A stretch of 64,000 nt of DNA, taken from positions 32,001-96,000 of the forward strand of contig CAWHXP010000005.1 in assembly GCA_963833425.1 (NCBI GenBank), given 5' to 3'. The position numbers and the translations under genes are program-made. This document shows, one piece after another, positions 1 through 64,000 of the stretch (position 1 is its first letter; the number at the start of each line of letters is the position of its first letter). The stretch is from an uncultured Methanosarcinaceae archaeon. GTDB lineage: Archaea > Halobacteriota > Methanosarcinia > Methanosarcinales > Methanosarcinaceae. The notes beneath the pieces were generated by a model, which saw only the letters and a list, made by a program, of their open reading frames with translations, did no database searches and was not told the DNA's origin.

Positions 1-538
1 TATAATAGATAATCTATATTCCTTCAAAATTTTTTACTCCATACAATTTAAAGTTATATATTATTTTTTTGTTTTTGAAATATTTAGTTTTGAAAAACGC
101 ACCACATTTATGAAATGTTGTGTCAGTTTGAGGGATCTATTAAATTTATGTTCTAGCTAAATTTCCCAACTGAAGCTAAGGCGTTCAAAATAAATTCTTC
201 AGGCTCGATGTTTTAAAAAAATTGTTAGCGGAAGTCTTTTTCCTAGAAGGAAAACATTTATACATTTATAGGTGAAGCTATGCTTAATTTTGAAAGGATG
301 CAACATTTCTGAATTTGAAGGACATCCAAATTTTGATTTATTATCATTAAGCTTCTAGAGGATTTCGATAAACCTCTGATTTTCATGGGTTATTTATATA
401 TTAATTATAAGTAAATAATGGAATTTATGTGGTTATCAAAATAATTTCCAATTTATTTTTTGCAGCTTATCGATCTATATATCATTAAAAAAATGGTCAC
501 AATAACTCAAAGGATAGAAATCACAGGAAACAGTAACA

Positions 539-1783
539 ATGTCTGAGAGTGAGCAGTATTCGAGAAATACTTTAATGGATTTTATCGAACATCAACCCAT
601 TGATATAGAAATATGTGACGTAACACTCCGAGATGGGGAACAGACACCTGGTGTTGTATTCACGAAAGAGCAGAAACTGGCAGTTGCCATTGAGCTTGAT
701 TCCATGGGTGTCGAGGTTATAGAAGCCGGATTCCCAGTAGTTTCTGCAAAAGAAAAGGAGATCGTGAAGGAAATTGCAAATCAGGGCTTAAATTCAAGGA
801 TATGTTGTCTATCAAGAGCAGTGAAAGGAGACGTTGATGCTGCCCTTGAGTGTGATGTTGACATCGTGAGTATTTTTATTGCAATGTCTGAAATGCATCT
901 CAAATACAAGTACCATAGGAGTCTTGAAGAAATGCTCAGCTGTGCCAAGGAAGTCATTGAATATGCAACTGATCATGGGTTAAAAGTACGTTTTGCAGCT
1001 GAGGATTCGAGCAGAACTCCGATAGATCGCCTAAAAAAGGCTTTCAAAGAGGTTGAAACTGAGTATAAGGTACAATATATAAGCCTTGCGGATACCATCG
1101 GCATCCTTAATCCGACCACAACTTACTACCTTGTTAGCGAGATTTACAAATCAGTTAATACTTCCATTTGCATTCACTGCCACGACGATCTTGGGATGGC
1201 CACAGCAAATACTATTGTGGCGGCAGAAGCTGGGGCAAAGCAGCTCCACACAACAGTCAACGCAATTGGGGAAAGGGCAGGGAATGCCTCACTTGAGGAA
1301 GTAATTGTGGCTCTCAGAGTGCAGTATGGAATTGACCGTTACGATACAACAAAACTAACCACACTTTCTAAAATGGTATCCAAATATTCAGGCATCACAC
1401 CCTCACCAAATAAAGCTATTGTCGGGGAAAATGCTTTCACCCACGAATCTGGAATTCATGTTGCTGCAATCTTGGAAGAGCCGCGAACTTATGAACTCTT
1501 TCTTCCAAGTATGGTTGGTGGGAAACGTAATTTAATTGTTGGAAAGCATACCGGCACAAAGGCCCTTAAAGGCATTATCAATAGCATCGGCTTCTGTCTT
1601 GAACGAGAAGAACTATGTGCTCTTATTGAAAAGGTCAAGGTATGCACAGAAGAGAAGCACAAAAGCATCTCACGTGAGCAGCTCGAAAAGTTAATCACTC
1701 AGGTAAGACAGGAAAAAAACATTGTAGGAAATCCAGAAAAGGATTTTTTAGCTGAAAATATTGGGGAACAGAACGTTTCATAA
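539..1783 (+). CDS. aksA: Homocitrate synthase / trans-homoaconitate synthase family (DRE-TIM metallolyase)
   Basis: [24 protein letters not shown] and HESGIH motifs; no LeuA regulatory domain. The aksA symbol is the likely paralog, not certain. Confidence 0.8.
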
Positions 1784-2479
1784 GCTTCTTTACGTCTCTA
1801 AAACGCTATTTTCTAAAAAAATTATAAAACTTTTAATTTTTTTATTCGTTTTGAAATAGTTCCTCCAATATAAACATCAGTCACTGTAAAATTATTTGGT
1901 TTTTATTTCGTTGTGGGATTCAACATGGATACCAAAAGTGGAATTATTCAATGATTAGTTATAGTTTTATTATTCCATATCTTGCACAAGCTATTTTTTG
2001 AGTCAAATATTACAGTTGTATTCTATATTTTTTAATAGTTTATATATATTCACTCTATTATATGATTAATGGAAACTCTTCAGCTAGATAAAAAAAATAT
2101 CGGTAGCTATTTTCTTTGCGATCGAATGAATAACTCTAAGTGTGTAGATTTCATTTAACTGTTGTCTATTGATTATGTTTTTTTATATGATTCAGAAATT
2201 CGAACTATCTATTGCATCAAAAGAGATACTGATCAATAAATTTTTGGTAGGCCGAATAGTTAAGATTGGCGTGTTAAAAGATCTTAATTTTAGTAGATCC
2301 ACTTAATTTTCACTTTGAATCCGTAATTCCACATTCTCTGATGGGTTTATTTTTGTATTTAATCTTTTCCTTCCTCGCATACACATTCGCTTAGCTCTAT
2401 ACAACAATTAAAATGTTGCAGTAGAGCATTATTTGACTTATCAACAATTAATTTTCTTCGAAAAGCGGTACGATCTACA

Positions 2480-3530
2480 TCGCAAGAATGTGATGTTTTG
2501 AATGTGAATCAACAACTGACTTTGAGTTCTAGTTATGATTCATTGAGAAAGATCTGCCTGTTATATTTGGAAATGCGCGAGATATGAAGGCATTACGCAC
2601 AAAAGAACTACAAATAAGATCGATTCAGAATTAATTGAAAAAATTGCATTGAATAGCATGATTTAGCTATCAGAGTTTTTCCAAAAGATTATAGAGAATT
2701 TTGTTCATACATTCGGCTTCGTCATAATTTGCGCAAGAAAGAATGGATAAAAAAATTAAGTTAAAGCTATTCCTGCATCTGAAATGTTCAATCTAAATGA
2801 TGTAATTGCATACATTTTTGATAAGAATTGTAGAAAAATTCTATCATAAATTTCTTTAGGTAAGATAGTAGATCAGATATTAGATAATCTCCAGCCAAAT
2901 GTTCTTATAATGAGCGTTCAAATATTGAAGCTCTGGCCTTATAAATTTCTCACAGATCTATTTAAGCTACAGGAATGCCCAAAATTTATAGAGCATTTTG
3001 ACAATGAAATCAAAACTTTATGGAGAATAATTTTCAAGTATGCTTATAGGAAGCATTAAAGTGTGATAAAATTTTTAATGCCAGTTTTGTTATTGGGTAA
3101 ATTGGTGCAGCAATTTTAATTGCTGAAACTGGTAACTTAAAAGATTTTCTTCGGTGTATAAACTTCTTTTCATATCTTTGAGTTGTTCCAAGAGTATAAC
3201 AAATGCCGATTAATTCTCCAACGGAAGAATCATAGAAAGAGGATCAAAGGTAACAAAGTGAATTCTATTGCAGATTACTCATTAAGCAATAAGAAAGAGA
3301 AATAGTGGGGTAATAGAATTATTTAACCGGAAAAAGAAATAAATTGGAACTGCAAAGGCAATCATTGCTCTAGCAAGAAAAATTTGAACAATAATATGGT
3401 ATTTTATTACAAATGATGAAATGTATGAGGATGAAAATGGGAAATTTGAAGGAGAGTGATTTTTATGGCTGAAAAATTTTCGGTTGATGAGTGTATAAAA
3501 ATAATTGATGGAATAATGCAATTATGAAAA
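2480..3530 (+). pseudogene. Degenerate IS110-family transposase
   Basis: Broken frames give GNARDMKAL, YREFCSYIRLRHNL, IGAAILIAE, KRGSK-like and IGTAKAIIALARKI...ITNDEMYEDE segments, with many stops and frameshifts. Confidence 0.8.
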
Positions 3531-3780
3531 AATGAAGGTGAGAGCACATTGAGAATCTTTACTCATATCAAATGACCAAGTAATATATACAATTTGCGGT
3601 TTGTTATTATTGTTTCTGCGAAGTTAAGAGGGGCTGAGATGCGTTGAAATTGGTGTGAAGATTTGTGAGTTAAAATTCAATTTTTGAGACTTTTGATTGA
3701 ATTCTGGTTTTTAGAATTTCTTTATAAAATTGTGCAAAATAACAAATTTTTAATCATATTCATTGGTTGTTAAAAATTAT

Positions 3781-3873
3781 AGGGAATTTCTATAAATCTT
3801 CAATTTCAACAATTGTTTATATTAGGCTTATATAATAAACCAGCTCAAAATTGAGGTTTATCGAAATCTTCCT
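3781..3873. mobile_element. About 95-bp MITE with IS5-like terminal inverted repeats
   Basis: Ends agggaatttctataaa ... tttatcgaaatcttcct; internal sequence similar to 42408-42502 and 48278-48365. Confidence 0.6.
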
Positions 3874-4156
3874 TAAACCCGAGACTCTCTTTAAATTTTT
3901 CCGAAAGCAAAAGATATATAGTTTTTCAGATTTCATCGATACCATACGGAGATTACCAAAATTTTAATTACACTTAAATTAATGTTCTATTAAATGATAT
4001 AGATTCCATAAAGTTTTCTGCATGAAGAGATTAAACAGCATCATACTGCATTTGAGCTTGTACGTATTCTGGCTGAATATGCTCAAATTGTTGAATTTAT
4101 TTGTAATTAGATTTTTTTGAGTTACAAGTCATGTTCTGTGTTATGGAGGAAGATGT

Positions 4157-4510
4157 ATGGTACGTTCTGATGAAGGTAATAGAAGATATAAAAAATTCAA
4201 GGAAAGCAATGAAAGATTTCTTGACGCTCTTGGTCATATATTCGATGAATGGCTTATGAGTAAGAATGAGAATACTTTTTTGAGGGTGAGGGGTCAGAGT
4301 GGTGGCTCTAGGATATCTGTGCTTGATGATGTATATGAAGCAATTACTGAATATATAGAAGGTAATGATGATTTCGTAAAGGATGATTTTGTGCTTGAAT
4401 TTTGTGAGCTTATCAAAAATGAAAATATAGATCTTTATGAGCGTTTGATAAGCAAAATTATTGGTGATTTTGTGTTCGATGTGGTAAATGCATATTCTGT
4501 GAGTAAGTGA
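4157..4510 (+). CDS. Hypothetical acidic protein
   Basis: 117-aa ORF with GGAGG RBS; no recognised motif. Confidence 0.6.
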   Translation: MVRSDEGNRRYKKFKESNERFLDALGHIFDEWLMSKNENTFLRVRGQSGGSRISVLDDVYEAITEYIEGNDDFVKDDFVLEFCELIKNENIDLYERLISKIIGDFVFDVVNAYSVSK

Positions 4511-4993
4511 GATTATGTCTAATGGGTATTGTTATATCACTTCTGTCTTTCAGAGCCATTTTGAAAATTGTTGAAGTTATGCATTGAGTGTTGAATTTTT
4601 TTAAGCTATTTTCTATTCAATGGATACCGACAGTTCAATTTCGTTCTTGGCCTTCAGCTGCAGTACCCAACTACTTAACTTTGCCAGTTGAGTAAAAATA
4701 AGTACTTTTGTTTGTGCTATTCGGTCCGTTGAAAACTACCATAAATATTATGCTGTTTACATCTATAATTTGCCATTACTTTGAAATTAATTAATAGTTC
4801 TTTCGTAAAATAATAAATATTTCATTCTTTCTTTAACTCTGCAAGATGTCACAGCATTTAAACTGTATATTATTGGAGTCAAATTGATTTAATTCAGATG
4901 GTAAATTAACAAATTCAAGCCAGATAAATTATGTTCTCATTTATTAGATTTCTTTAATCGACAAATTTCGATAAAAGTTTGGAAGTATCGTTC

Positions 4994-6245
4994 TTATATA
5001 TTAGGACTCAGTTTTTGAACTTCTACGGGATTTATTGACAAAGTGAAATAAAAAGTTGAACCTTTACCCAGTTCAGATTCTACCCATATACGTCCACCAA
5101 GACTTTCCACAATTTTTTTTACAGATTGCAAGCCCTATTCCTGTTCCAGAATATTTTTCCCTGGAATGCAATCTTTTAAAAACTTCAAAGATTCTTTCCG
5201 AATATTGGGATCAATCCCAATTCCGTTATCCTGAACTGAAAATATCCATTCATTCGTTTTTTTCTCTGCAGAAATATGAATTTTTGGTGCTTCTTCACTG
5301 TGGAATTTTATTCCATTCATAATTATATTCTGAAATATTTGAACTAGCTGAGTAGAATCTGCCATTACATCAGGTAAAGGATCATGAGACACAATAGCTT
5401 TCTTTTATAACAACTTTTAAATTGGTTATACCTGATTCAAAATGAATTCACAATCAGTTGGTTCAGGTTCTTTAATACTTCTAGTCACTCGGGAGTAGCT
5501 TAAAAGATAATTTATCAGATTTTGCATCCGAGAAGCTCCATCAACAGCAAACTGGATGTACTTATCAGCCTTATCATCAAGATTACCATGATATCTCCTT
5601 TATAAAAGCTGCAAATAACTTGTTATCATCTTCAAAGATTCTTGTAAGTCATGAGATGAAACTTAAGCGAATTGTTCTAATTCTGCATTTGAACGAGCAA
5701 GTTCTTCTAATTTCAATTTCAAAATTTCTTCAGCTTTTTTTGCTCTGTAATATCTTGTATCGTTCCTTTCATTTGAATATGGATATTTTTCTCACCGAAA
5801 ATCACTTTAGATTCTATGTGGACTGCTCGTTCGTTTCCATTGGATAAGATGATTCGAGAGTCAATACTTAAGGGCTCTCCGTTCAAAGCTTTTTTAAAGC
5901 TTCATCCACATAATCTCGTTAGTCTGGGTATACATGACTTAAAAATGTATTATAAGTTGCACTGAATTCTTGAGGGCCATGCCCAAAAATACTATACATC
6001 TCATCAGACCAGAATACTTCGTCGGCCACAATATTACAATACCAACTTCCAACGTGAGATATTCTTTGAGCTTCAGCAAGACATTTTTCGTTATCCTTCA
6101 ACAAATTAAAAGCCTTTTTAAGTTCATCTGTACGTTCTTTAATTACGTTTTCTAAATTGTCTAGCGTATCTTTCAATTTAACTTCTGAATTTTTTCAGTT
6201 CAGTTACGTCGGTATTTGTCCCAAACCACTGAGTGACATTTCCTT
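4994..6245 (-). pseudogene. PAS/PAC sensor histidine kinase, frameshifted and 5'-truncated
   Basis: PAC (GNVTQWFGTNTDVTE), PAS (AQRISHVGSW) and HATPase ([33 protein letters not shown]) segments spread over several frames. Confidence 0.85.
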
Positions 6246-6249
6246 TTCT

Positions 6250-7332
6250 TCCCCTCAATTTCTCTATTTAATTCCTCTTTTTGGCTTTACTTTATTCTCA
6301 ATTCTTTGATTTTAAAGATAGCTTCCGCTATCTTCAATATACTTTTTTTATTTTCAATTTCCTCAATTGATAGAGATTATAACAAAAAGCCGTACACAAC
6401 ATTTTTAGATTTACTCTTTTAACAGTAGTAACAAAAACTCTTCCTGCTTTGAAAATTTCTTTCGTTACTGAATAAACTCCTTCTACTGGGACTCTTTTTG
6501 AGCTAATTCTCTTATTTCTTAATATATCCTTTATTCCCAGAGTATGTCCTTTGACCGCTCTTTTCATTGTTGCATTATACCCTTTCGTTTTTGCTCCAAA
6601 GTATCCTCTATCCTATAAACCACTTCATTTTCCTCTGTCAAATCTACATACGAATCATGTACTGACGCAGTTGTTGTTTGAATCTTCTGATCAGCTCATA
6701 ATCTCTGTCTATTATATTATGAAGCTTATATCCAAAGTGAGACTTATCTTCCTTCTTTGTCCATGTTCCGTCCCTGCTTCTTCTTGTTTTTGCCTCATCT
6801 CTCTGCTTTTGCATGTCCTGAATCTGAATGGATAAAAGTAACATCCTGAATCATTCCCTGCTTTATCTGTAAACCCAGAGCACCAAGTTGGCTTTGCAAC
6901 TTTCCCTATATTTTCTTTGAAATGCTCGATAATTCTCTCCCTAAATAGCCATACAATAGTACTGCCAGATATGTATTCAGGAAATCCAAGGAATTTCCTA
7001 AAAGAAATTCGATCTATACAATGTTTCTCAAGTTCAAAATCAGAGAGCCCATGCCATTGTTGTAAAACAAGCATTTTGAACATCACAATGACACCAGTTT
7101 CAGATCTGCCTCCTGAAATGGTTTTGTTAATATACATAGACTCAAGAATAATATGAAATGTTTTCCAATCAATTCAGGAATAAATTTCAGCAAGCTTATC
7201 TCCAACAGATTCAAGACGTTTATACTCTTATTTAAGAGCAAAATCAGTAAGAGTTTTCATGAATATACATAAATATTGACAAATTTAAAGCAAACCATGC
7301 TCAAGAGCATGGAGGTTATCGAAAATCTCTAT
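6250..7332 (-). mobile_element. IS5-family element, inactivated transposase, distal end missing
   Basis: MFKMLVLQQWHGLSD...DRISFRKFLG, SHFGYKLH and RVPVEGVY motifs in shifted frames; terminal sequence tagagattttcgataa at 7332. Confidence 0.9.
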
Positions 7333-7925
7333 AATTTTTTTTACAACATGCCATTATTGAATCTCAGATAGCTCTAAATCAAAAATGATTGATTATAGAG
7401 TGGTTTAAAATATTTTCTTAAGTTGGTGGAATTATACTAGGCGCAATATAAAACTTACTGTAAGATCTAAGAATGCGTTTAGTTAATGGCTAGCAGGAAA
7501 AAGTGCTCAACGCGCATGATTTATGAGATCAGAACCATGTAATTCACGTACTATTATAGTTAAGTTAGTTCGGATTATAATATATTTAAGAAATATATGA
7601 CAAATAAAATTTAACTATTATTAATAGTATTCCAGCATCTTGCAGTAACTTCCCGGTAGGTTGCAGACAGTTCACAACCTACAGCTCACAAGATTGACTT
7701 TGTGACATCTTAGATCAGCCAGATATCCTAAGCTAATAAAATAAATCTCATTTTTGAATTTGAGCATATAATCAACCATTGTTTATCTTTATTTTAATAA
7801 GCCCGTCAAAGTTTGTTGTGGGTGCTGCTGTAAAAGCATAAAGTAGATCAAGCGCTACACATCATCTTTGCACTTTCATTCCATCTACATGATCGAAATT
7901 TAAAGTGGTATACCCTTTATAATAA

Positions 7926-8718
7926 ATGTCACCAGTTACTTATAAAAATAACAACCTGATTCTTGAAGTAAACTCTGTAGTGGTGTTTTTGAAGGGGCGC
8001 TTAAAGAAGGCGGTAAAATTATCAAAGGGAAATGGAAACAGGCCAGGTCAATTTTTCCACTCGTTCTCAACCGTATTAATAAAGTGCCCGATCTACGCAG
8101 TGAGCAGGATCCTGTGAAACCTTATCTTTATGATGAAGAAGAAGTTGTTTATGGAAATAAAGAAACAGGAGTCAAACTGTCAGGGACTTTAACCCTTCCC
8201 AGATAAGAGGGGCCGTTTCCTGCTGTAGTGCTCATATCTGTTCTGGCCAGCAAAATCGTATGAAGAGATATTCGGTCACCGTTCATTCCTTGTACTTTCG
8301 GATTATTTGACACGCAGGGGACTATTGCTGTTCTCAGGGTCGATAACCGTGGTGTAGGAGGATCGACTGGAAACTTCTCACAGGCCACAACCGAAGATTT
8401 TGCAGAGGACGTACTCAAAGACATTGAATACCTGAAAAGTCGCAAGGAGATAAACCAAAACCAACATTGATGAAAGTGAAATGCCCTATACTAGCGATAA
8501 ATGGAGAAAAAGACCTTCAAGTTCCGCCTAAAGAAAATCTCCGTGTTATCGAGGAACTCTCAAGGCAGAAGGCAATAAGGACTATACAGTAAAAGAGATA
8601 GAAGGGGTCAATCACTTATTCCAGACCGCTCAAACCGGATTCCCCACGGAGTACTCAAAGATTAAAGAAACCATTTCTCAGTTCACTTTGGAACTGATAG
8701 GGAACTGGATTTTGTAGC
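7926..8718 (+). pseudogene. Alpha/beta hydrolase with internal deletion
   Basis: LSGTLTLP*EGPFPAVVLI, VLRVDNRGVGGSTG, NGEKDLQVP and GVNHLFQ segments; the nucleophile region is missing. Confidence 0.8.
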
Positions 8719-9567
8719 ATACGCAAAAGGATGAAAAATTAGATGAAACTGAGAAAATACATTAGATTTTCAGATTAAACGCACGTACATTCTCAACGTA
8801 AACTCTCCATTACTATCTTATTCGCTATTATCCTCCATTCGCACATTTAAAATTATAGGAAAACATATGTCGAGGTAATATCAAATAAATATTATTATTT
8901 ACAGTTCAATTTGCTTTATGTTTATAAGTTTGATACTAACTATTGTCTCATTTTTAACGGTTATAATGTGGGTGCCACTGCTTCAGATGCGAGTCCTCCA
9001 CCTTGTAATCGTAATAAAATAGATATCAAATAAATTTATTAATTTTCCCAATTTCTTTCTAATATTTTTTGCATTTATTGGAATATAATCGGTAGAAATT
9101 TGTACGTTCTAATAAGTTATAGAATCATCGAGTTATCAAAAACATCGGCAAAAATCTTGCTTTTCTCTGTTTTTCATGGGTTGAAATAATTATCTAGTTG
9201 AAAAGTGACTACCTAAAGAGAAGCTATCAATTTTTATATTTTTGTTAAAATTGGAGAAGAACCAGAAAAAATTAAAAAAATCTAACTTATAGACATTCAG
9301 ATATCAACTAATTAATGAGAGACACCAATTTACATCAATCAATCAAAAAAACCAGAAAATAATAAAAAATTTCTTATTAATGCTCCATATTATATGTGTG
9401 AAAATGATGATTTAGTTATAAAGTTGCTATTGGAAGGGTTTATTGGACCTGTTATAGGTCCTGTATTCCATGAAACGTATTAGTTTTGTAAATATTAGAA
9501 ATATCTCTGACAATATTATTATGCATCCATGTGATAAAACAACTACATTATAAGGAGAAATGGCTTA

Positions 9568-10119
9568 ATGTCTTCGATATTTAATTTCTTTCTGGCACTT
9601 GGAGTTGCGATGGATGCATTTGCAGTTTCTATATCATGTGGCAAGAAAATTAGTCCCATTCGACGAACTGATGCCTTAAAACTTGCTTCCTTCTTTGGGG
9701 GATGTGAAGCTTTTATGTTAGTAATTGGATGGCTTGGTGGAAACACGATAAGTGATTTTGTTTCGGAATATGCCATATGGTTTGCCTTTTTGATTTTGGG
9801 TTTTATCGGAAGTAAAATGATTTATGAAACTTTGTATGGAAACAGGGAAAGAAAGATAAATTCCTTTAGTTATCCTGTGCTTCTTGCACTTGCAGTTGCA
9901 ATAAGTATAGATTCGCTTTTTGTGGGAATGAGCTTTGCATTTCTCAAGACAACTATTATTGAGCCTGCGATTATTATAGGCTTTGTAACCTTTTTGATGT
10001 CTTTTTGTGGTGTAATCTTAGGGTCTAAAGTTGGTCATTTATTCGAGCGGGAAGTCAATTTTATTGGTGGCTTGATAATGATTTGTATTGGAGTTAGTTT
10101 GCTGATATTTAATCATTAA
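9568..10119 (+). CDS. mntP: Manganese efflux pump MntP family
   Basis: AMDAFAVS and SIDSL repeated motifs, six hydrophobic segments. Confidence 0.9.
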   Translation: MSSIFNFFLALGVAMDAFAVSISCGKKISPIRRTDALKLASFFGGCEAFMLVIGWLGGNTISDFVSEYAIWFAFLILGFIGSKMIYETLYGNRERKINSFSYPVLLALAVAISIDSLFVGMSFAFLKTTIIEPAIIIGFVTFLMSFCGVILGSKVGHLFEREVNFIGGLIMICIGVSLLIFNH

Positions 10120-11041
10120 TTCAAATTTCTCTCAACACTATACTCTTTTTTAGGTTTGCTCAGTGACTCATGGAGCTTATGGAACATATAGTGCATATGG
10201 AGCTCATGGTACATTTGGAACTAATTAGCCTAAACCATAGTCATAAATAAAATTCTGACTTAAAATGAGATAAGTAATACAATTTTTAAATGTTATATCA
10301 TAAAATATGAAAAAATTAAAGAAAAATATTAAAAATGAAGTTGTCATAAAGTTATATGTAGATCCGAAAAAGATTCAGGAACATCAACAGCTGCAGCGAC
10401 ATCGGCAAATTCTTCAGGTAACTATTTGAATCAATGTCAATAATATTCTCTTTAGTCATCTATAGGATTTCGATAAACAAAGCATGAAAATTATGTGAGA
10501 TGAACTCATTTGAAATTTGAAGCTTTTGTAGTAACTATTAAATTAGTTTAAGCGATATGTAGATGCTAATTCAAATTCGACTTTTTACATATATTTATTC
10601 ATTTATTTTTATTTATTTCTTGGCTCAATTTCAAAATCCAGTGATGAAATATATTCTTAAATTTCATCGCAGATCTATTTTTTCGTCTTGGTGTGGCAAG
10701 AGAATCTGCTTTAATGCATGAAAATGCAAGTGTTCATTGCACTGAAAAACTTCTCATGAAAATATCAACCATGTAACTTGGATGGCATTTTTGAGAGTTT
10801 GATGCATAAAAGTTCAGTAATTTGTTAAACTTTCTTCTCAACTTTTTATCCTATCCATTTACATCAACTACCCATTATATCTTAACCTTTGTCTTTTCAG
10901 TACATGCAGAGTTTTTTTGTGGCAAAATAGATGTATTTTCTCATTTTTCTCCCGAAATTATAGGACATTTTCACCTGATTGTGTAGAAAACGAACAGTTT
11001 TTATTAAAATATATGTTGTGATGGGAAGCGAAAAAGTTACT

Positions 11042-11508
11042 ATAGAGATTTTCGATAACCTCCATGCTCTTGAGCATGGTTTGCTTTAAATTTGTCAATA
11101 TTTATGTATATTCATGAAAACTCTTACTGATTTTGCTCTTAAATAAGAGTATAAACGTCTTGAATCTGTTGGAGATAAGCTTGCTGAAATTGCTTCCTTA
11201 ATTGATTGGAAAGCGTTTCGTATTATTCTTGAGTCTATGTATATCAACAAAACCGTTTCAAGAGGGAGACCTGAAACTGGTGTCATTGTGATGTTCAAAA
11301 TGCTTGTTTTACAACAATGGCATGGGCTCTCTGATTTTGAACTTGAGAAACATTGTATAGATCGAATTTCTTTTAGGAAATTCCTTGGATTTCCTGAATA
11401 CATATCTGGCAGTACTATTGTATGGCTATTTAGGGAGAGAATTATCGAGCATTTCAAAGAAAATATAGGGAAAGTTGCAAAGCCAACTTGGTGCTCTGGG
11501 TTTACAGA
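11042..11508 (+). mobile_element. Truncated second copy of the IS5 element, inverted relative to 6250-7332
   Basis: Near-identical to the reverse complement of about 6866-7332, including the terminal repeat and the same lesions. Confidence 0.9.
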
Positions 11509-11860
11509 TTTTCGATCATAATCTTTACTGGGTCAAGTGATGAAAAAGTTGGGAGTGATGCTGTAAAGAAAGGTGCTCAGGACTATTTAGTCAAAGGACA
11601 AATAGATAGTAGATTATTGAAACGTTCTATCCAATATTCTATTGAGACAAAAAAAAGTAAGAAGTACTAGCAAAATCAGATCGCTCTTAAAACGGAAATT
11701 CATTACAGGATTAAGAACAATTTACAAGTAATATTTCCACTTATCGACTTTCAAGCTGATAAATTCAAAGGCCGAAAGGGTATAACGGATTCAGAAGTCA
11801 TTGATGCTTTCAAGGAAAGTCAGCATAGAGTAATATCTATGCCCTTATCCATGAAGAATG
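11509..11860 (+). pseudogene. Response-regulator / HisKA_2 kinase fragment
   Basis: IIFTGSSDE...GAQDYLVKG followed by EIHYRIKNNLQVI and AFKESQHRVISM. Confidence 0.75.
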
Positions 11861-12167
11861 CTCCAATTTCAGAGAAGGCTGCGACGCTTTCCACATGCTT
11901 TTACTGGTATTGTCTCTCTTCAAATATACAAAAAAAATCATAATAAATATATAGAAGAAAAACTATTATCTATTTTACCACTATATACAATGTGTATTTG
12001 AATTTACTATATATTTTATATTAATGCTCAAGTTCTTATATTTTTTGTGCACCTATCATTAATTATCTCATATAGTCGAATAAATAAATTAACTAGTTTA
12101 TAGAAGGAATAGTTTCCTTATTTGGTTCACAGTATACCAAATAATGTACACAATTGGGGTTGATTAA

Positions 12168-12551
12168 GTGCGTATGGATGACGATGCAATCAAAGCAATT
12201 TTTGACTACATTACAACTAATGGTGAAGTACCAGGAGTACTAACGTATACAAGTGTTGATGAGTGGTTAAAATATGGCGGCATAACATTTCGTGAGATTG
12301 ACAAGGAACCATATTGGTCAAAAGCCTGCACAGACGGATCTATTATTTTTCATACAGACAGAGGAAATAGACAAACATACATAAAAGTGTGGACTGAAAA
12401 AGCCGGTAAACTTATAGGTTTCGAATTGAATCACAACATTGGGGGCGTTTTAATGATGGATGTAGAACATCAAAAAAATATATCTAATAACATCAGGGAT
12501 AAACAAGACACGCAAATGAGACAAGCAGAAAGTAATAAAAATAATAAATGA
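12168..12551 (+). CDS. Hypothetical protein
   Basis: 127-aa ORF with protein-like composition; no recognised motif. Confidence 0.5.
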   Translation: MRMDDDAIKAIFDYITTNGEVPGVLTYTSVDEWLKYGGITFREIDKEPYWSKACTDGSIIFHTDRGNRQTYIKVWTEKAGKLIGFELNHNIGGVLMMDVEHQKNISNNIRDKQDTQMRQAESNKNNK

Positions 12552-12624
12552 TCTAAAACAACTTAAGTCATCATTTTTAATAATGTGACATTTTATGTGT
12601 AAATTTATGTTTGTCCCAAAATCA

Positions 12625-12866
12625 GGCAATGTACGGAAAATTTTATAAAATCTAATTGTCTTTGTATTCTGTTATTGTCACTGCAAAAAAGCAGGATGTT
12701 GAGCTAATAGTTATGCTAACAAAGTTATGTTTCTATTGTTTCATTGATGCATAGGTTTTATGACAAAAAAAACTGTGCATCAATAAAAACTACAAATCTT
12801 ATTTTGATGTGGTTAAGACAAAGGACACAAAGTCGATAGAAATTTACAAAACTTTTGTACACTGCC
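12625..12866. mobile_element. About 240-bp MITE with GGCA(A/G)TGT ends (IS6-like)
   Basis: Imperfect TIR ggcaatgtacggaaaatttt ... aaaacttttgtacactgcc; partial relatives at about 60251-60410 and 63520-63638. Confidence 0.65.
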
Positions 12867-12879
12867 ACAGAGTAGAATA

Positions 12880-13095
12880 GGTGATCTCAAAACTCAGATC
12901 CAAGCATTTAATGATCAACTACAAGTCAAGGATGAATAGTTACATAGTAAAGATGAACAAATCAAGGATCAAAGGATGAGAATATGCATAAACAGGCAGC
13001 CAACATTCAAAATTTAATCAAAGATAATCGCAGTCGAACACAAAATTACTGCCTGAATAAACTGAAAAAAGAGTCATTGGTGGCGATTTTAGTAA
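12880..13095 (+). pseudogene. Coiled-coil protein C-terminal remnant (DUF536-like)
   Basis: QLQVKDE*LHSKDEQIK ... TKLLPE ... HWWRF terminus in broken frames. Confidence 0.5.
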
Positions 13096-13113
13096 CTTCG
13101 ACTATACTTATAC

Positions 13114-13584
13114 CTAGAGAGCCGATACATCTTTACTACAAACGATAGGGATAAATTCTTGTTTAGGTGGATATTTTATAGCTAGAGCCTTTATTATACC
13201 CAATATCAACAATAACGTCGAGAGACCTAAAATAAATTGGAAATCATATCTTTGAGCATATAGCCCAGCTGCAATTTCACGCAGGACTATTAAAATAGTA
13301 GCATCGGTTACATATGTAATTCTTATTTCTTCATGCTCGCGAAAATCAACAAAGATCTTGAAAAGGTCTATAAGAACGAAAATCGTTAGGATGCCAGCTA
13401 CTATCTGACCAAAACCGCCACCTAGAGTACCCAATAAAATTGATTTGATATTTAGCAGGATATTTATAACCCCCACAAGTAGCGCCAGTATCAGTATATA
13501 AAGGATAATAATAGTAATTGAATCAATAATAGTTTTAAATATTTTATAATGATTTGTCCTAAATGCGTTATACTTAGTTATCAC
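13114..13584 (-). CDS. Phosphate-starvation-inducible PsiE family membrane protein
   Basis: Four transmembrane segments; LTIFVLIDLF and DATILIVLREI motifs. Confidence 0.85.
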   Translation of the reverse strand: MITKYNAFRTNHYKIFKTIIDSITIIILYILILALLVGVINILLNIKSILLGTLGGGFGQIVAGILTIFVLIDLFKIFVDFREHEEIRITYVTDATILIVLREIAAGLYAQRYDFQFILGLSTLLLILGIIKALAIKYPPKQEFIPIVCSKDVSAL

Positions 13585-15061
13585 TTAATTCCCCTCCATA
13601 AAATAGACTAGCTTTTCTCAAATCTCAAATATGTATAATTTTAATCAATGTGTATAAAAATTAATAATTTTTTATATATATTATTTTTTTTGTCCAAATC
13701 AATAGAAGAAGGCTGTAACAAAATATGTAAGTTTTGTCACTAAATTTGAGTGAGAATCGGAAACGATGAGAAAAGTAAGAGTTATCAAAAGAAAAAAAGT
13801 AATGAATGTTTTATTTAAATAGCCTTGGATGCAGAATCTGTTTTTATGACCGTTTTAGCTGTTTTTTCTGCATTAACGTCATATACTTTATATAAAAATT
13901 TCTAATCTTACTTTTCCATAATATATAGCTACTTGGATTTGATGATATTTAATGCATGTTGTTTGTAGTAATTGCCTATACAATATAGATTGGTTGCAAC
14001 ATATAAGTACTAATGCATTTTTTAATTTTTTATAAATGTCTATTGTCACAATATAACTCCTTATACTTCATTTTATTTAATACAGGTTTGTCTATAGTAA
14101 TCGTCTGCTCTATACTTGTTAATTGCAACTTATAAGTACTAATGTATTTTTTAATTTTTGTATAAAGTATTGATACCAAATTCAAAAATAAGATCCGAAC
14201 TATTTGGAAGTTTTAATTATATATATTAAAGGTCTATGAAGTCTACGATATTTAATTAATCTACAAAAACTATATATTCATTTTAAGTATACCATTTCTG
14301 TTTATCAGTAAAGAAAAAAAATTCTTTCGAAATCTATTTACTGCATTCAAAAATTAAGTTTTTGACATCCTTTTTTTCATATTTTTAGTTTTGTTCAGTG
14401 GACTGTATAATTATTTTTCCCATAAAGTCCCTATTTATGATTGTACTTTGGTTTAATTCTTTTCAAGTGTCCCGAATGTTCCACGAGCTCCAGATGCTCA
14501 ATGAATCCCATAAGCTCCATTAGTAATAGATCAGAAATGTTTTCTTATTCTGGATGGAATTTAGGAAATTCAGAGATTTTAGCATAAAACATGTACATTA
14601 ATTGAGTTTAAGTCAATACATCCTTAGCTGTCCTGGTGAATTACAGTTGATTGGTTTCTTTGGGGCCTGTTTAAGATCCAAGAAGAACTCAAGCTGGGAA
14701 TAAGAATAACGCTTTACTTGTGAATAAAATTAAAATTTGTCCAAAAAAACAATATAAATTTTGTATATGTAATACTTGACAATCTGGATTTATAAGAACA
14801 TTCTAGGACTTACGCAGTTGAACAAAAAAATATAGAATTTAAGATTTAACTGTCTAAAAGCAAAGTTTAAGCTACAAAGATATAAAGCAGCCTAAGCGCT
14901 ACATCATCACTTATTCACTGTTAAGTCCATCCACCGATTATAATTTTATGTGGGCTTTATAATCCCAAACTATAAATAGACACAATTTTAAAAACTAAAT
15001 CCTGAAGAACAGAAGATCTCTTCCTAGTATAGTAATGTTTATTTTAGTTCAAAGCTGATAA

Positions 15062-16198
15062 TTGAAAATGGATGTTTCAGAGAAAAAAAATCTTCAAGGA
15101 GCTAATCTTCAGGGAGCTGATCTTATAGAGGCTAACCTTCAAGAGGCTAACCTTGAAGGAGCTAACCTTGAAGAAGCTAACCTTCGAGGAGCTAACCTTG
15201 AAGAGGCTAACCTTCGAGGAGCTAATCTTTTTTATGCTGATCTCACAGAGGCTAACCTTCAAGGGGCTAACCTTATAGAAGCCAACATTGAAATGGCTAC
15301 ACTACAATTGGCTAAACTTCATTTAGCTAACTTTAAAGGAGCTGATCTTCAAGGAGCTAACCTTCAAGGGGCTGATCTTTATGGAGCTGATCTTCAAGGA
15401 GCTAACCTTCAGGGAGCTAACCTTTATGGAGCTGACCTTCAAGAAGCTAACCTTGGAGGAGCTAAACTTGAAGGAGCCAAACTTGGAGGTGTTAAACTTG
15501 AACGGGCTTACCTTATAGAAGCTAACCTTGAAGGAGCTAACCTTGAAGGGGCTAAACTTGGTGGAGCTAAACTTGAAAGGGCTAAACTTGAAAGAGCTTA
15601 CCTTATAGAAGCTAACCTTCAAGGAGCTGATCTTCAAGGAGCTAGCCTTCAGGAAGCTATCCTTTATGGAGCTGACCTTCAAGAAGCTAACCTTCGAGGA
15701 GCTAACCTTGAAGGAGCCAAACTTAGAGGAGTTAAACTTGAACGGGCTTACCTTATAGAGGCTAACCTTGAAGGAGCTAACCTTGAAGGAGCTAACCTTG
15801 AAGGAGCTAAACTTGGTGGAGCTAAACTTGGTAGAGCTAAACTTGAAAGGGCTAAACTTGAAAGGGCTTATCTTATAGAAGCTAACCTTGAAGGAGCTTA
15901 CCTTATAGAGGCTAACTTTCAATGGGCTAATCTTCAAGGGGCTAACCTTAAAGGGACTTACCTTTTAGGAGCTAACTTTAAAGAAGCTAATCTTGAAGGA
16001 GCTAACCTTGAAGGAGCTAATCTTGAAGGGGCTCATCTTGTAGGAACCAACCTTGAAGGAGCTGACCTTGAAGGAGCTAAGAATTTATCGCTTTTCCAAC
16101 TTTCTAAAGTGAAAACACTTTATAATACAAAACTAGATGAAGATCTTCTCATGCTATTAAAAGAAGAATATCCTGCACTTTTTGAAGAACCTGAATGA
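15062..16198 (+). CDS. Pentapeptide-repeat protein, probably with decayed N-terminus
   Basis: Long A(N/D/K)LxG/E 15-bp repeat array from about 15090 to 16080. Confidence 0.85.
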   Translation: MKMDVSEKKNLQGANLQGADLIEANLQEANLEGANLEEANLRGANLEEANLRGANLFYADLTEANLQGANLIEANIEMATLQLAKLHLANFKGADLQGANLQGADLYGADLQGANLQGANLYGADLQEANLGGAKLEGAKLGGVKLERAYLIEANLEGANLEGAKLGGAKLERAKLERAYLIEANLQGADLQGASLQEAILYGADLQEANLRGANLEGAKLRGVKLERAYLIEANLEGANLEGANLEGAKLGGAKLGRAKLERAKLERAYLIEANLEGAYLIEANFQWANLQGANLKGTYLLGANFKEANLEGANLEGANLEGAHLVGTNLEGADLEGAKNLSLFQLSKVKTLYNTKLDEDLLMLLKEEYPALFEEPE

Positions 16199-17395
16199 AT
16201 TCTTATTATAACCATACAATTATTGATAGATCCAGCTCTCATAAATACAGAGATATTATAGCAAAATCTATGCATTAACGAAAAACAAGATGTTTCTATT
16301 GGGTTGAATTCCTACTCCTAAGTAACTGGAAGGAAGAAGGAAAATGGCACATCTAATAGGGCAACTGTTTAAAAAAATTGGAGTTTTTTGCTTGACTTTT
16401 ACAATATAACTATAACCAAAGTCCTAAATAGTAAAGGATCTATAGAGCGTAATAGTTTAATTAGTCCCTATAGTGGAAGTCTACTGACATTCTAATTTAT
16501 TCTATACTTCTCAAGTTTGTATTTTGGTTCGGTTGCACTCCGTAATGACATTTTTGCAAAAAATATCATAACTCTCTTTAAAAATAGAATTTGCGTTCTC
16601 ATTATTCATTTCTTAATGATTAAGACTAAATTGAGAAGCAGGCAAGGATCAAATATCTTTACTGTAACAGAAATTATAGATAATATATTTTTATCAACCC
16701 ATATATAGCAAATTACAAGGTAAATCGGAATTCTCTTTAATTATTAGTAAGTTTGAAAATTGTTTTCATGATCCGGAATTTGATCAATTATTCATAAATT
16801 CTCCCCGACTGCCAATAGAAAACCCAACAATCAAGCAGAAGCCCATCAGAGTATAGCGAAGGAAGTCAAAATAAGAATACTCAAACTCAGACTACTATCA
16901 CCACCAAAAACCTATAACAACTGGTGGCATCATCATCAACACCATGAAGCCAAGCAGATACCATCGCCAACAACACTGCTTAAAAAGATTAATCAAAAAT
17001 CTCTATAATATTTTTGGGGATATTCATTGGTACTTAAATATATCTGAATAGGTATTAAATTTTAGAACGTAAATCCTTCTTATCTAATTTAAAATATATC
17101 TATACTGGACTATCGGATCGCCTTCTTTGCAAACTTTAGAGCAACTTATCCAAAAATATTTTTGATAGTCCTAAGCAAATACTGAGTTCAAACTAATGTT
17201 AATATCGCTTCACAAATTGTTAGTTGAAGCAAAAAGATGGGTTTTGTACAAAAATGATTTAATTTAATACAAATAATGCTTAAAAATGCTTAAACAATGA
17301 TCAAAACTTTTTATAGTTACTACATGGTGCAGATATATCAGAAAATAAAAAATCAAGCTCCAAAATATGTACACTATCATACACAACATTAATTT

Positions 17396-17988
17396 TTATG
17401 CTCCATTAACGGTGAAAGCTGCCCAATAGTAAGGATGCTCAAAAGGCTTATCTTCTGGAGATTCTTTGGCCATTTCAACGTAGTGTTTTCTGTACTGTTC
17501 TATTTTCTTCTTGCTTTCGTCTTCCCATTCTCTCGAGCAGTGACATTTTTCTACATGATCAGCTACTTGATTAACAGTAAGGTCTTTAATATAGAGTTGG
17601 GTTTTCTACAAAGCCGTTGGAATATCCGTTTCCTTAGCAATATGATTAGAGTAGAACCGTTCCATTAGTATAGCTGTCGAAATATCTGGGACAGACCATA
17701 GACTGCTTACCACGCATGGAATACCCGCAAGCATAAAACCTGCAGGTAATCCAACGAACTCATCGGCACTACCTTTAACAATATCGGTGATACCTGTCTC
17801 ACAGGCAGAAAGTGTTACCAATCTTGCTGAAGAAATGTCCACAACGTCATTTTGGAGATCTGCCAAACTCAGTGTTCTTCTCCCAAACAAGTACAATCAA
17901 AAGTATGTGGATTGTCCTAGTTATGTCTGCAATGGCGGGAGAAATGGAGATATTAGTGTAAGCCAGATAAGGGAACTAATCAGCTCAT
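17396..17988 (-). pseudogene. CHAT (caspase/HetF-like) protease remnant
   Basis: LVTLSACETG, GLPAGFMLAG..VVSSLWSVPD and HPYYWAAFTVNG; internal stop at 17606; GGAGG-ATG at 17988, so most of the gene appears deleted. Confidence 0.9.
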
Positions 17989-18070
17989 AAACCTCCTAAC
18001 TTAGTTATATCAGAAGAAAGTGATTTATATCGTTGGATTAAGAAATATAAGGCTCTTTGGTGAGCTCATT

Positions 18071-21000
18071 TTAGTCTGATTTCTCAAATGAAAAAAAATG
18101 CATTTTACCAAGAGAATCACCTGCAACAATAGACTCACCATTCGGTGAAATGCAGCAGGCTAGAAACGGACTATCCCCTGTAAAATTAGAGATGATTATC
18201 CCTTGTTCCAGATCCCATACCTTGAGTGTTTTATCGCTGGAAGCTGAAATTGCATACCTTCCATCACGTGTGATTGCAACCGCATTCACCCAATTATCAT
18301 GTCCCTTTAGTGTTGTTTTTTCTTCTCCCCTTTCCAAATTCCATATCTTGAGTGTTTTATCATCGGAAGCTGAAACTGCATACCTTCCATCACACGTGAT
18401 TGCAACTGCATTCACCCGATAATCGTGTCCCTTTAGTGTTGTTTTTTTCTCTTCTCTGTTCCGATCCCATATCTTGAGTGTTTTATCGTCGGAAGCTAAA
18501 ACTGCATATCTTCCATCATGCGTGATTGCAACTGCATTCATCTTAGAAGAATATCCCTTTAGTGTTGCTTTTTCTTCTCCCCTTTCCAGATTCCATACCT
18601 TGAGTGTTCTATCGTAGGAAACTGAAACTGCATACTTTCCATCAGGTGTGATTGCAACTCCACGCACCCGACCATCATGTCCCCTTAGCGTTGTTTTTTC
18701 CTCTCCCTTTTCCAGATCCCATACCTTGAGTGTTTTATCTCCGGAAGCTGAAATCGCATACTTTCCATCACGTGTGATTGCAACTGCATTCACCCAATCA
18801 TCATGTCCCTTTAGTGTTGTTTTTTCCTCTCCCCTTTCCAGATTCCATACCTTGAGTGTTTTATCGCTGGAAGCTGAAACTGCATACTTTCCGTCAGGTG
18901 TGATTGCAACTGCATTCACCCGATAATCATGTCCCTTTAGTGTTATTTTTTCCTCTTCCTTTTCCAGATCCCATACCTTGAGTGTTTTATCGCCGGAAGC
19001 TGAAACTGCACACCTTCCATCACGTGTGATTGCAACTGCATTCACCCGATAATCATGTCCCTTTAGTGTTGTTTTTTCCTTTCCCCTTTCCAAATTCCAT
19101 ACCTTGAGTGTTTTATCTCCGGAAGCTGAAATCGCATACTTTCCATCACGTGTGATTGCAACTGCATTCACCCAATCATCATGTCCCTTTAGTGTTGTTT
19201 TTTCCTCTCCCTTTTCCAGATCCCATACCTTGAGTGTTTTATCTCCGGAAGCTGAAATCGCATACTTTCCATCACGTGTGATTGCAACTGCATTCACCCA
19301 ATCATCATGTCCCTTTAGTGTTGTTTTTTCCTCTCCCTTTTCCAGATCCCATACCTTGAGTGTTTTATCTCCGGAAGCTGAAATCGCATACTTTCCATCA
19401 CGTGTGATTGCAACTGCATTCACCCAATCATCATGTCCCTTTAGTGTTGTTTTTTCCTCTCCCCTTTCCAGATTCCATACCTTGAGTGTTTTATCGCTGG
19501 AAGCTGAAATCGCATACTTTCCATCACGTGTGATTGCAACTGCATTCACCCAATCATCATGTCCCTTTAGTGTTGTTTTTTCCTCTCCCTTTTCCAGATC
19601 CCATACCTTGAGTGTTTTATCATCGGAAGCTGAAATCGCATACTTTCCATCACGTGTGATTGCAACTGCATTCACCCAATCATCATGTCCCTTTAGTGTT
19701 GTTTTTTCCTCTCCCATTTGCAAATTCCATATCTTGAGTGTTTTATCGCTGGAAGCTGAAATCGCATACTTTCCATCACGTGTGATTGCAACTGCATTCA
19801 CCCAATCATCATGTCCGTCAAGAGTTCTAATCAACGATCCTCCTGGTGATTTCAAGGAACAAGTTCTTGGAAGTAATCTGATACCATCTTGACATTCACA
19901 TGCTTGACCTAGTAATGTTTGTATCCCCTCTTCGTGAAAACTAAGGAGACGTCCTAGAAGTTGTCCTGCAAGCTGAGTTTCATTTTTTATTAAAGCATTA
20001 TATGAAAGTTTAATTGCACTTTGTACAAGCCTTATTTCAGTATCATCGAGTAGGTAATCGTAATCATGGATAAGAGAATTTATGTTAGGTATTTTGATAC
20101 CCGTTTTGTCATTTCTAACGGTCACATGCTCCAATTTGGTGTGCATCCATTCAAAGTTTAAAAGAAGCATATGAAGTTCTTCTTTTCTTCCAGCTTCTTT
20201 CATGTGGTATGCAAGATGCTCGAAGAAGTACCCATCATTAGGGCCCGTACTCCACTTATTTTTACAATCTTTAGGATATGCTTCTAGCAACTGATTGTGA
20301 AGGCTTGTTAAATCACGTGTTGTAGCTCTCAGGTAATCAAGTTGCAGGTCATGAAGAGATATAAAGCGATGAGGTGCTTCACCATCTAGTCGCAGAAGAG
20401 ACATCTCTTTCAATTTAGATATCAATTTCCCAGAATTGCGCTTTTTTAAATTTCCAGTATGTGCCCAAAAAATCGCAATTGTAGCTTCAGGTACAGGTTC
20501 ATCTGTAGGAAAAATCGCCAGTTCCTGATAACGCTTTACTGCATCTGAATCTTCACTTGAAAGAAAGTCGAGACTGACTTTAAATGCTTTCATCACATTG
20601 GAATTTGGATAGTTTGGCAATTGAGCTTCAATAAATTCAAGATCAGCTTCTTGTAAAGCCTCCAAAATATCTAACCATGATATTCCACTTTTAGCCATCG
20701 CTCCACACATGGATAGAGCGAGTGGCAGGTATCCACATTCCCTTGCCACTCCTTTTGCTTCCGATGGCAATAAGTTTACATCCTTATCATACCAATTTGC
20801 TAGAAGCTTCAAAGCTTCAAGTTCGCTGAATGTTTTAATCTTGTGTTCCTGAGCTCCAAGTGAGGTAACAACATTATTGTTTCTTGTGGTAATAAGCAGT
20901 TTACACATTTTACCTAAAGCATTAACAAAAGGCACTGCATCTTGAACTTTCCAAACGTCGTCAAGTATAATGAGGCATGTTTTATTAGAAAGTACCTTTG

Positions 21001-21973
21001 AAAGACTCGCTTCAGCTTCCTTTTGGCTGCTGTAATTTGCAGGATCATCGCCAAATTCTCTACCGACTAACTTCAAGCCCCCTATAAGATCAGGATTCTC
21101 TAAACCTACAGTAACCCAGAATATCCCATCATGAAAAGCGTCGCGAGCTTCTCTACTTTGGGCAAGGGCTGTGGATAATACGGATTTTCCCATTCCTCCC
21201 ATACCTTGAAGTGAGTTTATCTGCTTTGCAGATGTGATTGCTGCAGATTTTGTGAAATCAGCCAGCATCAACTCTTTTATTTTCTTAAGATCTTCTGTTC
21301 GAGATAAATAATGAGGAGGTAGTGTAGGTACTCCAACAATTGGAGCAAGATGCTCAGATAGAAACTCAAAAATACTGAGGTCAAATGAATGCTCTTTGCA
21401 AACATTTAATATCGAATCAATAGGACTAAAGCCACCTGACAATATGCCTGTAGCTGTCTCCTTATAAACAACTATTCCTACGATATCGTTTAGTTTAGCG
21501 TCGAAAACCGGAGTACCGCTAAATCCTCCTTCAATATTATACCCGATAAACTTAGAAACGTCAATCTGAACGAAGTCAGGATAAGCCCTCCCTCTCCCTA
21601 ATACTGAGACCCACTCTGCTTTATCTCCATATGGAAAACCGCATACTTTGAGTTCTCGATCCCAGAAATCATCTGTGAGCATAAGCTTTCCTATACTGGC
21701 ACATGAAGGAGCTTCATCTTCAAGCTTAAGAATAGCAAAGCCATATTCTGTGTTTTGCGACCAAAAGAAAATGTGAGATTTTAGAACTTTATTTGGCTCA
21801 TCAAGATAAAAAGTCAGATATATCTCATCGCCTATTTTAGCATTTGGCGAAACATCATTGACTACGTGCCTGCAAGTAAGTATCCACCTTTTCCCAATTA
21901 GAAATCCAGCACCTTGTGCGTCCCTGTTCTTATCTAGAACTTTGACTATTGAGGACTCTGGTAAATGATTCAT
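18071..21973 (-). CDS. Trypsin-like peptidase + NB-ARC (STAND) NTPase + WD40 repeats (Apaf-1-like NLR)
   Basis: LTCRHVV and GGFSGTPV; Walker A GMGGMGKS, Walker B LIILDDVW, LPLAL, LHDL; 13 near-identical plus one divergent WD40 repeat. Confidence 0.93.
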   Translation of the reverse strand: MNHLPESSIVKVLDKNRDAQGAGFLIGKRWILTCRHVVNDVSPNAKIGDEIYLTFYLDEPNKVLKSHIFFWSQNTEYGFAILKLEDEAPSCASIGKLMLTDDFWDRELKVCGFPYGDKAEWVSVLGRGRAYPDFVQIDVSKFIGYNIEGGFSGTPVFDAKLNDIVGIVVYKETATGILSGGFSPIDSILNVCKEHSFDLSIFEFLSEHLAPIVGVPTLPPHYLSRTEDLKKIKELMLADFTKSAAITSAKQINSLQGMGGMGKSVLSTALAQSREARDAFHDGIFWVTVGLENPDLIGGLKLVGREFGDDPANYSSQKEAEASLSKVLSNKTCLIILDDVWKVQDAVPFVNALGKMCKLLITTRNNNVVTSLGAQEHKIKTFSELEALKLLANWYDKDVNLLPSEAKGVARECGYLPLALSMCGAMAKSGISWLDILEALQEADLEFIEAQLPNYPNSNVMKAFKVSLDFLSSEDSDAVKRYQELAIFPTDEPVPEATIAIFWAHTGNLKKRNSGKLISKLKEMSLLRLDGEAPHRFISLHDLQLDYLRATTRDLTSLHNQLLEAYPKDCKNKWSTGPNDGYFFEHLAYHMKEAGRKEELHMLLLNFEWMHTKLEHVTVRNDKTGIKIPNINSLIHDYDYLLDDTEIRLVQSAIKLSYNALIKNETQLAGQLLGRLLSFHEEGIQTLLGQACECQDGIRLLPRTCSLKSPGGSLIRTLDGHDDWVNAVAITRDGKYAISASSDKTLKIWNLQMGEEKTTLKGHDDWVNAVAITRDGKYAISASDDKTLKVWDLEKGEEKTTLKGHDDWVNAVAITRDGKYAISASSDKTLKVWNLERGEEKTTLKGHDDWVNAVAITRDGKYAISASGDKTLKVWDLEKGEEKTTLKGHDDWVNAVAITRDGKYAISASGDKTLKVWDLEKGEEKTTLKGHDDWVNAVAITRDGKYAISASGDKTLKVWNLERGKEKTTLKGHDYRVNAVAITRDGRCAVSASGDKTLKVWDLEKEEEKITLKGHDYRVNAVAITPDGKYAVSASSDKTLKVWNLERGEEKTTLKGHDDWVNAVAITRDGKYAISASGDKTLKVWDLEKGEEKTTLRGHDGRVRGVAITPDGKYAVSVSYDRTLKVWNLERGEEKATLKGYSSKMNAVAITHDGRYAVLASDDKTLKIWDRNREEKKTTLKGHDYRVNAVAITCDGRYAVSASDDKTLKIWNLERGEEKTTLKGHDNWVNAVAITRDGRYAISASSDKTLKVWDLEQGIIISNFTGDSPFLACCISPNGESIVAGDSLGKMHFFSFEKSD
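18180..19815 (-). repeat. 126-bp tandem repeats encoding WD40 blades
   Basis: 13 units of 42 aa, several identical or nearly so at DNA level. Confidence 0.95.
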
Positions 21974-21982
21974 TCAAAAGCC

Positions 21983-22309
21983 TCATGCCGTTTTCCAAGA
22001 AAGAGTGACCTTAAAATTTGCCTCAACGCTTGTAGTTGCAATAAAGGCTCCAGCTTGCGCATTCATTATGATCCCAAACTCAACCCCTATACAATCAGGC
22101 TTACTGCTTAGACTCTTTAGTCTCTGTACAATAACGTCTGCAGCAGGCCTGATGACATCCAGAGCTTTTTCAAATTCTTTTGTTGCTTCTTCAGGCACTC
22201 CTGACGGTCTAGAAACAGGAGTCCGACCTCTTTCGGATTCTGTTTCCTCTACTTCAATTAAAACAGCTCCACCCTCTTCAAGGTTATATTTCACAAGTTT
22301 CTTAGTCAC
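21983..22309 (-). CDS. Trypsin-co-occurring domain 1 (Trypco1) protein
   Basis: FEKALDVIRPAA...PDCIGVEFGI...EANFKVTLSW pattern; ends 9 bp before the trypsin-domain gene. Confidence 0.85.
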   Translation of the reverse strand: MTKKLVKYNLEEGGAVLIEVEETESERGRTPVSRPSGVPEEATKEFEKALDVIRPAADVIVQRLKSLSSKPDCIGVEFGIIMNAQAGAFIATTSVEANFKVTLSWKTA

Positions 22310-23773
22310 TATGCTTTCCTCCTACAAAAAATTAGTAATGAAGATTCGATTCATATCGTCCACAATGTAAGTAATTTGCATATTGTTACTTTTAAATAAG
22401 TCACTTATTTTTGTTTTTTAGCCTATTTATAATAATTTCTTGAAATAAACTATTTTTTAAGAGTTAGGGTCTCTAAACATTTAAATTGCAGAAAATTTCA
22501 GATGAAGATTTGTGATAAAAAGGGCCTGTTAAAGATTTGGAGGACAAAGATTGGAAGAGGGGTAAAAACTGGAATTTAGAGTAAAAGACTTAAAAGCTCA
22601 GCATTCGGCGGCTCAGGTGACTCTAGCTCCTAACTGATATTATATCAGTTGGAACAGGCATAACTAAGAAACTTCAAACGGGGGAGGTAGAAAAATGAAT
22701 TGACATCTCGCCCATAACTTTAGTTTAGGAATTATGTGCTTGAAGTTTAAAATTAAAATTATTATATGGTGCAATTGACAAATTTTATTCAGACCGTTCA
22801 AGTTTTAATTCTATTGATTTCAGTTCAACCATTTAAGTCATAATTAAAAAATAGCAGGGAAAGATAAAATATATTGGCACCCCGCGCAATGAGAACTTGA
22901 AAATATAACAAACATGCATAGTAATTGATGATACAAATGCGGAATCTTATCAATCAAAAAGCTATAGAATCACCAGGAGCAAAGGAGCCTGGTTAATGTT
23001 TTGAACTTTTTCTATGCGTGCATCACCAAGATTTCATTAAGTTATTTATTAATCATGCGTACACAATCTCCTTTTTAGCTCAAATTTAATTGAATGGATC
23101 ACTATTTAATAGGTAATTATGTTCATTTAAGTTTGATATAACAAACAGTAACTAACGGAGTTATTGGGTATTTATTTGAAGCTTTTTCGCTAATTACAGT
23201 CTTTTTATGCGAATTAATCAATTTAATTCGACATTATTCAGCATTTTAATGAATAAATTGAATTAATTTTTGGGATTTATTTCCACTTTAATCTAAAATT
23301 GTTATTTATTTGATCATTATTTATGCCGAAATTATAGAGTTACAAGAGACTATTTAAGCTTCAAATCCTAAAAAAAACAAGTTTAATAGTAAGAATTATA
23401 GCTTAATTGTAGTAAGGAAAGGTAAATATTTATTGCGTAAGTTATTTACACCCAGTTTACCCATCACTAATTATCCACAGAGTAAAATTCTTTTGTGAGT
23501 TCGCCGTTTGATGTCCTATAATCATAGAGATATGGTCCGTAAGTTCTAATTGATTTTGTATTTCAAGATCATAATCAAGAGCACACTGCTTTAGGTATAG
23601 TTGCTCTAAAGTGTAATAATGATGCACAATATAGCCAATCTTCCCATATCAATTTTATGAAATTTTCAAACTTTAATATTTGTATCGGACATAGGGTTAT
23701 TTATCAATTTACAGAAAATGACACAAAAAGATTAAACACCTACTCATTAACTAAACTATAAAGAATCTTTTAA

Positions 23774-24142
23774 TTAAATAAATGATTCAGTGTGGCTATC
23801 TCTAATTCTAATCTTTTCTAAAATTTTCATTCTAATCTTTTCTGCTTCATTTTCAGTTATACATGGGATATTCTGCTCCACTACTCGAGATTGCCCTTCT
23901 GCAGATAAATACAGGAACTCTCGAGCATGTGAGCTTAAACTTCTCTGATCTTCAATAACAAGCCTATAAACTGGCCGACTGGTATATTGCACCTTAGGAT
24001 TAAAAAAATATTCAAAATGTGCGTGTAGATCCCCTTCCCGGTAAAGAGAGAACAGATTTTTGCAATCCCAAGGTAACTCCTTGCCTATTTTTTGCCTTGC
24101 TTCAAGAGCTTGTAATCTTTTTTTCATTGATACTGTTACCAT
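23774..24142 (-). CDS. Hypothetical protein of integrated element
   Basis: 122-aa ORF, upstream GTGAAG/GAAG purine tract, N-terminal KKRLQALE. Confidence 0.6.
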   Translation of the reverse strand: MVTVSMKKRLQALEARQKIGKELPWDCKNLFSLYREGDLHAHFEYFFNPKVQYTSRPVYRLVIEDQRSLSSHAREFLYLSAEGQSRVVEQNIPCITENEAEKIRMKILEKIRIRDSHTESFI

Positions 24143-24299
24143 ATCTTCACTTCACATTTTCAATATTGTATTTTTCCCTAATCTGGCTATAATTCCATTA
24201 TACTTACCAGAATATTAATGGAATCTTGGCATAAATGGTAATTAAACTTCCATATTATACAGCATACGACTCTCCGATCGAGCTTCCAGAATAATAATT

Positions 24300-24611
24300 T
24301 CATTCTACTCTTGTAAATAACGGAGTGTCCGAAAGAGCATAACCATTCTGTGCCTGATAATTTTCCAGAGCTTCAAGTCTCTTCTGAAAATCACCAATAT
24401 CCAAATCTTTCATTATCGCATTTTGGACCTGTAAAGCCTGAATGAAAACTCTGATATAGGCCAGCTTTAAGCTATCTCCTTCCTGAACTCTGAAACGTTT
24501 TGCCTTCAATCTCTTTTGAAGCTGTTCAATTAATTCTGAATTTGCACTTAACAGTGACTCTCGTGTTAGTAATTTAAGAGTAGCTATTGGGGTACTAACA
24601 GTGTTCTTCAT
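24300..24611 (-). CDS. Hypothetical helical protein of integrated element
   Basis: 103-aa ORF with QKRLEALE near the C-terminus; co-oriented with the element genes. Confidence 0.6.
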   Translation of the reverse strand: MKNTVSTPIATLKLLTRESLLSANSELIEQLQKRLKAKRFRVQEGDSLKLAYIRVFIQALQVQNAIMKDLDIGDFQKRLEALENYQAQNGYALSDTPLFTRVE

Positions 24612-25354
24612 TAAATCCCTTTATAACGTTTTGTCGGTTAATTGTCAAGAATTTATAGTAATATATTGTATTTATAAATATATACATTTTAGTGCATGTA
24701 TCGTAAATAAATGTTATACTACTGTTTCATCTTCTAATCACATCTTTGATCTTCTGAATATACATTAATATGTAGACCTAAATTATAAAAACAAATTCTT
24801 ATAATTAGTCTAAAGTATAATTTTTAATGAGTTAATGATAAACTATTACTTATGCGATTTAAACTTCACCACTGGCTTCTAATGCATTCTTATGACACTT
24901 AATCATTTACAATCCCCCTTAGACACAAATTATGAAGTTTTGTAAAATTTCCCCAAAAATTATTATAGAAAATCCACTTATCATGCAATTTACCGGTTAG
25001 CTTACTATTTACGAAAATTATAAACTGAAACAGATAAGTAAGCTCTTGAATCTAAAAAGATCACTACTAAACTATTTATTAGTCCAAATTTTAATAATCC
25101 TAATGAAATCGCTTATACTTGAGTTTGTACTCTAAGTGAGTAAGTCATATTAAAGAAAAGTCAGTCTACACTTGCTGATATAGAAGATTGGGACTTGATA
25201 AGAGATTCGATCGGGCTAAAAGGAGTTACTTATAAAAATTGGTTTAAATATCTAATTACAGTTTCACACATTCTTCCGGTCAAATAGCAATAAATGCAAC
25301 CTAACACTTCGTCCCCCTGCAACAGTAATAGTATTATTTGGGGAACTCTCTTGC

Positions 25355-25696
25355 TTAGGAGTGCATTTTTAAGGTGGGGTATCCTTCATAACAGTTATTG
25401 CATAACACAGTCACAGTAGGACTTTTACCCTTTTGTCGGATCGTTTTTATCATTCCACATTTTTCTAACTCGTTCAATGCTGTCGGAAAAGCCCAATCAG
25501 GGATAGGTAAAAGGGAATTTATACCTTTCAAGGTGACTACTAAATTTGTAGATTTTTTAATACCTTTTAAGTGCCAAATGTACATAGCCACCCTATAAGT
25601 ATGCCCAACTGAATTTGAAGGTAGCTTCACAATCCATTCTAAAGGCAATTGGGGTATGAAGTATCCTTTTATTTTATCTCTAGAATTTACTAACAT
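25355..25696 (-). CDS. Winged-helix protein, second copy of 35767-36135
   Basis: Nearly identical protein and DNA at an offset of 10439 bp. Confidence 0.8.
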   Translation of the reverse strand: MLVNSRDKIKGYFIPQLPLEWIVKLPSNSVGHTYRVAMYIWHLKGIKKSTNLVVTLKGINSLLPIPDWAFPTALNELEKCGMIKTIRQKGKSPTVTVLCNNCYEGYPTLKMHS

Positions 25697-25797
25697 GATT
25701 TTACCCCATCTAATATTATTTCTAAATGATAAGAGTAAATAAATAAGAAATATAAAGAAATATAAGTAGTAAAAACATTATCCGAAGGCTTTAGAAT

Positions 25798-25880
25798 TTA
25801 GCTGTGTAGCTAATTAATTTTAGCTGTAGAGCGAAATATATTTTGCTGTGCAGCTAATTAATATTGCTCTGTAGCTAAAT
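25798..25880. repeat. Iteron-like 21-22-bp repeats (copy 1)
   Basis: ttagctgtgtagctaattaatt / ttagctgtagagcgaaatatat / tttgctgtgcagctaattaat / attgctctgtagctaaat. Confidence 0.8.
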
Positions 25881-25921
25881 TCAAAGTGTAGACAAAACAG
25901 ATTATTGGAACTATTCTGCTT

Positions 25922-26012
25922 TCAGCTTCCTTCTTCTTTAATTTCTCCTAAAATCTCCATAATCAAATGCCACTTTTCTGCACCCTTCTCATCTATATAC
26001 CTATCAGGATAA
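25922..26012 (-). pseudogene. C-terminal fragment of a second family A DNA polymerase allele
   Basis: YPDRYIDEKGAEKWHLIMEILGEIKEEGS* versus YPERYIDEKGAETWNLIMRILKEVKQE* in 36388-38157. Confidence 0.85.
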
Positions 26013-26099
26013 AGATCGTATTAAAAATACCTTTGATAATTACATGAACAAGTTCAAACCTTATTTATCAAAAACCATTTGAAGCATCTAGAGCAAAAA

Positions 26100-26116
26100 A
26101 GCCCTGGTGGGGATTT
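26100..26116 (-). other. Putative att site: 3' end of a tRNA (possibly tRNA-Thr)
   Basis: Minus strand reads AAAT-CCCCA-CCAGGGC-T (partial T-loop, T-stem, acceptor strand, discriminator) followed by a T-run. Confidence 0.6.
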
Positions 26117-27543
26117 TGGTGATGATAGCTACCTTAAGACGCTGAATATATCAATAGTGGATTTTTATTCTATTAAAATTTGATTGAGTTTAGAAAGTCA
26201 AGATTAACGAATTAATGACTCATTAGATTCTCGATTCACAGCAAACTTCGTTAGAATTTGTTGTCTTATTTCATTTATTTCTGCCATAAAGTCTTACAGA
26301 CTGAAGCCAGATATACTCAGGACTGTCTAATACCTTCAGGCAAAATATATTGCAAATCCAGGTTTATGAAACCGATCTCTGAACTCACAAATGAAATGTA
26401 CCTGGATTATGTAGGCTCATGATAATTAATAAAATGACATTTTTCCGCTTCAGGAAAGCTCTGGCTCAAATATGAACGAGTATAGGGCGATTCGAGGCAT
26501 TTTCTTGAGAAGTTAATTAAAACTATTAACTAGATGGAAAAAAACCCCATGATAGGGCTTAAAATAAGCCAGTTTTTGTCAATCCGTTAGCAAAACATGG
26601 GACAAAGTCAGCAATTTAGTCCAAACTAATCAAAAAGTAAATGAAATCTCATGTTGATTTAGAGAATCTGGAGAAGCCTGTTAGTCAACCATCACCTATT
26701 TGCTCTCGTAAACCCTAAGTAAGTCCAAGATATAGCTAATAATAATTTTTATTACTTTATTAATATAATAGGATATTGAACGCATTTAGTTTAAATTGTA
26801 TTAGATATACTTCTTTATCTGAAATAAAGATGATCCATTTATATAAAAACTAAACTATAACTCCAGATTAAAAAGTGGTTATTACAGATTTTTCATCCCT
26901 GTGACTACTAATCAGGTCCAAAATTAACATTTTATGCAACTATATTTCAAAAATTAAGATCAAACATAATCAAGGACCGTTATTTTCGGTTCGGTCAATG
27001 GGATGCGGTGACAAAAAACAAATTAGTTCATTACTTCCAGTTTTGGATAATAAGCCTAATAACAAAAATAAGTGGAGCGGAAGGATCAAAAACTTTATTT
27101 GCTCAATGTTGTGACAATACTTCTCATTGAATTTAGCTATTATCATAGACATCCCAATACCTTGCAGTAGACTTCGTACCTTTAAATCATAAATTTTAAT
27201 AAATGGTAGTAAAGTCTTCCTTATAAAAAATAAATATAATTTATAAAAATCAGATAAAATAAATATTGAATTTGTTCTATTGCCTGAAAATAAGGCAATC
27301 ACATAGTCAATAAAATATATTTTAAAGTTGTAAAATAAATTTTTGACTTTCTAAAATTTAGTATCTATTCAGATAAATTTATGTATTTACTTGATTATGT
27401 ACTCAAAATTCCAAAATGGAAATCTTTATTTTATTAGCTAGGGATATCTCATTTATCTTTTATCTCAAAATTTTGATCTTAGAGCTAAAATGGTGAACTG
27501 TTGTGATAAAACCCAACTTTTGTACCAGAAAGCCGGAGAAGTT

Positions 27544-27900
27544 TATTTATTCGAATTTTTTAATTCTTCAAGATTTCTCTCACAAAAATCAATTCGTCTA
27601 AGATCTTCAATTTTTCTATCCATTTTTATTGCCTGTTCATAATACTCAATTGCTTTTATTGTCTCTCCCAAATCTCTATACGCGTTTCCCAGATTACCAA
27701 GGTGAATTCCTTCTGCGTCCCTATTTCCAATTTCTTTAGCAATTTTGAGTGCTTGTTCATAATACCCAATTTCTTTTTTCGTCTCTCTCAGAGCACTGTA
27801 TGCATTCCCTAGATTTCAAAGTTGATTTCCTTCATTAAGTCTATCACCTATTTATCTTGCAATTTTTAGTGACTGTTCAAGATAATTTATTGCTTTCCTC
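27544..27900 (-). pseudogene. Orphan TPR 3'-end cassette 1
   Basis: EGIHLGNLGNAYRDLGETIKAIEYYEQA...IEDLRRIDFCERNLEELKNSNK*; homologous to 34700-35050; contains frameshifts. Confidence 0.85.
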
Positions 27901-28734
27901 CCTACTTATGCTGCTCGGAGTGTTTCTCATCTTTATGTTCTTCACCGGATTTTTTGCTGTCGTTTTGTTGCTCATCTGAGTGTTTCTTCTTAGGAGCCGT
28001 GTAAATACATCCAATTCCCAGAACAACGCGTCCAATCGCCAGTAATATTAAGATTATATAGTTTGGAAACTTTGTCTTCATATTATGCACCTATTTTTAT
28101 ATTTTATAATGCATTATTAATTTATAGATAATTGACTTATTGACTTATTATCTATAATGATTATAGCAAAATGCAAATATTATATAAATACTGCCTATAT
28201 ATACTATATATATTTATATATGAATAAAGTGTTTAGCAAAGGAAAAAATATAAATCCAATAACTCCAAAGATAATTTTACGCATGTAAATAATAAAATAA
28301 GATCTTTTTAATATAAGACTTATGAAGGCTCAACTGCAAAATCTCCTTTAAGTATTTATCGCGTAAATAATGAATAAAAAAGTTGGGAATGATTTTTTTC
28401 TTATTTGTAAGTGGAAAAAATCTGTCTCAGGATGAACTTTAAGAAAAAAATGTGCCAACCTATAGCTAAAAGCAGAATACAAGTTGATTGTCTCTTGATG
28501 ACGTCTGATGTCCTCACGGTTCTAATTTTGTCTTTTGATGCAATTGTAACCAGTGGTGAACAAAAACCCATTAATAATCAAAGTTTAGCTTCGGTAGTAA
28601 AAAGATGGGGGATGGAAGTAATGATCTTACTTAAGACTAACCTTTTCCTTTTTGTTCAGTCTAAGTTGTAATATGATCGGTTTTGTTGCAAAAATAATAT
28701 CTCTGCAGTTTACTCATTAATTTTTACCTTTATG

Positions 28735-29069
28735 TACTATTTTTCTCGGTTATGAGACTAATTAATTTTCAAATTGTGATAAACATATTGATTTTGTAAC
28801 AAAGCCAAATTTTTTGCACCAAAAATCAGCAAGTTTATTTTTTCTAAATTTTTAATTTCTCAAGATTTCTCTCGCAAAAATCAATTAGTCGGGAATCTTC
28901 AATTTCTTTAGCAATTTTGAGTGCCAGTTTATAATATCCAATTGCTTTCTTTGTCCTTCCAAGATCATTGTATATTATTCCCAGATTTCCAAGGCATTTC
29001 CCTTCTCCTTTCTTACCCCCAATTTCTTTAGCAATTTTGAGTGACTGTTCATAATACTCAATTGCTTTT
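28735..29069 (-). pseudogene. Orphan TPR 3'-end cassette 2 plus 3' flank
   Basis: KAIEYYEQSLKIAKEIGGKKGEGKCLGNLGIIYNDLG...IEDSRLIDFCERNLEKLKI*; homology to 34820-35150 includes about 100 bp of non-coding DNA. Confidence 0.85.
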
Positions 29070-29104
29070 ATAAGATAGCATCATTATTTTGTAGGAGATA
29101 AACT

Positions 29105-29410
29105 ATGGAGAAAATTGGATTGGTAGAGACGATAGAAGCCTTGCGGTCAGAGTTATCTGCGGCGGTAAAGAAAGCCCAAGGACAAGAGATTCAGTTTCCG
29201 ATAGGTTCAGTACAACTGGAGTTCCAGGTAGGAGTGACATGGGACGCAGAGACTAAGGGTAAAGTCAAGTTCTGGGTATTGGAGTTAGGAGCGAGCGGCA
29301 AATATGCAAACGAATCGGTCCAGAAGGTCACTCTTAATCTTGAAGCCCCAGTGAACACTGAGGGAAATATAGTGAAAGTGACAGAACATTCGCGACAGAG
29401 ACCGAGTTAG
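29105..29410 (+). CDS. Trypsin-co-occurring domain 2 (Trypco2) protein
   Basis: IGLVETIEALRSEL...VQLEFQV...VKFWVLELG...QKVTLNL pattern; RBS GGAG; directly upstream of a trypsin gene. Confidence 0.85.
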   Translation: MEKIGLVETIEALRSELSAAVKKAQGQEIQFPIGSVQLEFQVGVTWDAETKGKVKFWVLELGASGKYANESVQKVTLNLEAPVNTEGNIVKVTEHSRQRPS

Positions 29411-29422
29411 GGAGGGTAGATA

Positions 29423-30823
29423 GTGTTAGCAGGGCTGAACAGTCGAGCCGTTGAAGTTATCTATGAAGGGTGTGACGAAAACGGACATTTCTGGGAGGTA
29501 GGTTCTGGGTCCTTCGTTCGCCCTAATCTGGTGCTTACTGCCTCGCACTGTATTCCCGGCCCGGGCAAATTAAGAGTGCGTCTTCTCTACGACGGAAAAA
29601 AGTACCCTGCGACAGTGCGCCTGCAAGCTGACAAAGACAACGCAGATTTAGCAGTACTCGAAGTTTCTAATGTACCAGTGGAAGTCCCTGTTCTACGATT
29701 TGGAGAGGTAAATCGGAATATATCAGGGAAAGTGAAGGAATGTATAGCAATTGGCTTCCCCAGGTTCAAAGATATCGAAGATAAATCTAAGGTACTGCGT
29801 TGCAGTGCCCAAGTCGAGGGGGAGATCCCAACCGGAGAAAATTTTCGCCAGCCCATTCTTACGCTACAGATAACAAACAAGAATCCACGATCACTACCTG
29901 ATAACAAATCGGAATGGGCAGGGATATCTGGGGCAGTAGTATACTCGAGCAATGATACTATCATAGGTGTGATAACTGAGCATCATCTCCCGGAGGGTGA
30001 GAGTGCGTTAAACGTTGTGCCAATTACGGCCATCGATGGTCTAGATGAAGCGGGGAAATGGTGGCAGTTACTAGGTGTGAACCGTCAAGCACTCGTAAGT
30101 CTGCCGAAAATTATAGGCAATGTTACAGGCAAGCTAGCTACTGGGAAATATATCAATCAAATTGTGATAAAAGAGCCATCAGTAGAGGCATTAGTTAAAC
30201 AGATGGACTTTTTAGAACAAAAAGAAGAAAGTTTTGATTTATTTTTAAGCTATTTACACTTAGATGATGAGTTTGTTGACAAATTGTCCTGGTTGCTCGA
30301 AAATATTGCCTACTTAAGGGTATTGCATGACAGATGGATTATTTTGCCTGAAAAATGGCAGCAAGAAATACCTCGTGGATTCGAACTCACAAAATCTTGT
30401 GCAATATGTATCGGAGGGGAAACCCCCGAAGGTTGGTTTAGAGACGAGATTGAACTGGCTATCAGTCACCAAAGTGAAGATAAAGCATTCAGAGTTATTC
30501 CAGTGTTATTGCCCAATGCTCAAGAAATAAGTCTTGATGATTTCCCTGAGTTAAGAACTTTGGTGGACTTTAGGAATGGTTTGGAAGATACTAAAGAATT
30601 GCATCGTCTAGTTTCCGGGATACGCGGTGTGCCGCCAGGAAGAAAGCCTTCGGAAATTGTGATACAAGAACCTGATATTGAACCTGATATTAATAGAGCT
30701 CGTAAGCAATTAAGGATAATTGAACAACTGAGCTTTGAATTTAAGGCTATTTTCTCTCAAAAGCTAGTGGATGAGAGTGTTCGTAAGATAGTAAAAGTAA
30801 ATGTGTTAATGAAAAATAGGTGA
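29423..30823 (+). CDS. Trypsin-like serine protease fused to a C-terminal TIR domain
   Basis: Triad motifs LTASH, DLAVL and GISG; TIR motifs FDLFLSY, WFRDEIELA and RVIPVLL. Confidence 0.9.
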   Translation: MLAGLNSRAVEVIYEGCDENGHFWEVGSGSFVRPNLVLTASHCIPGPGKLRVRLLYDGKKYPATVRLQADKDNADLAVLEVSNVPVEVPVLRFGEVNRNISGKVKECIAIGFPRFKDIEDKSKVLRCSAQVEGEIPTGENFRQPILTLQITNKNPRSLPDNKSEWAGISGAVVYSSNDTIIGVITEHHLPEGESALNVVPITAIDGLDEAGKWWQLLGVNRQALVSLPKIIGNVTGKLATGKYINQIVIKEPSVEALVKQMDFLEQKEESFDLFLSYLHLDDEFVDKLSWLLENIAYLRVLHDRWIILPEKWQQEIPRGFELTKSCAICIGGETPEGWFRDEIELAISHQSEDKAFRVIPVLLPNAQEISLDDFPELRTLVDFRNGLEDTKELHRLVSGIRGVPPGRKPSEIVIQEPDIEPDINRARKQLRIIEQLSFEFKAIFSQKLVDESVRKIVKVNVLMKNR

Positions 30824-30827
30824 CTCA

Positions 30828-33800
30828 ATGGCAGACACCAAGTACAAGTATGATGTATTTCTGAGCTATTCAAGATCTGATGTGAATTCAGTTGAAAAAG
30901 TTGCGAGCTATCTCAGTGATGCAGGACTGAACGTCTGGTTTGATGAATGGTCACTGGTTCCAGGTCAGCAATGGGAGGCATCTTTAGAGGAAGCTTTTGA
31001 TAGTTCGCTTACAATCGCTGTTTTTGTAGGTCCTTCATCGTTAAGTAATCAGCAACAACTGGAGTTGAAAGAAGTCCTTAATAAGCAGATGAACGGTGCA
31101 GTTCATAGGGTCATACCTATCCTACTTCCTGGATCCAGTATAGATTTTATCCCTTTACCCCTTCGCAAAATATGCGCTTTAGACCTTCGTAAAGGTCTTG
31201 AGACAAAACGCGAGCTAAATGAACTTGTTAAAATGATTACCGAATATAAAACCGTAACCTATGGCACTGGACTAACAACAGGTCGCGATGTTTCCATAGG
31301 TGATGTTACCGGCCAGCTAGCTATTGGGAAATATATCAATCAAATTACTATAAAAGAGCCTTCTGGAAAGGCGTTAGTTGAATTAATAGCTTATCTGGAA
31401 CAAGAGAGAAATAAAGAAGAAAATCTTAAAATTTTAAACAGCTATAATCCTTCTGTCCTTCCTTATTTTGACCCTAGACTAAAAGAATTTGTTACCACAA
31501 ACAGAGTGGAAGAATTAAGCCAAGCTCTCGTATATCTTCAGGATCACAGGCTTTTACTTTTTACTGGATTAGGTGGAGTTGGAAAGACTACTCTTGCAAG
31601 AGCCATTATTGATATAAGACCAGCTAATGTACCTATTCCTTTCTGGTTTGATTTCAGTCAAAATCAGAGTGCCAAACTAGGGGATATTCTCGAAAAACTC
31701 GCAGCATATATGAATTCTCGAGATTTAGTAGGATTCAAAGAGGAAAAACGAGAGCCAGAAAAAAAGGATATTGATAAACTCATAGACAAATTAAATGTAG
31801 GAAACCCAGTATGGCTTATTTTCGACAACTTGGAAACTATAATGGATGACATTTATTTCCAAGATGAATATATAGATCTATTTTTTACTTGTTTGTTTAC
31901 CAACACTTACCAGATAAAGATCATTATAACGAGTAGAACTGTTCCAATGTTAAAAAATGAAGAATGCTTAATTAACGTAATAGAAGGAGATAAACAGAAT
32001 GTTGGGGGTTTGAAGACTAATTTTGCAGTTGAATATCTCGCCAAAAACGGGCTTGCTAATATAGAACTTTATAAGCTTGAAGAACTTGCCAAAGGAGTTG
32101 ATGGACATCCTCTGGCTCTAAAACTTCTTGTAGAATTAGTAAAGAAATTTGGAGAAGAAGATACCATAGAGGATCTAAATATATATCAGGAACAAAAACA
32201 GGACACAATATTAAAAGCGAGAAAGCTCTTTGACAAACTAGTAGGGAAAGAAAAAGCTCTAGTTGAGCGTATTTCTGTCTATCGTGAGCCTGTGAAGATA
32301 GAAGGGCTTAAAGAGATGTTTATGGAGAAGACATCTTTAACTGATATTCAAAGGCTTAGGAATAAGTCACTATTAGAAACTGATCTTAGTGGTAAGTATT
32401 GGCTTCATCCTCTGGTACAAGAGTTCTCTTACTACGACCTTGAAAACAAAAAAGAAGTACATAAGCTTGCAATGAATTATTACCTTTCTCTATCTATTCC
32501 TGAAAAGCCTGTAAAAAAAGAAGATATCCAGTCTCTTATTGAAGCACACTACCATGCCTACACGGCAAAAGAATACGATCAGGCTTTCAACATCATATTT
32601 GACAATAAATTGAATGAATATCTTGATCTCTGGGGCAATTATACAGTACTTATTGATCTCTACTCAAAATTATTGCCAGATAATCATTTTAAAACCGAAA
32701 TTCTTCTGAAAGATAAAGGAAGTCATGGTATAGTCCTTGGGAATCTAGGGCTAGCATACCGTGATCTTGGAGAGATAAGGAAAGCAATTGAGTATTATGA
32801 ACAAGCACTCAAAATTGCTAAAGAAATTGTGGATAGGCAAGATGAAGGAATTTGGCTTGGAAATCTGGGGAGTGCATACAGTGATCTAGGAGAGACGAAA
32901 AAAGCAATTGAGTATCTCGAACAAGCACTAGAAATTGCTAAAGAAGGAGACAGGAAAAATGAAGGAATTTGGCTTGGAAATCTAGGGAATGTATACCGTA
33001 ATTTGGGAGAGACGAGAAAAGCAATTGAATATCATGAACAGGCACTAGAAATTGCTAAAGAAACTGGAGACAGGAAAAATGAAGGAGGTCAACTTGGAAA
33101 TTTGGGGAACGCTTACTATAATTTGGGAGAGACTAAAAAAGCAATTGAGTATTTAGAACAGGCACTAAAAATTGCTCAAGAAATAGGAGACAGGCAAGGA
33201 GAAGGAGCAGACCTTGGAAATATGGGGAACGCTTACTATAATTTGGGAAAAACGAAAAAAGCAATTGAGTATTACGAACAGGCACTAAAAATTGCTCAAG
33301 AAATTGGGTACAGGCTAGGAGAAGGAATTTGGCTTGGAAGTCTAGGGAACGCATACAGTGTTCTAGGAGAACAGAAGAAGGCAATTGAGTATTCTAAACA
33401 GGCACTAAAAATTGTTCAAGAAATTGGGTACAGGCAAGTAGAAGGAACTTGCATTGGAAATCTTGGGAATGCATACAAGGATCTTGGAGAACCGAGAAAC
33501 GCAATTAAATATTATGAAAAAGCACTCAAAATTGCTCAAGAAATTGGGGATAGGCAAGGAGAAGGAACAGACCTGGGAAATCTGGGGTTAGTATACAGTG
33601 ATCTAGGTGAGACTAAAAAAGCAATTGGATATTACGAGCAGGCATTGCTAATTTCAAGAAAAATAGGTGATAGACGCGGAGAAGGAACTTGGCTTGGGAA
33701 TCTTGGAAACGTTTACAGACAACTGGATAAGATTACAATAGCAATTGAATATTACAAGCAGGCACTAGAAATTGCTCAAAAAATTGATGATAGACGAGGA

Positions 33801-34892
33801 GAAGGTGCAGCTCTTGGAAATCTGGGGTTAGTATATAGTGATCTAGGTGAGATTAAAAAAGCAATTGAATGTTATGAGCAGACTTTGCTAATTTCAATAG
33901 AAGTAGATGATAGACGCGGAGAAGGAATCGCTCTTGGAAATCTGGGATTAGTATATAGTTATCTAGGTGAGATTAAAAAAGGAATTGAACATTATGAGCA
34001 GGCATTAAAAATTTCGAAGGAAGTGGGGAATAGACACGCTGAAGGTGCGATTCTTGGAAATTTGGGGAATGCATATAGCCAAGTTGGTAAGATTACAACA
34101 GCACTTGAATATTACGAGCAGGCTTTGCTAATTTCAAGAGAAATAGGTGATAGACGCGGAGAAGGAAATCGTATTGGAAATTTGGGGTTAGTATACAGTG
34201 ATCTGGGTAAGGTTACAACAGCAATTGAATATTACGAGCAGGCTTTGCTAATTTCAAGAGAAATAGGTGATAGACGCGGAGAAGGGACTTGGCTTGGAAA
34301 TCTAGGGCTAGCATACTCTAATTTGGGAGAACCGAAAAAAACAATTGAATATTTTGAACAGGCATTCAAAATTGCTCAAGAAATCGGGGACAGGCAGGTA
34401 GAAGGAACTTGCATTGGAAATCTTGGGAATGCATACAGTGATCTGGGAGAGACAAAAAAAGCAATTGAGTATTATGAACAGTCACTCAAAATTGCTCAAG
34501 AAATAGGGGACAGGCAAGGAGAAGGAATTTGGCTTGGAAATCTAGGGAGAGCATACTATAATTTGGGAGAGACGAAAAAAACAATTGAATATTTTGAACA
34601 GGCATTCAAAATTGCTCAAGAAATAGGGGACAGACAAGTAGAAGGAACTTGCATTGGAAATCTTGGGAATGCATACAGTGATCTGGGAGAGACAAAAAAA
34701 GCAATTGAGTATTATGAACAGTCACTCAAAATTGCTCAAGAAATTGGGGATAGGCGAAATGAAGAAGTTTGGCTTGAAAATCTGGGGAAAGCATACAAGG
34801 ATCTTGGAGAGACGAAGAAAGCAATTGAATATCATGAACAGTCACTCAAAATTGCTAAAGAAATTGGAGGTAGGCGAAATGAAGGAACTTGA
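30828..34892 (+). CDS. TIR + STAND (NB-ARC-like) NTPase + TPR repeats (NLR-like)
   Basis: YDVFLSYS and RVIPILL; GLGGVGKT, LIFDNLE, GHPLAL, LHPLV; 18 TPR units of about 40 aa; ends at a TGA where neighbouring repeats have TGG or TGC. Confidence 0.93.
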   Translation: MADTKYKYDVFLSYSRSDVNSVEKVASYLSDAGLNVWFDEWSLVPGQQWEASLEEAFDSSLTIAVFVGPSSLSNQQQLELKEVLNKQMNGAVHRVIPILLPGSSIDFIPLPLRKICALDLRKGLETKRELNELVKMITEYKTVTYGTGLTTGRDVSIGDVTGQLAIGKYINQITIKEPSGKALVELIAYLEQERNKEENLKILNSYNPSVLPYFDPRLKEFVTTNRVEELSQALVYLQDHRLLLFTGLGGVGKTTLARAIIDIRPANVPIPFWFDFSQNQSAKLGDILEKLAAYMNSRDLVGFKEEKREPEKKDIDKLIDKLNVGNPVWLIFDNLETIMDDIYFQDEYIDLFFTCLFTNTYQIKIIITSRTVPMLKNEECLINVIEGDKQNVGGLKTNFAVEYLAKNGLANIELYKLEELAKGVDGHPLALKLLVELVKKFGEEDTIEDLNIYQEQKQDTILKARKLFDKLVGKEKALVERISVYREPVKIEGLKEMFMEKTSLTDIQRLRNKSLLETDLSGKYWLHPLVQEFSYYDLENKKEVHKLAMNYYLSLSIPEKPVKKEDIQSLIEAHYHAYTAKEYDQAFNIIFDNKLNEYLDLWGNYTVLIDLYSKLLPDNHFKTEILLKDKGSHGIVLGNLGLAYRDLGEIRKAIEYYEQALKIAKEIVDRQDEGIWLGNLGSAYSDLGETKKAIEYLEQALEIAKEGDRKNEGIWLGNLGNVYRNLGETRKAIEYHEQALEIAKETGDRKNEGGQLGNLGNAYYNLGETKKAIEYLEQALKIAQEIGDRQGEGADLGNMGNAYYNLGKTKKAIEYYEQALKIAQEIGYRLGEGIWLGSLGNAYSVLGEQKKAIEYSKQALKIVQEIGYRQVEGTCIGNLGNAYKDLGEPRNAIKYYEKALKIAQEIGDRQGEGTDLGNLGLVYSDLGETKKAIGYYEQALLISRKIGDRRGEGTWLGNLGNVYRQLDKITIAIEYYKQALEIAQKIDDRRGEGAALGNLGLVYSDLGEIKKAIECYEQTLLISIEVDDRRGEGIALGNLGLVYSYLGEIKKGIEHYEQALKISKEVGNRHAEGAILGNLGNAYSQVGKITTALEYYEQALLISREIGDRRGEGNRIGNLGLVYSDLGKVTTAIEYYEQALLISREIGDRRGEGTWLGNLGLAYSNLGEPKKTIEYFEQAFKIAQEIGDRQVEGTCIGNLGNAYSDLGETKKAIEYYEQSLKIAQEIGDRQGEGIWLGNLGRAYYNLGETKKTIEYFEQAFKIAQEIGDRQVEGTCIGNLGNAYSDLGETKKAIEYYEQSLKIAQEIGDRRNEEVWLENLGKAYKDLGETKKAIEYHEQSLKIAKEIGGRRNEGT

Positions 34893-35164
34893 CTTGGAAA
34901 TCTGGGGCTAGCATATAAGAATCTGGGAGAACGAAGAAAACAATTGGGTATTATAAACAGGCACTAAAAATTGCTCAAGAAATTGAAGATCCCAGAATAA
35001 TTGATTTTTGTGAGAGAAATCTTGAGAAATTAAAAATTCGAAAAATAAACTTCTCTGGCTTATGTGCAAAAAATCAGTCTCTGTTACAAAATCGGTGTAG
35101 ACCATCACAATTAAGAAAGTTAATTAATCTCATAACTGCGAAAAATATACAAAACGAGACCCTT

Positions 35165-35526
35165 CTTCAGACTACCACCATTTGGGAATGATTGCGCAGG
35201 AGCGTCAGAAGTTTGAAGAGGCTGAAGAATTGTATAGAAAAGCGCTGGAGATTTTTGAACGTTTGGGGCTTGAAAGATACGCGGCTGCAGACTACCACCA
35301 ATTAGGAATTGTTGCACAGGAGCGTCAGAAGTTTGACGAGGCTGAAAAATGGTATAGAAAAGCGCTGGAGATGTATGAATGTCTGGGGCTTGAAAGAGAT
35401 GCTGCTACAGGCTATCTTCATTTGGGAATGATTGCGCAGGAGCGTCAGAAGTTTGACGAGGCTGAAGAACTTTATAGAAAAGCTCTAGATATTTTTAGCA
35501 GATCAAAGTCGAAAATAACTAGATAG
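35165..35526 (+). pseudogene. Fragment of an unrelated TPR family (3 repeats)
   Basis: YHxLGMIAQERQKFDEAEE repeats; no proper start. Confidence 0.7.
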
Positions 35527-35766
35527 ATGTCAAAGGCAATGCTGTACTCTAACAGGCAAATATGGACGATTCGAAAACTCAGACCAAAGCACTTTACGCC
35601 AGAAGAATGTTAAGACCTAGCAAAAAGAAAGCTAAAAGAAAATATGAACAAACAGGCTATGTAGATTAACCTTTAATTCAGGGAAATAGCAAACTTAACA
35701 TAAATTACTTGGGATAATAGAGAAAAAGAAGGCGCCATTTAAATTTTGGTAAACCCTAGCATGATA

Positions 35767-36135
35767 TCATTTCCTATTCATTATTACTACTTCTCCATGA
35801 TCGAAATTTAAAGTGGGATATCCTTCATAACAATTATCACATAACACAGTCACAGTTGGACTTTTACCGCGCTGTCGTATAGTTTTTATCATTCCACATT
35901 TTTCTAACTCATCCAATGCTCTTGGAAAAGCCCAATCAGGGATAGGTAAATGTATATTTATATCTTTCAAGGTGACTACTAAATTTGTAGATTTTTTAAT
36001 ACCTTTTAAGTGCCAAATGTACATAGCCACCCTATAAGTATGCCCAACTGAATTTGAAGGTAGCTTCACAATCCATTCTAAAGGCAATTGGGGTATGAAG
36101 TATCCTTTTATTTTATCTCTAGAATTTACTAACAT
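35767..36135 (-). CDS. Winged-helix DNA-binding protein (candidate origin-binding protein)
   Basis: RALDELEKCGMI helix followed by a beta-wing; adjacent to the iteron-like array. Confidence 0.75.
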   Translation of the reverse strand: MLVNSRDKIKGYFIPQLPLEWIVKLPSNSVGHTYRVAMYIWHLKGIKKSTNLVVTLKDINIHLPIPDWAFPRALDELEKCGMIKTIRQRGKSPTVTVLCDNCYEGYPTLNFDHGEVVIMNRK

Positions 36136-36236
36136 GATTTTACCCCATTTAATATTATTTCTAAATGTTAAGAGTAAATAAATAAGAAATATAAAGATAT
36201 ATAAGTAGTAAAATCACTATCAAAAGGCTTTAGAAT

Positions 36237-36343
36237 TTAGCTGTGTAGCTAATTAATTTTAGCTGGAGAGCGAAATACATTTTGCTGTGCAGCTAATTAA
36301 TATTGCTCTATAGCTAGATTGGAATTTGGCTCTACAACTAAAT
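36237..36343. repeat. Iteron-like 21-24-bp repeats (copy 2), candidate origin
   Basis: Four to five units of the tt(a/t/g)gct-N4-agctaa type beside an AT-rich tract at 36160-36215. Confidence 0.8.
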
Positions 36344-36387
36344 AGAAAAGTCTGTCCAGGGTTTTTGAGTCTTATTTACGATGTTTT

Positions 36388-38157
36388 TTACTCTTGTTTT
36401 ACTTCTTTGAGTATCCGCATAATAAGATTCCAAGTTTCTGCACCTTTCTCATCTATATACCTTTCAGGATAACGAACAATACCGGCATCTGTTTTCAATC
36501 TGTTACCAGCACCTAGAACAATTTCAGATGCATCACACATCAGCTTTCTCGCTATCTCTATCTCTTTGTCTGCCGCCTTTTCATCGCACTCAATCATCAC
36601 TGCATCGTGAACTGGAGCAACAATTTTAATTTTATTTTCCGAGAGAAGGATGCATGCCACTCTAAGAATTTCAGCTCCAGTAGCTTGAATTGGGAAATTT
36701 CGGACGGTCAACATTTCCTTGTTGCTGGAGCCTGAAACAATCATTTTCCATTTATAGCAGGTTTCAATCCTTTTCATCAAACAGGCTTGAGTCCAGGTCA
36801 TATCTACCCAACGCCAGTAAATTTTAAAAATTCTTTTATGATGACTAAGCAGTTCCTTTGCATAAGGTGTAGGCTTACCAATTTTAAATCCAAGTGATTC
36901 TGCACCCAAGCCATACTGGACACCAAGTACACAAGATTTAAAGAGTTGTCTCGCACTGCCATGCGTTTCTTTTGTAGCGTCTGCTGGAACTGCACCTGCT
37001 AATTTTGCAAAAGCCAGATACGGATCCCCACTTTTATATGCCTCAATCATATTAGGGTCCTTAGAGAGAATTGCTGCAATAAAAAACTCTTGTTGTGAAT
37101 AATCAATATATGCAAGCACTTTTTCCTCAGTCGGTTTTATTAGACTTCTCAGACTAGCAGGAAGTCCAAACATAAACCGAACTCTTAATTCTCCTCTATT
37201 CTTTTTCTCCTCGTCATCCTTTGGGGCATTTCTACCTGTCTTAGTCCAGTAGGGAGAGATTAAAGTTCGACTTCTGCCATCTGAACCAGCCACTATAGAC
37301 TTAAAGTTTAGCCCACCAATAAGAGTTTTTAATTCCTTCAAAGGCCCTATTTCAGGATGGATTTCTGCCATTTCCTTGAATGTTTCCTTATCGGTTTTTG
37401 GCAGACCAGTGTCAGTTCTCGGCCACGCCCAATTGTTGACTTGAATAAATCTCTCAAAATTATTTATTTTAAAACTGGTTCCTTCGTAAATTCCAAATTT
37501 GTCAATATTTTTTATCAGTTTAAATTTTATTTTTTCCCAGTTTTCTTGCAACTCTTGAAGTAGATCGGTATCTATTGGTATACCAGTATATTCGATTTCA
37601 GCCACAGATTTCATATACTCCCCCCGATAGAGAGAAGTGGGTATGTCGAAATCAGGGACCATAATCATTCGTTTGAATAACTCGGCTGTTTCAAGTACGT
37701 CAGATTCGCAATAACTCATAATATATTCTTGATCTTCTTCAGAGTAAGGAGCTCCAGCTAAAATACGATCTCTGGCAGCATCTTTCTCCACTTTGCTAAT
37801 AGTCTCTATGCCAAAAGCTTTACAGGCATCCAGCAGGTTTGCACCTCTTCGTTCATAAGAATGATTAGAAAAGCACCTGTACTCTACGAATGAATCAATT
37901 ACATTGAATGGTAAAGGCCAGCTTAAGACCAGGTGGCACCCCCACTCTGCTGAACTCATATGAGCAACAAATAAATCATTTTCACCTATTGAGTAGGGCG
38001 GCTGATGATTGCTTTCTTCGAAAAGCCACAGTCTTTTAGTTTCTCCAGAAATTATTTCATGGGAAACAACACAAACAGGTATTGGACGTTCGCTAGGCTT
38101 TGCGATAAATTCAAAATCAATCACATAAATATGATTAAAAAATGATAGGGGGAGCAT
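36388..38157 (-). CDS. Family A DNA polymerase with 3'-5' exonuclease domain and no 5'-3' nuclease
   Basis: ExoI IDFEF, ExoIII YCESD, motif A DYSQQE, motif B RQLFKSCVLGVQYG, motif C VHDA. Confidence 0.92.
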   Translation of the reverse strand: MLPLSFFNHIYVIDFEFIAKPSERPIPVCVVSHEIISGETKRLWLFEESNHQPPYSIGENDLFVAHMSSAEWGCHLVLSWPLPFNVIDSFVEYRCFSNHSYERRGANLLDACKAFGIETISKVEKDAARDRILAGAPYSEEDQEYIMSYCESDVLETAELFKRMIMVPDFDIPTSLYRGEYMKSVAEIEYTGIPIDTDLLQELQENWEKIKFKLIKNIDKFGIYEGTSFKINNFERFIQVNNWAWPRTDTGLPKTDKETFKEMAEIHPEIGPLKELKTLIGGLNFKSIVAGSDGRSRTLISPYWTKTGRNAPKDDEEKKNRGELRVRFMFGLPASLRSLIKPTEEKVLAYIDYSQQEFFIAAILSKDPNMIEAYKSGDPYLAFAKLAGAVPADATKETHGSARQLFKSCVLGVQYGLGAESLGFKIGKPTPYAKELLSHHKRIFKIYWRWVDMTWTQACLMKRIETCYKWKMIVSGSSNKEMLTVRNFPIQATGAEILRVACILLSENKIKIVAPVHDAVMIECDEKAADKEIEIARKLMCDASEIVLGAGNRLKTDAGIVRYPERYIDEKGAETWNLIMRILKEVKQE

Positions 38158-38726
38158 TAAAGCTCACCCCTGAGTTTCTTTAAAACCGGATGGTTATGGT
38201 CATCAATGAACTTGTCCTTGAAAGCTAATTCGATAGCTTTCACCATATTCTCTGGTTCCTCAGGCCATTCCGGGTCTGGAAGTTTACTCATTGATAAGAT
38301 CATGTCGTAAGCTCCAATTGAGTCATTCGTTTGAAGCTTTAGCCATTGAGTTTCAGCTGCTGTGTAAGCTAACCTTCTGGTTCGATTATATTCATGATCC
38401 TTACCATCTGCGTCAGGTTTGGGAATTTCTGAGAGAAAGATTTCACCTGACCCGTAAGTAATGCCGGCGTAAATTCTGACGAGTCTTAACTTTTTTGTTT
38501 CTATTACCTCTGGGTACAGAGCCGGATCGAGAAGAAATTTTCCTTCTCCATCACCTTTTCCACCTAAATCTAAGAGATAAGTGTCAAATTTCCATTCAGA
38601 CCCAGGCCTGATCCTAAAGAATTCCACACCAGGTTTAGGTTTCTTGATTGGGATGGAAGTTACTACACGTTTAACAACGATGGATATAGTTTCAGTAACT
38701 TGGAGAGCCTCAAAGTTAAAAGGCAT
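38157..38726 (-). CDS. PolA-coupled protein, putative ssDNA-binding protein
   Basis: GGAGG RBS; stop overlaps the pol start (TAATG); beta-rich and aromatic. The SSB function is inference. Confidence 0.6.
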   Translation of the reverse strand: MPFNFEALQVTETISIVVKRVVTSIPIKKPKPGVEFFRIRPGSEWKFDTYLLDLGGKGDGEGKFLLDPALYPEVIETKKLRLVRIYAGITYGSGEIFLSEIPKPDADGKDHEYNRTRRLAYTAAETQWLKLQTNDSIGAYDMILSMSKLPDPEWPEEPENMVKAIELAFKDKFIDDHNHPVLKKLRGEL

Positions 38727-38880
38727 CTAAAAAACCTCCATCGTTGAAGTAAAATTTTCTAGACTATACATGCGACTGCTAGGTGCAGAGCTAAAAAAGG
38801 AAACTATATTTGATATGGAAACTATATTATTCATGATGCATCACTTTTTATTTATGGGTCGATCTGTTCTTTTGGGTCAC

Positions 38881-39264
38881 TCATGATGAAAGCAAGCATC
38901 CTACAGTGATGGTTTGCGAAATTCCCGACTGCTTGGCCGCTGCGGATATTCGCGAATCACTAACTGCAACGTTTTTAATTAAGATGGCTTTTGCTTTATC
39001 ATATACATACTCTGTTTTGAGTAGCAAAGCAATCCCCAATCTAGTTTTACTGTTTTCAGAGTTGCCTCTCCTCTTATCGATGGATGCTCTTATTGGCAGG
39101 AGACGTGCCTGAGCTATTTTTTCGATTTTGATCATTGTTTTATGTACATTGGAGAGATGATGATCAAGTTCCGCATCTATCGTTAAAGTTTTATTTTTAT
39201 AATATATTATGCATAATGATACCTTCGATATTTTGGGACTTCCCGTAATCTTGCTTTTAAGCAT
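38881..39264 (-). CDS. Hypothetical basic protein
   Basis: Start overlaps the upstream ORF stop; GAGG RBS. Confidence 0.55.
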   Translation of the reverse strand: MLKSKITGSPKISKVSLCIIYYKNKTLTIDAELDHHLSNVHKTMIKIEKIAQARLLPIRASIDKRRGNSENSKTRLGIALLLKTEYVYDKAKAILIKNVAVSDSRISAAAKQSGISQTITVGCLLSS

Positions 39265-39427
39265 TTATCCTCACTCCTACCGTTTTTAATATGTCTTTCG
39301 CAATAACCCGATTTAGAGGATTATCACTTTTCAACATGAGCAATAAAACGTCGTTATTTTGTTCACTAACAAGTCTTGCCCATTCTGAGAACGAAAAAAA
39401 TTTATCTTTTCTGGTTATAGAGTTCAT
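39257..39427 (-). CDS. Small hypothetical protein (56 aa, below the ORF track cutoff)
   Basis: MNSITRKDKFFSFSEWARLV...GVRINA*; coupled to both neighbouring ORFs. Confidence 0.6.
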   Translation of the reverse strand: MNSITRKDKFFSFSEWARLVSEQNNDVLLLMLKSDNPLNRVIAKDILKTVGVRINA

Positions 39428-39428
39428 T

Positions 39429-39638
39429 TCATTCACCTTCTTTCAGATGGTTGATGTTAATCTCGGTTCCACTGGCCCGGCAAGACTCTACAGGAACTGA
39501 GGTTATGATAATTCTTTGTTCATTGTCCATTTCGATCTTTACGTTTTCAGGATTATCTGACCTGATCCACTGTATTGGCAGTCTAATTAAATAGCTACCG
39601 GCTTGTCTAAATATTGACATTTGGCCTAAATTTATCAT
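39429..39638 (-). CDS. AbrB/MazE-like DNA-binding protein
   Basis: RQAGSYLIRLPIQW swapped-hairpin pattern; GAGG RBS. Confidence 0.65.
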   Translation of the reverse strand: MINLGQMSIFRQAGSYLIRLPIQWIRSDNPENVKIEMDNEQRIIITSVPVESCRASGTEININHLKEGE

Positions 39639-39701
39639 TTAAGTACCTCAATTTTACTTCGATACGATTAACGTCATAATTTTATATATAGATTCTATAT
39701 A

Positions 39702-40658
39702 TTGGTGAGTAGATTTATTAGAACAACATGTTGTGAGACAAAACTAAATATCCAACATGTTGGTAGATTATCAGCATTATTTAAAAGAAGTTACAGCATG
39801 TCTTATAACATGGAAGAAAAATATATCCAGGAAAAAACAATAAAAGATAGAATCTTAGGAAGTTTAGTATATTGTCCGAAAACAAACACTCAACTGTTGC
39901 AAGAGCTGAGTTATAGTAATAAACAACATGGTAATATTTCTAAACAATTACATCAGCTCAAAACAGATGGGTTCATTGTTGATGAAAAAGAAAAATCCCC
40001 AAATATAGATGACTATGCTACGTCATGGTCAATAGTCCCAAGTCTAGAAAATGTTAGATATATAGCAAAAGATCCAGATTTGGTACCAGTGCTGCAAAAG
40101 AAAGATTTTGCTCTTGAAGTTATGGCTGAGAACATTCGTGTTTCAATCATTCCAGATGTTATTGTGGATATAGATGCTATTAGTTCTCTTAAAAGTAAAA
40201 AAATAATTATAGGAGCTAAAGAGGAATTATATTTACTTCTAGAAGAGCCTAAAAGAAAATTTAAGGAAATGTTAAGATTATCTCCTGCATTCTTCAACCT
40301 TCATCTACTCCATGAAGTGTACAACATGATGTCTTGGAGTGATTTTGAAAGGGAAATTGAAGAATTACGATATATAGCTAAATTTCAACTTATCCCTTCT
40401 CTTAAGATAGTAGAGTATTATCTATATCAGAATTCATATGATTTTAAAATGTGTGTTAAAAGAGATATGTTTTTTGAAAAATTAAGTGATGAGAAAAAGA
40501 ACTACTTGATTGAAATAGAAAATTATTTGAATGAAGAAGAAAAAAATAGTGATGCCATCAGAAACTCCATCCTAAAAGTCATCACACATCCTGAATATAA
40601 TTCTGTATTGAAGGAAGAAGAAAAAAATATTAAGACCATCAAAAAAGCCATCATGTAA
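39702..40658 (+). CDS. N-terminal winged-HTH regulator (true start probably ATG 39798 or 39810)
   Basis: NISKQLHQLKTDGFI helix; divergent from the AbrB-like gene. Confidence 0.65.
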   Translation: MVSRFIRTTCCETKLNIQHVGRLSALFKRSYSMSYNMEEKYIQEKTIKDRILGSLVYCPKTNTQLLQELSYSNKQHGNISKQLHQLKTDGFIVDEKEKSPNIDDYATSWSIVPSLENVRYIAKDPDLVPVLQKKDFALEVMAENIRVSIIPDVIVDIDAISSLKSKKIIIGAKEELYLLLEEPKRKFKEMLRLSPAFFNLHLLHEVYNMMSWSDFEREIEELRYIAKFQLIPSLKIVEYYLYQNSYDFKMCVKRDMFFEKLSDEKKNYLIEIENYLNEEEKNSDAIRNSILKVITHPEYNSVLKEEEKNIKTIKKAIM

Positions 40659-40794
40659 CCGGAATATAATTCTGCATTGAAATAAATTTTCTCTAAATAT
40701 CGTTTTACCTAAATTTCTAAAAATATTAAAAGAATTTGTATTACAATTTATTGTCTAATTGTGGAATTGGTTTCGTTATAGATAGCCATTTAAA

Positions 40795-42126
40795 TTACTT
40801 TTCATTTTTAAGCATGGCCTCCTTTAATGTTGAAATTTCATCAAGCTCCCTTTTTAATTCGTTCTTCATTTCCCATATTTTTTCAAGATCTGCATATTGC
40901 ATATAGTCAGCTTTGATAGATTCGGTGGCTTTCATGTTTTCTATCTCTGCCTTGAGTTCCTGCAGTTCAGATCTTTCGTCTTTTCTTTCCTGTGTCATAA
41001 TGTCAGTAATTCGCTTGTATGCATCTTTATCTTCCTTCATTTGAATGAAAGCGGGGTGCTCCGTAGGATCGATTGATTTTTCAATAGTTAGATATGAGAT
41101 ATATTTTGTATACTCTTCCTTCAATTTCTCAGGGGAAGCTCTATAATATGCCTCGTGTGTCGCATCCAATTGGTGCCCGAGCAGGAAATCCACAAAAAAT
41201 AAACTGGCATGTTCATTGAGTAACGTGGTATTAAAGAATCTCCTCATATTATGTGATCTGTTGATATTATATTCACCACTTCCTGAACTGGTCTGAGCTT
41301 CTTCATTCAGTCTATGATAAATTGATATTATCGTTTCTTTACTTAGCTTTCTGAGCTCTTCTTTATCTTTCATTTTCTTAGCTGTCAGATATTCAAAAGG
41401 CACAGCCCTGGTGACAAACAAATATCCTTCTTTAGTAGTAACACGTTGTTTTTCGAGTTGTTGCTCTTTTATTTTGCTTTTATAATTAGGCTCCCTATTT
41501 CGCCAATTAAGATAATCCTGAATTGCTTTTGAAGCTTCGGGAGATAAGAAAGTATAGAACTCATAGTTTTTCTTTTTTCTGACAAGGTGTAGCGTTGTTA
41601 TGCCTGTCTTTGGGTCATAACCATCTACGAAATCACTAACTCTAAGATTGGAGATATCCACAGCACTCAATCCACTACTGACGCCCACTAACACAAGAGC
41701 ACGCTCAAGGGGATCACAAACATTAAGGATTTTTCTTATATCATCCTTAGTTGGTATTTTCTTTCGTTTTAATTCCGGTCTTGCATTTGTCGTGCCTTTT
41801 GGGAGTACTGGCAACTGAATATTATACAATCTATAGAATGAGCATACTCCAGTCATTCTGCTTTTAATAGTCAGTGGAGCAATATCTTTTCTCTCCAAAT
41901 GTTCTCTAAACTCTCGGAGATAACTGGTTATATTTCTCTCACGCATCAAGAGTCCAGCGCGAATCTCTTTTTCGGCTTCTTCTATAAGCTGTAATGGCGT
42001 GTTATGGGTGAACTCAGTAAATTGCTGCATTGATTGCAAATACACCCTTCTTGTTTCATAAGCCGCTTTGATTCCGGATAGCCAATCCTTAATTATTTTG
42101 TCGTTCTTTAACTCATTAACTTTCAT
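40795..42126 (-). CDS. Tyrosine recombinase / integrase
   Basis: SSGL..DISNL, HNMRRFF, LLGH and catalytic Tyr region (HEAYY); C-terminal coiled coil. Confidence 0.93.
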   Translation of the reverse strand: MKVNELKNDKIIKDWLSGIKAAYETRRVYLQSMQQFTEFTHNTPLQLIEEAEKEIRAGLLMRERNITSYLREFREHLERKDIAPLTIKSRMTGVCSFYRLYNIQLPVLPKGTTNARPELKRKKIPTKDDIRKILNVCDPLERALVLVGVSSGLSAVDISNLRVSDFVDGYDPKTGITTLHLVRKKKNYEFYTFLSPEASKAIQDYLNWRNREPNYKSKIKEQQLEKQRVTTKEGYLFVTRAVPFEYLTAKKMKDKEELRKLSKETIISIYHRLNEEAQTSSGSGEYNINRSHNMRRFFNTTLLNEHASLFFVDFLLGHQLDATHEAYYRASPEKLKEEYTKYISYLTIEKSIDPTEHPAFIQMKEDKDAYKRITDIMTQERKDERSELQELKAEIENMKATESIKADYMQYADLEKIWEMKNELKRELDEISTLKEAMLKNEK

Positions 42127-42284
42127 TTAAAGTCACATCCTAAAATAAATACCTATACAAATTTATAATTGTATTCATTGATATCCATACAGATGATTCA
42201 CAAAACATAACATTCTATGCTACCATAAACATCACAAATATTTTGACGACAAAAAAATATTTGTGAAGCAACAAAAAAAATATC

Positions 42285-42502
42285 TAGAGAGTATTTCGAT
42301 GATCTCCGATTTTTGGCTGGTTGCTTATTCAAAATTTAGTACTAACTAGTCCCTAAAAAGCAATGCAGATTAATTTCATATAAAATTCTGATCGTGTTCT
42401 TAGTCATTATAGATATTTCGAAAATCATCGATTTCAACAAATTGCTTATATATTGATTATAAGCAACCAGCCAAAAATCGGAGATTATCGAAATACTCTC
42501 TA
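42285..42502. mobile_element. MITE-derived 44-bp inverted repeat (complete MITE plus inverted half copy)
   Basis: 42285-42328 and 42459-42502 are reverse complements with one mismatch. Confidence 0.8.
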
Positions 42503-43231
42503 TAAATTTGAGCTTTTTATCATTTTCTGGCTTTTTTGTTATTTTAAATATTGTGTGTTAAAGTCAAGATAGTTTTAGGGATGGAATTGGTACTAAATTA
42601 TGAAAATTACCAAAAATAATGAAATATTACATATTTAATATTATAATATTGTTTGCCTTTATAATTAGTTATGTGGAAACAATTTTTGTTCATAAACATT
42701 TTTTCGTGTAAATAATTAGAAATAAAGTATAGTGCATATTATTTTTGCAGCTTATATCTAATAAATTGTGAGCTAGCAGATACAAATGAAAGAATTGCCC
42801 GGAAGATGTTGTTTAGGAATATTATTGTTCAGGCAATATACCTTTGGAGTTGGGATAAGGAACATAACTTTCAGGAACATAACTTTCCGGGTTTTTCTTC
42901 CAATCATTTTTCAGTTGTGCCCGAATGGGGTAATGCTGTGAACGTTAAAATGACTATGAAATTGTCCCGTCATCGGGATGTAGATTTAAGAAATAGGTAA
43001 CAACAAAAGTAACACTTTTTTACAAATTGTATCTTAATCGAATAATGGTGACGAATGTATGAATGAACTTACCAGTAGATTATTCTTCCAGAAACGAATT
43101 GGACTATTAATTGGTTCATAACGAGTATTATAATAATACAATATTAAGATAAAAATATAGTTCCAAATTTATTATCAAAAATCTAAGGTAAATGGGGGTA
43201 AAATTAAATTGTATAAGTTTGGAGGGATTAA

Positions 43232-44578
43232 TTGAAGAGACAATTGCGATTATTATTTATAGGAACTTATGTTCCAAAGGAGTGCGGAATTGCTACATTT
43301 ACTTATGATCTTTTAAATTCGGTTTCTGTAGGAAATAACGACATTCATTGTGAAGTTATTGCTTTGATTGATCCTTCTGAAAATTATAATTATTCAGAAG
43401 AAGTTGTTTTTCAAATTGAAAGAAACAAACTCGAAGATTACTACCGAGCTGCAGATTTTATAAATCGTTCCGATGCAGACGTTATCTGTCTTCAACATGA
43501 ATTCGGTCTTTTTGGTGGAGAAGCAGGAGAATACATTTTCGCTCTTATATCAGAAATAAGTAAACCTGTAATAACAACAATGCACACTGTGATCCTAGAG
43601 CCTGAACTTGAGTATCAAATATCCACTGAAAAGCTAGTAAGGTATTCCGAAAAGCTTGTTGTAATGAGCCAGACTGCGATCGATATGCTAAAAGATATTT
43701 ATAATGTTTCGGAAGATAAAATAGAATTAATTCATCATGGAGTTCCTGACTATCCATTTAATGAATGTGGTAAGTATAAAAAGATGTTAAATTTGAAGGG
43801 GTCTCCCCTTGTTCTTACTTTTGGCTTGTTGAGCCAAAATAAAGGAGTCGAAAGTATTCTCAAAGCCCTTTCTGATGTTGTAAATCAATATCCTGACCTT
43901 GTTTACCTTATTCTGGGCGCCACGCATCCTATGATCAAAAAGAAATATGGAGAAGCATACAGGCAATATCTTAAGAACATGGTTTCCAAACTTGGGCTTG
44001 AGAATAATGTAGTATTTCATGACAAATTTGTTGAAAAAGAAGAGCTATGTAATTATATCCTCGCCAGCGACATTTATGTATCTCCCTATCTTTCCAGAGA
44101 ACAGATAGTAAGCGGCGCTCTGTCCTATGCCATAGGTATGGGAAAAGCAATCGTTTCCACTCCTTATTGGTATGCTGAGGAAATGCTTTCCGATAATCTC
44201 GGGTTGCTTGTCGATTTTGGAGACACTGAAGGCTTTAAAAAATCACTTTTATACTTAATCGAAAATACAGAAGAGTGCAATAATATGCGCAAAAATGCCT
44301 ATGATTTTGGCAGAAAAATGATATGGGGAAGCGTAGGTAAAGAATATACTACTGTCTTCTATGAAGCATTAAATAACTACACTAACTATCCCGAAATACA
44401 AAACATCGTTAATTTCCTTCCAAATGAGTTGCCTGAAATAAAAGTTGACCACCTTAAGCTATTGACCGATAATCTGGCCAGTATACAGCACACCTATCTT
44501 GGTATACAAGCTCTCCATTATTTTTCCAGGGCTGATGATGGGGGGCAAAAGGTTTCCATCAATCCAAAAAAAAGGTGA
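43232..44578 (+). CDS. GT4 glycosyltransferase, probably C-terminally truncated
   Basis: CGIATFT, QHEFGLFGG, FGLLSQNKG and SGALSYA motifs; tail degenerates after DHLKLLTD. Confidence 0.85.
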   Translation: MKRQLRLLFIGTYVPKECGIATFTYDLLNSVSVGNNDIHCEVIALIDPSENYNYSEEVVFQIERNKLEDYYRAADFINRSDADVICLQHEFGLFGGEAGEYIFALISEISKPVITTMHTVILEPELEYQISTEKLVRYSEKLVVMSQTAIDMLKDIYNVSEDKIELIHHGVPDYPFNECGKYKKMLNLKGSPLVLTFGLLSQNKGVESILKALSDVVNQYPDLVYLILGATHPMIKKKYGEAYRQYLKNMVSKLGLENNVVFHDKFVEKEELCNYILASDIYVSPYLSREQIVSGALSYAIGMGKAIVSTPYWYAEEMLSDNLGLLVDFGDTEGFKKSLLYLIENTEECNNMRKNAYDFGRKMIWGSVGKEYTTVFYEALNNYTNYPEIQNIVNFLPNELPEIKVDHLKLLTDNLASIQHTYLGIQALHYFSRADDGGQKVSINPKKR

Positions 44579-44770
44579 TTTAACTTGAAATAAAAATCAA
44601 AAATATAGGAATCCGAAAGGATTGACCGATTGGACTGAAAAATCAATAAGCTTAAAAACCTCAAACTATCCCAATCGTGAATTTGATCATACTGTCTTAT
44701 GTACTTGAATTAAATCCTCAAGTGCGTAAGTCGTAACATATAATAGAACTAAGTATCAGGAGTAAAAACT

Positions 44771-45268
44771 ATGGTAACTGGAGATATTCCATTATTTTTG
44801 ACTGCAAAGACGATAAACGGAGACAAAGTCATCAATATGGCTGGAGAGCATTTGGGAAAGATTGAAGATATAATGATTGATCTAGAAAATGGTAGAGTAG
44901 CATATGCAGTACTCTCTTTTGGTGGGTTCCTGGGTCTTGGGAATAAATTTTTTGCTGTTCCCTGGGAAGCTCTTTCAGTGAGGCCACATGAGCACGCTTT
45001 CGCTCTTGACGTTAGCAAGGAAATACTGGAGAAAGCGGAAGGCTTTGATAAAGACGACTGGCCTTTAACTTGTGAGCAGCTCACCACTTCGACTCATGAG
45101 TGGCTCGCCAATATCTATACTTGCTACGGATGCAAGCCTTATTGGCAGACAGAGATTTTAGAACTGACAGAAAAAGAAAACATAGAAGAAGGAGTTAAAG
45201 TTGAGCCCGTACACCCCTCTGAAAATAGAGGAGGTAAAAAGAGAGGCCTTTTGGACACCTGCAAATAA
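44771..45268 (+). CDS. PRC-barrel domain protein
   Basis: LGKIEDIMID...AYAVLSFGGFLGLGNKFFAVPW. Confidence 0.9.
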   Translation: MVTGDIPLFLTAKTINGDKVINMAGEHLGKIEDIMIDLENGRVAYAVLSFGGFLGLGNKFFAVPWEALSVRPHEHAFALDVSKEILEKAEGFDKDDWPLTCEQLTTSTHEWLANIYTCYGCKPYWQTEILELTEKENIEEGVKVEPVHPSENRGGKKRGLLDTCK

Positions 45269-45961
45269 GGAGGCTAAGGTATTAGAGGCTGGTTATTGAT
45301 TAAATTTGATAAAACGAGCTCATGATCCTTTTTTGGGATAATGTTTAGAGATTCTTATGTTTGCTATTTTCAGTAACAAGCAGCCACGGCTCATCAATAT
45401 TCCAACAACAAAATTGTAAGAAACCGACATTGTAGAAAACCAATCTAAATCAGTTTCATGAGGCTGAAAATAAATATGTAAAAATGTATCAGATCATTCA
45501 ATTCAGATTAATGGCTAGTCTTAGTTTCAAAAGATTTATGCACAGTCAAAAAAACAAGATATAACTTTGAATATTAAGAAGAAAACAGAAGCATAAGGGT
45601 ATTTTACACATTGCAATATCAACAATTGCATCAAATTCGAGAGAATAGAATTTGAAAATATATATAGGATTATACGCGGTTGAACTGAGAAATAGATAAG
45701 CTTCTAAACCTCTCACTGTCTCAAAAGTGAATTCGAACACAAAATCTATTGACTTTGATTTGATACTTCAAGTATGTAACTGCTAATACCGTCACTTAAT
45801 AAAATTCATTGGTCAAATTACCTTGACTATGTCACAGTATGAGGTAAAAATGTCATCATTAGATCTCATATGCCAAATATATTATTCATAGTAAAATTTA
45901 TGATCATAAATGGAGTAACTTCTGATATGACAAAGTCTAATTACGATATGGAGAGTAAAAT

Positions 45962-46120
45962 ATGGCGGATTTGATAGGACTTGCGGTTATATTTTTAGTA
46001 TTAGCACTGATTGCATTTATATTGGGCGCACGAGGAATTGCTGGTTTCTCTATGGAGATTGCGAAGTGGCTTATCATAATTTTTATTGTACTTGCAATTC
46101 TCACGTTTTTCTTCAGATGA
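45962..46120 (+). CDS. DUF1328 small membrane protein (52 aa, not in the ORF track)
   Basis: [48 protein letters not shown]. Confidence 0.85.
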
Positions 46121-46264
46121 CAGAAACCTCTAATAAAGTATAAGATATTAATCTAGGACTAACGCAGTTGAAGAGGGCATTTTAATATTTGACCTTTGGA
46201 TAAGGGATTTATATCTAAGATATTATAAAACAATTTTTCAAATTTCCCTTAATTAAATTAGGAG

Positions 46265-46642
46265 TTGAGTTGTATGGGAATAGTTGAAGAAACACAAGTT
46301 GCGAAGAACATGAGTTTCGTGCCGGCAACTGAAATAAAAGGATCTAGGGTTGTCAACGTCAAAGAGGAAAACCTTGGAAAGATTGAAGAAGTGATGATTG
46401 ACCCTGAAAATGGAAGAATAGCATACGTTGTACTTTCTTTTGGCGGCTTGCTAGGGATGGGTAACAAATTATTTGCTATCCCGTGGGACTCTTTTGAGTA
46501 TAATCGCGGTGATTATATTCTGAGGTTGGACAAATCTATCCTAGAAAAAGCAGAAGGTTTCGACGAAGAAGCATGGGCGCTGACTCGTGATGAGTTATTA
46601 TCTGTATATAAGCGCTGTGGGATTCAACCCTATTGGAAGTAA
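46265..46642 (+). CDS. PRC-barrel domain protein
   Basis: Paralog of 44771-45268. Confidence 0.9.
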   Translation: MSCMGIVEETQVAKNMSFVPATEIKGSRVVNVKEENLGKIEEVMIDPENGRIAYVVLSFGGLLGMGNKLFAIPWDSFEYNRGDYILRLDKSILEKAEGFDEEAWALTRDELLSVYKRCGIQPYWK

Positions 46643-46854
46643 GCAAACCATTTTCGGCTGATTGCATGGAAATTGCTGTTCCCGATCCGATTTTCTCACC
46701 AGAGAAATACAGGAAAAGACGTAAGGTTCTCGGAAATTTCACTATTTTTGAGAACATCCCCTCTTCCATTGATGAATTTATTCACGGATTACGGGTCTAG
46801 GAAGGCAGAAAATGCAGGTTCGAGTCTTGCAAGAGACAAATAAGAGTGAAAATT

Positions 46855-47013
46855 ATGGCAGAAACAGTAGCAATTTGGGAACCGACCGAATATAGGAGTG
46901 TATGTCCACATTGCAGTGCAACAAACTTGAGTAAAATACCAGCTATACGTTATGTTTGTACTGATTGCAACAAAGAATATATGGCTACAGTAGCTCACAC
47001 AGAAGAAGATTAA
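46855..47013 (+). CDS. Small zinc-ribbon protein (52 aa, not in the ORF track)
   Basis: MAETV...CPHC...CTDC...EED*. Confidence 0.6.
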   Translation: MAETVAIWEPTEYRSVCPHCSATNLSKIPAIRYVCTDCNKEYMATVAHTEED

Positions 47014-47661
47014 CTTATGCTATCTATCAAAGAGCAAGTCAATTCCAAAACGAAAAATGAAATTCTTCGAATAAAAGGCACCAACAAATGAAAGTACTTT
47101 TTACCTTACTTTTTTTGACTATTGATTTCATTACTACCTTTGGAGTAAAGTTGTACTAGATTTGGTTTTTCAGAACCGTCCCAAAACTAATCAGCGAATT
47201 ACCATCAAGGTTTAAATGTGACTTTAATCAGATATGCCAAATTATCTTTGGAATAATTCCACTGCCTAAATTGATTAAATGATCTGAATGGATCTTTAAG
47301 ATAATTCCACTAGCAAAATTTTTGTTTAGAAGTATATCCAAGCTTCAATAGTTAACGATCTCAGCCCATTTTTTAAAAGTATGAATAGTAATGAAATCTA
47401 GATTATATCCAGGTTTACATCACGCATATTTTGGGGAATTTTTGTGGAAATCAGTGCAATACATCATGATTTCTGAAAGATACAAATCTCTCGGAACTTT
47501 TCTCCCTTAAAGTAAAAATTCTTGAAAAAGTAGGTTACTACCAATCTATGGTCTGATGAGAATTATTCTGTAGCTCGAAACCGAAAGTCTTCAAAGCTTG
47601 CTCTGCAAAGTGTAGAGAGCAGTTCCATCCACTATTTTTCCAGCAACACAATTGACTCTAT

Positions 47662-47781
47662 TAGGACTTACTTATTTTAAAGGACAAAACTAACTACAAT
47701 AGAACATTGTTGTCAAATTCACCATTTAAACAGTTGGAGGTTTAATGTTACTTATTTTGTATCTCAAGTGTGCAAGTCCTA
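47662..47781. mobile_element. About 120-bp MITE with TAGGACTT...AAGTCCTA ends
   Basis: Terminal inverted repeat; solo ends of the same type at about 14805, 44720-44735 and 46155. Confidence 0.6.
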
Positions 47782-49343
47782 TCTATATCTTGTATTTGGC
47801 ACTTCGCCGTTTCGTGTGGGATTGGAAACAATTTTTTAGTTGAAAAGTAACTACACAATAAATAGGCATCGAGAATGGATATAATTTCCATAAATAACTG
47901 TTTGCAAATATAACATATACTTGTTGCATTTAGGAAGTAATTTTAAATAACTAACTCGAAATAACAAAGAGCCTTGTATTTTTTAATCCCTACTCTAAAT
48001 CACTTTTGCTGACATGATTAAGTTAGGTGTTTTATGAGATGATTAGTTTCTTCTTTTGGCTAACACTATCCTACAGAGATTTCTGATAAACTTGATATAC
48101 TATTTTGCCAAAAAAATCTGCTAGACATCGTTCATGTTAAACATTTCAGATTCTAGAGTAGTATAAGTTTTATTTTTTAGATATGTTCTTTTTTGTAATT
48201 TTATGGCGAAGCCAGCTTAAGAACTAAATTGTCTATGATCTTTTGGAGAACTTTTAATAGCTGAATCATATTATTCAGAAAATTTCGATGAACCTCCAAT
48301 TTCAACAAATTGTTTACATACGCCTTATAAACAACCAGCAAAAAATTGAATTTATCTAGATCCTCATCAGTGCAATTTGTGCAATGATTTTTTTAATCTA
48401 CTTTATCTGTCTTTTCAGAAATAAATTCTTCAGATCTCATGAATTTTCAACTATAAACATAGATGCTGTATTAAATGAATCATAAATAAAAATCCAAATC
48501 ACTTTTTGATTCACATGCAAAAAAATCACATTTTTTTGATATAACCCAACTTTTAAGAGCTAAAATTCCATCATCATATATAGCGAAACTTTGCTGTTGT
48601 TTCTCAACGGAAACTAGAAACTAGTGTTAAACACTTTTATAAATGTTTGAACCACAAGACTTTTTACTATTTCGATCAATCCAAATCACTAATTCATTGG
48701 GCAGTGAAATCATCTAAAAGACTAATATTAACATCCGTGATCAAAGTTACATATGAGCCTCTGATAGCAATTAATTGATTATTTTATAAAGTTTTTTTAA
48801 AAACCAAAATTCGGACGAACTCCTGGCCGAAATAAAAATGGGTTCAATGTTTACAGGAGAGTAAGGTAAAGAATAATTCATTCATTCAAGCTTATTATTG
48901 AAGAAATTCATGTTAATTCTCAGGAGAGATCTATTCTCATTCTATCCCCAGTTTCTGGGGAAGAGAAAATCATGCAACGATTTGTTTTTTTGAACATAAG
49001 TTGCTGTTTCAATTTTTTTTAATAATAACGCTAGCTTGAGGCTACCCGAGTTTGCTAAGTTTTGTTGATGATTTATTTCCTTCATTCTCTTGTTTAAGTT
49101 TATTTATAGATCCTGAATACTGGTTCCTTTTGAAACGTTGCCTGTTATTTGGGACATGTTTGATTTTTCCATTGGCTAGCGTAACCACTCATTGTTGAAA
49201 GAGCAGAAATAAATAAATTGAGAGTAATAACAGTTAATAGAAGATAAATTTCTCATTGAAAATTCGCATTTATATCTTGTATTATATTATTGTGAAAATC
49301 ACTTTCTTTATTTATCAATGAAGATTCCAAAGATATAGATATT

Positions 49344-50859
49344 TCATTCTTTCAGCCTAAGGTTTTTCTTTCTTATACAGCATCCTAATCCGCACAGAAA
49401 AGTTGTGACACTATTTTCGACAAAATCCGCATCAAAATCCCCAAAAATAGTTATCCTGTAAGATACAGCTAGCCTTTCGATCCAGTTATTCCCGATGTAG
49501 TTTTCTACCAAATTAGATCCCCGATAGATATCACTAATTTCACAAGCTGCAAGATTTTTGTTTGTACTTACAGCTTCAAGGATTATTTCAGGGTCAGCAC
49601 CAATGGGAATAAGAACTGAGATATCCCTAATCGAATGCTTAAGATTTTCTTTTCTCCATTGTCTTAGTTCAGATTCTGAAAGGAGTCGAAGGTTTTCAAG
49701 CTTAAGTTGTATGAATCTATTTTTTATTTGAGGAGCAGTGCCTTTTGAGGTTAGCTTTTTGAGAACCACCTCATTCTGGCTAAATTTTTCAAGAGTACCT
49801 ACATGAATATTTCCGGAATAAAAAGTGAGAAAAGCCACAGACTTTCCCGACGGAGTTTAGTATAGTTTCATATTCAACTATTTTGGAATTGATCAACTTA
49901 TCCGACTTGCTAAGGGCTTGAGCTGTATCTCCGTACTTTCGAGCAGCAGCCTTCATTTTTCTTGCAAATCCCTCTTCATCGTGAGCCCTTACCAGGCTAG
50001 AGATCTCTTCACACTCTTTGATGAAAGTCTTATGGACTTCCAGGACTCCGGGATTTTCCATCTGGATGAGAGCATAAAGGTAGGGATTCTGACCAAGAAT
50101 TCGGCCTACGAAATCCAGCATTATGTCATAAACCGGGCTTACGAATTTCCGGGATTTTTTTACATCAAAGTCCAACCTGTCAATTGTCGTCCCTATGCTG
50201 ATATAAGCAAAATGAGTGAGTCCCTGAACAACTGAAACAAGCATGTCGTGTTCAACAGCGGTGGTGATTTCAACATTTGCTCCGCTTTCTTCAAAAAGTT
50301 CCCTTATTACTGGGAACCATTTCTCCGAGCGTCCCTTAACGGGAACAAGAATTATAGTCTGCCCTCTGATAGTCTGAATAGTTGGACCGAACATTGGGTG
50401 TGTTCCCAGAATTTCTACATCCTGAGGGACAAATTTTCTCATGGCTTCTACTGGCTTTACTTTAACAGAAGTAAAATCCATAAGAAGGCTCCCAGCCTTC
50501 ATTTTTGGAGCAATTTCTGCAATCGTATCTTCAGTTACGTTGATAGGCACAGAGACTATTAAGATATCACTTTCAGAAATCGTTGATTCAAGATCCGAGG
50601 CAAACGGAACTTCCAATTTTCTGGCAATTTCAATTTTGCCGCTTTTTCCCCAAACTGTAACTTCATAATCTTTTTCTTTGAAAAAATTGGTGAACCACTG
50701 TCCCATCTCTCCGGTTCCACCGAGAATCAACACTTTAGTTTTTCCGGAATTCTCTCTTTGTTGAGGCACTTTAGAAGCATGATTTTTTGTATGATTTTTC
50801 TGAAAATGGCACTTAGATTCGTCTATCTCCATCCATTTTGTCTCCATGTCCGCATTCAC
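49344..50859 (-). CDS. tyrA: Prephenate dehydrogenase split by a 1-bp frameshift at about 49820-49824
   Basis: GGTGEMG, HPMFGP and HD..VSVVQGLTH motifs; removing one base from the A5 run joins 49789-50859 to 49344-49838. Confidence 0.85.
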
Positions 50860-51698
50860 GCTTTTAAAGTTTCCAAAACAGCTTTTTTCATGATTTCCAC
50901 TGGAGGTTCAATTCCAGTCCAGAGCCTAAAAGCCTCAGCTCCCTGGTAAACAAGCATTAATACTCCACTTACTGTTTTTGCACCTGTAGATTTTGCTTCT
51001 TTCAAAAGCTTGGTTTCCAAGGGGTTATAAACAATATCAAAAACAGTAAGTTCAGGGTGAAGTTCTTCTGCTGTTGCAATAGAATTTTCTGTGTTAGGGT
51101 GCATTCCCAGAGTTGTGGTATTAATCAGAACATCTGCCTCCTTCAGAAGATCCTTTAATCCTAGGAGCCCAGCTCCCTTTATCTTCCCTTGGAGGTCCGC
51201 ACTTGAGATATCCTTTGCAAGTTCGATTGCTTTTTCTTCAGTTCGGTTTACTATAGTGATATCTGCTCCATCAGCTGCAAGCTGAAAAACAATAGCCCTT
51301 GATGCCCCTCCTGCCCCTGCAATCACTATTTTAGACCCCTTTATTTCTACTGCAGCATCTAAAAGCGCCTTTTTTGCACCCAAACCATCGGTATTATATC
51401 CGGTTATTTCCCCGAATTTATCGAAAACAACAGTATTTATGGCTCCTATACTCTCTGCCAATGGATCAGGCTTAATGCAATCTAGTTTCAGAGCCCATTC
51501 TTTCAAGGGCACGGTCAAGTTGAGCCCTCCAAATCCCATAGCATTTGCTCCAAGGATTGCCTTTTCCAGCTTCTCTGATTTAACATTAAATGCATGGTAG
51601 ATGCAATCCATCCCGAGAGCTGAAAAAACTGCATTATGCATCATTGGTGAAACTGAATGGCTTATAGGATCCCCAAATACGCCAAAAATTTGCTTCAT
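50856..51698 (-). CDS. aroE: Shikimate dehydrogenase
   Basis: HSVSP, NLTVPLK, GYNTDG, GAGGA and DIVYNP motifs. Confidence 0.96.
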   Translation of the reverse strand: MKQIFGVFGDPISHSVSPMMHNAVFSALGMDCIYHAFNVKSEKLEKAILGANAMGFGGLNLTVPLKEWALKLDCIKPDPLAESIGAINTVVFDKFGEITGYNTDGLGAKKALLDAAVEIKGSKIVIAGAGGASRAIVFQLAADGADITIVNRTEEKAIELAKDISSADLQGKIKGAGLLGLKDLLKEADVLINTTTLGMHPNTENSIATAEELHPELTVFDIVYNPLETKLLKEAKSTGAKTVSGVLMLVYQGAEAFRLWTGIEPPVEIMKKAVLETLKA

Positions 51699-52423
51699 TC
51701 GAGCAGCTCCATAATTTTCCTTAATTTGTCTACAGGAAGTTGTCCGAGAGGTGTTAATATTGTACTTTCAACAGACGCATAGGTCAGAACTGAACCGTAA
51801 AAAGGAGCAATTACTCTTGTATGTTTTCCGAGCTTGCCCATCGCAATAGTACATACTGCTCTTCCTGCTCCCCCAACATCCAGTGTAACTCTTAGCAGAT
51901 CCACTACATCTTTCATCGATTGCGGCATAACAGCAAGTTTAGCAATATCTGCTCCTGCTATAAATGCATCTTCAAGTGTTGCTTTCATTTCCGCAAAAGA
52001 AGGAGCTTTTGAAAAGTCATGAGAAGAAATGATTACAGTTTTCCCATTGTTTTTTGCCGTTTCTACAGCTCTATCTCTATCTTCCTCATCTATAGAGAGT
52101 TCTATGTCAACTGCATCAGGTCCGTCTCTAATGGATAAAAGATCTTCAATGAGCCCAATTCTTTCTGCTTCCTGCCCGTCCCAGTTCCCCCCTTCTATGT
52201 ATGAACGGTTTGTGATAATTATCGGAAGGTCTGTTAAGTATTTTATTTTTCTGATGGTTTCTGCTGCTATATCTAGATCCTTGATTCCTAGCAAATCCAG
52301 CCTTATTTCCAGGATATCAGCCCCTAATTCAGCTGCTTTCTTCGAAGTTTCAAGCGGTTTTTCAAGGATAACTGCAATAACTGCAGGTTTTTTCTGAAGG
52401 TCAAGGGGACCAATATGAATCAT
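51695..52423 (-). CDS. aroD: Type I 3-dehydroquinate dehydratase
   Basis: EIRLD, SSHDF, DIAKLA and IAMG..G..TR motifs. Confidence 0.95.
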   Translation of the reverse strand: MIHIGPLDLQKKPAVIAVILEKPLETSKKAAELGADILEIRLDLLGIKDLDIAAETIRKIKYLTDLPIIITNRSYIEGGNWDGQEAERIGLIEDLLSIRDGPDAVDIELSIDEEDRDRAVETAKNNGKTVIISSHDFSKAPSFAEMKATLEDAFIAGADIAKLAVMPQSMKDVVDLLRVTLDVGGAGRAVCTIAMGKLGKHTRVIAPFYGSVLTYASVESTILTPLGQLPVDKLRKIMELLE

Positions 52424-52475
52424 TACTATCTCCAGATTTCCGTTTGCAATGACGGATTATTTTTATTCTGGCAAG

Positions 52476-53627
52476 TTACTTCTCTACAATCGTTTCTTCA
52501 ATACTTTTGCCGAAATGTCTGGCTCCCTCTTCCATGCGAACCAGAACTTCATCTCCTTTCTTGAGTTTGGCAACTGAGATCGGCGTTCCATCTTTCCCTA
52601 CTAGTTTAATAGTCTCTGCATTTTGCAAGATTGCAGTAAGAGTTCTGTCCCTGGCTTTTGCTTCGATAAGCATAAGAGGACGACTTTCGATCTTGACTCT
52701 GCCCACAATGCCTTCTCGCTGTTTTCCTTTTGAATTCACAATAGTTACTGTATCTCCTGTCTGGAGCTCCGAAAGATAGTTGGTTTTTTTGCCTATCTTG
52801 ATATAGGAATGAACTGCCCCTGCATTTACTCTAAATGGACGAGCTGCAACGTAAGGACTTTCATCAGATTCAGAGTTTACGAGGAACATTCCTTTTGCTT
52901 GAGAACCTATGAGCATGCCTTCTCCTCGTTGCATGAGGTTGCACGTATCTACGCAGACTCTATCTCCCATCCCGAGAGTTTCAACTCTGCTCACAATTGC
53001 AGATTCAAGTTCGATGGTTTCATTTTCCAGATCTCTCGCAGCCTTTATTGCATCTTTTATATCCTGAGGGTTCCCACTGTCAAGAAGAACGCCATCTACT
53101 CCGGTTTCAAGAATTTGAAAGGCTAGTTTTGCTTCTTCTGCGCTCTTTACTCCATAGATTATCTTTACTTTATGATTCTGGAGTTCAGCAATCAGATTTT
53201 CAAGAGGGATAATTTTCCAATCCGTGCCTGTTACAAGTAGGTAATCGCAAATTTTCCCCATTTCAGCTGCAAAATGTTCATAAAGTTTGTCCCTTATGAC
53301 TACGTATCCACCCACTAAGCTTCCTTTGTTTATGAGAAGAGTTGCTGTATTTATATCGATAGAACCAGAAATTTCAGGGGGAAGGGATTTTGTCCCATCC
53401 CCTTCTCCCCTTTTTCCAATAATCACAATTTCAGCCCCAAATTTATTGTCATGGGCAAAGGTTGCTATTGTAATGTTTCCCAGTTCTCGGACCTTTAGTA
53501 CATCGCCAGTGTTTACAAGAACGCAGTCAGCTCCTGATTCAAGACCTGTAGTGATCCTCTCTTTCTGTTCTTCCCATCCACCTTCATCGGCTTTTATCCA
53601 GACACTTTTCTTTTTCAAAGGCTTCAA
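52476..53627 (-). CDS. aroB': 3-dehydroquinate synthase II (archaeal AroB')
   Basis: DWKIIPLEN, GDRVCVD, RPFRVNAG and LQNAET motifs. Confidence 0.95.
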   Translation of the reverse strand: MKPLKKKSVWIKADEGGWEEQKERITTGLESGADCVLVNTGDVLKVRELGNITIATFAHDNKFGAEIVIIGKRGEGDGTKSLPPEISGSIDINTATLLINKGSLVGGYVVIRDKLYEHFAAEMGKICDYLLVTGTDWKIIPLENLIAELQNHKVKIIYGVKSAEEAKLAFQILETGVDGVLLDSGNPQDIKDAIKAARDLENETIELESAIVSRVETLGMGDRVCVDTCNLMQRGEGMLIGSQAKGMFLVNSESDESPYVAARPFRVNAGAVHSYIKIGKKTNYLSELQTGDTVTIVNSKGKQREGIVGRVKIESRPLMLIEAKARDRTLTAILQNAETIKLVGKDGTPISVAKLKKGDEVLVRMEEGARHFGKSIEETIVEK

Positions 53628-53712
53628 CTCCGTAACTTCTTGTTTTCACTTAGGCCTTCACTTTTTTAGTTTTTATTTTTGGGTAATTATCTCGCGATTT
53701 AATATCTTGTGA

Positions 53713-54510
53713 TCATTTCAGCTGCTCCAGAGCTTCTTCTGCAGGTCTTCGATGGTGGACGATTTCGCAGATGGCACGGGTAAGTCTGACAGGATCTTTG
53801 TGCTGGAAAACATTTCTGCCAATTGCAGCTCCTCTAGCTCCGGCTTCCATTGCTCCATCAATCATTTCCAGAAGCTCTAGGTCAGTTGAGGTTTTAGGTC
53901 CTCCTGCAATAATTACAGGCACAGGACAGCCCCTAATCACATCTCTGAAACTATCAGGATCTCCAGTGTATACGGTTTTTACAAAATCAGCTCCGATCTC
54001 AGCTCCGATTCTTGCAGCATGTGCTACATTTACAGGATCATGTGGATTGGTGATTTTTTTACCTCTTGGGTACATCATAGCAAGAAGAGGTATACCCCAT
54101 TCAGTACAGTCTCTAGAGATTGTTCCGAACTGCTCAAGCTGATCTGCTTCTGTTTCGGATCCGACATTAATATGCAGAGAAACAGCATCTGCTCCGATTT
54201 TAATTACCTCCTCAACTGTGCAAACCTGAACCTTGGCATTTGGGTCAGGACTTAGGATGGAAGAAGCACTGATATGCACGATGAGCCCTATATCGTGGCC
54301 ATATCCTCTATGCCCATATTTTACCATTCCTTTCTGCATGAGGACGGCGTTTGCACCTCCTTCGGCTACCTTATTAACTGTATCAGTTACATTGATCAGT
54401 CCCTCAATAGGTCCATCTGATATTCCATGGTCCATGGGAATAATGACAATGTTTCTGCTCTCCCGGTTCATCAGTCTTTCTATCCGTATTTTCTTACCAA
54501 TATCTGACAT
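53713..54510 (-). CDS. aroA': 2-amino-3,7-dideoxy-D-threo-hept-6-ulosonate synthase (AroA')
   Basis: PMDHG, MMYPRG and GADFVKT class I aldolase motifs; first gene of the aro operon. Confidence 0.93.
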
Positions 54511-55046
54511 CGTAATACACCTAAATTATGGATTGACACATTTCATCCTTAAATTTTGTTTATCTATTTACTTTGTCTATCGTTATCATCAACTAGGGCA
54601 TTTGCTAGCATGTAGCATACTAGCACGCTACATCTATTTAAATATATCTTGTAAAATTGTAAAATTATTTACACTTTCCAATCAAAAGAAATATTCTTGA
54701 TATTTTATAGGTTAATTTGTAGCGATTATCACCACAGAGGAATTATATTTTAGAGAGAATTTTTAGAAACTTCAAAATTTGGATGAGTTTTCACATGGAA
54801 CATATATATAAATCCTTTAACACAGAAGTTTATCAGAATTCATCCCACTTAATAGACAAATATTCTAAAATATAAATATAGATTAAAAGTAATAAACTCT
54901 AAAATTCAAAGCCTTTTTCCTACTAAAAGAGTTACAGATCATGAACTTGAACAGATACGAGAATTAAAATAGGATTAGATTGGCTAATTGAATAAATTCA
55001 GAGCTTCATAACAATATCATCATACTAAAAAGAAAAGGAAGGAATT

Positions 55047-55616
55047 ATGAGAAAAATAAAAATTCTTGTTGTCAATAACTATGGACAATTCTGCCACCTT
55101 ATTTACCGGGCTGCCCGAGATCTTGATATGGATCCGAAGATCATTTCAAATACAATGACTATCGAGGATATTATTGCAGAAGAGCCCGATGGACTGATCC
55201 TAAGCGGAGGGCCAGAAATTGATCGGACAGGTTTATGTAGTGATTATGTCCGGGAAATTGATCTCCCTATTCTTGGAATCTGCCTTGGCCATCAGATAAT
55301 TGCTTTGGCTCATGGAGGACATGTCCATGCCGGGAAAAAAGGTGGGTATGCAGAGGTTGATATAGAAGTGATCGAAGAAGATGATATCCTTCGGGGACTT
55401 GGCCCAAAAATAACTGTATGGGCTTCGCACGCAGACGAGGTTGCTATTATCCCTGAAGGTTTTATCCACCTTGCCCGCTCAGATATCTGTGAAATCGAAG
55501 CCATGCGTCATTCTACAAAGCCAATTTATGGTATACAGTGGCATCCTGAGGTTTCCCATACAAATCAAGGAGAAGAAATGTTCATGAATTTTTTTGAAAT
55601 TTGTGATCAGTACTGA
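55047..55616 (+). CDS. guaAA: GMP synthase subunit A (glutamine amidotransferase)
   Basis: LSGGP, GICLGHQ and QWHPEV motifs. Confidence 0.93.
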
Positions 55617-55733
55617 GATCTCAAGGGTTCTATACGACTTTATTGATCAAATATTTGGATTGTAACAAGTAAAATTAAGTTTGCAGATGAGCAGATAAGC
55701 TATAACAATACGGACAAAAAAAGTCAGGGACGA

Positions 55734-57056
55734 TTACATCCCTAGTTTTTTTTTCATCATCTTCTGAATATTGAATTTCCCACCTTTGAAACCTTTTAGA
55801 GCCATCTGCATGGTCTTATGATATTTCAGTAACTCCCTTACATCTTCAGGACTGCAGCCAGAACCCCTTGAAATTCTTTTGATCCGTGAACCCCCTATGA
55901 TCTTTGGATCCTTCATTTCATCTTCTGTCATTGAATCCATGATTATCTTATAACTTTTCATTTTATCACTTGTAGCCTGGAACATTTCGTCTGAAAGCTT
56001 CACACCCCCTAAGCCCATTGGTAGCATGGACATAATTTGCTTGAGAGGTCCAATTTTGTTCATTGCTTCAAGTTGTTTGTACATATCCTTTAGAGTGAAG
56101 CGCCCCTGCATCATACCTTCAACATTCATATCTTCTTCACTCAATGTTTCCTCAGCTTTTTCCATCAGACTTTTGAGGTCGCCCATGCCAAGAAGTCGTG
56201 AAATAAACCGATCAGATTCAAATTTTTCAAGATCTTCAGCTGTTTCCCCAACACCTATGAAGGCTATAGGAGATTTTGTTTCGGAAACAGCTGACAGTGC
56301 CCCACCTCCTTTTGCTGTACCATCAAGTTTCGTTATTATTACGCCTGTAATCCCTATTGAAACATTAAAAGCATGAGCTTGCTGGCTTGCCTGCTGTCCT
56401 ATACCTGCGTCCAGAACCATGAATTTGTGATTTGGCTTTGCAACCTCATTGATCCTCTCCATTTCCTCTATCAGTTCGGCTTCAAGAGCATGCCTACCTG
56501 CAGTGTCCACAATTTTTATGTCGTATTTCTCAATGGCTTTCAGACCGTTTCTTGTAATTTTCACAGCATCAGGGTTTCCTTCTTCTCCGTAGAAAGCGAC
56601 ATTGAGATTTTCACAGAGAGTTTTAAGTTGATGGTAGGCTCCGGGGCGGAAAGTATCTGCGGCAATGACACCTGCTTTAAGTCCTTTTCGCTGGAAGTAA
56701 CGTGCGAGCTTTGCAGTACTTGTGGTTTTTCCACTTCCCTGCAACCCCACCATCATTATTGTCTGGGGCTTGAGCTGAATATCCGCTCCCTTCCCGATTA
56801 TTTCCATCAGTTCTTGGTAAACGATTCTGACTACGTGCTCTCTAGGATTTATTCCCGCAGAAGGATCTTCTTTCATAGCACGCTCTTTAATTTTCTTGGA
56901 CATGTCCATAACAAGTTTTACGTTTACATCCGCCTGAAGCAGAGCCCTTTGGATGTCCTTTATTACTTCGTTGACCGTGCGCTCATCAATTCTCCCCGCT
57001 CCAATCAGTTTCTTTAGAGCCCCTTGTAAGGAGTCTCCTAGTTTTTCCAGTACCAT
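55734..57056 (-). CDS. srp54: Signal recognition particle protein Srp54
   Basis: [20 protein letters not shown] and Met-rich M domain. Confidence 0.97.
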
Positions 57057-58079
57057 ATGAAAATCGTCCTATAAGTTTTTGAGAATGAATAAAAATATAA
57101 CTACACTTTGTTGACATTATGTAAGAGAATATCTTTATTTGATAAACCTTAAGTCTCGGAAACTTAAAAAAAATATAGGTAAATGGATCCTAAATATAAA
57201 TCAGTAACCGGCTATAAAAAAGTTCCTAGATACAAAATTGGGGATTCATAACAAAAGATTAAAAGAGGATAGATTTTTTTATTTCAGTCGAACATCCCGT
57301 AATCCCATCCCTATGCAAGCTTCTTTCATTCTACTGGATTAAATTGTGAAGTTTTTAAGAGGATGAATCCCAAATTTAAGGTTAAATACATTGCCATTGA
57401 CTTCAATAATATTCTATATTATGGAATTAGAAATGCCTGGTACATAACTAAGAAAATTAAAACTGAAGAATGAACTTCTTGAGATAACCTTTCTGTATTT
57501 TATGCATAAACATAGTTTAACAGTATAAATTCTAAATAGAAACTTTGGTCAAAAATTATAAATTATACAACTCAAAAGACAGATAATAAATATTTAGTAG
57601 AGTCCGGAAATAAGTCAAAAATTAGTTGACCATAATATCACCCAGTTTTTCACAAAAATACCAAAGAGTTTGGTTGCACTAGCGAACTCAAAAAGATATT
57701 ATAAAAAAATTATACCAAACGAGAACACTTGAATATGAGATTGGTATCCTTACTACTCTATTTATTTGATATAAATCCACTTGAATTTATCTGAGTGAAT
57801 ATAAACGGAAGAGATTTTCGAATGAAATAATTGAGTAGATTATGGAACTTATAGAATCATATCAGAGTGAAAATCAGATTTTTATCGAAATTTTCACAGT
57901 ATCAAAAATAAAAATTGGAGATAATCTTTATTTACAGGTATGATGTTTCGGCTAAATTTCCAAAAAACCGGATTCATTTTGAAGACTGCGGAGCTTTGCT
58001 CTCACGAGACAAAGGGAAAAATCGTGGAGTAATCTCAGATAAGGTAAATGATTAAGAAAAAATAGATTTTAAAATTATA

Positions 58080-58420
58080 AATATGTTATTGGGACATACA
58101 AAACAGATGTAAGGACTGAAGTAGCCAATCTTTCACTTATACCTTGGAGCCTATTATCTATTTAAGGTATGTGAACTCTTTGGAATGGTTAAAGATCAGA
58201 TCGAATATGTCAGTGATCCAAGGGTTGACTACGTATATAAGTTTGTCAATGCTAAGTCGAGAATTGGAACTGGAAACTGCGAAGATCAGCAAATTCTCCA
58301 GTTTATACATAAACCATCGATACAAAATACCGAACTGATAAATCTGGTTACTGGTTCTGCTTGACCTGAATTCTATGCTTTATGTAGGCGGACAAGAGCA
58401 ACGGCTCGGGCGAAAGTTTA
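58080..58420 (+). pseudogene. Transglutaminase-like protein remnant
   Basis: VCELFGMVKDQIEYVSDPR and IGTGNCEDQ in broken frames. Confidence 0.5.
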
Positions 58421-58632
58421 GGCTGCTGAAATAAAGAAACCATCCAGGAACTGATCCTTTACAAAAACTAAATAAGTGGAAGTTATAGATATCAATTCCT
58501 GAAGTATTACTAAACATATGTTATGAGTCAGTGCCTATATTGAATTTTATCGTGTCAGTTGTCTAACCCCAGTAAATATTTTGTATTTTTAATCCACACT
58601 CAGTGCTAATTACAGAGGAGTGTTTACAATTT

Positions 58633-59949
58633 ATGGAAGTTCCGGAAATAGAAAGAAATATAGGAATCAGTCTATACTCCACGGATACCGAAGGCCTTGG
58701 TGGGAAGCTCCGCCAGGAAGTGGAGGACTTTATTGTTAAAGAGATCACGAACAGAGAAGAAGGAGAGGAGGGTAAGTATCTTATTCTCGAGCTCATAAAA
58801 CGAAACTGGGATACTCACCACTTAACCAGGACTCTCGCAAAAATACTACAGATTAGCCAGAAGAGGATTAGCATTGCAGGCACAAAAGACAAACGTGCAC
58901 TTACCACGCAAAAAATCAGCATCTTTGACATTGATGCTTCAAGAATTGAAAATATACATTTGAAAGACGTAGAGATAAATGCCTTGGGACGCTCCAAAAA
59001 ATCAATAGAAATTGGAAATCTATGGGGAAATGACTTCATAATTACAATAAGGAATATACCAAGTTCTCCTGAGGAAGCAAAAAAACTTCTAGAAAAAATT
59101 ACAAATGAAATCCTGTTCCAGAGTGGGACCCCCAATTTCTTTGGAATACAGCGTTTCGGTTCTATCCGACCTGTTACCCATCTGGTAGGAAAAGCCATAG
59201 TAGAAGGAGATTTCGAAAAAGCTGCCATGCTTTATATAGCCGAGCCTTTTCCTGATGAACCAGATGAAACAAAAAAAGCTCGTCTTCTAGTTAAAGAGAC
59301 ACGCGATTTTAAGGAAGGACTTAAAACCTATCCACTCCGCCTTGGTCATGAAAGAGCCATGATGAACCATCTGATCGCAAACCCGAATAATTTTGCAGGT
59401 GCCTTCCTAATTCTCCCAAAAAATCTTTACACACTATTTGTACACGGCTACCAATCATATATTTACAATATGATCCTCTGTCGCAGAATCAAAAAAAGCC
59501 TCCCCTTAAATCAGGCTATAGAAGGTGATATTGTCTGTTTCAAAAATAATCTCGGACTTCCAGATTCTTCAAAGACCGAACAAGTTACAGTCGAGACCAT
59601 AGATGCAATGAATCGCCTGATAAAAAAGAAACGGGCCTTCATAACCTCTCCTCTACCAGGCTATAAAACAGAATTTGCTTCAGGCATCCCAGGTAAAATT
59701 GAGCAAGAGGTGATCCAAGAACTCAAAGTCCCTCTAAACGGTTTCAATGTAGAAGAAATTCCTGAAATGAGTTCAAAAGGTATCCGCAGGGAAATACTTA
59801 TGCAAGTGGAGCCAAAATTTGAAGTTGCAGAAGACGATCTGAATCCAGAAAAATCAAAGGTAGTGCTTGAGTTCATGTTACCCAAGGGAAGTTATGCAAC
59901 AACATTACTCAGGGAGTATATGAAAGTAGATCCTTTGTATATGAGCTGA
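58633..59949 (+). CDS. truD: tRNA pseudouridine(13) synthase
   Basis: AGTKDKRA, PNFFGIQRFG and LPKGSYAT motifs; ATG 58633 follows GAGGAG. Confidence 0.95.
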   Translation: MEVPEIERNIGISLYSTDTEGLGGKLRQEVEDFIVKEITNREEGEEGKYLILELIKRNWDTHHLTRTLAKILQISQKRISIAGTKDKRALTTQKISIFDIDASRIENIHLKDVEINALGRSKKSIEIGNLWGNDFIITIRNIPSSPEEAKKLLEKITNEILFQSGTPNFFGIQRFGSIRPVTHLVGKAIVEGDFEKAAMLYIAEPFPDEPDETKKARLLVKETRDFKEGLKTYPLRLGHERAMMNHLIANPNNFAGAFLILPKNLYTLFVHGYQSYIYNMILCRRIKKSLPLNQAIEGDIVCFKNNLGLPDSSKTEQVTVETIDAMNRLIKKKRAFITSPLPGYKTEFASGIPGKIEQEVIQELKVPLNGFNVEEIPEMSSKGIRREILMQVEPKFEVAEDDLNPEKSKVVLEFMLPKGSYATTLLREYMKVDPLYMS

Positions 59950-60501
59950 AAATTAACAGAGTAAACTCTTCAGCTTGAGTGTCGATGGCTCAGACGCTTG
60001 TTTATTTAAAATAGAGTTTTTTGCTCTTTAAAAATATTAGTCATCCACACTTACTGAGTGCCAGAAACTGCTCTAAGAACTGAAGGATAAAAATGAAAAT
60101 GCAAATAACAAAGATCCAGTTCAATTTTTAAAATTATCACGCTAATAAGAGACTTTTCATTAATTTCTTGTATTTAGATTTTAATTCTAAATCTTACAAA
60201 ATAATAAATTTTTTAAGTTCATTGAATTTAATTCTGGTCGTAATCAATTAGGCATTGTACCAAAAGTTTTGTAAAATGTAATTGATTATGTGTCTTTTCT
60301 TTCACTGCAAAAAATGGATTCAGAGTCTATAGTTTTACTGACAAAGCTTCTGTTTTTATTGATTTCATTTATGCATAGTTTTAGACACAAAAACGGTGTA
60401 TTTTGCACTAATTGATGCCTATTATACTTTTTTGTAATTATGAAACTAATAATGAATTCCATGATATAAGATACTGGCTTATTGTGGCTTCATTGAGCAA
60501 A

Positions 60502-60705
60502 TCAACTTTTAATTAAGAAAATTTGAAATTTCCTTTCAATAATGACAAAACTTATTGTTTTAAAAGACTCTACAAAAATATCTATGCCACTTTCCGATTT
60601 ATCTTCTCCTATTGCATAAAAGCCCATAAATGCTATCTTTGTTGCTACTTCTTTTTCATAGCACAAAGAAAATATTTTCAAACAATTATTTGAGTAAGGG
60701 AACAT
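60502..60705 (-). pseudogene. Degenerate minimal nucleotidyltransferase (MNT)
   Basis: GFYAIGEDKSESGIDIFVE resembles the GS..RGE...SDID motif with substitutions. Confidence 0.5.
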
Positions 60706-60988
60706 TCTCTATATTTGTATAAATTTGTAATCATAATCTAAACATATTTTAATTAAAAATCAAGAAAATAATAAGACTAACATTTGTATAAAAAATCCAT
60801 CTAAGATAAATATAGCCAAACTTTATTAGATTAAACAACATCTGAATAACTTCATAATATTTAATTTTTTTTATAATTGCTTATTAATAAATACTTATGA
60901 TTCTAGAGTATATTTATACTACTAACACTATTTAAATTGATAATGGTCTTATTTTAAAGAAAATGACTTATTTAAATGGGGGAAATAA

Positions 60989-62446
60989 ATGTTAAATAAA
61001 CGCAAATTGTATTCTATAACCCTAGTTTCAATAGCTATGGTTTTTATGCTGGCGAGCACCGCAGGTGCAGCGCCATATGCATATATTACAAACACTGGCA
61101 ACAATTCTGTCGGTGTAATTGACACAGGCAATAATACTGGTAACGGCACTGTACCTGTAGGACCTGTAGAATCCAGTCCTTTTGGAGTTGCAGTCGCCAC
61201 TATACCTGTAGGATCTTATCCTATTGCAGATGCAGTCACACCTGATGGAACAAAAGTATATGTGGTGAACGAGAATAGCAACACTGTTTCTGTAATTAAC
61301 GCAGCTACAAATACTGTTAAAGCCACGGTGAATGTAGGAAACGGTCCTGTAGGAGTTGCAGTCACTCCGGATGGAACAAAAGCATATGTAACAAACTACA
61401 ACAGCAACAATGTTTCTGTAATTAACACAACCACAAATCAAGTTATAGAAGCGGTGCCTGTAGGAAATAATCCGTTTGGAGTTGCAGTCAGCCCAGATGG
61501 AACAAAAGCATATGTAACAAACTACGACAGCAACAATGTTTCTGAAATTAACACATCAACTAACAGAGTTACAGCCAATGTGAATGTAGGAAACGCTCCT
61601 TTGGGAGTTGCATTCACACCTGATGGATCAACAGCATATGTAGCGAACAACCATGGTGATACTGTAACTGTAATTAACACAGCAACTAATACTGTTAAAG
61701 CCACGGTGAGTGTAGGACATTATCCTAATATATGTGCAATCACTCCAGATGGAACAAAGGCATATGTGACAAATTTTGGCAGCGGCAATGTCTCTGTAAT
61801 TAACACATCAACTAACACTGTTATAAACGTACCAATAGAAGAACACCGAGTAGTAAACTCAGATGCAAATATATATGCGTCAAACACCGCTAGTGGTATC
61901 TCACCAAAAATAAATGTAGGAGTCGAACCTGCTGGAGCTGCAGTTACCCCAGATGGAACAAAGGTATATGTGGCAAATTTTGGCAGCAACAATGTCTCTG
62001 TAATTGACACCGCTACAAACACTGTTACAGCCACAGTGAGTGGATTTAATGGTCCTAGTTCCTATGGACTGTTTATAGGCCCCGCCGGAACTCCAGCTCT
62101 GGATCTGGTAAAGTTAGCAAATCCAATGATTTATACCGACGAAGGGCAGACAATAACATACACCTACACTGTAAAGAACTCAGGACAAGTGACTCTAACA
62201 GCACCGATAATTGTCACAGATGATAAATTTGGCACAATAATTATACAAAGCACTGGTGTCCTTAGTCCAGGTCAAAGTGTTACAGGACCAGCAGTTACCT
62301 ACCAAATAACAGACAAAGACATTGATAGACGTTCTGTGACTAATTTGGCAACTGCAGAAGGTTCATTAGGAATTAAGAAAATTACTTCAAACTATGCTGC
62401 TGGGGTAGTTCTCTATGAACATCCAGAAGAACATTCACGCTATTAA
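60989..62446 (+). CDS. YVTN beta-propeller surface protein with C-terminal Ig-like (DUF11-like) domain
   Basis: Signal peptide; repeated TPDGTKAYVTN; ITYTYTVKNSG...VTN.ATA. Confidence 0.9.
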   Translation: MLNKRKLYSITLVSIAMVFMLASTAGAAPYAYITNTGNNSVGVIDTGNNTGNGTVPVGPVESSPFGVAVATIPVGSYPIADAVTPDGTKVYVVNENSNTVSVINAATNTVKATVNVGNGPVGVAVTPDGTKAYVTNYNSNNVSVINTTTNQVIEAVPVGNNPFGVAVSPDGTKAYVTNYDSNNVSEINTSTNRVTANVNVGNAPLGVAFTPDGSTAYVANNHGDTVTVINTATNTVKATVSVGHYPNICAITPDGTKAYVTNFGSGNVSVINTSTNTVINVPIEEHRVVNSDANIYASNTASGISPKINVGVEPAGAAVTPDGTKVYVANFGSNNVSVIDTATNTVTATVSGFNGPSSYGLFIGPAGTPALDLVKLANPMIYTDEGQTITYTYTVKNSGQVTLTAPIIVTDDKFGTIIIQSTGVLSPGQSVTGPAVTYQITDKDIDRRSVTNLATAEGSLGIKKITSNYAAGVVLYEHPEEHSRY

Positions 62447-64000
62447 GGAGATTTTGGATCTGAATAGAGGCTATTGAGGTGCTGTTGTACCGCCGGTGAG
62501 GTCTGGTGGTCCTATATAGTCTTATGTATAGTAGTGAACATTATGGGTATGGTAGTGAACCGCCTTGTACAAACAATCTAAAAATAGCAAAACAGAGAAA
62601 AATCACTAAGTGTGAATTAAATAAAAAATAGTCGGATTTCCATTTTTATTAAATGGAAGCGGGGATTGCAACGACGAACTTAGATCCTTGCTTTGATAAT
62701 CCTAAATTGTGGGGGCCTGATGCCCCTGATTATAGTTTCAAAACTAAATCTGAGTTAAGTCGCTGTCGATCTAAAATAAATGTATGGAAATTTTGAAACA
62801 GAATATAGTTAATTATATCGAATTTATGAAAATTCTATAAAATCGATAAAAAAGGAATTGGCTATATTACATTCACGAGTATAATGCAGGGTATCCACTT
62901 CTGAAACAGTGGGTATCCGACATTATAGTCATGAAATGAGACAACAATTAATAGCAGATTTGTAAAACATAAAAGCAAGTTGGACTGGGAATTAACCGCT
63001 TTTGTTCAACATCAATTAGGTATGCGTTTTTCTACATTTTTGAGTTTGTGAGTTAGGTACTAATGAATAAACTAGTAACAGAAAGTTGATATTGAGAATA
63101 TACTTGTATTTATAGCAAAATCTATGTAAGGATCGATATTATATTTATCAATATTTTATCAAATGAGAAAAATGAAGTTATAAAGCACCAAAAGTTTCCT
63201 ATTGGTCTTAAACTTGTAGATGGAGCATAAAAAGAATATCAAAAACACTTCCCCTAGTTCTTTTCTCAAAATCTTTTTATGGCATTGAAAAATTAATTTT
63301 TTGATTCAATTTATTCATATTTTTAGTTTTGTTTAGAGATTATATAATTATTATCCCTTATTTTTCGATTAGGATGGTTTTTAGGCTAATTATTTCCAAG
63401 TATCCCATAGCTCCATATGTTCTATGAGTCCCATAAGCTCCATGAATAATAGATCACAATGTTTTCTTATTTCAGATGGAAATTAAGAAATTCAGAGATC
63501 TGATCCCAAAATCTATGTATAAGTAAAAAAGAAAGACAAAAACTTTGTCAGCATAACAATTAACTCTGAATTCTTTTTCTGTTGTTAAAGAAAGGGATTG
63601 AGAACAATCACATTTTATATAACTTTTGGTAAACTGTCAAATGAATCGCAGAGTCAAAATAATAGCGTATATTCTAATAATTTGTGAATTTAAACCTCTC
63701 ATTGAGGTGTGTATATGATCGAAAACATAAAGCATTTTATGCTATTCGTCAAAGAATATGATGAGGTGCTTGACTTTTAGATTAATAAACTTGGCTTTGT
63801 AAGAATCACATATATTAACCCGACACCAAAATGGCGTTTTTTGTCCGTCGCCCCAAAAAACCAAGTATGAAAATAATTCTCCATTGCCCAACGCATCAAT
63901 GGATGGCAAAGCCGAAGCAGAGAAGCAGGCTGGACTCATAGGGAAAATCGCCTCCTGATGTTTAAAGTAGATGATTGAAGACGTGCAATGAGCTAAGATC

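Follow-up and report, generated by a model that had tools for sequence, protein, structure and literature searches.

A Trypco1 gene paired with a trypsin-NB-ARC-WD40 gene as a probable protease-effector module in a Methanosarcina-type archaeon

In the genome of an uncultured Methanosarcinaceae archaeon, three genes or gene remnants follow one another on the minus strand: a small Trypco1 gene, a gene fusing a trypsin-like domain to an NB-ARC switch and WD40 repeats, and a fragment of a caspase-like CHAT gene. The question that this locus raises is which of them belong together. A preliminary description of the window, the whole 64,000-nucleotide stretch of DNA analysed here, had located all three elements correctly and read them as a former apoptosome-like protease cascade whose CHAT member has decayed. 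Our analysis favors another reading, with a probability of about 0.72: the functional unit would be a two-gene co-transcribed conflict or defence module of the Pepco(Trypco)-protease class, carried by a Methanosarcina-type archaeon, and the downstream CHAT fragment would not be a member of it. The features are collected in Table 1; the E-values of the matches behind them lie well outside what chance would give.

Table 1. Position of the features of the locus within the window
Feature	Position	Strand	Details
Trypco1 gene	21983-22309	minus	108 aa, GTG start, stop codon counted in; PF19493
Trypsin/NB-ARC/APAF1_C/WD40 gene	18071-21973	minus	1300-aa ORF
Trypsin-like serine peptidase domain, aa 1-207	21353..21973	minus	Trypsin_2 at 21-167, E 3.2e-8 (Pfam)
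Linker VPTLPPHYLSR and Apaf-1-like nucleotide-binding module, aa 208-710	19844..21352	minus	Pfam, Apaf-1 match
WD40 sensor region, aa 711-1300	18071..19843	minus	stop codon counted in
Dispersed 106-bp repeat	17954..18059	.	between sensor stop codon and CHAT fragment
5'-truncated TPR-CHAT pseudogene, DNA-homology extent	17395..17952	minus	boundary alignment, Pfam CHAT
CHAT fragment, single frame	17396-17896	minus, co-directional with sensor	internal TAG 17606-17608

Trypco1 fits its Pfam family with E 1.1e-25 and 90.6 bits, where the cut-off is 24.6, and the match takes in positions 2-97 of the 98 in the profile; NCBIfam CU044_2847 matches as well (E 2.8e-21). A GGAGG motif lies ahead of its start codon. 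Only 9 bp separate it from the co-directional gene for the 1300-residue protein, and the two reading frames are unbroken across 1,408 codons.

Behind its trypsin-like domain, the 1300-residue protein has NB-ARC at residues 251-468 (Pfam, E 3.9e-25), a weak, below-cut-off match to the APAF-1-like WHD at 481-548 (Pfam, E 9e-4) and the APAF1_C helical domain (HD2; PF17908) at 555-620 (E 8e-13), followed, as in Apaf-1-like STANDs, by the WD40 sensor. The P-loop, Walker B and winged-helix His-Asp motif of AP-ATPases and Apaf-1-like STANDs are all present, as Walker A GMGGMGKS at 257-264 (K263), Walker B LIILDDVW at 334-341 (D338/D339) and the MHD-type motif LHDL at 540-543 (LHD at 540-542). The columns of the three motifs are invariant among 24 homologues (alignment A4). 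The best solved relative of the sensor found by sequence match is Apaf-1 (E 5.9e-27), residues 254-617 aligning with Apaf-1 151-517. Judged by domain composition, the protein is a STAND of Apaf-1-like build (NB-ARC, APAF1_C and WD40) to which a trypsin-like domain is fused and which has Trypco1 as its partner; the NB-ARC, the LHDL motif and the helical domain had been recognized in the preliminary description.

The WD40 array (residues 718-1300) consists of 13 units of 42 aa and one degenerate closing unit of 37 aa. Pfam marks 13 WD40 stretches and TEP1_C at 1225-1295, and according to Tandem Repeats Finder the array has a period of 126 bp with 12.8 copies and 90 % matches. The count of 13+1 blades given earlier is thereby upheld; Apaf-1, to which it was likened as enough for two seven-bladed propellers, has 7+8 blades and not 7+7. 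Units 4, 5 and 9 are identical and the mean pairwise identity of the units is 79 %, near-identity that in an assembly of this kind makes the copy number uncertain. Among sequencing runs, no RNA run was listed as containing the locus. Three DNA runs, all from one study, contained 5-6 % of the words sampled; these came from six contigs that agree with the window letter for letter but, at 151-187 bp, do not settle the number of units. The 14 units here compare with 8 in the nearest homologue, thus blade number is not conserved.

The pairing of the two genes recurs elsewhere. In the nearest full homologue (locus L099), a 108-aa Trypco1, 67.6 % identical, is followed after the same 9-bp gap by a trypsin-NB-ARC-8xWD40 gene 51 % identical to that of the window. 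Methanosarcina sp. T3 has a Trypco1 (56 % identical) together with a trypsin-ARM protein whose trypsin is 62 % identical. Overall, a trypsin comes after Trypco1 in 9 of 19 Trypco1 loci: fused to nSTAND1 (3), NB-ARC (1), NACHT (1) or ARM (1), standing alone (1), or as a fragment (2). A locus search with a two-sequence trypsin alignment returned one locus per collection. Across the loci compared, the conserved unit is Trypco1 plus a protease-sensor gene.

The protease and the sensor have separate histories. The NOD region (residues 208-710) has an identity of 71-72 % with TIR-type proteins but of 51 % with the trypsin-type protein P0013. In a NOD tree of 120 proteins, the window protein (P0001) falls in a starred set with 15 TIR proteins and 2 unlabelled rows, and the trypsin label requires 6 changes on this tree, at least 4 of them forced. 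Both results point to a trypsin domain swapped onto a TIR-type chassis. On these comparisons, Trypco1 plus trypsin behaves as a portable cassette, which has taken the place of TIR on an NB-ARC-WD40 chassis, making this locus a clean natural case of an effector-cassette swap on the same sensor backbone.

Whether the present copy still works is less certain. The trypsin-like domain keeps His36 (21866-21868) and Ser152 (21518-21520), but the complete Ser-His-Asp triad of Pepco/Trypco-protease modules is missing, the position of the catalytic Asp being occupied by Gly78 (codon GGC, 21740-21742). Asp is found there in 8/8 and 11/11 other trypsin domains of two alignments (18 other domains in all). 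GGC is one transition away from GAC, and a 170-bp contig from a different run has identical letters across this codon, although that run may itself be a source of the assembly. This substitution makes present protease activity doubtful; the protease of this copy is probably weakened or dead, and the module as it stands may not work at all. It is therefore conceivable, though we consider it rather unlikely, that the module is by now a relic, inactivated recently when the Asp-to-Gly change killed the protease, and that the pair is heading for decay, a reading that concerns its present state and not its kind. Consistent with such decay, the second Trypco1 locus of the genome (on contig C3) is broken, and of 11 CHAT matches found with Pfam just one holds a whole CHAT domain in one open frame. 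The intact 1,408 codons argue against it, as does the retention of His36, Ser152, the P-loop, Walker B and the LHD motif, and some activity can remain in Ser-His dyads.

We then consider the CHAT fragment. It runs in the direction of the sensor and contains VTLSACETG, with the LSAC of the preliminary description, and terminates in HPYYWAAFTVNGA. It matches only profile positions 175-288 of 289 of PF12770 (Pfam, E 5.3e-27) and lacks a complete CHAT domain with His and Cys regions in one open frame. At the DNA level its homology starts 119 bp past the sensor stop, at YLHFS codons corresponding to about residue 208 of the 394 of its paralogue; a TAG and a frameshift lie within 17897-17952, and the frame of these codons, at the edge of the homology, is broken. 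In amino acids the fragment is 76.5 % identical to the C-terminal 166 residues of an intact TPR-CHAT copy (G000:C6:27254-28435), and in nucleotides 76.6 % identical to this copy, which lies among genes for citrate synthase, rhomboid and PhoU. A Pfam scan of six other CHAT loci of the genome found no Trypco or trypsin among the scanned ORFs. The fragment is one copy of a multi-copy family of stand-alone TPR-CHAT genes, dispersed and for the most part broken. Two TPR fragments on the minus strand of the window (27546-27815 and 28847-29080) were considered as the lost N-terminal part of this CHAT gene and rejected: they are only 35 % identical to the TPR of the C6 paralogue, and their nucleotides agree at 78-82 % with the TPR array in the TIR-NB-ARC-TPR gene next to them.

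The junction itself is marked by the 106-bp repeat, which has 12 matches in the genome, its own copy counted. The order of repeat then CHAT occurs again at C6:106745-107216 with no STAND nearby. A collinear paralogous C6 locus has 2,482 bp of TPR and the N-terminal half of CHAT; the corresponding 5,740 bp of the window contain the module. A relative (G172) has the 1.5-kb flank on the opposite side of a CHAT gene, thus replacement is not the sole reading of this mosaic. A synteny search with the pentapeptide/PsiE flank and the upstream flank found no orthologous empty site, most of what it matched being multi-copy genes and dispersed repeats. No tRNA genes were found within the window. Its archaeal shikimate genes, SRP54 and XerA, together with homologues that bear the name Methanosarcina, speak for an archaeal, Methanosarcina-like host. 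The fragment is most likely the wreck of a stand-alone TPR-CHAT paralogue that came to lie beside the module through a rearrangement at dispersed repeats.

The cascade reading, in which the STAND-borne trypsin activated, or was co-activated with, a downstream TPR-CHAT protease that has since decayed, draws on the co-directional position of the fragment 119 bp past the sensor stop and on similar placements in the genome. Of the 11 places with canonical CHAT, three come shortly after a STAND gene, or a piece of one, in the same orientation: that of the window and those at C8:431890-432054 and C2:408303-408476. Rough arithmetic gives about 0.02 expected under random placement. Two of these three adjacencies, however, are copies of one repeat (835 bp, 86 % identity) and may therefore be one event. 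A tblastn panel showed two short CHAT relics beside nSTAND1 fragments. Against a functional link, five close relatives have 46 CHAT pieces but almost no STANDs (NB-ARC in 0/5, nSTAND1 in 1/5), the paralogues of the fragment are stand-alone genes with TPR repeats whose surroundings are unrelated, and the repeat between sensor and fragment forms the same junction where there is no STAND.

Canonical CHAT queries matched none of 27 homologous Trypco1 or NB-ARC loci, and no CHAT was found downstream of the sensor in L099, L059 and L065; in L099 convergent genes follow the fused gene and CHAT is absent from the next 3.9 kb. No conserved separate caspase or CHAT gene accompanies the homologues. CHAT-type domains do occur in the same system family, as SIR2-CHAT beside Trypco1 in 8 of 19 loci, placed between Trypco1 and nSTAND1-WD40, and as N-terminal CHAT in 17 of 120 chassis homologues. 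In these arrangements the CHAT domain stands in place of trypsin and does not follow it. Locus L050 speaks for the cascade in having both a 170-aa trypsin ORF and SIR2-CHAT, but the window's fragment has no match to the SIR2-CHAT type. We regard the cascade as improbable. The preliminary description had proposed a search for linked Trypco1-trypsin-NB-ARC-WD40-CHAT loci and named missing linkage in homologues as evidence against itself, which is largely the outcome. An adjoining caspase-like gene fragment, as this case shows, should be taken for a cascade member only where comparison supports it.

The preferred reading of a two-gene module leads to a mechanism modeled on a tested system. In the Pepco preprint (bioRxiv 10.1101/2025.11.14.688446), where Pepco stands for Trypco1/Trypco2, SsPepco was studied with trypsin-Avs4 from Streptomyces subrutilus: the partner cleaves Pepco, within a C-terminal tail of about 20 residues in SsPepco, to give a toxic beta-barrel pore, and an S151A mutant abolished function. 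By analogy, the 14-unit WD40 region would sense a trigger, probably a viral protein. The Apaf-1-like NB-ARC switch would undergo nucleotide exchange and then oligomerisation, gathering the fused N-terminal trypsin-like domains. The protease would cut the small Trypco1 encoded 9 bp upstream, and the cut Trypco1 would act as a membrane-permeabilising beta-barrel effector by which the cell is killed or arrested. Another reading is that the module serves no antiviral defence but acts as a switch for self-directed cell death or kin conflict, in connection with the way Methanosarcina aggregates and lives multicellularly. This could be suggested by Kaur et al. 2020 (PMC7159879), who link such systems to multicellular prokaryotes with Methanosarcina mazei among few archaeal cases, and by the finding of Trypco1 in only 2 of 16 genera of the host's taxonomic family (39/58 and 5/6 genomes). 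It appears unlikely given that the sole experiments on the class, as described in the Pepco preprint, concern phage-protein-triggered toxicity and that the variable island around the locus also contains a recombinase, dispersed repeats and a second STAND module.

In one respect the analogy must be adapted. Trypco1 stops 3 residues past the conserved Trp105, with no cleavable tail after the conserved Ile such as SsPepco has, and the 24 displayed of 47 aligned Trypco1 sequences (A3) have 2-14 residues after this Trp, none with a long SsPepco-like tail. The activation site must therefore differ from that of SsPepco. An AF2 model of the monomer (pLDDT 67) shows a hairpin, a disordered linker, a helix at 38-65 and a second hairpin, and Foldseek found nothing in the PDB at E <= 0.001. 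The low-confidence linker from the first hairpin to the helix (residues ~22-37) is poorly conserved and Arg-rich, and is the best candidate cut site if Trypco1 is cut elsewhere than in a tail. Tentatively, an archaeal Apaf-1-type apoptosome might license a Pepco-like pore former directly by cutting Trypco1 outside any C-terminal tail, with the Trypco1-trypsin cassette recombining onto NB-ARC-WD40 chassis at the conserved VPxLPPxFLPR linker. If true, non-tail cutting would be a second activation mode for the Pepco effector family. The Asp-less protease and the tail-less Trypco1 pose two concrete biochemical questions.

A module of Trypco2, trypsin-TIR and TIR-NB-ARC-TPR lies 7 kb from the Trypco1 module; its Trypco2 protein has a 21-residue tail past its Pfam match. 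The parallel drawn earlier between the two modules holds for their shared design logic but not for descent as sisters, since hhalign, in a shallow test, detects no relation between Trypco1 and Trypco2 (probability 1.4 %) and the two STANDs share the P-loop only (E 0.023).

Among known systems, the class of this module is already published, Trypco1/2 having been named by Kaur et al. (eLife 2020, PMC7159879) and Pepco tested in the 2025 preprint. No PADLOC 2023 model matches Trypco1 or Trypco2, and the trypsin domain matches the LmuA and RT-Protease models alone, weakly. Stand-alone TPR-CHAT proteins (PF12770) differ from the fragment, which lacks TPR and about the first 207 residues and contains stops. 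The systems of three genes, Trypco1 / SIR2-CHAT / nSTAND1-WD40, found in other Methanosarcina genomes (L050-52, L054, L056, L060, L062, L063) share the Trypco1 subfamily (43-50 % identical) and a WD40 STAND sensor, but their CHAT-type cysteine peptidase is fused to SIR2 in a gene of its own between Trypco1 and the STAND, which is nSTAND1 and not NB-ARC. With Apaf-1 and its prokaryotic orthologues the protein shares NB-ARC, winged helix, APAF1_C and a WD40 beta-propeller sensor; unlike Apaf-1, it has no CARD and recruits no separate caspase, its protease being fused and of the serine type. The closest Apaf-1 homologues have been placed in cyanobacteria (bioRxiv 10.64898/2026.01.04.697583), whereas the host here is archaeal. 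As in Pepco modules, a small Trypco protein is encoded directly upstream of, and co-directional with, a trypsin-like-STAND gene, and protease and effector form a modular pair for which other effector domains can be exchanged. The module departs from SsPepco and trypsin-Avs4 in its archaeal host, its Apaf-1-like NB-ARC and WD40 chassis in place of Avs4, its Trypco1 without a long C-terminal tail and its Gly in place of the catalytic Asp; the words archaea, WD40, NB-ARC and Apaf are absent from the main text of that preprint. Thus, while the general picture of Trypco-protease systems is unchanged by this locus, it would carry a protease-effector immunity design recently characterised in bacteria over to a methanogenic archaeon, with an Apaf-1-like protein as the chassis.

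Two adjoining genes make up the module: one encodes a Trypco1 protein, the other a sensor in which a trypsin domain is fused to NB-ARC, APAF1_C and WD40 parts. Every feature of the preliminary description, the CHAT fragment included, is confirmed on the minus strand (see table). A GGAGG motif precedes the GTG start of Trypco1. Over residues 254-617 the best solved relative of the sensor is Apaf-1 (E 5.9e-27). The WD40 DNA has a period of 126 bp (12.8 copies, 90% matches, Tandem Repeats Finder), although mis-assembly may affect the copy number. The encoded units at 18206-19816 are nearly identical (mean 79%; 100% for units 4, 5 and 9), with differences concentrated at positions 2, 6, 7, 15, 25 and 34-37 of the 42-aa unit, and they resemble the highly internally conserved repeats known in fungal NLRs.

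Features of the module and its surroundings (window coordinates; residues refer to the sensor protein)
Feature	Window position	Strand	Residues	Description
Trypco1 ORF	21983-22309	minus		108 aa, full-length domain (PF19493, E 1.1e-25)
Sensor ORF	18071-21973	minus		1300 aa, starts nine bases downstream of Trypco1
Trypsin_2			21-167	
NB-ARC			251-468	E 3.9e-25
Walker A			257-264	
Walker B			334-341	
Winged helix, Apaf-1-like			481-548	weak match
LHDL			540-543	
APAF1_C helical domain			555-620	E 8e-13
WD40 region			from 718	13 units of exactly 42 aa, degenerate 37-aa closing unit
CHAT fragment	17396-17896	minus		downstream of sensor; 166-codon frame, one internal TAG
Trypco2, trypsin-TIR, TIR-NB-ARC-TPR	29105-34892	plus		
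TPR-array relic	35182-35526	plus		
TPR-array relics	27546-27815; 28847-29080	minus		
Direct repeats	25366-26015; 35807-36475			~650 bp, 85.8% identical
Pentapeptide-repeat protein gene	15062-16198	plus		378 aa
Polymerase-recombinase region	36388-42126	minus		
Repeat-rich regions	2000-15000; 22310-29100			

Trypco1 was found in 45 of the 177 genomes of the host family, in two genera only (39/58 and 5/6). The nearest full homologue of the module, on a metagenome contig (L099), has a Trypco1 of 108 aa that is 67.6% identical to the window's and is separated by a 9-bp gap, as in the window, from a trypsin-NB-ARC gene with 8 WD40 units and 51% identity to the sensor. We fetched 19 of the host-family Trypco1 loci; the Pfam scan covered 93 ORFs at 17 of these, and the other two (L052, L060), syntenic with L051, were checked by tblastn. 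The partner is a trypsin fused to nSTAND1 (L057, L058, L059), to NB-ARC (L065, and likewise L017, which is outside the 19), to NACHT (L068) or to ARM repeats (L053), a stand-alone trypsin ahead of a TPR protein (L064), or a trypsin fragment (L050, L061). Elsewhere it is a SIR2-CHAT fusion of ~510 aa, with a match to PADLOC 'chat' (E 4e-20) and a ThsA-like SIR2, followed by nSTAND1-WD40 (L050, L051, L052, L054, L056, L060, L062, L063). In L055 broken nSTAND1 pieces follow Trypco1 and a protease ORF was not found; no partner was found at L066 and L067. Across these partner types the constant pair is thus Trypco1 and a protease, which the preprint on the Pepco effector family (bioRxiv 10.1101/2025.11.14.688446) describes as of serine or cysteine type. 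The three-gene SIR2-CHAT system recurs in other Methanosarcina genomes; the relatives on contigs C3, C8 and C20 of the window's genome retain SIR2 only as far as residue ~301, immediately in front of nSTAND1.

The CHAT fragment has a different affiliation. Of the 289 positions in the CHAT profile it covers just 175-288, and it retains VTLSACETG and the C-terminal HPYYWAAF. All of its 166 residues align, at 76.5% identity, with the C-terminal end of a CHAT ORF on contig C6 that is intact at 394 aa. TPR ORFs closely precede this C6 ORF, and its neighbours are citrate synthase, rhomboid and PhoU genes. With the intact protein as query the genome shows 11 CHAT places, and the whole domain lies in one open frame in 1 of its 11 Pfam CHAT matches. 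DNA homology to the C6 paralogue covers 17395-17952, ending at the YLHFS codons near residue 208, and its last 56 bp hold an extra TAG and a frameshift. Next to this homology lies a dispersed repeat of 106 bp (17954-18059) with 12 genomic hits, followed by the sensor stop codon at 18071; this repeat and a CHAT piece follow each other in the same order at C6:106745-107216, where no STAND was found. Window and C6 are collinear at 17395-17952 (C6 27250-27808) and again at 23693-24990 (C6 30291-31590, 87%). Between these matches C6 has 2,482 bp (TPR and the CHAT N-half) and the window 5,740 bp (the repeat, the genes for the sensor and Trypco1, and 1.4 kb of upstream DNA). Insertion of the module with replacement is a plausible reading of this mosaic but not the only one, since in the related genome G172 the 1.5-kb flank is found on the other side of a CHAT gene.

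At three of the 11 CHAT places (the window, C8:431890-432054 and C2:408303-408476) a STAND gene or fragment lies close upstream on the same strand, against roughly 0.02 such cases expected by chance (rough arithmetic with ~7 STAND loci in 4.07 Mb). Their placement is thus not random, and an older linkage between CHAT and STAND sensor genes is conceivable. However, two of the three adjacencies share an 835-bp repeat (86% identity), and in this clade CHAT 3'-end relics behave in the manner of dispersed repeats; we therefore take the association to have arisen incidentally, through rearrangement of variable regions rich in junk DNA. In five close relatives with the same dispersed repeats there are 46 CHAT pieces, mostly stop-bearing and many of them 3'-end relics, with NB-ARC in 0/5 and nSTAND1 in 1/5 of these genomes. 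The proposal that the fragment is the decayed CHAT member of a protease cascade is not borne out: canonical CHAT queries matched 0 of 27 related loci (the 19 Trypco1 loci, L017, L099 and 6 NB-ARC loci), similarity of the fragment to the SIR2-CHAT type was not found, and in L099 the convergent genes downstream lack both Pfam matches and similarity to CHAT over the 3.9 kb available.

The sensor combines parts with separate affinities. Its NB-ARC region (residues 208-710) shares 71-72% identity with Methanosarcina proteins that have an N-terminal TIR, against just 51% with the trypsin-bearing protein of L099, and its trypsin domain is 62% identical to that of the trypsin-ARM protein of Methanosarcina sp. 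T3. Among the best 120 homologues of the chassis, the sensor without its N-terminal domain, BLAST labelling assigned N-termini to TIR (69), CHAT (17), trypsin (10) and other types (14), 10 being too short. In a quick maximum-likelihood NB-ARC tree, the window's protein groups with 15 TIR proteins and 2 unlabelled rows under good support; to account for the trypsin label the tree needs 6 changes, and supported branches force at least 4 of these. The join falls at a linker, VPxLPPxFLPR, that is conserved in all N-terminal types. Thus Trypco1 and trypsin together behave as a cassette that has taken the place of TIR on this NB-ARC-WD40 chassis.

The catalytic Asp column of the sensor trypsin is occupied by Gly78 (codon GGC; Asp would be GAC). 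Asp is kept in 8/8 trypsin-bearing chassis homologues and in 11/11 other Trypco-linked trypsin domains, the window's own Trypco2 module included. A 170-bp contig from a public run, possibly the assembly's own source, covers the codon with identical letters. His36 and Ser152 are retained, and apart from Gly78 the Trypco1 and sensor ORFs are intact. Given Gly78, the protease is probably weakened or inactive.

The Trypco2 module had been presented as a different version of the same design, carried by a sister element. The parallel logic stands, but the parts are not close kin: hhalign gives Trypco1 against Trypco2 a probability of 1.4%, and the two STANDs of the window align at the P-loop only (E 0.023). 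The Trypco2 protein has a 21-residue tail beyond its Pfam match. TPR relics flanking the module share 78-82% nt identity with its own TPR array, and the bracketing ~650-bp direct repeats, each with one 113-122-aa ORF lacking a Pfam match, have nine more partial or full copies in the genome, one beside a broken Trypco1 on C3 (170130-170695).

The assembly (4.07 Mb, 21 contigs) is 80% complete. The window holds archaeal shikimate-pathway genes, SRP54 and a XerA-like recombinase, and close homologues bear the name Methanosarcina. An integrated element may adjoin the defence island: in the polymerase-recombinase region, a DNA polymerase-like gene of family A (PF00476, E 4e-27) is found together with a 443-aa tyrosine recombinase (Phage_integrase, archaeal XerA-like) and ORFs without family match. 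No tRNA gene was found in the window. The repeat-rich regions, with few ORFs >90 aa and many short dispersed repeats (e.g. 23170-23678, 17152-17350), are a decayed variable region. The pentapeptide-repeat gene has many paralogues across the genus, which swamped the synteny search. Broken canonical CHAT copies occur by the dozens in this genome (contigs C2, C6, C7, C8, C13, C18, C19, C20) and in the relatives G172, G173, G175, G019 and G163, many consisting only of the last 40-65 codons and ~70 bp of 3' flank.

The Trypco/Pepco-protease class is already published. Kaur et al. (2020, PMC7159879) name Trypco1 and Trypco2 as companions of trypsin-like peptidases in NTP-dependent conflict systems, with Methanosarcina mazei among the few archaeal hosts, and the Pepco preprint equates Pepco with both. 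A 2026 preprint (10.64898/2026.01.04.697583) also reports orthologues of Apaf-1 in prokaryotes, with sensors of the WD40 type and caspase-like proteases at the N-terminus. The main text of the Pepco preprint is without archaea, WD40, NB-ARC or Apaf, though its figures or supplements may list such architectures, and a literature search for Methanosarcina with NB-ARC, WD40 or Apaf-1 gave no mention of Methanosarcina among the matches listed. For one Streptomyces pair, the Pepco preprint shows cleavage of Pepco by the trypsin fused to the sensor, and the cleaved form is a toxic beta-barrel pore former. By homology, the WD40 region would sense a trigger, NB-ARC would drive oligomerisation, proximity would activate the trypsin domains and Trypco1 would be cleaved, leading to membrane damage. 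In an AF2 monomer model of Trypco1 (pLDDT 67), two hairpins enclose a low-confidence linker (25-35) and, after it, a helix (38-65). Whereas the tested Pepco is cut in a C-terminal tail of ~20 residues, Trypco1 lacks this tail in 24/24 displayed of 47 aligned sequences, with 2-14 residues after the conserved Trp, and its Arg-rich linker may be considered a candidate cut site.

Follow-up and report, generated by a model that had tools for sequence, protein, structure and literature searches.

Three neighboring genes (P0001, P0002, and P0003) in a 64,000-nucleotide stretch of DNA from an uncultured member of the Methanosarcinaceae (here, the window) form, as judged from their sequences, one operon whose products are the small precursor of a pore toxin, a protease encoded apart from the sensor, and the large sensor itself (Table 1). 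The chances are about even that this operon is a three-part, split NLR-like (STAND) cell-suicide defense module of a Methanosarcinales-type archaeon. The most likely role of the two TIR domains, TIR-A in P0002 and TIR-B in P0003, is to re-couple the sensor and the protease, because a fused homolog, a duplicated linker, and a TIR-A/TIR-B gene pair found across phyla all point in this direction.

Table 1. Features of the operon and its surroundings (window positions)
Feature	Position	Strand	Details
Bracketing direct repeat, left copy	25368..26015	.	right copy 35807-36475
Inverted 3'-end remnant of a paralogous TPR gene	28729..29068	-	directly upstream of operon
P0001 ORF, Trypco2/Pepco-type	29105-29410	+	101 aa, ATG
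P0002 ORF, trypsin-TIR	29423-30823	+	466 aa, GTG
HtrA/DegP-like serine protease domain	29423..30112	+	P0002 residues 1-230
Linker copy 1	30113..30220	+	P0002 residues ~231-266, disordered in model
TIR-A domain	30230..30637	+	P0002 residues ~270-405, Trp338, Glu342
Two-helix hairpin after TIR-A	30680..30823	+	P0002 residues 420-465, pLDDT 76-87
P0003 ORF, TIR-NB-ARC-TPR	30828-34892	+	1354 aa, ATG
TIR-B domain	30828..31262	+	P0003 residues 1-145, Glu79
Linker copy 2	31296..31403	+	P0003 residues ~157-192
STAND NTPase, NB-ARC-like	31500..32147	+	Walker A, Walker B, TSR, GxP motifs
TPR array	32736..34892	+	~18 units, 40 aa (120 nt) each
P0003 premature end	34890..35045	+	TGA at repeat-consensus TGG, then 1-nt deletion
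Bracketing direct repeat, right copy	35807..36475	.	122-aa ORF and 22-nt tandem repeats

The open reading frames and Pfam assignments agreed with the earlier note, which had described a Trypco2, trypsin-TIR, and TIR-STAND-TPR operon. The genes are co-directional, with gaps of 12 nt (P0001/P0002) and 4 nt (P0002/P0003), and their open frames (306, 1401, and 4065 nt) lie in DNA with 36 to 47% G+C. Shine-Dalgarno-like sequences were found upstream of each start (GGAGA, GGAGGG, and AGGTGA, respectively), the last overlapping the P0002 stop. An archaeal host was likewise borne out by core genes in the window, which include 3-dehydroquinate synthase II (NF002626; 622.7 bits; cut-off, 485), TruD, SRP54, and a XerA-like recombinase. 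PADLOC v2, which the earlier note had proposed as a check, recognized no complete system at the operon. The description of the sensor as Avs type was not supported in PADLOC, with the match to the Avs1b model (9.6e-7) limited to the protease part of P0002 and P0003 matching TPR and TIR models only.

P0001 is a Trypco2 protein (PF19631; 1.5e-26; 92.9 bits versus a cut-off of 24.2). In an AlphaFold2 monomer model of low confidence (pLDDT, 59.8), an N-terminal helix (residues 6 to 23) and three strands are predicted, and residues 80 to 101 form a basic tail that is unstructured. The names Trypco1 and Trypco2 come from Kaur et al. 2020 (PMC7159879); in the available account of Evans et al. 2025 (bioRxiv 10.1101/2025.11.14.688446), these domains were renamed Pepco and described as a death effector and pore toxin that forms stable 9- to 10-mer barrels (a preassembled beta-barrel). 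According to the same account, an adjacent Avs4 uses its trypsin domain to cut off the C-terminal tail of Pepco after a conserved Ile, and Pepco shortened at the cleavage site is toxic. Thus, the earlier call of the domain was right, but Trypco is more than the accompanying domain that it was taken for. The model of P0001 fits the Pepco picture in both its fold (one helix and three strands) and its loose tail, which bears a conserved I/V/L and then K/R. In an alignment of 33 relatives, the column of Val90 was I, V, or L in every row and the following column was K or R in 32. The candidate scissile bond probably lies after Val90, which may be in register with Ile97 of the studied Pepco. Seven close Trypco2 relatives carried the same "longest contig" values (24933, 8254, 102103, 22239, 9022, 12228, and 18732) as close relatives of the P0002 protease, suggesting that the two sit on common contigs.

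P0002 joins a Trypsin_2 domain (residues 27 to 183; 8.7e-11) to a TIR_2 domain (residues 274 to 396; 1.6e-13). The complete His-Asp-Ser triad claimed previously was located at His42, Asp75, and Ser169; the His and Asp aligned with DegP-like proteases in phmmer, and among the 21 protease-bearing rows of a 36-row alignment (A7) the His and Asp were present in 21 and the Ser in 20. HtrA1, DegQ, DegP, and DegS were the top PDB fold matches of the AlphaFold2 model (mean pLDDT, 82.2). The C-terminal hairpin matched no known family and is also kept in stand-alone bacterial TIR-A proteins. Among 51 relatives of P0002 (E ≤ 1e-3), the best matches to the protease also contained NB-ARC, NACHT-type, or AAA_16 domains; examples of such single-chain proteins are P0008, P0009, P0011, P0013, P0015, P0019, P0021, and P0022.

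One of these, P0019 (767 aa, ending at a contig edge), is 48% identical to P0002 residues 3 to 277 and 65% identical to P0003 residues 148 to 683, so that both window genes are represented in one chain; by sequence, P0019 is a Rosetta-stone homolog of P0002 and P0003. The linker of this single chain, which occurs in both window genes (P0002 residues 231 to 277 versus P0003 residues 157 to 206; 60% identity over 50 residues), is a 108-nt direct repeat in the DNA, with 79% identity and a spacing of 1183 nt, and is the sole direct repeat of at least 30 nt within positions 29000 to 32000. What lies between its two copies is precisely TIR-A, a stop codon, a start codon, and TIR-B, and P0002 residues 233 to 268 had a pLDDT of <50 in the AlphaFold2 model.

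TIR-A and TIR-B of the window are 32% identical and belong to distinct subfamilies. One scan of genome contigs yielded four loci, three of them with downstream DNA, and in all three of these readable bacterial loci the TIR-A gene was followed by a TIR-B gene (spacing of +11 nt in Acidobacteriota, +9 nt in Hyphomicrobiales, and -11 nt in Algoriphagus). The two groups were separated by BLAST, with scores of 102 to 258 bits among TIR-A proteins, 110 to 177 bits among the TIR-B domains of the window and loci L001 and L002 (67 to 69 bits for the weaker TIR-B of L003), and 35 to 86 bits for A-versus-B pairs. In a survey of 54 representatives of the TIR-A clade (chosen, from the 76 top matches, for their greater length), the partners of TIR-A were Ser/Thr kinase-TPR (10), NB-ARC (5), caspase (2), metallophosphoesterase (2), trypsin (1), Mrr nuclease (1), and EAD9 (1). 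Twelve of the 54 had a second TIR-type domain, and in 4 of these 12 one TIR was A-like while the other scored higher to the B group. With so many effector types joined to it, the TIR-A clade behaves like an adaptor.

The earlier note had proposed that the receptor recruits the protease through TIR-TIR contacts. P0019, the linker duplication, and the gene pair favor this proposal, and the complex prediction that it had called for lent weak support to binding of TIR-A to TIR-B. For TIR-B (residues 1 to 155) with TIR-A (residues 265 to 466), the median score was 0.40 (runs, 0.45, 0.40, and 0.40), compared to 0.04 for the best of three controls; contacts agreed to at least 92% between runs, and the pLDDT of the partner was at least 64. 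Of 157 solved complexes, 116 reached the mark applied to such scores, as did 2 of 215 mismatched pairs; at scores of 0.60 or less, only 18 of the 157 solved complexes reached it, together with both passing mismatches. These counts hold only roughly here because custom alignments were used. Furthermore, TIR-TIR complexes have already been solved, and the pass may therefore reflect likeness to them.

It is possible, but unlikely, that the TIR pair is primarily an enzyme, a composite assembly that would cleave NAD+ or make a signal once the sensor has oligomerized, with the protease and Pepco as a second arm turned on by the TIR signal or by the same assembly. As previously noted, both TIRs have a Glu at the usual catalytic position: in the W-x-x-x-E stretch of AbTIR, the Glu that we take to be catalytic aligns with Glu342 of P0002 (WFRDEIE) and Glu79 of P0003 (QQQLELK). 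The NADase-motif Glu was present in 22 of 23 TIR-A rows of alignment A7 and in the TIR-B of 4 of 4 gene-pair members, and a pure adaptor would have no need of it. The top PDB sequence matches of both TIRs were "NAD(+) hydrolase AbTIR" entries and bacterial relatives, and activation of proteases by TIR-made signals is on record in the literature available. The bacterial TIR-A and TIR-B-TPR pairs have neither an NTPase nor an effector besides the TIRs, which argues that the TIR pair by itself is an enzyme. However, in P0063, the closest TIR-B-STAND relative, Asp stands in the place of this Glu; Pfam found no known nucleotide-sensor domain (SLOG, Macro, SAVED, or CARF) in P0002; and fused homologs function without any TIR. 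The TIR cassette is located precisely at the former covalent link, a placement more in keeping with coupling than with a signal that diffuses.

P0003 has a TIR_2 domain (residues 10 to 133; 3.1e-21), an NB-ARC domain (residues 225 to 440; 2.8e-7; 30.5 bits versus a cut-off of 23.5), and TPR_12 repeats (4.8e-143); the nSTAND6 model for the NTPase fell just below its cut-off. The sequences GLGGVGKTT (residues 247 to 255), LIFDNLE (330 to 336), TSR (368 to 370), and GHPLAL (426 to 431) are presumably the Walker A, Walker B, TSR, and GxP motifs. Among relatives of the STAND protein, those with names are from Methanosarcina and Methanolobus. Tandem Repeats Finder (TRF) gave the TPR array a period of 120 and 18.8 copies, and variability among the units clusters at unit positions 9, 13, 38, and 39. 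About 40 nt past the P0003 TGA there is a 1-nt deletion; beyond it the last repeat runs out of frame, and then comes the native tail (EIEDPRIIDFCERNLEKLKI). The earlier note overlooked both the TGG-to-TGA change and the deletion.

These changes, amid paralogous TPR debris, suggest that the module may be decaying. It is rather improbable that the operon is a recent by-product of recombination in a hot spot of STAND-TPR paralogs, inactive or decaying, with a TIR-flanked split that has no selected function. In the protein collection, the exact fusion seen in P0002 was a singleton, covered in full only by its own cluster (1 member, 1 contig), with the next matches spanning at most 75% of P0002. 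Singleton status, likewise overlooked in the earlier note, and the nonsense and frameshift changes in P0003 both bear on the statement of that note that a one-off, unexpressed fusion would speak against its proposal. Direct and inverted TPR debris lies on both sides (27.5 to 29.07 kb and 34.9 to 35.5 kb), with the upstream remnant 82% identical over 345 nt to positions 35154-34818. A direct repeat of ~650 nt surrounds the region (86% identity over 669 nt; 94% over 514 nt), the 122-aa ORF in its right copy matching no known family, and the linker copies are still as similar in DNA as expected for a young event. On the other hand, all three frames are open, the catalytic and NTP-binding motifs are all intact, ribosome-binding-like sequences and tight spacing are retained, and the early stop costs the sensor only ~45 of some 1400 residues. 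Protease-TIR-A fusions also arose more than once, with two trypsin subfamilies (P0010 and P0018 are other trypsin-TIR-A proteins, with a different one) and a caspase.

The suggestion that the operon is the cargo of an element gained no support: no att-like repeat was found, and its G+C content is similar to that of core genes, though an integrase and a PolA-like gene lie 1.5 to 7 kb downstream. At a distance of 7 kb from the operon, the same window has a second system, of the canonical fused kind (Trypco1 plus trypsin-NB-ARC-WD40). In both STAND proteins of the window the arrays consist of repeat units that are almost identical to one another, which recalls fungal incompatibility NLRs. The arrays, the accounts of Kaur et al. 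as far as available, and the reported co-option of a related CARD-NLR-type system for lysis releasing gene transfer agents (PMC13236601) favor an active but non-antiviral system for regulated cell death or self/non-self recognition in a methanogen that forms aggregates, with a cue of endogenous or kin origin as the trigger, but this is very unlikely given that the studied Pepco-protease-Avs4 pair reportedly answers phage portal proteins (bioRxiv 10.1101/2025.11.14.688446) and that the second such system and the match of the PolA-like gene to a PADLOC defense model resemble a defense island.

The operon shares with Pepco-protease-Avs modules, in the available description, a small Trypco2 gene immediately preceding that for a trypsin-like protease, which in turn is tied to a STAND sensor bearing repeats at its C terminus. 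It would be expected to work through the same series of events, in which the sensor is activated, the tail is cut, and a pore forms. However, in Pepco-protease-Avs4 and the closest P0002 relatives the protease and STAND sensor are one chain, whereas here each has a gene, and a TIR, of its own; the STAND protein belongs to a Methanosarcina/Methanolobus TPR family rather than Avs4; and the host is an archaeon, while Pepco is described as prevalent in Actinobacteria and cyanobacteria. CARD-NLR bacterial gasdermin systems, as far as described in the available text of Wein et al. 2023 (PMC10312443), also combine a pore effector, a trypsin-like protease bearing a separate interaction domain, and a repeat-bearing STAND ATPase, and cleavage of the pore protein requires the interaction domain. 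That domain is a CARD-like helical bundle there and a TIR (alpha/beta fold) here, the pore protein here is Pepco, and there is one protease gene rather than two; Pfam found no CARD or gasdermin family in the window proteins. The arrangement also follows the principle of effector-associated domains (EADs) in NTP-dependent conflict systems (Kaur et al. 2020, 2021; PMC7159879, PMC8195603), in which one domain copy is at the STAND N terminus and a second on a peptidase encoded by a neighboring gene, as with bDLD1 or bDLD3 on iSTAND and bDLD-trypsin. In the available parts of those papers, TIR is an NAD+-processing effector or signal generator and not an EAD. Like EADs, the TIR-A clade is coupled to many effector kinds, but here the two copies come from different TIR subfamilies, whose genes are conserved as a pair.

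In the split-module reading, which we prefer, the ~18 TPR units of P0003 would bind a protein of foreign, probably viral, origin, after which the NB-ARC-type NTPase would drive oligomerization, as expected from the family. Comparative genomics suggests, with weak support from the models, that the clustered N-terminal TIR-B domains would engage TIR-A of P0002, gathering and switching on the HtrA-like protease via its disordered tether. By extension from experiments on a bacterial homolog, P0002 would clip the basic tail of P0001, probably after Val90, and the preassembled beta-barrel would become a membrane pore, so that the cell is killed or arrested. Since neither TIR has lost the Glu of the NADase motif, the assembled pair may, as a second output, use up NAD+ or make a nucleotide signal.

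At the level of Pfam domains, the order of TIR, NB-ARC-type NTPase, and repeats in P0003 is that of plant TIR-NB-ARC-LRR receptors, with TPR in place of LRR, and receptor TIRs that nucleate a second TIR protein are the scheme of animal adaptors (MyD88/MAL). We know of no counterpart in either pathway to a protease on the recruited TIR protein. The operon appears to have originated from a one-chain protease-STAND sensor that was split by a cassette of TIR-A, stop, start, and TIR-B, in which case the TIR pair would stand in for the lost peptide bond. Sensor and protease probably plug together via their TIRs, like adaptor domains in animal inflammasomes.

The three ORFs of the operon lie exactly where an earlier note on this DNA had placed them, with gaps of 12 nt between the Trypco2 gene (P0001) and the trypsin-like protease gene downstream of it (P0002) and of 4 nt between the latter and the sensor gene (P0003). 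Shine-Dalgarno-like purine stretches stand ahead of all three starts (GGAGA, GGAGGG, and AGGTGA, the last overlapping the preceding stop). The domain calls of that note also held in Pfam, which finds Trypco2 in the first ORF (PF19631; residues 4 to 80, 92.9 bits against a gathering cut-off of 24.2, E 1.5e-26), trypsin and TIR in the second (Trypsin_2, residues 27 to 183, 8.7e-11; TIR_2, residues 274 to 396, 1.6e-13, 51.7 bits, cut-off 28), and TIR, NB-ARC, and TPR in the third (TIR_2, residues 10 to 133, 3.1e-21, 76.5 bits, cut-off 28; NB-ARC, residues 225 to 440, 2.8e-7; TPR very strong). NCBIfam assigned no family to P0001 and held nothing specific to P0002 or P0003. The TIR domains of the protease and the sensor, and their subfamilies, are called TIR-A and TIR-B, respectively.

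Coordinates of the operon, of neighboring features in the window, and of the bacterial TIR-A/TIR-B loci
Feature	Position	Strand	Remarks
Second Pepco-type system	18071-22309	-	about 7 kb upstream of operon, opposite strand
Trypsin-NB-ARC-APAF1-type helical-WD40 protein	18071-21973	-	1300 aa
Trypco1	21983-22309	-	
TPR gene debris	27530-27821		
Inverted TPR-gene remnant	28729-29068	-	82% identity over 345 nt to 35154-34818
P0001 ORF	29105-29410	+	101 aa
P0002 ORF	29423-30823	+	466 aa, GTG start
Two-helix hairpin after TIR-A	30680-30823	+	P0002 residues 420-465
P0003 ORF	30828-34892	+	1354 aa
TPR gene debris	34893-35154	+	
TPR debris, different TPR type	35165-35483	+	3 units of 120 nt; 114-aa ORF 35182-35526
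PolA-like gene, 189-aa ORF, and tyrosine integrase	36388-42126	-	downstream of operon
Bacterial TIR-A + TIR-B/TPR locus L001	9980-11947		
Bacterial TIR-A + TIR-B/TPR locus L002	10010-13507		
Bacterial TIR-A + TIR-B/TPR locus L003	9986-12568		

The His-Asp-Ser triad of P0002, which had been described as complete, consists of His42, Asp75, and Ser169. The His and Asp align to DegP-like proteases, and in a 36-row alignment the triad columns have His and Asp in 21 and Ser in 20 of the 21 protease-bearing rows. The full-length AlphaFold2 model (mean pLDDT, 82.2) has a confident protease domain and TIR, a disordered segment at residues 233 to 268, and a C-terminal two-helix hairpin at residues 420 to 465. 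The closest PDB folds were HtrA1, DegQ, DegP, and DegS, and the fold search gave proteases only. The hairpin, which comes after a GIRGxPPGR motif and belongs to no known family, is conserved and is also present in stand-alone bacterial TIR-A proteins.

Relatives of P0002 numbered 51 at E ≤1e-3 among 7999 scored candidates, and full-length coverage was confined to one of the 51, the cluster to which the window itself belongs (one member, one contig). The proteins that match the protease half best combine the protease in one polypeptide with a STAND NTPase (NB-ARC, NACHT-type, or AAA_16) or else with FHA, FGE-sulfatase, or TPR domains. In two database relatives, P0010 and P0018, a TIR-A 63 to 68% identical to that of the window is joined to a trypsin subfamily different from that of P0002, which argues that the joining of protease and TIR-A arose more than once. 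The nearest ESM Atlas clusters, trypsin-EAD11 (0.89) and trypsin-EAD9 (0.80), both fall below 0.9 and are leads only. A tblastn search of plasmids with P0002 gave 16 records, none with at least 80% query coverage: 15 Streptomyces records matching the protease only and 1 Caballeronia record matching a TIR protein. The Caballeronia match was considered as a TIR gene pair and rejected, the annotated region being a single 1447-aa TIR protein.

A one-chain relative, P0019, which is encoded in an Ignavibacteriales MAG and truncated at a contig end, is 48% identical to residues 3 to 277 of P0002 and 65% identical to residues 148 to 683 of P0003. The linker between its protease and NTPase is found twice in the window, at residues 231 to 277 of P0002 and 157 to 206 of P0003 (60% identity). 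At the DNA level, this duplication is a 108-nt direct repeat (79% identity; copies 1183 nt apart), the sole direct repeat of at least 30 nt within 29000 to 32000, and the interval between the linker copies consists exactly of TIR-A plus helical tail, a stop, 4 nt, a start, and TIR-B. Judged by this arrangement, the protease and the sensor look like parts of what was formerly a single chain, and a portable TIR-A/TIR-B two-gene cassette would have entered the linker of a one-chain protease-STAND gene.

Such gene pairs also occur elsewhere. A genome scan (one genome per species) with an alignment of TIR-A proteins as the query gave four loci, none with a protease on TIR-A. One of them (L004) terminates within its TIR-A gene; the other three (Acidobacteriota, Hyphomicrobiales, and Algoriphagus) have a stand-alone TIR-A of about 195 aa followed by a TIR-B gene at +11, +9, and -11 nt. 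In L002 the TIR-B protein continues into TPR repeats, in L001 and L003 TPR ORFs come after the TIR-B gene, and no NTPase was found in any of the three. TIR-A domains score 102 to 258 bits among themselves in BLAST, compared to 35 to 86 bits between A and B; the TIR-B domains of the window, L001, and L002 score 110 to 177 bits mutually, and that of L003 is weaker (67 to 69 bits). As far as sequence comparison can tell, the TIR-A/TIR-B gene pair is conserved and a unit of its own, and in L001 to L003 it is possibly an undescribed small defense system. Just upstream of the pair in L002 (8204 to 9780) are a ThsB-like TIR gene and a SLATT gene.

Searched against 1.84 billion cluster representatives, TIR-A with its tail matched 3090 proteins at E ≤1e-3, 39 of them at E ≤1e-30. 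Pfam was run on 54 of the 150 relatives listed, namely the longer proteins in the best 76 rows, short TIR-only proteins being excluded. The partners of TIR-A in those 54 were Ser/Thr kinase-TPR (10 proteins), NB-ARC (5), caspase and metallophosphoesterase (2 each), and trypsin, Mrr nuclease, and EAD9 (1 each). P0192 and P0225 are caspase-TIR-A proteins. A second TIR-type domain was present in 12 of the 54, and 4 of these 12 (P0208, P0216, P0229, and P0236) combine an A-like TIR with one that scores better against the B group.

The glutamates that the earlier note had located in both TIRs, Glu342 of P0002 (WFRDEIE) and Glu79 of P0003 (QQQLELK), align with the W-x-x-x-E Glu of AbTIR NAD+ hydrolase entries, which we take to be the catalytic residue. 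It is retained in 22 of 23 TIR-A rows, in all 4 TIR-B gene-pair proteins, and in both members of the pairs at L001 to L003. Both TIRs have the TIR fold and the Glu by which a TIR NADase is recognized. Because the Glu is retained in the TIR-A and TIR-B rows and the bacterial pairs lack any effector besides the TIRs, the assembled TIRs could plausibly have an additional NAD+-directed activity, although we advance it with some hesitation. That the TIR pair is chiefly an enzyme or signal maker is an unlikely reading of the same glutamates. As for Thoeris, no ThsA-like gene (SIR2/SLOG or Macro) was found in 26 to 38 kb, and the ThsB matches on P0003 were marginal (E 0.0024 and 0.0051).

The reading that we prefer, in which the pair couples sensor and protease, was evaluated by complex prediction of TIR-B (P0003 residues 1 to 155) with TIR-A (P0002 residues 265 to 466) from author-built alignments. 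For the TIR-TIR contact that the earlier note had proposed, the verdict was "weak support": the pair passed with a median score of 0.40 (best of three controls, 0.04), and across runs the contacts agreed by at least 92% with a partner pLDDT of at least 64. Of 157 solved complexes, 116 attain the mark, as do 2 of 215 mismatched pairs, and passes at a score of 0.60 or lower comprise only 18 of the 157 solved complexes together with both passing mismatches. The pass itself may be explained by existing solved TIR-TIR complexes. On balance, we lean slightly toward a physical coupling of TIR-A and TIR-B.

Trypco1 and Trypco2 were named, in the available text of the source, as genes accompanying trypsin-like peptidases (Kaur et al. 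2020, PMC7159879), and the two have since been renamed Pepco (Evans et al. 2025, bioRxiv 10.1101/2025.11.14.688446). As described in the available text of that preprint, Pepco proteins form 9- to 10-mer beta-barrels that are stable to heat and detergent; the trypsin domain of an adjacent Avs4 cuts a tail of about 2 kDa off Pepco after a conserved Ile, Pepco shortened exactly to that Ile is toxic, and a basal amphipathic helix is required. P0001 has 133 relatives at E ≤1e-3 among 137 candidates, many at 80 to 86% identity, and 7 close relatives come from contigs equal in size to those of close P0002-protease relatives, presumably the same contigs. In a 33-relative alignment, the tail consensus is E-G-R-x-[VIL]-[KR]-V...K-P; I, V, or L occupies the column of Val90, which may correspond to Ile97 of the studied Pepco, in all 33 rows, and K or R follows in 32 of them. 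The low-confidence monomer model of P0001 (pLDDT, 59.8) consists of a helix (residues 6 to 23), strands (36 to 46, 54 to 59, and 71 to 79), and a loose tail, an order that may match the one described for Pepco in the available text.

These results suggest that the operon is, in all probability, a STAND-protease-Pepco suicide module. From the three parts with intact motifs, the fused relatives, the duplicated linker, and the TIR-A/TIR-B gene pair, all visible in the sequences, we infer its course. The TPR array of P0003 would bind a foreign protein, and the NTPase would oligomerize; the TIR-B cluster would then capture TIR-A, so that the HtrA-like protease would be concentrated and activated on its flexible tether; and the protease would take off the Pepco tail of P0001, the barrel of which would become a pore. 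The full chain, from sensor through TIR coupling and protease to pore, is evenly poised in our judgment.

The window contains a second Pepco-type system. Its 1300-aa protein has a WD40 array of 13 near-identical 42-aa units varying mainly at unit positions 3 to 5, and the Asp motif of its protease reads, by eye, G-F-A-I-L, without the Asp. The possibility that the two Trypco systems are copies was rejected, since BLASTP gave no significant match of protease with protease or of Trypco with Trypco.

The NB-ARC of P0003 scores 30.5 bits in the whole protein and 33.4 bits as a fragment (cut-off 23.5), nSTAND6 lies slightly below its cut-off (26.3 versus 27.7), and Walker A, Walker B, TSR (sensor-1), and GxP motifs are present. 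By this Pfam score and these motifs, P0003 is predicted to be a STAND NTPase of the NB-ARC/AP-ATPase type; comparison of the NTPase region with PDB sequences gave one marginal, uninformative ArsA-type match. The STAND-TPR core belongs to a large family (161 proteins at E ≤1e-3 with a 620-residue query). Among the 120 matches listed, most cover about three-fourths of the query, that is, the part without the TIR, and P0063, P0107, P0142, and P0168 span all of it, P0063 as a TIR-B-STAND-TPR protein and P0107 and P0142 as TIR-A-STAND-TPR proteins; the named relatives of the STAND protein are from Methanosarcina and Methanolobus. The TPR array is made up of 17 complete 40-aa units that vary chiefly at unit positions 9, 13, 38, and 39.

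P0003 ends prematurely. Its stop is a TGA in place of the repeat-consensus TGG, and one base is missing about 40 nt past the stop, after which the last repeat and the tail EIEDPRIIDFCERNLEKLKI are out of frame. Just upstream of the operon, an inverted remnant of a paralog terminates in the same tail. A direct repeat (25368 to 26015 and 35807 to 36475; 86% identity over 669 nt, 94% over 514 nt) flanks the operon; its copies hold ORFs of 113 or 122 aa of no known family, and the right copy includes 22-nt tandem repeats (36234 to 36316). The TPR debris around the operon would fit a young recombination product in decay, which we nevertheless consider improbable for the locus as a whole, with a loss from P0003 of about 45 of some 1400 residues and the 4065-nt frame upstream open.

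The core genes in the window include 3-dehydroquinate synthase II (above its NCBIfam cut-off), an adjoining DeoC-family aldolase, TruD, SRP54, and a XerA-like recombinase, and their G+C content (0.42) is not at odds with that of the operon genes (0.36 to 0.47). Together with the Methanosarcina and Methanolobus relatives of the STAND protein, the genes named here mark the host as an archaeon, probably one of the Methanosarcinales. No att-like repeat of at least 13 nt was found between 16.2 to 36.4 kb and 42.1 to 43.3 kb, and so none for the integrase, and the 64-kb window has no tRNA genes or Rfam matches. It is possible that the operon is carried as element cargo, as the earlier note had inferred, but with no att-like repeat, tRNA, or odd G+C content this reading went unsupported; the region looks like a recombination-prone defense island beside element genes. 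Matches of the PolA-like gene (589 aa) include a PHROG for phage DNA polymerase (7.5e-49) and, in PADLOC, the RTasPolA model (2.4e-28), and the gene shares a 1-nt overlap with the 189-aa ORF, which is of no known family; two small ORFs and the tyrosine integrase (40795 to 42126) likewise lie downstream of the operon. This stretch may represent either an integrated element or a third defense module. Elsewhere in the window, a 469-nt inverted repeat (6865 to 7333 and 11041 to 11509; 97.7% identity) possibly marks a small mobile element, either its two ends or copies of it, and the gene of a 378-aa pentapeptide-repeat protein (15062 to 16198) has long internal DNA repeats (about 75 to 78% identity, offsets of 240 to 630 nt). 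Across the window, long ORFs are scarce and AT-rich gaps long (G+C 0.35 overall and 0.28 to 0.32 in many 2-kb windows).

PADLOC v2.0.0 recognized no complete system at the operon. P0003 matched TPR and TIR models only, and Avs1b touched just the protease part of P0002 (residues 25 to 184, 9.6e-7), so the designation of the sensor as Avs type was not borne out against the Avs set of this version, which excludes the newer Avs7 to Avs21 (bioRxiv 10.64898/2026.01.04.697583). Pepco-protease-Avs modules are expected to work alike, but the operon is archaeal, divides protease and sensor between two genes, and uses a different STAND family. CARD-NLR gasdermin systems, as described in the available text of PMC10312443, are similar in expected working, with CARD replaced by TIR and gasdermin by Pepco; Pfam found no CARD-like domain and no gasdermin, nuclease, or phospholipase effector in the operon proteins. 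The operon also resembles the EAD principle (Kaur et al., PMC8195603, in its available text) in having a TIR both on the NTPase N terminus and on the effector encoded next to it, and the TIR-A clade, like the domain in EAD systems, is joined to diverse effectors elsewhere. That text ranks TIR with the effectors rather than the adaptors, and Pfam found no EAD, bDLD, or TRADD-N family in P0002 or P0003, the domain in common being TIR. We consider it very improbable that the locus is an active module serving some purpose other than defense against viruses. No prior description of a protease-TIR and TIR-STAND pair with Trypco/Pepco was found in a search of literature mostly other than subscription journals and preprint supplements; such cases may be present in the gene-neighborhood tables of Kaur et al. 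and Evans et al.

We tentatively propose, at slightly less than even confidence, that the heterotypic TIR pair is a true adaptor in an archaeon, in which an NLR-like receptor recruits a free protease via TIR-B:TIR-A and so fires a pore toxin, and that this wiring originated by cassette insertion. CARD, PYD, and Death domains are adaptors in animals, and the scaffolding role of TIR is known from animal signaling; to our knowledge, prokaryotic TIR domains have been studied almost solely as NAD+-consuming enzymes. If the proposal is true, the operon would be an inflammasome-like sensor-adaptor-protease-pore chain made with TIRs, would place TIR scaffolding, hitherto animal, in prokaryotes, and would represent a natural experiment in which a TIR pair is able to stand in for a peptide bond. 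The locus makes it testable whether a prokaryotic TIR pair acts as plug and socket between a sensor and an executioner protease, and the fused relatives are a built-in control because they have the same parts without the TIRs. It would also add archaea to the range of the recently described Pepco pore-toxin pathway, and it points to a stand-alone TIR-A and TIR-B-TPR gene pair in bacteria. The proposed origin of the operon suggests that new immune wiring may come from the insertion of an adaptor cassette into an existing receptor gene.

Follow-up and report, generated by a model that had tools for sequence, protein, structure and literature searches.

A compact integrative element built around a CHEAP-type family A DNA polymerase in a Methanosarcinaceae archaeon, with relatives in bacteria

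An integrative element of about 6.3 kb (~35808-42126) lies in the chromosome of a Methanosarcinaceae archaeon, a methanogen, within the 64,000-nucleotide stretch of contig CAWHXP010000005.1 that was analysed and is here called the window. The element has a tyrosine integrase gene at one end and, at the other, a cassette of p189, the polymerase gene PolA, iterons and a winged-helix (wHTH) gene, while four small or regulatory ORFs complete its content of 8 ORFs (Table 1). Every ORF named in an earlier reading of the letters alone (the sequence-only reading) was recovered in the ORF listing at the place where it had been put.

Table 1. Features of the element and of its second copy in the window
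Feature	Coordinates	Strand	Basis or remark
Second-copy remnant (last 27 PolA codons, iteron region, 113-aa p122 gene)	25355..26015	-	tblastn, DNA identity
p122, small winged-helix DNA-binding protein (predicted), last cassette gene	35767..36135	-	ORF; final ~40 nt past element end
Terminal sequence GGATATCCCACTTTAA	35808..35823	-	conserved; element end, wHTH side
Iteron array	36238..36343	-	about five TTAGCTG(Y)A-type sites, ~21-25 bp apart
PolA, 589 aa, family A DNA polymerase with 3'-5' exonuclease domain, CHEAP subfamily (by sequence)	36388..38157	-	Pfam, PHROG, alignment
p189, 189 aa, unnamed family	38157..38726	-	constant PolA partner; candidate ssDNA-binding or accessory subunit
p127	38881..39264	-	variable accessory ORF; short matches only, in 2 loci
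p59	39257..39436	-	small accessory ORF; homologues in L001, L003, L006
p69	39429..39638	-	small ORF, divergent from p318; homologues in L002, L004, L005, L006
p318	39702..40658	+	probable archaeal wHTH-type regulator, lead only; weak homologues in L002, L004, L005
Tyrosine recombinase (integrase), 443 aa, C-terminal coiled-coil-like tail	40795..42126	-	Pfam, PHROG

Position 35808 was taken as the wHTH-side end of the element because, in an alignment of seven copies (the window copy, the window remnant and the close relatives L001-L005), similarity ceases immediately past GGATATCCCACTTTAA; blastn homology of the window element to L001-L005 likewise terminates at 35807/35808. The 16-mer GGATATCCCACTTTAA was sought at both ends, and no second copy was found near the integrase. 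The sole word common to both ends is the 9-mer ATTTAAAGT. It did not turn up upstream of the integrases of the relatives checked (L002, L004 and L008), and by a rough estimate its sharing is about at chance level; it was not adopted as an att core, and the integrase-side end was left unplaced. A search of the element ends for terminal inverted repeats gave none, the Rfam scan of the window was empty, and the tRNA scan returned 0 genes in the window, so that the window element does not sit at a tRNA or tmRNA gene.

The integrase call was borne out by matches to Pfam Phage_integrase (4.3e-11) and to a PHROG integrase family (1.9e-20), and H292, R295 and Y327 are invariant in an alignment with its relatives. 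The position of the first catalytic Arg in box I is occupied by Ser or Ala in 4/4 members of the Int443 subfamily, with Ser in the window integrase, which may for this reason be atypical or impaired. A divergent wHTH/AbrB pair had also been proposed; its wHTH half stands as a lead, in that the language-model neighbours of p318 are TrmB/MarR and HVO_2833_C regulators at scores of 0.84-0.87, below the 0.9 mark, whereas p69, the supposed AbrB protein, matched nothing in Pfam at E<=0.1 or in PDB at E<=5. Family searches including Pfam gave no match for p127, and no family above threshold was found for p59 in Pfam or PHROGs.

The polymerase matches Pfam DNA_pol_A (4.4e-27) and phrog_17 (7.5e-49); it begins at Exo I, with no 5'-3' exonuclease domain and no further Pfam domain. 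When 18 homologues were aligned, the columns D14/E16, D88, Y149/D153, D352/E357, R403/K407/L411/Y415 and H517/D518, which we take by our own mapping onto Klenow to represent Exo I-III and motifs A-C, were invariant or nearly so, in agreement with the intact motifs that had been read in the 589-aa protein. The sequence-only reading had named an inactive polymerase as an outcome that would speak against it; with the catalytic columns all conserved, PolA looks active to judge from its residues. The invariant L411 places a Leu at motif B position 3, a position set by the K-x3-L-G-x2-Y-G pattern as we read it. The Aquificae-like/PREX subfamily had been suspected since the PREX paper also mentions Methanolobus, and it was ruled out because PREX chains score ~4e-6 against 1e-12 for Taq and because the residue at B3 is Leu and not Phe. 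A fusion search, in which a blank counts as weak evidence, returned only two intein-bearing PolAs at 26-28% identity as long fused forms. Among the close copies, PolA is split in two ORFs in L003, L005 and L006, which reflects either decay or sequencing errors in the MAGs.

By its sequence, PolA is assigned to the CHEAP subfamily (cluster #15, Czernecki 2023). The 400 visible residues of the I. dechloratans reference enzyme (supplement of PMC10201439) track the alignment consensus, with long identical strings, in a comparison made by eye and left unscored. In the available text of that article, CHEAP enzymes have been described as cellular, as not replacing Pol I and as having no known partners, with a "broken thumb" bent onto the C-terminal helix as a feature, and the I. 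dechloratans member has been reported to show strong primer extension and exonuclease activity in vitro, in assays given there for primed templates only (PMC10201439). The sequence-only reading had treated family A as foreign to archaea; the family is indeed mainly bacterial, but CHEAP polymerases have already been reported from Methanomicrobia as well as Proteobacteria, as far as the available text goes (PMC10201439).

A genome scan found a relative encoded in 567/597 scanned stretches, and the neighbourhood counts below rest on 80 loci kept from these 567 confirmed. The p189-PolA-wHTH trio is a conserved cassette, present in bacterial genomes by the hundred and in some from archaea: p189 lies directly upstream of PolA in 74/80 loci, a p122 homologue lies directly downstream in 48/80 by blastp and 64/80 by clustering, and a recombinase is encoded within 6 kb in 63/78 (33/38 where each flank extends for 5 kb or more). 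No other gene cluster occurs in more than 8/80 loci.

The overlap of p189 with PolA was confirmed, the p189 stop and the PolA start sharing TAATG; across the family, the spacing is -4 to +4 nt in 57/64 loci, and the genes overlap in 39. Relatives of p189 number 2088 representatives, and among the 120 matches listed all but one bear the source name "hypothetical". The AF2 model of p189 has a pLDDT of 93.6, while a single-sequence fold was uninformative (pLDDT 34.5). The SSB label given to this gene keeps some backing from weak fold matches to SSB-named phage proteins (TM 0.27-0.36), but the fold search of PDB and BFVD returned nothing at E<=0.001. In addition, the p189 profile gave 0 matches to PDB sequences at E<=1, and a language-model atlas gave no lead (<=0.85, unnamed clusters). 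The predicted PolA-p189 complex reached a best score of 0.20 against a mark of 0.32 in a run without controls, and no weight is placed on it.

The wHTH gene proposed after the polymerase was upheld at the family level, where the p122 profile (56 members) matches FadR/GntR wHTH chains at 1e-4 and 18/56 members match Pfam GntR or TrmB; p122 of the window, searched alone, gave no family match. The iteron array, in which one site is inverted and one is a near-palindrome, is followed by a predicted A+T-rich promoter region of p122. The repeats noticed earlier are non-random: TTAGCTGYAS with at most one mismatch occurs 23 times in the window against 11.0 +/- 2.8 in shuffled sequence, 0/100 shuffles reach 23, and 8 of the 23 matches fall in the two copies of the PolA-p122 intergenic stretch. 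This stretch is conserved in all seven close copies, more so than the flanking genes, and divergent archaeal relatives carry their own, different 21-23 bp tandem repeats in the same place (2x in L006, 3x in L007 and L008, 5x in L009). Tandem repeats of about two helical turns beside the gene of a DNA-binding initiator characterise iteron-type replicons, and this layout is seen here with p122 as the putative initiator.

Mobility of the cassette is visible in its relatives. Bacterial copies carry AlpA (9.6e-11), Xis-type HTH_17 (1.7e-10) and Phage_integrase (3.6e-30) genes, and in 6 of the 20 loci scanned the integrase end of a bacterial relative adjoins a tRNA or tmRNA gene. A Bryobacterales chromosome holds three copies that are 99.4-99.9% identical over ~5.9-6.0 kb, and among Methanosarcinaceae MAGs one has three copies and another two. 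The remnant in the window is 85.8% identical in DNA to 35807-36475, and tblastn gave identities of 93.6% for p122 (109 aa) and 74% for PolA (27 aa). The archaeal copies group in a single clade within a mainly bacterial family, which is distributed patchily over phyla and both domains; one element family is thus common to bacteria and Methanosarcinaceae. A match to a described virus or plasmid family would have counted against the sequence-only reading, and searches of 50,697 phage records and 72,556 plasmid records turned up no close relative; the best phage match had 31.6% identity over 58% of the query, and the plasmid matches had 28% or less. The p189-PolA-wHTH neighbourhood was likewise found described nowhere in a literature search conducted mostly outside subscription journals.

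No primase, helicase, Rep or capsid family was matched by the 8 element ORFs in Pfam, PHROGs, NCBIfam or PADLOC, as had been perceived from the letters. In related loci, 40 upstream neighbours with a length of 200 aa or more were sampled, and none matched a primase or helicase family. Because 0/40 neighbours match and no extra cluster exceeds 8/80 loci, the lack of a recognisable primase or helicase appears, from gene content, to be a trait of the whole family and not a local deletion. In bacterial elements, most neighbours of 200-420 aa that lack a name have no family match either, and they could hide a novel primase or helicase.

The inference that this is a compact mobile element of the integrative kind, with a family A polymerase at its core, is supported; the archaeal framing of the earlier interpretation and its analogy to piPolB need correcting. 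The closest precedent for self-priming is the staphylococcal PolA-SSB primase CcPol-MP, CHEAP being the subfamily closest to CcPol according to the available text of PMC10201439; primer-independent synthesis by CcPol has been reported to require its small ssDNA-binding partner MP (PMC7581432; bioRxiv 10.1101/2022.12.02.518924, as far as available). With a probability of roughly 0.6, we consider the element to be a minimal replicon of the integrative kind, whose origin is of the wHTH/iteron type and whose replicase is the PolA-p189 pair. The integrase would excise the element as a circle, and p122 would bind the lineage-specific 21-23 bp iterons directly upstream of its own gene, a binding that would mark the origin and probably also regulate the p122 gene. 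Translational coupling might supply p189 and PolA in a fixed ratio, with p189 as a putative ssDNA-binding or accessory subunit, and the exo-proficient PolA could replicate the small circle by strand displacement, so that a dedicated helicase would not be needed. A replication set needing so little from the host would explain how one family lives in both bacteria and Methanosarcinaceae. As for priming, de novo initiation by the PolA-p189 pair, by analogy with the related CcPol-MP primase, is tentatively favoured at somewhat under even odds; a serious alternative, ranked just behind it, is that a transcript, or a primer made by the host, is extended in the iteron/promoter region. A protein-primed linear replicon, in which p189 would be the terminal protein, was weighed and not retained, since an element integrated by a tyrosine recombinase should have a circular form.

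Transcript extension is classical for family A enzymes, as in ColE1 with Pol I, T7 and mitochondrial Pol gamma. The same integrative replicon might thus be served by a polymerase that does not prime, starting from a transcript of the p122 promoter/iteron region or from a host primase primer recruited by the wHTH protein, with p189 acting only as an SSB or processivity factor. The iterons abut the A+T-rich, promoter-like stretch upstream of p122, a full exonuclease domain separates PolA from the CcPol primases, and the characterised CHEAP enzyme is described in the available text as a fast, proofreading, primer-extending one (PMC10201439), all of which suits this explanation. However, bacterial and archaeal primases and helicases are non-homologous, and an element that recruits host factors across the domains would therefore have to re-adapt repeatedly; how strictly p189 is coupled to PolA also suggests more than a free SSB. 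We regard this explanation as possible but rather unlikely.

That the cassette is merely cargo, a polymerase-based anti-phage or DNA-damage-tolerance system that rides on an integrative element within a defence island, seems improbable. PolA does match the PADLOC model RTasPolA of the DRT system (2.4e-28), but at 97 bits the match is no better than that to the generic Pfam PolA model (95.5 bits), and the partner genes match no defence model in PADLOC. The element adjoins Trypsin-TIR and TIR-NB-ARC-TPR genes and a gene for a 1300-aa WD40 protein, and a defence role for PolA-SSB pairs has been raised as a possibility by Rice, in the part of the preprint available (bioRxiv 10.1101/2022.12.02.518924); yet the cassette makes up much of the ~6-kb Bryobacterales copies, so that no other candidate for a replication function would be left in the element, and lineage-variable iterons beside a wHTH gene are more in keeping with an origin or operator than with a defence effector. 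More improbable still is that the polymerase, as the CHEAP name implies, serves the cell as an auxiliary enzyme of repair or replication and neighbours an integrase here by chance. PMC10201439 calls the subfamily cellular, partnerless and not a replacement of Pol I, and the word integrase occurs 0 times in its available text, but the recombinase linkage, the multiple near-identical copies in several genomes, the tRNA/tmRNA genes and AlpA/Xis genes of the relatives, the patchy distribution and the truncated second copy within the window all argue against a chance neighbour.

A bolder proposal is that CHEAP polymerases are non-cellular, being the replicases of widespread ~6-kb cross-domain elements that lack a helicase and a primase, and that PolA and p189 start synthesis de novo at a wHTH/iteron origin; this combination is speculative and, on balance, unlikely. 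If true, it would provide a family A counterpart to the self-synthesising elements that rely on PolB, and PolA-based primases would have a second, independent form. The findings on the element by themselves change how the published CHEAP subfamily should be read, from a "cellular auxiliary" enzyme to a putative replicase of mobile elements, for which partners are defined and an origin is proposed. Moreover, the three-gene-plus-iteron module would be a minimal candidate for a host-independent replicon in methanogens and bacteria, and it offers a concrete case for asking if a family A polymerase that is full-length and proofreading can prime with a partner protein.

Compared with known systems, PolA shares with the CHEAP enzymes a length of ~580 aa, intact exonuclease and polymerase motifs, Leu at motif B position 3, and Proteobacteria and Methanomicrobia as hosts; in contrast to the cellular, partnerless enzymes of the published account, it is found here on integrative elements of small size, accompanied by iterons and by two partner genes that are constant. 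Casposons, polintons and pipolins are likewise integrated elements encoding their own DNA polymerase, but theirs is of family B, with Cas1, rve or other integrases and terminal inverted repeats, whereas the window element has a family A polymerase, a tyrosine recombinase and no terminal inverted repeats found, and thus lies outside these groups.

CcPol-MP, as described for SCCmec and other Firmicute mobile elements in the available parts of PMC7581432 and bioRxiv 10.1101/2022.12.02.518924, likewise has its family A polymerase encoded on an integrative element, where it adjoins a site-specific recombinase and has as its partner a small protein assigned to no sequence family. Its gene order is Pol-SSB-helicase-serine recombinase, whereas here p189 comes first and the recombinase is a tyrosine one; the CcPol partner is a small OB fold encoded downstream, while p189 has 189 aa and is encoded upstream. 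The CcPol polymerase is often truncated at the N-terminus, with much of its exonuclease domain lost, whereas that domain is complete here, and primases of the CcPol type are described in those parts as always sitting with a helicase, of which none was matched in the 8 element ORFs or the 40 related-locus neighbours; the wHTH gene and iterons are additional here. With iteron-controlled plasmid replicons and small integrative plasmids or islands (P4-like integrase-AlpA-primase islets), the element shares tandem ~22 bp repeats beside the gene of a winged-helix DNA-binding protein and, in its bacterial relatives, an integrase and AlpA at a tRNA gene; what sets it apart is that the putative initiator has only ~120 aa and that a complete DNA polymerase takes the place of the Rep-helicase or primase.

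At about 35808-42126 of the window lies a minimal integrative element whose replication module centres on a polymerase and which has no primase or helicase; in this the core of the sequence-only reading stands as a real finding. Pfam families were assigned to only two of its ORFs, the family A polymerase (PolA, 589 aa) and the integrase (443 aa), and NCBIfam gave only sub-threshold matches, to Pol I and XerA. No element ORF matched a primase, helicase, Rep or capsid family in four libraries (Pfam, PHROGs, PADLOC and NCBIfam), and no tRNA genes or Rfam matches were found in the window. The surrounding genes are ordinary archaeal chromosome genes, encoding an archaeal-type dehydroquinate synthase II, SRP54 and TruD, together with a cluster for repeat-rich, defence-like proteins.

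Features of the element in the window (ORFs named by length in aa)
Feature	Coordinates	Strand	Remarks
Integrase	40795-42126	minus	ORF; Pfam Phage_integrase 4.3e-11; PHROGs integrase 1.9e-20
p318	39702-40658	plus	ORF; divergent from the remaining ORFs
p69	39429-39638	minus	ORF
p59	39257-39436	minus	ORF
p127	38881-39264	minus	ORF
p189	38157-38726	minus	ORF
PolA	36388-38157	minus	ORF; Pfam DNA_pol_A 4.4e-27; phrog_17 7.5e-49
Spacer PolA/p122			252 nt
p122	35767-36135	minus	ORF

Of 597 candidate stretches in a scan that took one genome from each species, 567 were confirmed; the 80 loci kept had been selected by similarity to an archaeal query. By blastp, PolA is immediately preceded by a p189 homologue in 74 of the 80 loci and immediately followed by a p122 homologue in 48, the latter number rising to 64 by clustering. 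The p189 stop and PolA start, which share the overlap TAATG in the window, are spaced by -4 to +4 nt in 57/64 loci, overlapping in 39. The fourth common family by clustering is a tyrosine integrase (45/80 loci; 3.6e-30), and any further cluster is present in no more than 8/80. Profile searches placed a recombinase within 6 kb of PolA in 63/78 loci, and in 33 of the 38 loci with 5 kb of sequence to either side. AlpA and Xis-type HTH genes are found among the small neighbours. No primase or helicase family was matched by any of 40 larger genes upstream. Most of these (34) had no match at all, and the remaining six comprise two host genes plus one each of an IS66 transposase, HNH protein, DUF and restriction subunit. 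The p189-PolA-p122 cassette is a family-wide trait.

The acidic and basic catalytic columns expected for both active sites of PolA, exonuclease and polymerase, vary little or not at all among 18 aligned homologues, and L411 stands at motif B position 3; the motif names follow our own mapping onto Klenow. It has at least 2987 relatives; the named archaeal ones belong to Methanosarcina, Methanolobus, Methanosalsum, Methanocalculus and Methanoperedens, and many bacterial phyla also yield named relatives at about 45% identity. No close relative was found among sequenced phages and plasmids. In a FastTree phylogeny of 68 PolAs (excluding ten loci whose PolA ORF is short or split; L012 and L079 have no PolA-cluster ORF), the window and six archaeal sequences form one clade with support of 100, whose nearest neighbours are two bacterial sequences; all other sequences are bacterial. 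This topology is compatible with a single entry into Methanosarcinaceae, and we infer the direction of transfer from distribution only.

The p189 family comprises 2088 representatives at E<=0.001. The best 120 profile-search matches carry no Pfam domain, and the names shown among them are all "hypothetical protein", one stray enzyme label excepted. The earlier label of p189 as a single-stranded DNA-binding protein (SSB) holds as a lead rather than an assignment: a 64-row alignment gave a confident structure model (pLDDT 93.6, pTM 0.84), but its fold search returned no match at E<=0.001 in BFVD or PDB. The name single-stranded DNA-binding protein appears on four of the first 50 BFVD rows (E 0.004-0.07, TM 0.27-0.36), and the PDB matches include PRD1 P12 and the RB69 SSB core at E 0.2-0.3. 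The family retains a number of aromatic residues, and its C-terminal tail is highly conserved, features that would suit a polymerase-docking SSB.

The PolA-p122 spacer varies less among close copies than the genes do. It contains about five TTAGCTG(Y)A-type sites, including one near-palindrome, clustered well beyond chance. In more distant archaeal relatives this position holds repeats of unrelated sequence, in 2 to 5 copies, whose period is again 21-23 bp. p122 is a winged HTH (wHTH) at family level. Such lineage-changing repeats beside a DNA-binding gene look like an iteron origin or an operator, to which we infer binding.

As to mobility, one Bryobacterales chromosome carries three copies that are 99.4-99.9% identical over about 5.9-6.0 kb and diverge sharply beyond; this stretch contains the p189, PolA and wHTH genes together with an integrase gene and small genes. 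The left flanks of these copies (L037, L038 and L040 of OZ252030.1, ~6330-6480) are homologous ORFs, two of the three confirmed as TPR proteins, and the junction sequence resembles, by eye, a Ser/Thr-kinase motif; its insertion target would seem to be a stretch conserved within a gene family. Among 20 bacterial loci scanned with the integrase after the wHTH gene, a tRNA or tmRNA gene abuts the integrase in six. Copies at 89-91% identity to the window's PolA occur in two Methanosarcinaceae MAGs, three in one and two in the other. DNA similarity to these covers only 35807/8 to ~38730 (to 39140 in L002), the integrase side being unlike and mosaic. Similarity among seven aligned copies stops right after GGATATCCCACTTTAA (window 35808), so the 3' end of the p122 ORF contains one end of the element. 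At 25355-26015 the window has a second, truncated copy in which PolA is reduced to its last 27 codons; the iteron region is present and the wHTH gene is intact, its 113-aa product being 93.6% identical to p122. This solo iteron and wHTH unit could still titrate or regulate the full copy. Three MAG loci (L002, L003 and L006; e.g. L002 13540-21748) share, immediately after the element, an 8-kb stretch of ~95% identity. The PolAs of these elements have a mutual identity of only ~55%, which suggests a common insertion hotspot for different element lineages.

At the aligned position of the first catalytic Arg of tyrosine recombinases, all four integrases of this subfamily (the window, L002, L004 and L008) have Ser or Ala, and the H, R and Y further on do not vary. 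The role of this Arg is either taken by another Arg, or the enzymes use an atypical chemistry. The last ~45 residues, a coiled-coil-like tail (40798-40940), are 60-63% identical to the integrase C-termini of L001, L003 and L006, which are of an otherwise unrelated type; modules may have been exchanged there.

A pair of 51-nt inverted repeats (42278-42509; 94% complementary, 130 nt apart) immediately beyond the integrase gene is MITE-type in look, because part of it recurs at 48278-48347 and in related MAG loci (L004 ~18068-18136). On the other side, TPR-coding repeats at 27501-29072 and 32735-35154 lie in inverted orientation upstream of Trypsin-TIR and TIR-NB-ARC-TPR genes, and after a 1354-aa gene decayed TPR units extend to 35526, which leaves ~280 nt before the element begins; this region has been rearranged. 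Farther away, 18071-21973 encodes a 1300-aa WD40-repeat protein from a gene with ~126-nt tandem units, ~90% identical over 1.6 kb, and a 469-nt inverted duplicate (6865-7333 and 11041-11509; 97.7% identity), overlapping a DUF772 transposase fragment, looks like IS remnants. With only 15 ORFs of at least 110 aa in 29 kb and local G+C of 0.27-0.42, positions 1-29000 may be rich in decayed genes and repeats.

The polymerase subfamily was defined as CHEAPs (cluster #15) by Czernecki et al. 2023 (PMC10201439), whose supplement reference sequence is, by eye, close to our PolA consensus. The passages on this subfamily describe it as mainly from Proteobacteria and some Methanomicrobia, with all motifs intact and Leu at B3, treat it as cellular with no known partners, and name staphylococcal CcPol as its closest kin; its I. 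dechloratans member polymerises fast and has a strong exonuclease activity. Nowhere does the paper use the word "integrase". A 2026 survey (PMC12926913) mentions a prophage-borne exo+ "PolA3", in passages that do not mention CHEAPs. CcPol has been shown to prime DNA synthesis only with its small partner MP, and Pol-SSB pairs of this type to reside alongside a helicase and serine recombinases on Firmicute elements (Bebel et al. 2020, PMC7581432; Rice 2022, bioRxiv 10.1101/2022.12.02.518924). Our literature search found no description of a p189-PolA-wHTH-integrase element. The polymerase subfamily and its presence in methanogens are already published. What is new here is that it sits in mobile elements with iterons and two constant partner genes, and that these elements span both domains.
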